Shown piece after piece: positions 1 to 17,983 of a stretch of 17,983 nt of DNA (the stretch's first letter is position 1; each line of letters starts with the position of its first letter). The notes below the pieces were generated by a model. The model had not been told where the DNA came from, ran no database searches, and was given only the letters and a program-made list of their open reading frames with translations. The position numbers and the translations under genes are program-made. Origin of the DNA: Hormoscilla sp. (GTDB taxonomy: Bacteria; Cyanobacteriota; Cyanobacteriia; Cyanobacteriales; Desertifilaceae); NCBI GenBank assembly GCA_051439505.1, contig JBFRWI010000149.1:1-17983 (forward strand), written 5' to 3'.

Positions 1-1405
1 TAGCTGTACCTCTATTGAATATACCGCTAGTGTTACCGCCACTCGCCGTATTATCGCTGATGGTACTGCTATTAATGTCAATTGTGGCGTTATCGAAGTT
101 GTTGATGCCAGCGCCGTTACCTGTTGATGAATTCCCGCTGACGGTGCTGTTTTTGAGAGTTATATTGGCTGAGGAATCTCTGCTGTAGATGCCACCGCCG
201 AAATTTGCTTGATTGCTGCTGACCGTACTGCTGGTCACATTGACTGTGCCGTTAATGTTGAAGATGCCACCGCCAGCATCAGTTGCTGTATTGTCGTTGA
301 TGCTGCTGTTAGTTAAGGTGACTGTGCCTGCCTTGTTGTATATGCCACCGCCGTTGTTGTTCGTCGCATTGTTTCTAACTATGCTATTCGTCAACTCCAA
401 GCTGGCATCCTCCACAAAAATGCCACCACCAAATTTGTTCGTAGAGGTATTGATCTCTCCACCAGTAACTATAATATTTTCCAACTTCAGATCGGCATTG
501 CTGAGAACATGAAATACCCGATCGCGCCCAGTAATCCCACTTGCGTCAACAGTCGCCTGGCCAGAACCATCAGTCTGAATAGTAATTTTGCCGCCACCAC
601 TGAGGATATCCAGGTCGCCCCCAGCAGCAGCGTCTTCTGCACTACTACCCAACGTCAGGCTGTAAGTCATGCCGCTGGTCAGGATAATGATGTCATCTCC
701 AGCAGTGTTGTTCGCAGCAATAACTGCTTCCCGCAAACTAATCTTTCCATCCATACCAGGATTATCTATCAGGGCGCTAATGCTGCTAGTACGTGCATAC
801 ACATCCCGGGGATCGCTAGTGATGGAAACATTCACATCTGCTAGCACACCCGCGTAAGCATTTTGTACCACCTTTGAAAATGCCAGGGGACTGGAAACTT
901 CTCCTACGGTCACCTCCAGGTTCCAGTTCCCCCCTTTGGCCGCATTTCCCGTCCGCGTTTTCGAGGCCGCAATATTTGCTCCGGTTGCTGCCTGCAATTT
1001 TTCGAGAAATTCTGCTCCCGCATCCCCCGCTGCTACATTACAACCATAGAGGAGCAGATGAGTCACATTCCACCGGTGCAAATCACTCCCATACTGCTCT
1101 AATGTATCGAGACTCAGTTGGCCATTGCCCAGATACAGGCATCCTGGGGCCCCGTGAGACACAATGTGAACGTTCCCACCTGCTCCCTTCTGCCTGATAT
1201 ATGCTTGTAAATATTGGGTTATTTGGGCCACGCCATCCCTGTCCGAGTCCAATATAACCACTTCGGTTGACCGTTCCAGACCGGAGACCAGTTGCTCTTT
1301 GTCTTCAACTGCTGCATCAATGAAGGCGATCGCCTTTGTCTCGGGTACTGCAACTTGCTCTTTTGTATCGATCTTTCTTAACTCAGAAGTAATGGTAATG
1401 TTCAT
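1..1405 (-). CDS. Large surface/secreted protein, N-terminal part only (runs off the left edge): DUF4347 domain, CSLREA-like motif, Pmp-like GGGI beta-helix repeats
   Basis: Manually translated: open frame from ATG at 1405 to the edge, 468 codons, no stop. MNITITSELRKID...IAFIDAAVED...VHIVSHGAPGCLYLG...LLLYGCNVAAGDAGAEFLEKLQAATGANIAASKTRTGNAAKGGNWNLE (DUF4347 pattern), then DGKISLREAVIAANN, GDLDI, RDRVFHV, and repeats FGGGIF / NGGGIYN / AGGGIFN / FGGGIY / NGAGINN. Missing from the ORF track because the stop lies outside the window. Confidence 0.9.
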   Translation of the reverse strand, partial: MNITITSELRKIDTKEQVAVPETKAIAFIDAAVEDKEQLVSGLERSTEVVILDSDRDGVAQITQYLQAYIRQKGAGGNVHIVSHGAPGCLYLGNGQLSLDTLEQYGSDLHRWNVTHLLLYGCNVAAGDAGAEFLEKLQAATGANIAASKTRTGNAAKGGNWNLEVTVGEVSSPLAFSKVVQNAYAGVLADVNVSITSDPRDVYARTSSISALIDNPGMDGKISLREAVIAANNTAGDDIIILTSGMTYSLTLGSSAEDAAAGGDLDILSGGGKITIQTDGSGQATVDASGITGRDRVFHVLSNADLKLENIIVTGGEINTSTNKFGGGIFVEDASLELTNSIVRNNATNNNGGGIYNKAGTVTLTNSSINDNTATDAGGGIFNINGTVNVTSSTVSSNQANFGGGIYSRDSSANITLKNSTVSGNSSTGNGAGINNFDNATIDINSSTISDNTASGGNTSGIFNRGTA

Positions 1406-1849
1406 TTTTTGTTTTTTTATCTTACTTTTTTGAACTCATGTTTGTGATTTTTTTGTGAAGGTCGAAAATTTTTTTCGTAGGTAGACTGCATTCCCAGTAA
1501 ATTGGCTTGCGCCAGTGGGATAATATCGTCTGGTATGGTCAAAGAGGCGATCGGGCCTACCGATAATTCCCGGCCATTAATACCTAACATCCCAGTTTTC
1601 GCTAAATCAAGCCGTGATGCTTATCTCTGGGTTTCTATGAGATTTCTGGATCGCGCCAGTGACCACACCCGATTGACAGTTTCCCTGCCGGATGCCCAAT
1701 ACCCCTGACCTGTTTCTAGTAGATGCCCTGATGCCCATCAATGAGAGAGATTTTCCCGTCTACCTGACTATCCCTGATTTTCTCGGTCAAATCGCGCTAT
1801 TGACTAGGCTAGTTTACCGAGTTTTTACTGATATTTATCTATATTTGAG

Positions 1850-1878
1850 ATTATAACAAAAAAAAATTACATCTGCAA
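1850..1878 (-). promoter_or_regulatory. Putative sigma70-type promoter for the DUF4347 gene
   Basis: Minus strand: TTGCAG (1878-1873), 17 bp spacer containing a T9 run, then TG-n-TATAAT (-10 at 1855-1850). Confidence 0.6.
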
Positions 1879-2134
1879 TAATTTGAGGATTTTTTTGGGG
1901 AAATGGGTTTTAGGCCCGAATAACGACATTACCGGCGGCCTAATATGCAGATTGCCAGCATCAACTGGTCATATTTGACCAAATCTTGACAATCGCAATA
2001 TGCAAGATGAAGATTGTCTGAAGTGAACGAATTTCCAGGGTTCTGGGCAATATAGTAGTAGATAATTTAATTAGGTCAGCAGCAAGCAGCAGCCGGTCAC
2101 GACCAGACTCATAAATCCTCACCTACAAAAATCT

Positions 2135-3409
2135 ATGCGTATTCTGATATATTCCTACAACTACCATCCAGAGCCAATTGGCATCGCCCCTCTCATGACT
2201 GAGTTGGCAGAGGGTCTAGTGAAACGAGGTCATCAGGTGCGGGTGGTCACCGGTATGCCCAACTATCCCCAGCGCCGCATTTATGATGAATATCAGGGCA
2301 AGCTTTATCTGACAGAAGAAAGAAACGGTGTCACGATCGATCGCAGCTATGTTCGGATCAAAGGCCCTCACCCCAGCCTACTCGATCGCTTGCTACTGGA
2401 TGGCAGCTTTATGGTAACAAGCTTCCCCCTCACATTCAAGGGTTGGCGACCGGACGTGATTTTATCCACCAGTCCTCCCTTACCCATTTGCGTACCGGTA
2501 GCTTTATGCGGCTGGTTGCGTGGAGTGCCTGTGGTACTCAACATTCAGGATATTGTCTCGGAAGCAGGGTCTCGCGTAGGTTTGCTGAAAAAAAGTGGTC
2601 TGCTGAGTCGCGCGGTGGACGCTTTAGAAAAATTTGCCTACTGGACAGCCCAGAGAGTAAGCGTGATTGATGATGGGTTCAAACCCAAATTGGCCAGTCA
2701 AGGAGTCCCCGCCGACAAAATTGTCACCATTGCCAATTGGGTGGATGTTAATTTTATCCGACCTTGGCCCCAGGATCGGGAGAACCAATTCCGCCGGGAC
2801 AATCAACTTGATGGTAAATTTGTAGTGCTCTACGCTGGCAACATTGCCCTCACCCAAGGTTTGGAAACGGCGATTCAGGCCGCAGCTCAGCTCCAAAAGT
2901 ACCGGGAAATTGCTTTTGTAATCGTCGGAGAAGAGTCGGCCCTGGAGACATTGCAGGAGTTTCGCTCTACCCACGAAGCTGAAAACGTCCATCTGCTACC
3001 GTTTCAACCGCGAGAAAAGTTGCCAGAAATGCTGGGGGCGGCAGATTTGGGGTTAGTAGTGCAAAAGGATCGGGTGACAGATTTTAACCTGCCGTCCAAA
3101 ATACCGGTACTTCTGGCCAGTGGTCGGGCAATTGTGGGCTCGGTGCCAGCAAGGGGGACGGCGGCCAAAGCAATTAAGAACAGTGGCGGCGGCGTTGTTG
3201 TGGCACCAGAAGACCCCCAAGCCCTAGCGGACCAAATAGAAAAACTATACCGCGATCGCGCTCTGGTCTCTAAGCTGGGCGAGCAAGGCAGAAACTATGC
3301 TGTGGCCCACTACGCCTTCGAGCAAGCGTTGGCTAAGTATGAAGAGGTGTTTGCCGCGCTGACGGAAAAAAAGCCGCATCCACTGCTAGAAAGGAGTAGT
3401 GAAAGTTGA
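2135..3409 (+). CDS. Family 4 glycosyltransferase, WcaI-like
   Basis: 424 aa. N-terminus MRILIYSYNYHPEPIGIAPLMTELAEGLVKRGHQVRVVTGMPNYP; VLYAGNIALTQGL; ADLGLV...PSKIPVLLASGRAIV, typical of the GT-B/GT4 WcaI group. Confidence 0.9.
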   Translation: MRILIYSYNYHPEPIGIAPLMTELAEGLVKRGHQVRVVTGMPNYPQRRIYDEYQGKLYLTEERNGVTIDRSYVRIKGPHPSLLDRLLLDGSFMVTSFPLTFKGWRPDVILSTSPPLPICVPVALCGWLRGVPVVLNIQDIVSEAGSRVGLLKKSGLLSRAVDALEKFAYWTAQRVSVIDDGFKPKLASQGVPADKIVTIANWVDVNFIRPWPQDRENQFRRDNQLDGKFVVLYAGNIALTQGLETAIQAAAQLQKYREIAFVIVGEESALETLQEFRSTHEAENVHLLPFQPREKLPEMLGAADLGLVVQKDRVTDFNLPSKIPVLLASGRAIVGSVPARGTAAKAIKNSGGGVVVAPEDPQALADQIEKLYRDRALVSKLGEQGRNYAVAHYAFEQALAKYEEVFAALTEKKPHPLLERSSES

Positions 3410-3494
3410 CGCTCATGAGCGTATGTCAAGAAACCCGGTGGCTCTTGGGGCAAATATCGATACCGCCCAGAAGACACCGAGTTTACGAGCATAC

Positions 3495-3524
3495 TTGACC
3501 GACATTGAGGTTTGATGATAAAAT
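3495..3524 (+). promoter_or_regulatory. Putative promoter of the rsfS-CGLD27-asparaginase run
   Basis: TTGACC (3495-3500), 18 bp spacer, TG-a-TAAAAT (3519-3524), about 47 nt upstream of the rsfS ATG. Confidence 0.45.
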
Positions 3525-3571
3525 TAATCAATACCTAACCCGACAGACCGGTTGCTAGCGCTAGCGAAAAA

Positions 3572-3940
3572 ATGGAATTGTTAGAAGATAGCTTAAAACT
3601 AGCGAGGATCATAGCTGGGGCAGCGGACGATCGCAAAGCAGCAGACATTGTCATCCTCGACCTGTCAGAAGTGTCCTATCTGGCAGATTACTTCGTGATC
3701 GCTACGGGGTTCTCGAAAGTCCAGGTGCGGGCGATCGCCCGCTCGATCGAAGATAGAGTAGTTGATACTTTCGATCGCTATCCAGCACGCACGGAAGGAA
3801 AAGCAGAAGGAAGTTGGGTACTCCTGGACTACTCGGATGCGATCGCTCATATCTTTATGCCCGCAGAAAGGGAGTATTATAACCTAGAAGCCTTCTGGGG
3901 ACATGCCGAACGGATAGAATTTAACAGTAGTGCTAATTGA
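3572..3940 (+). CDS. rsfS: Ribosome silencing factor RsfS (Iojap)
   Basis: 122 aa; [35 protein letters not shown]...[23 protein letters not shown]. Confidence 0.95.
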
Positions 3941-3956
3941 ATTAGGACCGATACCC

Positions 3957-4484
3957 GTGAGAGAGCCACCTCCCATCTCAGCTTGCCCCGTACCCTGGGA
4001 ACAGCAACCAATCAATGAGTATAAAAACTTGAGTGACTCTTGTTTTTTTGACTGGGCAACTCTCGAACTGCCAGGCTATCTGAGGAAAATAGCGGTAGTT
4101 TGGGGTATCAGTTGGCTGATAACAGGACCGGTGGCAGCAGCAAGCTTTGCACCGGCGAAGTATCCAGTCCAGTTCCTGCTTTGTGGTGCGGGTGGCGCTA
4201 GCTTGTGCTTGAGTTTGGTGCTGCTGAGGCTTTATCTGGGATGGAAATATGTGGGCGATCGGCTCAATAGCGAGACAGTATTATATGAAGAATCGGGCTG
4301 GTATGACGGTCAAACCTGGGCGAAAACTCCCGAAATGTTGGCTCAAGACCGGCTGATATTCACCTACCAAGTCCAACCTATTCTCCGGCGGGTGATGCGA
4401 ATCTTGGCATTCCTGGCTTTATTGTTGCTGGGGGAGATGATAATTTGGGTTGGTTTGTCGCTACTATCGAACTTATACAGTTGA
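3957..4484 (+). CDS. ycf36: CGLD27/Ycf36 (DUF1230) family membrane protein
   Basis: CPVPWEQQPINEY, RLYLGWKYVGDRL, YEESGWYDGQTWAKTPE and DRLI motifs; hydrophobic segments. Start placed at GTG 3957 (AGGA at 3944-3947) rather than the track's 3930, which overlaps rsfS. Confidence 0.88.
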   Translation: MREPPPISACPVPWEQQPINEYKNLSDSCFFDWATLELPGYLRKIAVVWGISWLITGPVAAASFAPAKYPVQFLLCGAGGASLCLSLVLLRLYLGWKYVGDRLNSETVLYEESGWYDGQTWAKTPEMLAQDRLIFTYQVQPILRRVMRILAFLALLLLGEMIIWVGLSLLSNLYS

Positions 4485-4542
4485 AAGATAAAACTGCTCG
4501 ATCTCGATCGTCGGTAGTCCCGGAGGTCCTAAAGTCAAAGCC

Positions 4543-5493
4543 ATGACTAGAGTAAAACGAACTCAAGCAGCAGAACTGGAAGTCAGACTGCTGCGCGAAG
4601 GAATTACAGAATCGACTCATCGCGTCCAAGCGGTTGTCTGCGACCACAGGGGACGTGTTCTTTCCGTGGCCGGTGACAAAGAAACCGCCACCTTCATCCG
4701 TTCTTCGCTGAAGCCTTTTCAAGCCCTAGCCGTGACAACAACCGGCACGATGGAACGCTACGATCTCACAGAGCGAGATTTAGCGATTATTTGTAGCTCT
4801 CACAAAGGGACAACAGAGCAAGCGCGGCAGGCATTTAACGTGCTGTGGCGCTGTGATGTGGATGCCTCCATACTTCAATGTCCCATCCCTGAAGGGAAAG
4901 AAAGTCCCCTACAACACAATTGTTCTGGCAAACATGCGGGGATGCTAGCTGTCTGCCGGCAACGGGACTGGCGAGTGGAAACTTACTTGCGGCGCAATCA
5001 TCCCGTGCAGCAGCAGATCTTGAACAAAGTCGCAGATCTGCTAGGGATGCCAGCTGATGAGTTTATCGGTGCTCGGGATGATTGTGGTGCCCCTACCTAT
5101 GTAATGGAACTGGGACAAATGGCTAGTTTGTACGGAAAGCTGACCTCCGGTGACAATCTGGATATGGAGCGCATTGTCCGGGCGATGATCAATCACCCGA
5201 CTCTGATAGCTGGAGTGGGCGAGTTTGACAGCGAACTGATGACGGCGAGTTCAGGAGAACTGGTCAGCAAAGCCGGTGCAGAAGGAGTTCAGTGCATTGG
5301 TAAGGTCGGCGAGGGCATGGGATTAGCCATTAAAGTGATGGATGGATCCAAACGGGCCAAACATGCTGTGGCGATTCATTTGCTGAAGCAGCTAGGTTGG
5401 ATAACGCCGGCAGTATCGGAAAATCTGGCCGAGAAGTTCATGACATTGACTGAATTCAAGCGCTTGGAGGTGATTGGGGAATTGACGATCTGA
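4543..5493 (+). CDS. L-asparaginase II family (Rhizobium AnsA-type / class 3)
   Basis: 316 aa; RSSLKPFQA, CSSH, HNCSGKHAGML, DDCGAP and SKAGAEG motifs. Confidence 0.9.
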   Translation: MTRVKRTQAAELEVRLLREGITESTHRVQAVVCDHRGRVLSVAGDKETATFIRSSLKPFQALAVTTTGTMERYDLTERDLAIICSSHKGTTEQARQAFNVLWRCDVDASILQCPIPEGKESPLQHNCSGKHAGMLAVCRQRDWRVETYLRRNHPVQQQILNKVADLLGMPADEFIGARDDCGAPTYVMELGQMASLYGKLTSGDNLDMERIVRAMINHPTLIAGVGEFDSELMTASSGELVSKAGAEGVQCIGKVGEGMGLAIKVMDGSKRAKHAVAIHLLKQLGWITPAVSENLAEKFMTLTEFKRLEVIGELTI

Positions 5494-5600
5494 AAAATTT
5501 TTTCAACAGACAAAATCTCTCAAACTCAGTCAGGGAGAGGCTTTCGTGGATTATTGAAGAGAAGATTGCGAAATTTTTCCCAAAATTTTCTCAAAAAAGG

Positions 5601-5629
5601 TTGCCAGATCTGTTTTTTTTAGTTATATT
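5601..5629 (+). promoter_or_regulatory. Putative tRNA promoter
   Basis: TTGCCA (5601-5606), 17 bp, TATATT (5624-5629), 11 nt before the tRNA 5' end. Confidence 0.65.
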
Positions 5630-5640
5630 AGATTTATCGA

Positions 5641-5717
<77 letters not shown>

Positions 5718-5731
5718 AATTATCAATCTAA

Positions 5732-5769
5732 ACAAAACCCTGCAATCAGAAATGGTTGCAGGGTTTTGT
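5732..5769 (+). terminator. Intrinsic terminator-like hairpin after the tRNA, possibly bidirectional
   Basis: ACAAAACCCTGCAATCA-GAAA-TGGTTGCAGGGTTTTGT: 17 bp stem with one G-U pair and a GNRA loop. Confidence 0.75.
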
Positions 5770-5793
5770 CGATCTAGTGCTCGGCCTCCCCGC

Positions 5794-5843
5794 CCGAACC
5801 CTAAAGGGTCCGGCTACTCGAACCAAGCCCGCCTGCGCGGGCT
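5794..5843 (-). repeat. GTAG-type REP-like double-hairpin repeat
   Basis: Minus strand: AGCCCGC-GCAG-GCGGGCT, then GTAG directly followed by hairpin CCGGACCC-TTTA-GGGTTCGG. Resembles dispersed repeats of filamentous cyanobacteria (from recall). Confidence 0.6.
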
Positions 5844-5985
5844 ATATTACATGCATAATCAATGCCGCTAGCTATCAACTACAAGTGAGCGCACCCGTTG
5901 TCAGCGGGGAAGCGTTCACTGGTACGTCGGCCTGGTGCGTTATATCAAATCTGATTGAATGCCCATAATAAAAATTTCATCAACT

Positions 5986-6088
5986 GTAGGTTGGGTTTCC
6001 GCTACTTACCCAACCGGTTGTTGGGTTTCGCTGAAACTGCCGGTTGGGTCTGGAGCACGAAACCCAACCGGTTGTTGGGTTTCGCTGA
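5986..6088. repeat. REP/BIME-like cluster of GTAG-GTTGGGT...ACCCAAC units
   Basis: GTAG at 5986 followed by GTTGGGT...ACCCAAC. Exact 27 bp direct repeat ACCCAACCGGTTGTTGGGTTTCGCTGA at 6008-6034 and 6062-6088; second hairpin GGTTGGGT...ACCCAACC at 6042-6069. Confidence 0.7.
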
Positions 6089-6153
6089 CGATCTAGATGG
6101 TGAGAGTCGGGTTTTCACAAATTGTGAGTAATTACCCGGACTTGATGATACTG

Positions 6154-6679
6154 GGGTGTGGTCAAAAACAGTTGATACACCCGAGACCTTGCGCTCTGCG
6201 TTGCATTCGGGAAGGATATCTATCCTTAACTAGCTGCTGCGCAGCCGCTGCGCTACGCTCCTACAGGGGTATACGACAACTGGTCCGGATCGGAAATGAT
6301 CGACGGGAAATGAGCCACACCCTCCCCAATTAAATCCCGCGCTCAAATGTCCAAAATTTGAGGAGTTTTTGTTAAAAATGTCCAAAATTTTCGTATTTTC
6401 TACGTAGACAAAGTGGTCAGTCCATCAGTACCATAAGGGTGGATGGGTGGGTGTTAGTGGGATGGTAAGTATTTTTGACTTTTTTTTAAAAAAACTTCAA
6501 CCTCGCGTATTTTTTGTAAACAAATCTCTCGCTCTCTCGCGCGGGGGTCAGCTCGCTCGCGGGGGTATATTTTTTATCTTTGCTTAACTTTTCTTGCCGA
6601 AAGTAGGCAGGTGCGAGAGTGGTCCCTGAGCGTGAGCCGAAGGGCAGCAAATGACTATCAACTACTTTTGACCACACCC
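6154..6679. mobile_element. Non-autonomous MITE-like element, 526 bp, 24 bp TIRs, 9 bp TSD
   Basis: Left GGGTGTGGTCAAAAACAGTTGATA (6154-6177); right TATCAACTACTTTTGACCACACCC (6656-6679), 22/24 inverted match. Flanks ATGATACTG (6145-6153) and ACGATACTG (6680-6688), 8/9. No transposase ORF inside. Confidence 0.8.
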
Positions 6680-7073
6680 ACGATACTGTGCTGGTAGCGT
6701 CTGGTGGGCGGTAGAAGGTGCCGGTGATGGCGCGATCGCCCTACATAAGCGTGCCGTAAATCCCTTGCCAGGCATAAGCGCAATATTTGTTGGTGTTTAT
6801 CTCGGGTAGGGTGGAGAAGACAGGAGAACCCAAAACCAGGGTTTGGCAGAATTATCCCACACAATCATTGTCTTAAAAAGTTGGTCGAAATCGGTTATCA
6901 GTTATCGGTTGTTCGCGGTGATAACTAACAAAGTTCTCGGGAACAAGGGATATTTTTATAAATCCTAAATGATGTAGATGTAGAAGGACAATCTATTTTT
7001 GACCGGGAACAAATAATGGTAATTAAGAGACAAGGGTATCGAGAACATGAATTGCAAAATAATTATCATCTAG

Positions 7074-7103
7074 TTGCACGATCGAGGAAATTAATGCTAT
7101 AAT
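7074..7103 (+). promoter_or_regulatory. Putative promoter of the YcjF/DUF697 gene
   Basis: TTGCAC (7074-7079), 18 bp, TG-c-TATAAT (7098-7103); AGGAG just upstream of ATG 7210. Confidence 0.55.
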
Positions 7104-7209
7104 GAAATCAATAAATAATTAGATCTGGTTGCATGAATAGCGCCGAAAAAGAGGTTGAGGAGATAGCATAGATATAAGTAGGTAAAGACATTAACAGGAG
7201 AGAGAAAAA

Positions 7210-8625
7210 ATGGATATTAAATTAAAACGCCCGATTTTAATCGGCGGAGTGGGCCTATCGATGGCACTATGGTTCTGGGAAAGCATCCAGCAAGAAATGG
7301 GTCAACTGTCAGAGTTGACGATGATGGGCGCGATCGCCTTAACTGGACTCTGGTGGTTCAAGCAAAAAGCTGCCAAGACTCTGAATTGGCCAGGAACGGA
7401 ACCGGTGGATAAAGAAAAGGTGGAAAAGGCGATCGCCAAAATCAACGGGGCCATTAACCAGTTAGAAGCGGAAAAGCAAGATGTCTCGACCTGGCGCCAA
7501 GGGGTCGAACAGCTGACGGCGGAGTTAGACCGGAAGGAAATTAGCCTGGCGGTGACCGGTGGTAAAAGCGTGGGTAAAACCAGCTTGATCCAAGGACTTG
7601 ATTCAAGCTGGGAAATTCAGGAAACACCCGCCTTATTTGTGGTTGACGATGGCGAAACAGCAGCAGAGGAAATCTTGTCCAACTCTGATTTAGTGGTGTT
7701 TGTGACGGCGGGAGACCTGACTGACTCGGAGTTTCAAACCTTGCAGCAACTCGCAGCAGTCCACCAGCGGACTGTATTGGCCTTCAACAAGCAAGACCAG
7801 TATTTGCCAGAGGAACAACCGGTGATCTTGGAGCAGCTGCGGCAGCGGACAGCAGGAATATTGGAGTCAAAAGATGTGGTGGCGATCGCCGCCTCTCCCG
7901 ATGCCATGAAGGTGCGCAAGCATTCGGAAGATGGTGAGGTTTCCGAATGGATGGAAAACCAACAACCACAGATCGCACCCCTAACCGAAAGGTTAAGTCA
8001 CATCCTGGAAACGGAAGCTCAACAGCTGGTCTGGGCCACAACTATGCGCCAAGCAGATATCCTCAAGGGTGAGGTAAAGGAAGTCCTCAATGGACTGCGG
8101 CGCGATCGGGCCCTGCCCATTATCGAGCAATATCAGTACATTGCTGCTGCTGCTGCCTTTGCGAACCCCATTCCCACCTTAGATTTACTGGCAACTGGGG
8201 CCATTAACGGTCAGTTGGTGATGGATTTGGGAGCAGTTTATCAGCAAAAATTTGACCTCGATCGGGCCCAGAAAGCTGCGGGCACCATCGGCAGTCTGAT
8301 GCTGAAACTGGGTTTAGTTGAACTTACCACCCAAACCATTAGCGGCATCCTGAAAAGTCATGCCGTCACCTACGTTGCGGGTGGAGTCGCCCAGGGAGTC
8401 AGTGCTGCTTATTTGACTCGATTGGCTGGTTTAAGCTTGATTGAATATTTCCAAGCTCAGGATCTGACTGTAGAGGAAGGTTTCAATCTTGACAAGCTGG
8501 GAGAAACCCTGAAAAATGTGTTTCAACAAAATAACCGCATGGCCTTTTTTCAGGGTTTTGTCAAGCAAGTGGCAGGCCGTCTGGTGCCCGTTGAACCCAA
8601 ATTAGCTGAGAAAGCTGTTAGTTAG
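7210..8625 (+). CDS. YcjF/DUF697 family protein with N-terminal TM segments and a GTPase-like domain
   Basis: 471 aa. Two N-terminal hydrophobic stretches; P-loop GGKSVGKT; degenerate G3 (ETPA); G4 NKQD; C-terminal QYQYIAAAAAFANPIPTLDLLA...QGVSAAYLTRLAG (DUF697 pattern). Confidence 0.85.
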   Translation: MDIKLKRPILIGGVGLSMALWFWESIQQEMGQLSELTMMGAIALTGLWWFKQKAAKTLNWPGTEPVDKEKVEKAIAKINGAINQLEAEKQDVSTWRQGVEQLTAELDRKEISLAVTGGKSVGKTSLIQGLDSSWEIQETPALFVVDDGETAAEEILSNSDLVVFVTAGDLTDSEFQTLQQLAAVHQRTVLAFNKQDQYLPEEQPVILEQLRQRTAGILESKDVVAIAASPDAMKVRKHSEDGEVSEWMENQQPQIAPLTERLSHILETEAQQLVWATTMRQADILKGEVKEVLNGLRRDRALPIIEQYQYIAAAAAFANPIPTLDLLATGAINGQLVMDLGAVYQQKFDLDRAQKAAGTIGSLMLKLGLVELTTQTISGILKSHAVTYVAGGVAQGVSAAYLTRLAGLSLIEYFQAQDLTVEEGFNLDKLGETLKNVFQQNNRMAFFQGFVKQVAGRLVPVEPKLAEKAVS

Positions 8626-8682
8626 TTGTTAATTATTGGTTCATGGTTTATGGTTAATTGTCAGCCATGAACCACGAACAAT
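8617..8682. repeat. Degenerate heptamer (STRR-like) run forming a hairpin after the DUF697 gene
   Basis: Roughly 7 bp periodic TTGTTAA/TGGTTCA/TGGTTTA/TGGTTAA; 10 bp inverted repeat TGGTTCATGG (8637-8646) / CCATGAACCA (8665-8674). Confidence 0.55.
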
Positions 8683-8947
8683 ATAATCCATTCGACCGGA
8701 ATTATGCATCGATTACGCACGCTTCGCTACGATCTAGACGGCACCAAACCATGCAAGAATTTATGTTATTTGACGACTCTTTCTTTGTCTGAATAGAAAT
8801 GCTTCCGCTCCTACAGGTATCTTTGCAAATATGCAGTGTACCCGCATATTTTAAATGTTAATAATTTATATATCTCTACTTGCATTTTTATGTCTCTACT
8901 TTCGTTATAGTTTTCCCAACTGATTCGCTCCACTCTCCACAGATCCA

Positions 8948-8980
8948 TTACCTGGAGGTGCAGACTGGAAGGAACGGAGA
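8948..8980 (+). pseudogene. 3'-terminal relic of an upstream DUF29-like copy
   Basis: TTACCTGGAGGTGCAGACTGGAAG (8948-8971) is identical to 9553-9576, which encodes LPGGADWK at the C-terminus of 9073..9591. The following intergenic DNA is also duplicated. Confidence 0.75.
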
Positions 8981-9072
8981 CATATTATCATTTTGCCAGA
9001 ACGACATGCGATCGCCTGGATTTGGCGCTATAATGAAATGAGCGGAGACGATCTCCGACAGGGAGGAGAATT

Positions 9073-9591
9073 ATGACTCAGGAACTAATGGACTTAAGGA
9101 CTAGCATTCTTGAGGGAAGGTATGAGGATGCTTTGCTAATTGTAGATGAACTAGAGGGAATGAGCAAACAGGGAATCCTGCGAAATATCGAATCATTTTT
9201 AGTCAGGATGCTGATGCCGTTGATTAAAAACCAAGTCGATCGGCGATTAACTAATTCTTGGGCGGCTTCAATTCGCGGTTCGCTGGTAGAAATAAAAAAG
9301 CTGAATCTCAAAGACAATAAAACATCTTATTACGTCAAATCGGATGAATGGGAGGAAATGCTTGCAGATGCATTAGAACTTGCTATAGGTGAGGCGAGTG
9401 TGGAAGTAATGGATGGTACTTACACTCCATTTCAACTTGAGGAGATGGTGGAAAAAAATCAGTTAATCCTGACTGCTAAGAGTCTATTGGATCTGACTTA
9501 CCGTCACTCGAAAAGAGCGTTACCCTCTGTTATTAATGATTATTTAAGTCAGTTACCTGGAGGTGCAGACTGGAAGAACGGGAAACGATAA
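9073..9591 (+). CDS. DUF29-like family protein (cyanobacterial)
   Basis: 172 aa; GGAGG RBS; TATAAT at 9029-9034; ELEGMSKQ...IESFLVRML.LIK.Q...RLTNSWAASI pattern recalled for cyanobacterial DUF29 proteins. Confidence 0.75.
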   Translation: MTQELMDLRTSILEGRYEDALLIVDELEGMSKQGILRNIESFLVRMLMPLIKNQVDRRLTNSWAASIRGSLVEIKKLNLKDNKTSYYVKSDEWEEMLADALELAIGEASVEVMDGTYTPFQLEEMVEKNQLILTAKSLLDLTYRHSKRALPSVINDYLSQLPGGADWKNGKR

Positions 9592-9684
9592 ATTATCATT
9601 TTGCTAGAACGACATGCGATCGCCCGTATTTTGTGATATCATCAAATTATCGGGAACAATGACCTTGGGACTGGGAGGATAATC

Positions 9685-9831
9685 ATGACTCAGGAACTAA
9701 TGGACTTAAGAACCAGCATCCTTGAGGAACGCTATGACGATGCTTTGGTAATTATCGACGATCTAGAGGGAATGAGCAAACAGGCAATCCTGCAAAAGAT
9801 TGCATCATTCCCTTACTTCCCGTCGGGTTGA
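9685..9831 (+). pseudogene. 3'-truncated paralog of the DUF29-like gene (48 aa)
   Basis: MTQELMDLRTSILEERYDDALVIIDDLEGMSKQAILQKIASF-PYFPSG*. The first 42 codons align with 9073..; GGAGG RBS retained; homology stops abruptly at about 9810. Confidence 0.85.
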
Positions 9832-9871
9832 AAATGGCTCAAACCCCCATGATTGCGTTCAAGAGATCCTC

Positions 9872-9891
9872 AACTCCGAACTCCGAACTCC
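9872..9891. repeat. Heptamer tandem repeat (AACTCCG), about 3 copies, STRR-like
   Basis: AACTCCG AACTCCG AACTCC just beyond the cheC stop. Confidence 0.7.
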
Positions 9892-9901
9892 ACCCCTCAC
9901 G

Positions 9902-10501
9902 TTATCCTACCTCCTCGATCGCCGCGAGCAAGGCATCGAAAGAACCGACATCGAAAAACAGCACGATGTCTCCTTGAACTTGCAGTTCCTCGATATCAAA
10001 ACGCGCTTGTGCCAAGAGCACAGTTGTGTTAGCATCAGACTGCTTGATTGGCATCAAATGCTCCACTTCCTCCTCTATATAAGTGGGAGGAACATAGGTG
10101 AGAGGCTTATCTAGCACATTCCCTATTGAACCCATCACACCGTTGATCACGATATTGCCTACTTCCGTGAGGGTGCCAATCTTCAGGGAATCCAGTTCTG
10201 GACTTTCGGGATCCTCCCCCGTGAGCACTGCTACTAGGGTTGCAGCACTCTCCGTGGGGAAAACTAGCTCGGCGGTCCCCGCAAAAGAGCCCGTGAAGTC
10301 CAGCTGCACTGCGGAAAGGGGATCTTTACCGAGGCGTCCTATTAGTTCTTCTTGCAACTCCATAGGGGAGAATAGCTGGATCACGGGAATCTGCAATCGG
10401 ATGCGGAATTCAATCATTTCATTCAACATCCCAGCCGCTTGACCAACACCTATGTTGATCAGCTCCTTCAAGGCATCCAATTGGTCGGCTGTTAGCTTCA
10501 C
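9902..10501 (-). CDS. cheC: CheC-family CheY-P phosphatase
   Basis: Two intact E-x-x-N sites (LDALKELINIGVGQAA; IGTLTEVGNIVING), plus F.GSFAG.AELVF and YVPP. Likely start GTG 10501 with AGGAG upstream (track start 10522). Confidence 0.88.
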   Translation of the reverse strand: MKLTADQLDALKELINIGVGQAAGMLNEMIEFRIRLQIPVIQLFSPMELQEELIGRLGKDPLSAVQLDFTGSFAGTAELVFPTESAATLVAVLTGEDPESPELDSLKIGTLTEVGNIVINGVMGSIGNVLDKPLTYVPPTYIEEEVEHLMPIKQSDANTTVLLAQARFDIEELQVQGDIVLFFDVGSFDALLAAIEEVG

Positions 10502-10511
10502 TGAATCTCTC

Positions 10512-10874
10512 CTATTTTCCACCTAGAGCTTTGCCGATCGCCTCGGTGATTTCCGGCGCTTTCGGAGGCTTATTCAGCATCATAAAGGCTCCCAGATCCA
10601 TGCATTGCTGACGGGCGCTTTCCTGGATGTCTGCTGAGAGCACGATTACCGGAATTTTTGACCCCCGATCGCGCAACTGCTGGAGCGTGCCAAAACCGTC
10701 CAGTTCCGGCATTAACAGATCCAGCAGAATACAATCAGGGCTATGGGCCGCCACCATCTCTAGGCATTCATTCCCATTGCCTGCTTCGATCGCCTCATGG
10801 TTATCTGCTTGCACTGCTTTTTTTATCATCCGGCGGGAAAACGCCGCATCGTCGGTAATTAAAATTAATGCCAT
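10512..10874 (-). CDS. Single-domain CheY-like response regulator
   Basis: 120 aa; ITDD, ILLDLLMPELDG, VLSAD and NKP, so all phosphorylation-site residues are present. Confidence 0.9.
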   Translation of the reverse strand: MALILITDDAAFSRRMIKKAVQADNHEAIEAGNGNECLEMVAAHSPDCILLDLLMPELDGFGTLQQLRDRGSKIPVIVLSADIQESARQQCMDLGAFMMLNKPPKAPEITEAIGKALGGK

Positions 10875-10926
10875 TTTCGGGAATTTTTCCTATACATTCT
10901 GTGGGACTATCGCGACCAAAGTTATT

Positions 10927-12171
10927 TTAGCTAGTTTGGTACTCAATTGAGCTTTCATATTCAATATTTTCGGCATCCTGGGCGAGGGTAAAGTAGAAGG
11001 TTGCCCCCTGGTTTATGGCTGCTTCTGCCCAGATACGCCCTCCGTGACTGTGAACGATCCGCTGCACCGTGGCCAGACCAATGCCTGTGCCTTCAAACTC
11101 AGACGCATTATGCAGCCGCCGAAAGGGAGTAAATAGTTTATCCGCCCTGTCCATATCAAAGCCTACACCATTATCGCGCAAAAAATATACCAGATCGTCA
11201 GGGGTCTTTTTTCCTGGGCAATTTGCAACATTACAAACACCGAATTCTATTGCAGTTTGCTTTTCCTTCGACGTATACTTCCAGGCATTCCCTACCAAGT
11301 TTTCTAGGGCGATCCGCAGCATATTTTCATCCCCTTGAATGATGATGTCCGGGGCGATCGAGAACTTTGCCTGTCGTTCCGGTTCCCTCATCTGGAGCGA
11401 TTTGGTAATATCGAACAGCATCGCACTCAAGTCCACTGGCTCCCATTTTAGCTCGCTGCGAACCGCTAGAGATAGATTCAGCAAGTCTTGGATCAGCTGC
11501 CCCATATCCCCGACCGCCTCACGAATCATTTGAATATAATGCTGGCCTTTCCCCTCTAGCTGGTTGGCGTATTTTGCTTGCAGTATATAGCTGAAACCAT
11601 CGATCGTTTGCAGTGGGTTCCGCAGGTCGTGGGATACCGTGTAGCTGAAGGTTTCTAGTTCTTTATTTAGGGCTTCTAGTTGCTCAGTACGCCTTTTCAG
11701 TTCTCTGTTAGCCGCTTCTAACTGTAAACTGCGCTTTTTTAGTTCTTCTTGGGTCCCCTTACGCTCAATGGCATAGCGGATCGCGTGGACTAGCAGTTCC
11801 GCGATCGCCGTGTTCTTGACTAGATAATCCTGGGCACCCTGCCGTACCGCCTGACTCGCTAGCTGTTCGTCATCCATCCCAGTTAGCACTACAATTGGTA
11901 AACTCGATGCCTGCTCTTGCAGGGTTAGGAATGTCTCCAGTCCTTGGCTGTCTGGTAAGGAAAGATCCAATAATATGACGTCAATTTTCTCTGCTGACAG
12001 GCGGGCGATCGCCTCTGATAACCGTTCCACATGAGTCAGCTTAAACCACAAACTATTGTTGTCCCGCTTTAACTTCTCTTCGATCAAGAAAGCGTCTCCG
12101 AGGTTATCTTCCACCAACAGGACTCTAATTATCTTCGCACCATTCCTTTCGCCCATATTCCCTTTCCCCAC
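10927..12171 (-). CDS. Hybrid histidine kinase: N-terminal REC, coiled coil, HisKA, HATPase
   Basis: LLVEDNLGD, ILLDLSLPDSQG, AQDYLVK; H-box ELETFSYTVSHDLRNPL; N-box ENLVGNAWKY; G1 DNGVGF; F box LFTPF; G2 GTGIGL. Confidence 0.92.
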   Translation of the reverse strand: MGKGNMGERNGAKIIRVLLVEDNLGDAFLIEEKLKRDNNSLWFKLTHVERLSEAIARLSAEKIDVILLDLSLPDSQGLETFLTLQEQASSLPIVVLTGMDDEQLASQAVRQGAQDYLVKNTAIAELLVHAIRYAIERKGTQEELKKRSLQLEAANRELKRRTEQLEALNKELETFSYTVSHDLRNPLQTIDGFSYILQAKYANQLEGKGQHYIQMIREAVGDMGQLIQDLLNLSLAVRSELKWEPVDLSAMLFDITKSLQMREPERQAKFSIAPDIIIQGDENMLRIALENLVGNAWKYTSKEKQTAIEFGVCNVANCPGKKTPDDLVYFLRDNGVGFDMDRADKLFTPFRRLHNASEFEGTGIGLATVQRIVHSHGGRIWAEAAINQGATFYFTLAQDAENIEYESSIEYQTS

Positions 12172-12203
12172 TTATCTTTCTTGTTTATTCCTCACGGTTT
12201 TAT

Positions 12204-12650
12204 TCACTCTGATGGTAGCTGAACTATATTGAACCAAAAGCTTTCAATCGAATTCACGACTTTCAGGAAATCATTGTATTCAAATGGTTTGGTAATATAG
12301 CAGCTAGCGTACAGCCTGTAGCTATTCAGGATATCTTGTTCCGCCCTTGAGGATGTGAGCACTACCACGGGAATTTCCTTGAGGTTTTCATCCCTTTTTA
12401 TTTCCGTCAACACCTCAAAGCCATTTTTCCTGGGCAGATTTAGATCCAGCAGGATCAGATGGGGACGGGGTGCCCGAGTATATTCTCCTTCTCGACGTAG
12501 ATAATTCACCGCCAACTCGCCGTCCGCTACCTGATGCAGGCTGTGGCGCACCGGGCTTTCATTCAGGGTACTGGTGATTAAAAATACGTCACCTGGGTTA
12601 TCTTCTACCAATAATATTTCCAGACTTTGACTGAGTTGATTACTATTCAT
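12204..12650 (-). CDS. Rcp1-type (phytochrome-associated) single-domain response regulator
   Basis: 148 aa; LLVEDNPGD, HLILLDLNLPRKNG, VVVLTSS, YITKP, C-terminal IESFWF. ATGA overlap with the upstream kinase. Confidence 0.9.
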   Translation of the reverse strand: MNSNQLSQSLEILLVEDNPGDVFLITSTLNESPVRHSLHQVADGELAVNYLRREGEYTRAPRPHLILLDLNLPRKNGFEVLTEIKRDENLKEIPVVVLTSSRAEQDILNSYRLYASCYITKPFEYNDFLKVVNSIESFWFNIVQLPSE

Positions 12651-13789
12651 TCTTGATTAGGTTTATCTGAGAGAGTAAATTTAAATGTCGATCCTATGCC
12701 CGGTGCTGACTCTACCCAAATGCGTCCGTCATGACGCTCGACAATTTTCTTGCAGATCGCCAGTCCGATGCCCGTGCCGGGATATTCCTGTCGCGTGTGC
12801 AGGCGCTGAAAGATCAGAAATACCCGCTCTTGCTGCTTTTCCTCGATACCTATACCATTATCCTTCACCCAGAACAGCCACTCACCCTCCTGGCGTGAGG
12901 ATCCTACATTTACTTCTGGGTCCTCTTCCCGGCGGTACTTAATCGCGTTGGAGAGCAGGTTCTGAAATAGCTGCACCAGTTGTCCTTCATCTGCTAGCAA
13001 TGTCGGCAGGGGGTCTGCGTTTATATCGGCACCACTCTGTGAGATCGCAAACTGGAGGTTGGCGATCGCTTTCTGTAAGGCCGCTTCCGAGTCTGTCAAC
13101 TGAAAGTCTTTCCCGTACCTCCCCACCCGCGAATACATCAGCAAATCATTAATCAGCGCCTGCATCCGGGTCGCCCCATCCACTGCGAAATTAATGATTT
13201 GGTCTGCTTGGGCATCCAGCTTGCCAGAGTACCGCTGTCCTAATAGTGTAGTAAAGCTGGTCACCATCCGCAAGGGCTCTTGTAAGTCATGGGAGGCCAC
13301 ATAGGCAAACTGTTCTAATTCGGCATTAGAACGTTTTAGTTCTGCCTCTGTCCGCTTCCGCTGCTTAATCTCTGCCTGGTACCGCTGGATCCGGTGGGTC
13401 AGTTCTGTCACATCCTGGATCGAGATCAGGGCGTAGAAACCGGGGTCATCGGTGAATGCTGGCACTGCCGTGATGGTGGTCTGCTGGATGCGGGGCCGAC
13501 CATTGGGCATTTCTGCGGGAATCACCGCCTGGTGCAGTTGGGAGGAAAACACCGCTGGAAACCCCTTCTCAAACACCTGTTGCAAGCGCAACTTATACTT
13601 AGGTGCTTGCAGATGGGGAAAACTGGCGTCAAGGGGCCTGCCGAGAATTTCCGCTGTCGGAATTTTCGTCCAGTCCGACAGGCAGCGGTTCCAAAACAGC
13701 ACCACCAAATCTTGCCGCAGCAGACACAAGCCCACTGGCACGTGATCCAGCATCCTCAACTTGCTTGCTGCTATCTCAATCTCTTTCAT
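12647..13789 (-). CDS. Soluble PAS histidine kinase with a Cph1/BphP-type transmitter, no GAF/PHY domain
   Basis: PAS-like LDHVPVGLCLL...VLFWN...EILGRPL...QDVT; LKRSNAELEQFAYVASHDLQEPLR; QLFQNLLSNAIKY; DNGIGI; FQRLH...YPGTGIGLAICKKIVERH. Confidence 0.92.
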   Translation of the reverse strand: MKEIEIAASKLRMLDHVPVGLCLLRQDLVVLFWNRCLSDWTKIPTAEILGRPLDASFPHLQAPKYKLRLQQVFEKGFPAVFSSQLHQAVIPAEMPNGRPRIQQTTITAVPAFTDDPGFYALISIQDVTELTHRIQRYQAEIKQRKRTEAELKRSNAELEQFAYVASHDLQEPLRMVTSFTTLLGQRYSGKLDAQADQIINFAVDGATRMQALINDLLMYSRVGRYGKDFQLTDSEAALQKAIANLQFAISQSGADINADPLPTLLADEGQLVQLFQNLLSNAIKYRREEDPEVNVGSSRQEGEWLFWVKDNGIGIEEKQQERVFLIFQRLHTRQEYPGTGIGLAICKKIVERHDGRIWVESAPGIGSTFKFTLSDKPNQE

Positions 13790-13805
13790 CTACCCCCAAA
13801 ACCCG

Positions 13806-14630
13806 TCATTTTTTTATTCTATAGCATACAGCTTTATCTAATTGTACTGGCTTGAAACCATCATCCAGATTCAGGGTGGTTTCCCCGCCCCCTAGAAACA
13901 GGTAGCCATCCGGTCGCAACAACTGCCGCACTCTACCTAGTATAGCCTGTTTTGTCTCAACTGAGAAATAGATCAGGAGGTTCCGCAGAAAGATAATGTC
14001 CATTTGGGGCATTGCTGGTGGCCAAGCTTTAGCTAGATTTAATTGGCTAAATTCTACCATTCTGCGGATTTCTGGGTCCATCTGCCACTTATTGTCAGAG
14101 TAGTGGAAATATTTTAATAATAGTGTTTGTGGCAGTCCACGGCTAATTTCCTGCTGATTGTAGCGTCCCTCACGAGCACGGGCTAATATTTCCTCAGAAA
14201 TGTCGCTCCCTAGCAACTGCACTTTCCATGTAATTAGCTGGGGAAAATTTTCTCTCAGTAGCATGGCGATGCTGTAGGGTTCCTGGCCACTGGAACAGGC
14301 GGCGGACCAAATACTCAGGCTACGACTGCTTTCTCGCTGTTTTATTAGTTCTGGCAAAATGGATTTCTTCAGCGCCTCGAAGGGATGCTTGTCGCGGAAA
14401 AATAATGTCTCCGTGGTCATCATTGCCTCGACTACCTGCTGTTGTAAATTCTTCCCTTGTTGCAGGCGCAGTTGCGCTACCAGTTCGCTCACGGAACCCA
14501 CTTCTATTTTCCTCGCTAATGCTGTCAAACGGGACTCTACTAGGTACTTTTTGTCCGACCCCAGCTCTACTGCTGCCCGATCGCGCACCAGTTGGCAAAT
14601 GTACTGAAAATCTGTTCCATTTATCGACAT
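13806..14630 (-). CDS. cheR: Protein-glutamate O-methyltransferase CheR
   Basis: KKYLVESRL, TTETLFFRD, IWSAACSSGQEPYS, GSDIS, DIIFLRNLLIYF, DGYLFLGGGE. Start uncertain (ATG 14630 or 14654). Confidence 0.95.
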   Translation of the reverse strand: MSINGTDFQYICQLVRDRAAVELGSDKKYLVESRLTALARKIEVGSVSELVAQLRLQQGKNLQQQVVEAMMTTETLFFRDKHPFEALKKSILPELIKQRESSRSLSIWSAACSSGQEPYSIAMLLRENFPQLITWKVQLLGSDISEEILARAREGRYNQQEISRGLPQTLLLKYFHYSDNKWQMDPEIRRMVEFSQLNLAKAWPPAMPQMDIIFLRNLLIYFSVETKQAILGRVRQLLRPDGYLFLGGGETTLNLDDGFKPVQLDKAVCYRIKK

Positions 14631-14711
14631 TGGCGCTATTTGTAAATTGTTCATTGTCAACTGGTTATTGTCAATTGTTATTGCCGCTCGACTATTTTCT
14701 CTTCTCTTTCA

Positions 14712-15731
14712 TTATTTCTTTTCAGATTTAAATAACAAATCTAGGAGTAATCTCGCTGGAAAAAAGAGGAAAAAGTTACCATCGATTTCCAGGTCTTTTA
14801 TCTGGAAATGTGACCGTGATAGAACTATGGTTGAATTATAACTCAAATCCAGTAAATACAATATTTCTGCTGTCGAACATTCTCTATGTTTGGGAGTTGC
14901 ATATTGCACTTGATAGTTAAACGCATTGCTTAAAGTCCCGATCGCACCATTGATGGCAACATTACCGATTTCAGCTAAAATATCAGCTTTAGATTGGGTA
15001 AATTCTTCAGGGGAACATTCTTCTTCAATGAAGTTCAATACTAGGGCGTCTGCTGCTTCTATTGATAATAATATCTGGGCCGAGCCAGAAAAATTACCAG
15101 AAAAATCAAGCTGGGCTACAGATAGTTCGTGGTCTCCTAACAGGACTGCTAGTTTTTTTTGCAACAGCAGTGGGGGAAATGCTTCATTCACGGGTTCGGC
15201 AAATTCAATTTCGCAGGAGATTAATTCACTCAAATATTCGAGCGCCATGGCGAGGGCGGAGCTAATGCTCGACTGCAAGCTAGTTTTGTCAAATATTTGC
15301 GAGTCGGTTAAATTAAACTCAAAATTAGGCATGGGTGCGACAACTTCCTGGATCTGCCGGGAAGCGATCGCCAGTTCAACGGTGCGGTGCAATTCTATTT
15401 TTTTGAGAGGTTTGTTAATAATAGCAAATATCCCTATATTGATAAAATACTGACTCAGATTTCCGGGGATATTCTCACCGATGATGATTATGGGGACATC
15501 CAAAAAATGGAGAAATTGAATGGCTAGCAAATAATTATTCTCAATCATTGAGAAATCTAGCACCACGCATCCAGGATGATGACATTCGGCAATATCCAGG
15601 CATTTGTATACGTCGCTAGCTTCCACAAATACATACTCTTCTGCTTGCAACGCGACACGTTGCCTCTGACGTTCTATGTCAGACTCACAGGCGATCAGAA
15701 TTAAATAAATTGGTTTAGAAAAAGTAGGCAT
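14712..15731 (-). CDS. Fusion of a degenerate receiver domain and a CheC-like domain
   Basis: 339 aa. N-half aligns by eye with the CheY at 10512 (LILI, QA, EA, CL, H.P.C..LD..M.E, NKP). C-half aligns with CheC (QLDFSGNFSGSAQI, AEIGNVAINGAIG). AT-rich. Confidence 0.8.
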   Translation of the reverse strand: MPTFSKPIYLILIACESDIERQRQRVALQAEEYVFVEASDVYKCLDIAECHHPGCVVLDFSMIENNYLLAIQFLHFLDVPIIIIGENIPGNLSQYFINIGIFAIINKPLKKIELHRTVELAIASRQIQEVVAPMPNFEFNLTDSQIFDKTSLQSSISSALAMALEYLSELISCEIEFAEPVNEAFPPLLLQKKLAVLLGDHELSVAQLDFSGNFSGSAQILLSIEAADALVLNFIEEECSPEEFTQSKADILAEIGNVAINGAIGTLSNAFNYQVQYATPKHRECSTAEILYLLDLSYNSTIVLSRSHFQIKDLEIDGNFFLFFPARLLLDLLFKSEKK

Positions 15732-15847
15732 TACCTATTAAGTAGTAGATCGGTTTTTTGTAAAAACATGGTTTCTGGGGTACTGGCGAACATATTAGCA
15801 AATCCTCGGTTTTGTTTCCGCACGAATGCCGCACTGGTATTATTCAG

Positions 15848-16230
15848 CTAAATCGATAACAACGGGACTCCATATAAATTAAATATCTTATCCCGCGTTA
15901 AAATTGTTAACCCTTCTGTCATAGCCTGAGCAATTAACAGCCGGTCAAATGGGTCTTTATGGTGCAACGGTAACCGTCCCAACCTCAAAACATGAGAAGG
16001 ATTCACCGCTAAAAACGATATTCCATTTTGACTTTGACTCTGATAAATTTTTTCTAAAGGTTGATTGACGGTTAACTTTCCCAACTGACTTTTAATTTGA
16101 ATTTCCCACAAACTCACAACACTGACAACACTGTATCCGGTTGCATCAAAAACTCCACAATCTCATTTGATAACTGTTGTGGCTGACTATCCCACCAAAT
16201 AAACGCATGAGTATCTAATAAAACTTTCAT
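15848..16230 (-). pseudogene. vapC: PIN-domain (VapC-like) toxin, frameshifted
   Basis: ATG 16230 (ATGA overlap with antitoxin): MKVLLDTHAFIWWDSQPQQLS...PDTVLSVL*, stop at 16116-16114. Another frame continues VSVVSLWEIQIKSQLGKL...LPLHHKDPFDRLLIAQA...LTILTRD. Span is 383 nt, not a multiple of 3. Confidence 0.85.
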
Positions 16231-16460
16231 AGACCCCAAAAAGCGTCAGGTAAAGGCTCATCAAAATCATCGCTCATCACCATTGCCCCATAATTTAACC
16301 CGACCTTGGATGTCACTGGTTGCTCAACTGGCAATGGCATAACCTTGGCCAAAGGCACTCCCGATACGCACAACAGCACCTCGGTCTGATTTTGAATATC
16401 AGACAATAAATCTATTAAGTTCTCAGATAACTTAGTAATCTCAAAAGTTTTCTGTGACAT
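16227..16460 (-). CDS. Type II antitoxin (Phd/YefM-like, with DUF2281-type C-terminal DDFDEPLP motif)
   Basis: 77 aa MSQKTFEI...EVLL...GVPLAKVMP...MSDDFDEPLPDAFWGL; GGAG RBS before ATG 16460; coupled to the PIN gene. The track's longer start overlaps cheB. Confidence 0.8.
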   Translation of the reverse strand: MSQKTFEITKLSENLIDLLSDIQNQTEVLLCVSGVPLAKVMPLPVEQPVTSKVGLNYGAMVMSDDFDEPLPDAFWGL

Positions 16461-16512
16461 TTTCAGCTCCCCCAACCTTCCCAGTAATGTCAAGTATAAT
16501 ATTATTTCGGTG

Positions 16513-17571
16513 CTACTTACCCGATCGCTTGATAATCTCACTAGAAATTTGGTGCAGCGGCAATACCCGATCGGCCAGACCGGCGTTGGCCACCATTCCG
16601 GGCATGCCCCACACCACACTGCTAGCTTCATCCTGTACTAAAATTTGACCGCCAGCTTCCCGAATGCATTGGCAACCAGCAAGTCCATCCTGTCCCATGC
16701 CGGTTAGCACGACGGCGAGGGTCCCCGCACCATAACTGTTCCCTAGGGAACGAAAAAGTACGTCCACCGCAGGGCGACAGGAGTTCTCCGGTGGGCGTTT
16801 GTGGGTGCGAATGCGGACATTTTTCCCTTCTCGCTCCACTACCATGTGGAAATCTCCTGGTGCTAGCCATACTTGCCCCGCCCGGATCTCAGCACCGTCA
16901 AAACCCTCGGCTACCTGGAGTTGGCAGGTTTGTGAGAGTCTCTGTGCTAAGCGTTTTGTGAATAGTGGTGGCATGTGCTGCACGATTACTACCGGTACTG
17001 GGAAATTTGCTGGCAAGGCGGGCAACAGACTAGCGAGGGCGTTGGGACCACCCGTGGATACCCCGATCGCTACTATCTCCACTCGTTCGAGAACTTTTGC
17101 TGGTCCTCTTGCTGGTACTTTCGATAGCGGTGGCCTCACTCGGGTCCGAGGCCGATCGCCCCCCCTAGTACAGAATACTTTAATTTTCCCAATCAGTTGT
17201 TGGCGCAGATACTGCAACGCTGCTTCCTTGCTACTGGTGTTAGCTGGTTTTGTGACATAATCTGTAGCACCTAGGGCGATCGCGTCCAGGGTAATAGAGG
17301 CACCCCGTTCCGTGAGGGCGCTGAACATAATCACCGGCATCTTGGGATAGTTTCTCCGGATCGCCCCCAAGGTTTCCAGACCGTCCATTTCCGGCATCTC
17401 CACATCCAGTACAATCAGGTGGGGATTTACCTGGGGAATTTTGGCCAGGGCGATCCGACCATTTGCGGCCACCCCTACTACCTCTAGTTCTGGATCCTCT
17501 GAAAGGACATTGGATACCATCCGCCGCACTAGAACGGAGTCATCGACAACCAGAATGCGGATTTTTGGCAT
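16513..17571 (-). CDS. cheB: Chemotaxis response regulator methylesterase CheB
   Basis: REC (VVDDS, VLDVEMP, TKP) plus the esterase triad motifs GVSTGGP, VQHMP, LTGMGQDG; also RPAVDVLF and QDEASSVVWGMP. Confidence 0.96.
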   Translation of the reverse strand: MPKIRILVVDDSVLVRRMVSNVLSEDPELEVVGVAANGRIALAKIPQVNPHLIVLDVEMPEMDGLETLGAIRRNYPKMPVIMFSALTERGASITLDAIALGATDYVTKPANTSSKEAALQYLRQQLIGKIKVFCTRGGDRPRTRVRPPLSKVPARGPAKVLERVEIVAIGVSTGGPNALASLLPALPANFPVPVVIVQHMPPLFTKRLAQRLSQTCQLQVAEGFDGAEIRAGQVWLAPGDFHMVVEREGKNVRIRTHKRPPENSCRPAVDVLFRSLGNSYGAGTLAVVLTGMGQDGLAGCQCIREAGGQILVQDEASSVVWGMPGMVANAGLADRVLPLHQISSEIIKRSGK

Positions 17572-17712
17572 GGTTCGTTCATTGCTAATTGTTAATTGTC
17601 AATGGTTAATTGCTGGGGTGGTATTTTTCATGAGTAATGATAATGCCAGAGGAGCGCCCGCAATCTCACCGACGATGCGTTCGATCGCTCTTCATATCAT
17701 ATAGGACGGGGG

Positions 17713-17765
17713 GATTGCTTCGGGGATCGACAAATAGTTTGTTTGTCAGCCCCCCTCGCAATGAC
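17713..17765. repeat. Palindromic dispersed element of the GATTGCTTCG...CTCGCAATGAC type
   Basis: GATTGCTTCG (17713-17722) and CTCGCAATGAC (17755-17765) enclose an inner GGGG..GACAAAT / GTTTGTC..CCCC stem. Confidence 0.55.
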
Positions 17766-17856
17766 AGGTTGTATCCCTTGAAGTATTGGAAGCAGCGGTT
17801 CTAATACTTCGTAGGTTCAAAATTATTTAAAAATGCGCAGGAGAGCCCTACCACAG

Positions 17857-17983
17857 GGGTGTGGTCAAAAGTAGTTGATAGCCGGGTGCATTGATGATAC
17901 ATATAGCCCAGGCCGCCACAAGCATGTAAGAGTTACAGACAGCGGCGCAACGGTTACAGACAGCGGCGCAACGGTTACAGACA
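17857..17983 (+). mobile_element. Start of a second element of the same TIR family (truncated by the window edge)
   Basis: GGGTGTGGTCAAAAGTAGTTGATAG (17857-17881) is the exact reverse complement of 6655-6679. Confidence 0.7.
17932..17983. repeat. 21 bp perfect tandem repeat, at least 2.5 copies, runs off the edge
   Basis: GTTACAGACAGCGGCGCAACG at 17932 and 17953, partial third copy at 17974. Confidence 0.9.

What the first reader, a model, noticed from the sequence alone, without database searches (positions are those of the whole stretch)
9902..17571. CheB/CheR/CheC chemosensory cluster wired to a phytochrome-type phosphorelay in a cyanobacterium
Seen: co-oriented, mostly tightly spaced cheB, (TA pair), REC-CheC, cheR, PAS-HK, Rcp-type RR, REC-HK, CheY-like and cheC, with catalytic motifs intact in CheB, CheR and CheC. 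Known: cyanobacteria have no flagella, and their characterised Che-like systems (Pix/Tax/Pil, Hmp/Ptx) generally lack CheB/CheR adaptation enzymes and CheC phosphatases. Inference: a methylation-adapting pathway whose output is a multi-step kinase relay, since no DNA-binding or enzymatic output domain is visible. It may be an uncharacterised alternative-cellular-function system, possibly acquired horizontally long ago (HIP1 sites are present). No cheA, cheW or MCP is in the window.
Basis: partly seen in the sequence, partly recalled or inferred. Interest (0 to 1): 0.75.

Follow-up and report, generated by a model that had tools for sequence, protein, structure and literature searches.

The report
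Flagellar-type chemosensor rewired to kinase relay
This cyanobacterium, in which no flagellar switch gene was found, carries half of a chemotaxis system of a class that normally steers flagella, and in every related cyanobacterial cluster checked it sits with a small three-gene module (CheY, CheC and a PAS-domain enzyme) that likely passes the signal on to a kinase instead of a motor, a hand-over that is predicted but untested.

Summary
The genes are real and the catalytic motifs of CheB, CheR, CheY, CheC and both kinases are intact. The window is a whole contig and holds half of an F5-class ('flagellar') chemosensory system. Its cheA (two CheW domains), cheW, parA and a poly-HAMP receptor lie on contig C37, cut at the receptor's repeats. 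CheB alone is no surprise (263 of 401 cyanobacterial genomes), and cyanobacterial F5 CheAs are already listed in a published table. What I found undescribed is the output. In all 13 other cyanobacterial genomes examined, the F5 cheA clusters with cheY, cheC and a protein that starts with one particular PAS domain. That trio also occurs alone, in other phyla too, with exchangeable kinase or diguanylate-cyclase outputs. CheD, the usual CheC partner, is missing. Likely mechanism: CheY-P binds CheC, which docks on the PAS domain. No complex model could be run, so binding is untested. The phytochrome-type Rcp relay is one lineage's add-on. The scan's earlier notes hold no such system on other DNA. 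New variant of a known kind; interest 0.62.

The parts
16513..17571 (-). cheB, REC + methylesterase, F5-type; D56, S172/H199/D295 intact
   Evidence: tree
16227..16460 (-). VapB-like antitoxin (77 aa), passenger insertion
   Evidence: weak NCBIfam hit E 7e-5; frame read; not seen between cheB and cheR in the nearest relative L116
15848..16230 (-). PIN/VapC-like toxin gene, frameshifted near 16120
   Evidence: Pfam PIN on the second part; three-frame reading; no indel in the covering contig of X3
14712..15731 (-). REC-CheC fusion: degenerate receiver + CheC with only the second E-x2-N site; a diverged duplicate of cheY-cheC
   Evidence: long branch
13806..14660 (-). cheR methyltransferase, F5-type, no TPR
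   Evidence: 406 bits to the F5 profile against at most 163 for the three paralogues
12647..13789 (-). Histidine kinase with the trio-type N-terminal PAS domain (residues 1-135) and a phytochrome-type kinase core (H167)
12204..12650 (-). Rcp-type single-domain response regulator (D69)
10927..12171 (-). REC-HisKA-HATPase kinase (D69, H181)
10512..10874 (-). cheY of the trio type (D52, S/T-A-D-I-Q motif, K102)
9902..10522 (-). cheC with both phosphatase sites (E20/N23, E120/N123)
17932..17983 (.). 21-bp tandem repeat at the contig end (assembly break upstream of cheB)

Best explanation
The window holds the adaptation and output half of an F5-class chemosensory system whose CheA, CheW and soluble poly-HAMP receptor lie on another contig, and its CheY likely signals not to a motor but through CheC, which is predicted to dock on the N-terminal PAS domain of the neighbouring histidine kinase. 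Step by step. (1) A cytoplasmic array of a 38-heptad receptor, CheW and two-CheW CheA senses an unknown internal cue (genes shown; array and cue inferred). (2) CheR and CheB methylate and demethylate the receptor (motifs shown; activity follows from the family). (3) CheA phosphorylates the trio CheY (inferred from gene linkage). (4) CheY-P binds CheC, which hydrolyses it and, as Bacillus CheC does towards CheD, would gain affinity for a partner; here the partner would be the PAS domain (inferred, untested). (5) The PAS-linked enzyme changes activity. In this lineage it is a phytochrome-type kinase that would phosphorylate the Rcp regulator and the REC-kinase, possibly sharing targets with the cell's phytochrome. 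Elsewhere the same PAS domain heads hybrid kinases or diguanylate cyclases (architectures shown). The final physiological output is unknown; a lifestyle switch (motility state, matrix) is my guess.
For: F5 core: C37 CheA is Hpt-dimer-HATPase-CheW-CheW without REC and scores 980 bits to a profile of related CheAs against at most 366 for other CheAs of the genome; 99% of F5 CheAs have two CheW domains (PMC10782961). Linkage of the two halves: L116 reads receptor-cheB-cheR-REC-CheC-PAS-HK-rcp-REC-HK-cheY-cheC-cheA on one strand, and L123 reads cheA-cheW-parA-receptor-cheB-cheR-PAS-HK. A contig end in runs X2 and X3 starts with the ten residues that open the last repeat of the L116 receptor and runs on for 125 and at least 255 letters. 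Trio with F5: 13 of 13 other genomes examined have cheY, cheC and the PAS protein in the cheA cluster, 11 in one fixed divergent order. Trio as a unit: in 76 metagenome loci found by the PAS domain alone, cheC lies directly upstream in 60 and elsewhere in the locus in 7. In 401 cyanobacterial genomes, all 25 with a strong PAS match (E<=1e-45) have the CheC subfamily. The PAS domain starts within the first 30 residues in all 150 listed representatives and heads different enzymes: HisKA in 41 and GGDEF in 10 of 53. Of 5 PAS copies without cheC beside them, 4 have lost the otherwise 99% conserved H86 motif. CheD was not found in 5 of 5 genomes, nor FliG in this one. Precedent: CheY-P strengthens CheC-CheD binding and CheC's phosphatase role is minor (PMC3513319, abstract).
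Against: No binding, phosphotransfer or expression was shown. The join of C37 and C149 is inferred, and the receptor's signalling domain is missing from the assembly (best 106 bits against 386-490 in relatives). Both CheC active sites are invariant in 39 of 39 sequences, which fits a plain phosphatase equally well. Ten genomes have weaker members of the PAS family and no CheC match, and 12 have the trio without an F5 CheB, so the trio does not need this CheA. In this lineage cheY-cheC is two genes away from the PAS kinase. No trio was seen within 10 kb of cheB in Okeania L016. None of 4 genomes of the same genus has the CheB orthologue. Many loci are close kin, so counts overstate independence.
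Confidence: 0.55

Rival explanations
1. CheC is only a phosphatase for CheY, and the PAS domain senses a small molecule or cofactor. The PAS kinase feeds phosphate into CheY or works in parallel, so CheY is an integration point whose real target lies elsewhere.
For: Both E-x2-N sites invariant in 39 of 39. The PAS fold resembles LOV, heme and PYP sensors, and C36 and H86 are highly conserved. Hybrid kinases with CheC fused behind their last receiver exist. Stand-alone trios mostly have housekeeping neighbours and no other kinase gene upstream.
Against: In 10 of 53 proteins the PAS domain heads a diguanylate cyclase, which cannot phosphorylate CheY, yet cheY-cheC stay directly upstream (for example L135, L165, L194, L195). 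The PAS motif decays in 4 of 5 copies without cheC. No sequence match to any solved PAS sensor.
Confidence: 0.25
2. CheA phosphorylates a receiver of the kinase relay directly (REC-kinase or Rcp), as CheA3 does to CheS3 in Rhodospirillum centenum, with CheY and CheC as a phosphate sink.
For: Precedent in PMC4436063 (abstract). A second Rcp-type gene lies between cheA and cheW on C37. Many PAS kinases of the family carry receivers (30 of 53).
Against: Rcp and the REC-kinase are absent from the 11 canonical clusters. It does not explain why the PAS domain, not a receiver, is the part that travels with cheY-cheC.
Confidence: 0.12
3. The cluster is a decaying, rearranged remnant in this strain.
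For: Toxin-antitoxin insertion with a frameshift, a degenerate REC-CheC on a long branch, absence from 4 of 4 same-genus genomes, receptor tail not in the assembly.
Against: All core frames are open with intact motifs; the same order is kept in L116-L119 at 51-73% identity for the core genes of L116; the receptor tail appears to exist in the sample DNA.
Confidence: 0.08

Closest known systems
F5-class chemosensory systems (Wuichet-Zhulin classes; Azospirillum Che1, Caulobacter, actinobacterial F5)
   Same: CheA with two CheW domains, order cheA-cheW...cheB-cheR, 38-heptad receptors (features from PMC10782961 and PMC10746217). Cyanobacterial F5 CheAs are listed in the supplement of PMC10782961 (18 rows in the part read); the five-gene core was noted in Calothrix PCC 7507 and Nostoc PCC 7107 (PMC6194562).
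   Different: No flagellar switch found; a CheC, which is not an F5 component, is present; CheY is of another subfamily and travels with cheC and a PAS enzyme. Non-cyanobacterial F5 loci fetched here (for example L013, L015, L019, L020, L035) show no such trio.
Bacillus subtilis CheY-CheC-CheD circuit (F1 class)
   Same: CheC with two E-x2-N sites, nearest solved relative Thermotoga CheC (E 4e-20); CheY-P-dependent partner binding is the proposed principle.
   Different: No CheD in 5 of 5 genomes; the proposed partner is a PAS domain on an enzyme, giving forward output rather than receptor feedback.
Cph1/Rcp1-type phytochrome relay
   Same: Kinase core 62% identical to the genome's phytochrome, which is also followed by an Rcp gene and a REC-kinase.
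   Different: No GAF-PHY photosensor; the trio-type PAS domain stands in its place.
Rhodospirillum centenum Che3 (CheA3-CheS3-CheY3)
   Same: A chemosensory system with CheB/CheR whose output is a second histidine kinase (abstract).
   Different: Che3 uses a CheA-REC hybrid and direct phosphorylation of CheS3; no CheC or PAS docking.
Arthrospira cheB/cheC/cheR cluster; Nostoc punctiforme cheAWR/cheB locus
   Same: Cyanobacterial clusters with adaptation enzymes already in print.
   Different: Arthrospira's CheAs are classed F1, ACF and Tfp, not F5. The class of the N. punctiforme locus was not checked here.
Myxococcus AskA kinase-type poly-HAMP array
   Same: The C37 receptor matches PDB 9TRK at E 3e-100.
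   Different: In complete relatives this array is followed by a methyl-accepting domain; PMC13446029 section 2.1 places this array type upstream of GAF-kinase modules and another type upstream of methyl-accepting domains.

Membership tests
F5 chemosensory class | CheA with a second CheW domain | tested here: met
   C37 CheA: two CheW stretches, no REC
F5 chemosensory class | Gene order A-W...B-R | tested here: inconclusive
   Met in 11 related genomes and L123; split over two contigs in this assembly
F5 chemosensory class | 38H receptors | tested here: inconclusive
   Hairpin tip to C-terminus is 134 residues in 11 of 12 related receptors and 137 in one, about 19 heptads per arm; a length count, not the class HMM; this genome's receptor tail is not assembled
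F5 chemosensory class | Class-specific HMM assignment of CheA/CheB/CheR | not testable with these tools
   Class HMMs not held; cyanobacterial CheAs of the same architecture and similar length are called cheaF5 in PMC10782961 file 2
F5 chemosensory class | Predicted control of a flagellar motor | tested here: not met
   No FliG_C match in G000, 93% complete; control rings in four flagellated genomes. A predicted function of the class rather than its sequence definition
ACF class | CheA with C-terminal receiver | tested here: not met
Tfp class (Pix/Pil/Hmp) | Multi-Hpt CheA with receiver and long dimerization domain | tested here: not met
   One Hpt, 66-residue dimerization match, no REC
F1 class | CheC together with CheD; 44H receptors | tested here: not met
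   No CheD in 5 of 5 genomes; receptor length fits 38 heptads
CheC phosphatases | Two E-x2-N...P active sites | tested here: met
   cheC 9902-10522: both sites, invariant in 39 of 39; REC-CheC keeps only the second
CheC phosphatases | Dephosphorylates CheY-P | not testable with these tools
   needs an assay
Phytochrome (Cph1) systems | PAS-GAF-PHY photosensory module | tested here: not met
   Only PAS_4, HisKA, HATPase_c in the window kinase
Phytochrome (Cph1) systems | Cph1-type kinase core followed by an Rcp regulator | tested here: met

The most novel reading that the evidence does not exclude
CheY-CheC-PAS is an undescribed, widespread plug-in relay: a CheC phosphatase reads CheY-P and docks on a dedicated N-terminal PAS domain to switch whichever enzyme is fused behind it (kinase, hybrid kinase, diguanylate cyclase). 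Cyanobacteria used it to give a flagellar-class chemoreceptor array, built on a kinase-type poly-HAMP receptor, a motor-free output.
Probability: 0.45. Interest if true: 0.82.

Novelty: new variant of a known kind. Interest (0 to 1): 0.62.

Why it matters
Class F5 is read as 'flagellar', yet about 3% of cyanobacteria keep it (13 of 401). What a flagellar-class CheY does in a cell without a motor is open, and this cluster names a candidate answer that three purified proteins can test. If CheC is an adaptor that hands CheY-P to a PAS domain, it is a new way to couple phosphorelays to kinases and c-di-GMP, in a family of some 500 sequence clusters with members in cyanobacteria, Desulfobacterales and archaea. 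The published table lists an F5 CheA in Leptolyngbya boryana, a strain used for genetics (listing). The receptor also joins two poly-HAMP types that a 2026 paper treats as separate lineages.

Tried and rejected
Complex prediction (CheC + CheY + PAS) was not available: queue full, nothing folded; this is no evidence either way. A search for natural CheC-PAS fusions among longer proteins found none, only three CBS-kinase-REC-CheC proteins, and the tool calls such a miss weak. The PAS model (pLDDT 94) matched many PAS sensors at 13-20% identity and named no ligand; the wide structural search was busy; the Atlas gave only generic PAS clusters. RNA run X5 holds contigs of a related strain over cheC-cheY, both kinases and cheB but not cheR or REC-CheC; it is contigs only and DNA cannot be excluded, so I do not count it as expression. 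Promoter and terminator scans were near chance (17 against 11.8 +/- 3.7; 10 against 7.6 +/- 3.1). Distance matrices of CheY, CheC and PAS correlate (0.69-0.79), but kin share that, so it is not used. The join of C37 and C149 could not be read directly: the repeat occurs at several contig ends and no contig spans it. Depth on the HAMP repeat was many times that of single-copy DNA but is no copy number. The careful CheB tree did not finish; the quick tree is cited and no donor is claimed. The planned phylum surveys of Desulfobacterota and archaea were not run; 1 of 5 named genomes had the PAS family. Pairing of this CheB/CheR with the genome's other CheAs (C26, C226, C176 and the Tfp-type ones) was rejected on profile scores. 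Contamination was rejected on GC, HIP1 and cyanobacterial nearest relatives.
Full report
1. What is in the window. CheB (D56; S172/H199/D295), CheR, CheY (D52, S80, K102), CheC (E20/N23, E120/N123), the Rcp regulator and both kinases carry their motifs (the motif patterns are recalled family knowledge). Two genes are weaker than reported. The PIN toxin gene is frameshifted near 16120. The REC-CheC fusion has lost its first phosphatase site and the receiver's acidic pocket and switch residue, and its orthologues in G226, L116 and Okeania also lack the phospho-Asp. The window is the whole of contig C149 and ends in a 21-bp tandem repeat. GC and HIP1 density fit the genome, and the nearest named CheB relatives are cyanobacterial.

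2. The missing half. The genome has four cheB, four cheR, 18 CheW-domain matches and 13 receptor matches over the cut-off. Profiles built from related clusters pick one CheA (C37:12298-14577; 980 bits, next 366) and one CheW (C37:15080-15520; 204, next 108). C37 reads cheA, Rcp-type regulator, cheW, parA, and a poly-HAMP protein cut by the contig end. The CheA is Hpt-dimer-HATPase-CheW-CheW with no receiver, the F5 architecture (PMC10782961, main text parts 1-3 of 5 read). The receptor's signalling domain is not in the assembly, whose shortest contig is 2676 bp. Two lines say the halves belong together. The nearest metagenome locus L116 has receptor-cheB-cheR-REC-CheC-PAS kinase-rcp-REC kinase-cheY-cheC-cheA on one strand, and L123 has cheA-cheW-parA-receptor-cheB-cheR-PAS kinase. 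And contigs of runs X2 and X3 leave the C37 repeat with ten residues that match the last repeat of the L116 receptor, just before its methyl-accepting domain. Physical adjacency in this genome is inferred, not shown.

3. The system in cyanobacteria. The CheB orthologue (E<=1e-95) is in 13 of 401 genomes, this one included; only five candidates per genome were scored. One more (G016) came from 40 relatives, and 0 of 4 same-genus genomes had it. I read the regions of all 13 other genomes. Eleven have PAS kinase<-cheC<-cheY | cheA-cheW-receptor-cheB-cheR (G016 with a second receptor). G226 is shuffled but complete. G314 has the trio beside cheA-cheW-receptor and cheB-cheR on another contig. Okeania L016 has REC-CheC, cheB, cheR, receptor and parA but no trio within 10 kb. 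The 12 receptors measured are soluble (highest 19-residue hydropathy 1.3), fit 38 heptads by length and carry E/Q pairs of the methylation type (consensus recalled). Fifteen cyanobacterial CheB rows form one clade (97, quick tree of 50 rows) among Acidobacteria, Planctomycetes and others: one old acquisition and patchy loss is the simplest reading; no donor is claimed. FliG was not found in this genome.

4. The trio. A scan with the PAS domain alone gave 76 metagenome loci, the best 80 of 202 stretches. cheY-cheC-PAS are adjacent in 50; a fused REC-CheC precedes PAS in 5; cheC-PAS are adjacent with cheY cut off or missed in 5; cheC is elsewhere in the locus in 7; none is seen in 9, of which 4 are of the window's rearranged type and 5 are under 3.3 kb. 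Many loci are near-duplicates. An F5 core gene is present in 24 loci, 22 of them HIP1-rich; 42 have neither and are probably not cyanobacterial. Named homologues include Desulfonema, Desulfobacterales and a Halobacteriota archaeon. Across the same 401 genomes, the CheC subfamily is in 26 and the PAS family in 35. All 25 genomes with a strong PAS match have the CheC, all 13 with F5 CheB are among them, 12 have the trio without F5 CheB, and 10 have weaker PAS members and no CheC match. In the 8 trio-only regions read there is no cheA nearby; in 5 PAS-only regions there is no cheC, and 4 of these have lost the F81-H86 motif, whose His is 99% conserved in 135 of the 150 listed representatives that I aligned. 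The family has 501 clusters at E<=1e-30, and the domain is N-terminal in all 150 listed. Behind it come HisKA (41), receiver (30), GGDEF (10), Hpt (5) or EAL (1) among 53 proteins, picked from 68 by dropping near-duplicates. The phytochrome-type kinase with Rcp is one version, in 9 of 76 loci; its core is 62% identical to this genome's own phytochrome.

5. Mechanism. A fixed input pair, a fixed N-terminal domain and an exchangeable enzyme is the anatomy of a docking relay. A cyclase cannot phosphorylate CheY, so the simplest common link is physical. In Bacillus, CheY-P raises CheC's affinity for CheD and that binding matters more than the phosphatase activity (PMC3513319, abstract); CheD was not found in 5 of 5 genomes here. 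I therefore propose receptor-CheA -> CheY-P -> CheC -> PAS -> kinase -> Rcp/REC kinase (0.55). Rivals are phosphatase plus independent sensor (0.25), direct CheA-to-receiver transfer as in R. centenum Che3 (0.12; PMC4436063, abstract) and decay (0.08). The stimulus is unknown. The receptor has no sensor domain in the part assembled, only a kinase-type poly-HAMP array.

6. What is known. CheB is common in cyanobacteria (263 of 401, any type). Arthrospira's cheB/cheC/cheR cluster is in print (PMC2853384, passages), and its CheAs are classed F1, ACF and Tfp. A N. punctiforme cheB/cheR locus was deleted without a motility phenotype (as cited in PMC5913679, passages). Trichodesmium was noted as having a full che set without flagella (PMC2829493, passage). 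Cyanobacterial F5 CheAs are tabulated in PMC10782961 file 2 (18 rows in part 92 of 319; other parts seen only by search), and the five-gene core was mentioned for two strains (PMC6194562, passages and section 9). F5 features are from PMC10746217 (passages). I found no description of the cheY-cheC-PAS trio or of an output for cyanobacterial F5 in ten full-text searches (listings) or in passages of PMC5812497, PMC2577667, PMC8789113 and PMC9239204. The library lacks most subscription papers. Wuichet and Zhulin 2010 was not held; it and its supplements, and Campbell et al. 2015, may bear on novelty and are known to me only by recall or citation. The scan's earlier notes hold a different, HEAT-repeat Che module and nothing on this one.

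7. Verdict. Observation confirmed; interpretation partly supported. The class is known and has been tabulated in cyanobacteria. The conserved coupling to a CheY-CheC-PAS module, and that module itself, appear undescribed and are cheap to test. New variant of a known kind, interest 0.62; 0.82 if the docking relay is shown (probability 0.45).

Noticed in passing
G000:C37:17135-19637 (L095:9136-11638); complete relatives L096:13083-15380, L101:2707-4011: The receptor carries an AskA/group-III kinase-type poly-HAMP array (9TRK, E 3e-100), followed in relatives by a methyl-accepting domain. PMC13446029 (section 2.1 and passages read) assigns this array type to GAF-kinases. Receptor length ranges from 340 aa to well over 800.
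   Followed up: partly
G000:C37:15755-16615: ParA-family ATPase directly before the receptor, whose N-terminus is basic; also in Okeania L016, L123, L140, L143. Recalls nucleoid-based positioning of soluble arrays (recalled, untested).
   Followed up: no
G000:C26:616-12088 (L209): A second non-Tfp system: cheA, cheW, receptor, HEAT-repeat protein, cheR, cheB and a distant CheC-like gene; looks like the HEAT-repeat module of the scan's earlier notes.
   Followed up: partly
P0195, P0196, P0197: CBS-kinase-receiver proteins with a C-terminal CheC of this subfamily.
   Followed up: no
L126:5015, L155:3434, L169:8593: Intact CheY-CheC fusions with both phosphatase sites, apparently arisen more than once; in L126 and L155 directly before the PAS protein.
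   Followed up: partly
L096:10307-11395 (G226); similar 362-368 aa genes in L125, L143, L149: A REC-adenylate/guanylate cyclase gene inside the G226 cluster, a possible cyclic-nucleotide output in that lineage.
   Followed up: no
L194, L195 (G005, G429): Stand-alone cyanobacterial trios ending in PAS-PAS-GAF-GGDEF, with no cheA nearby.
   Followed up: partly
window 15848-16460: AT-rich toxin-antitoxin pair inserted between cheB and REC-CheC; toxin gene frameshifted.
   Followed up: yes
window 2-1405 (-): Start of a DUF4347/beta-helix repeat protein running off the contig.
   Followed up: no
window 2135-9591: Ordinary neighbours: glycosyltransferase, rsfS, CGLD27, asparaginase II, DUF697, DUF29.
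   Followed up: no
L016:11056-12318 (Okeania): A short broken cheR piece precedes an intact cheR; the receptor gene holds runs of N at its repeats.
   Followed up: no
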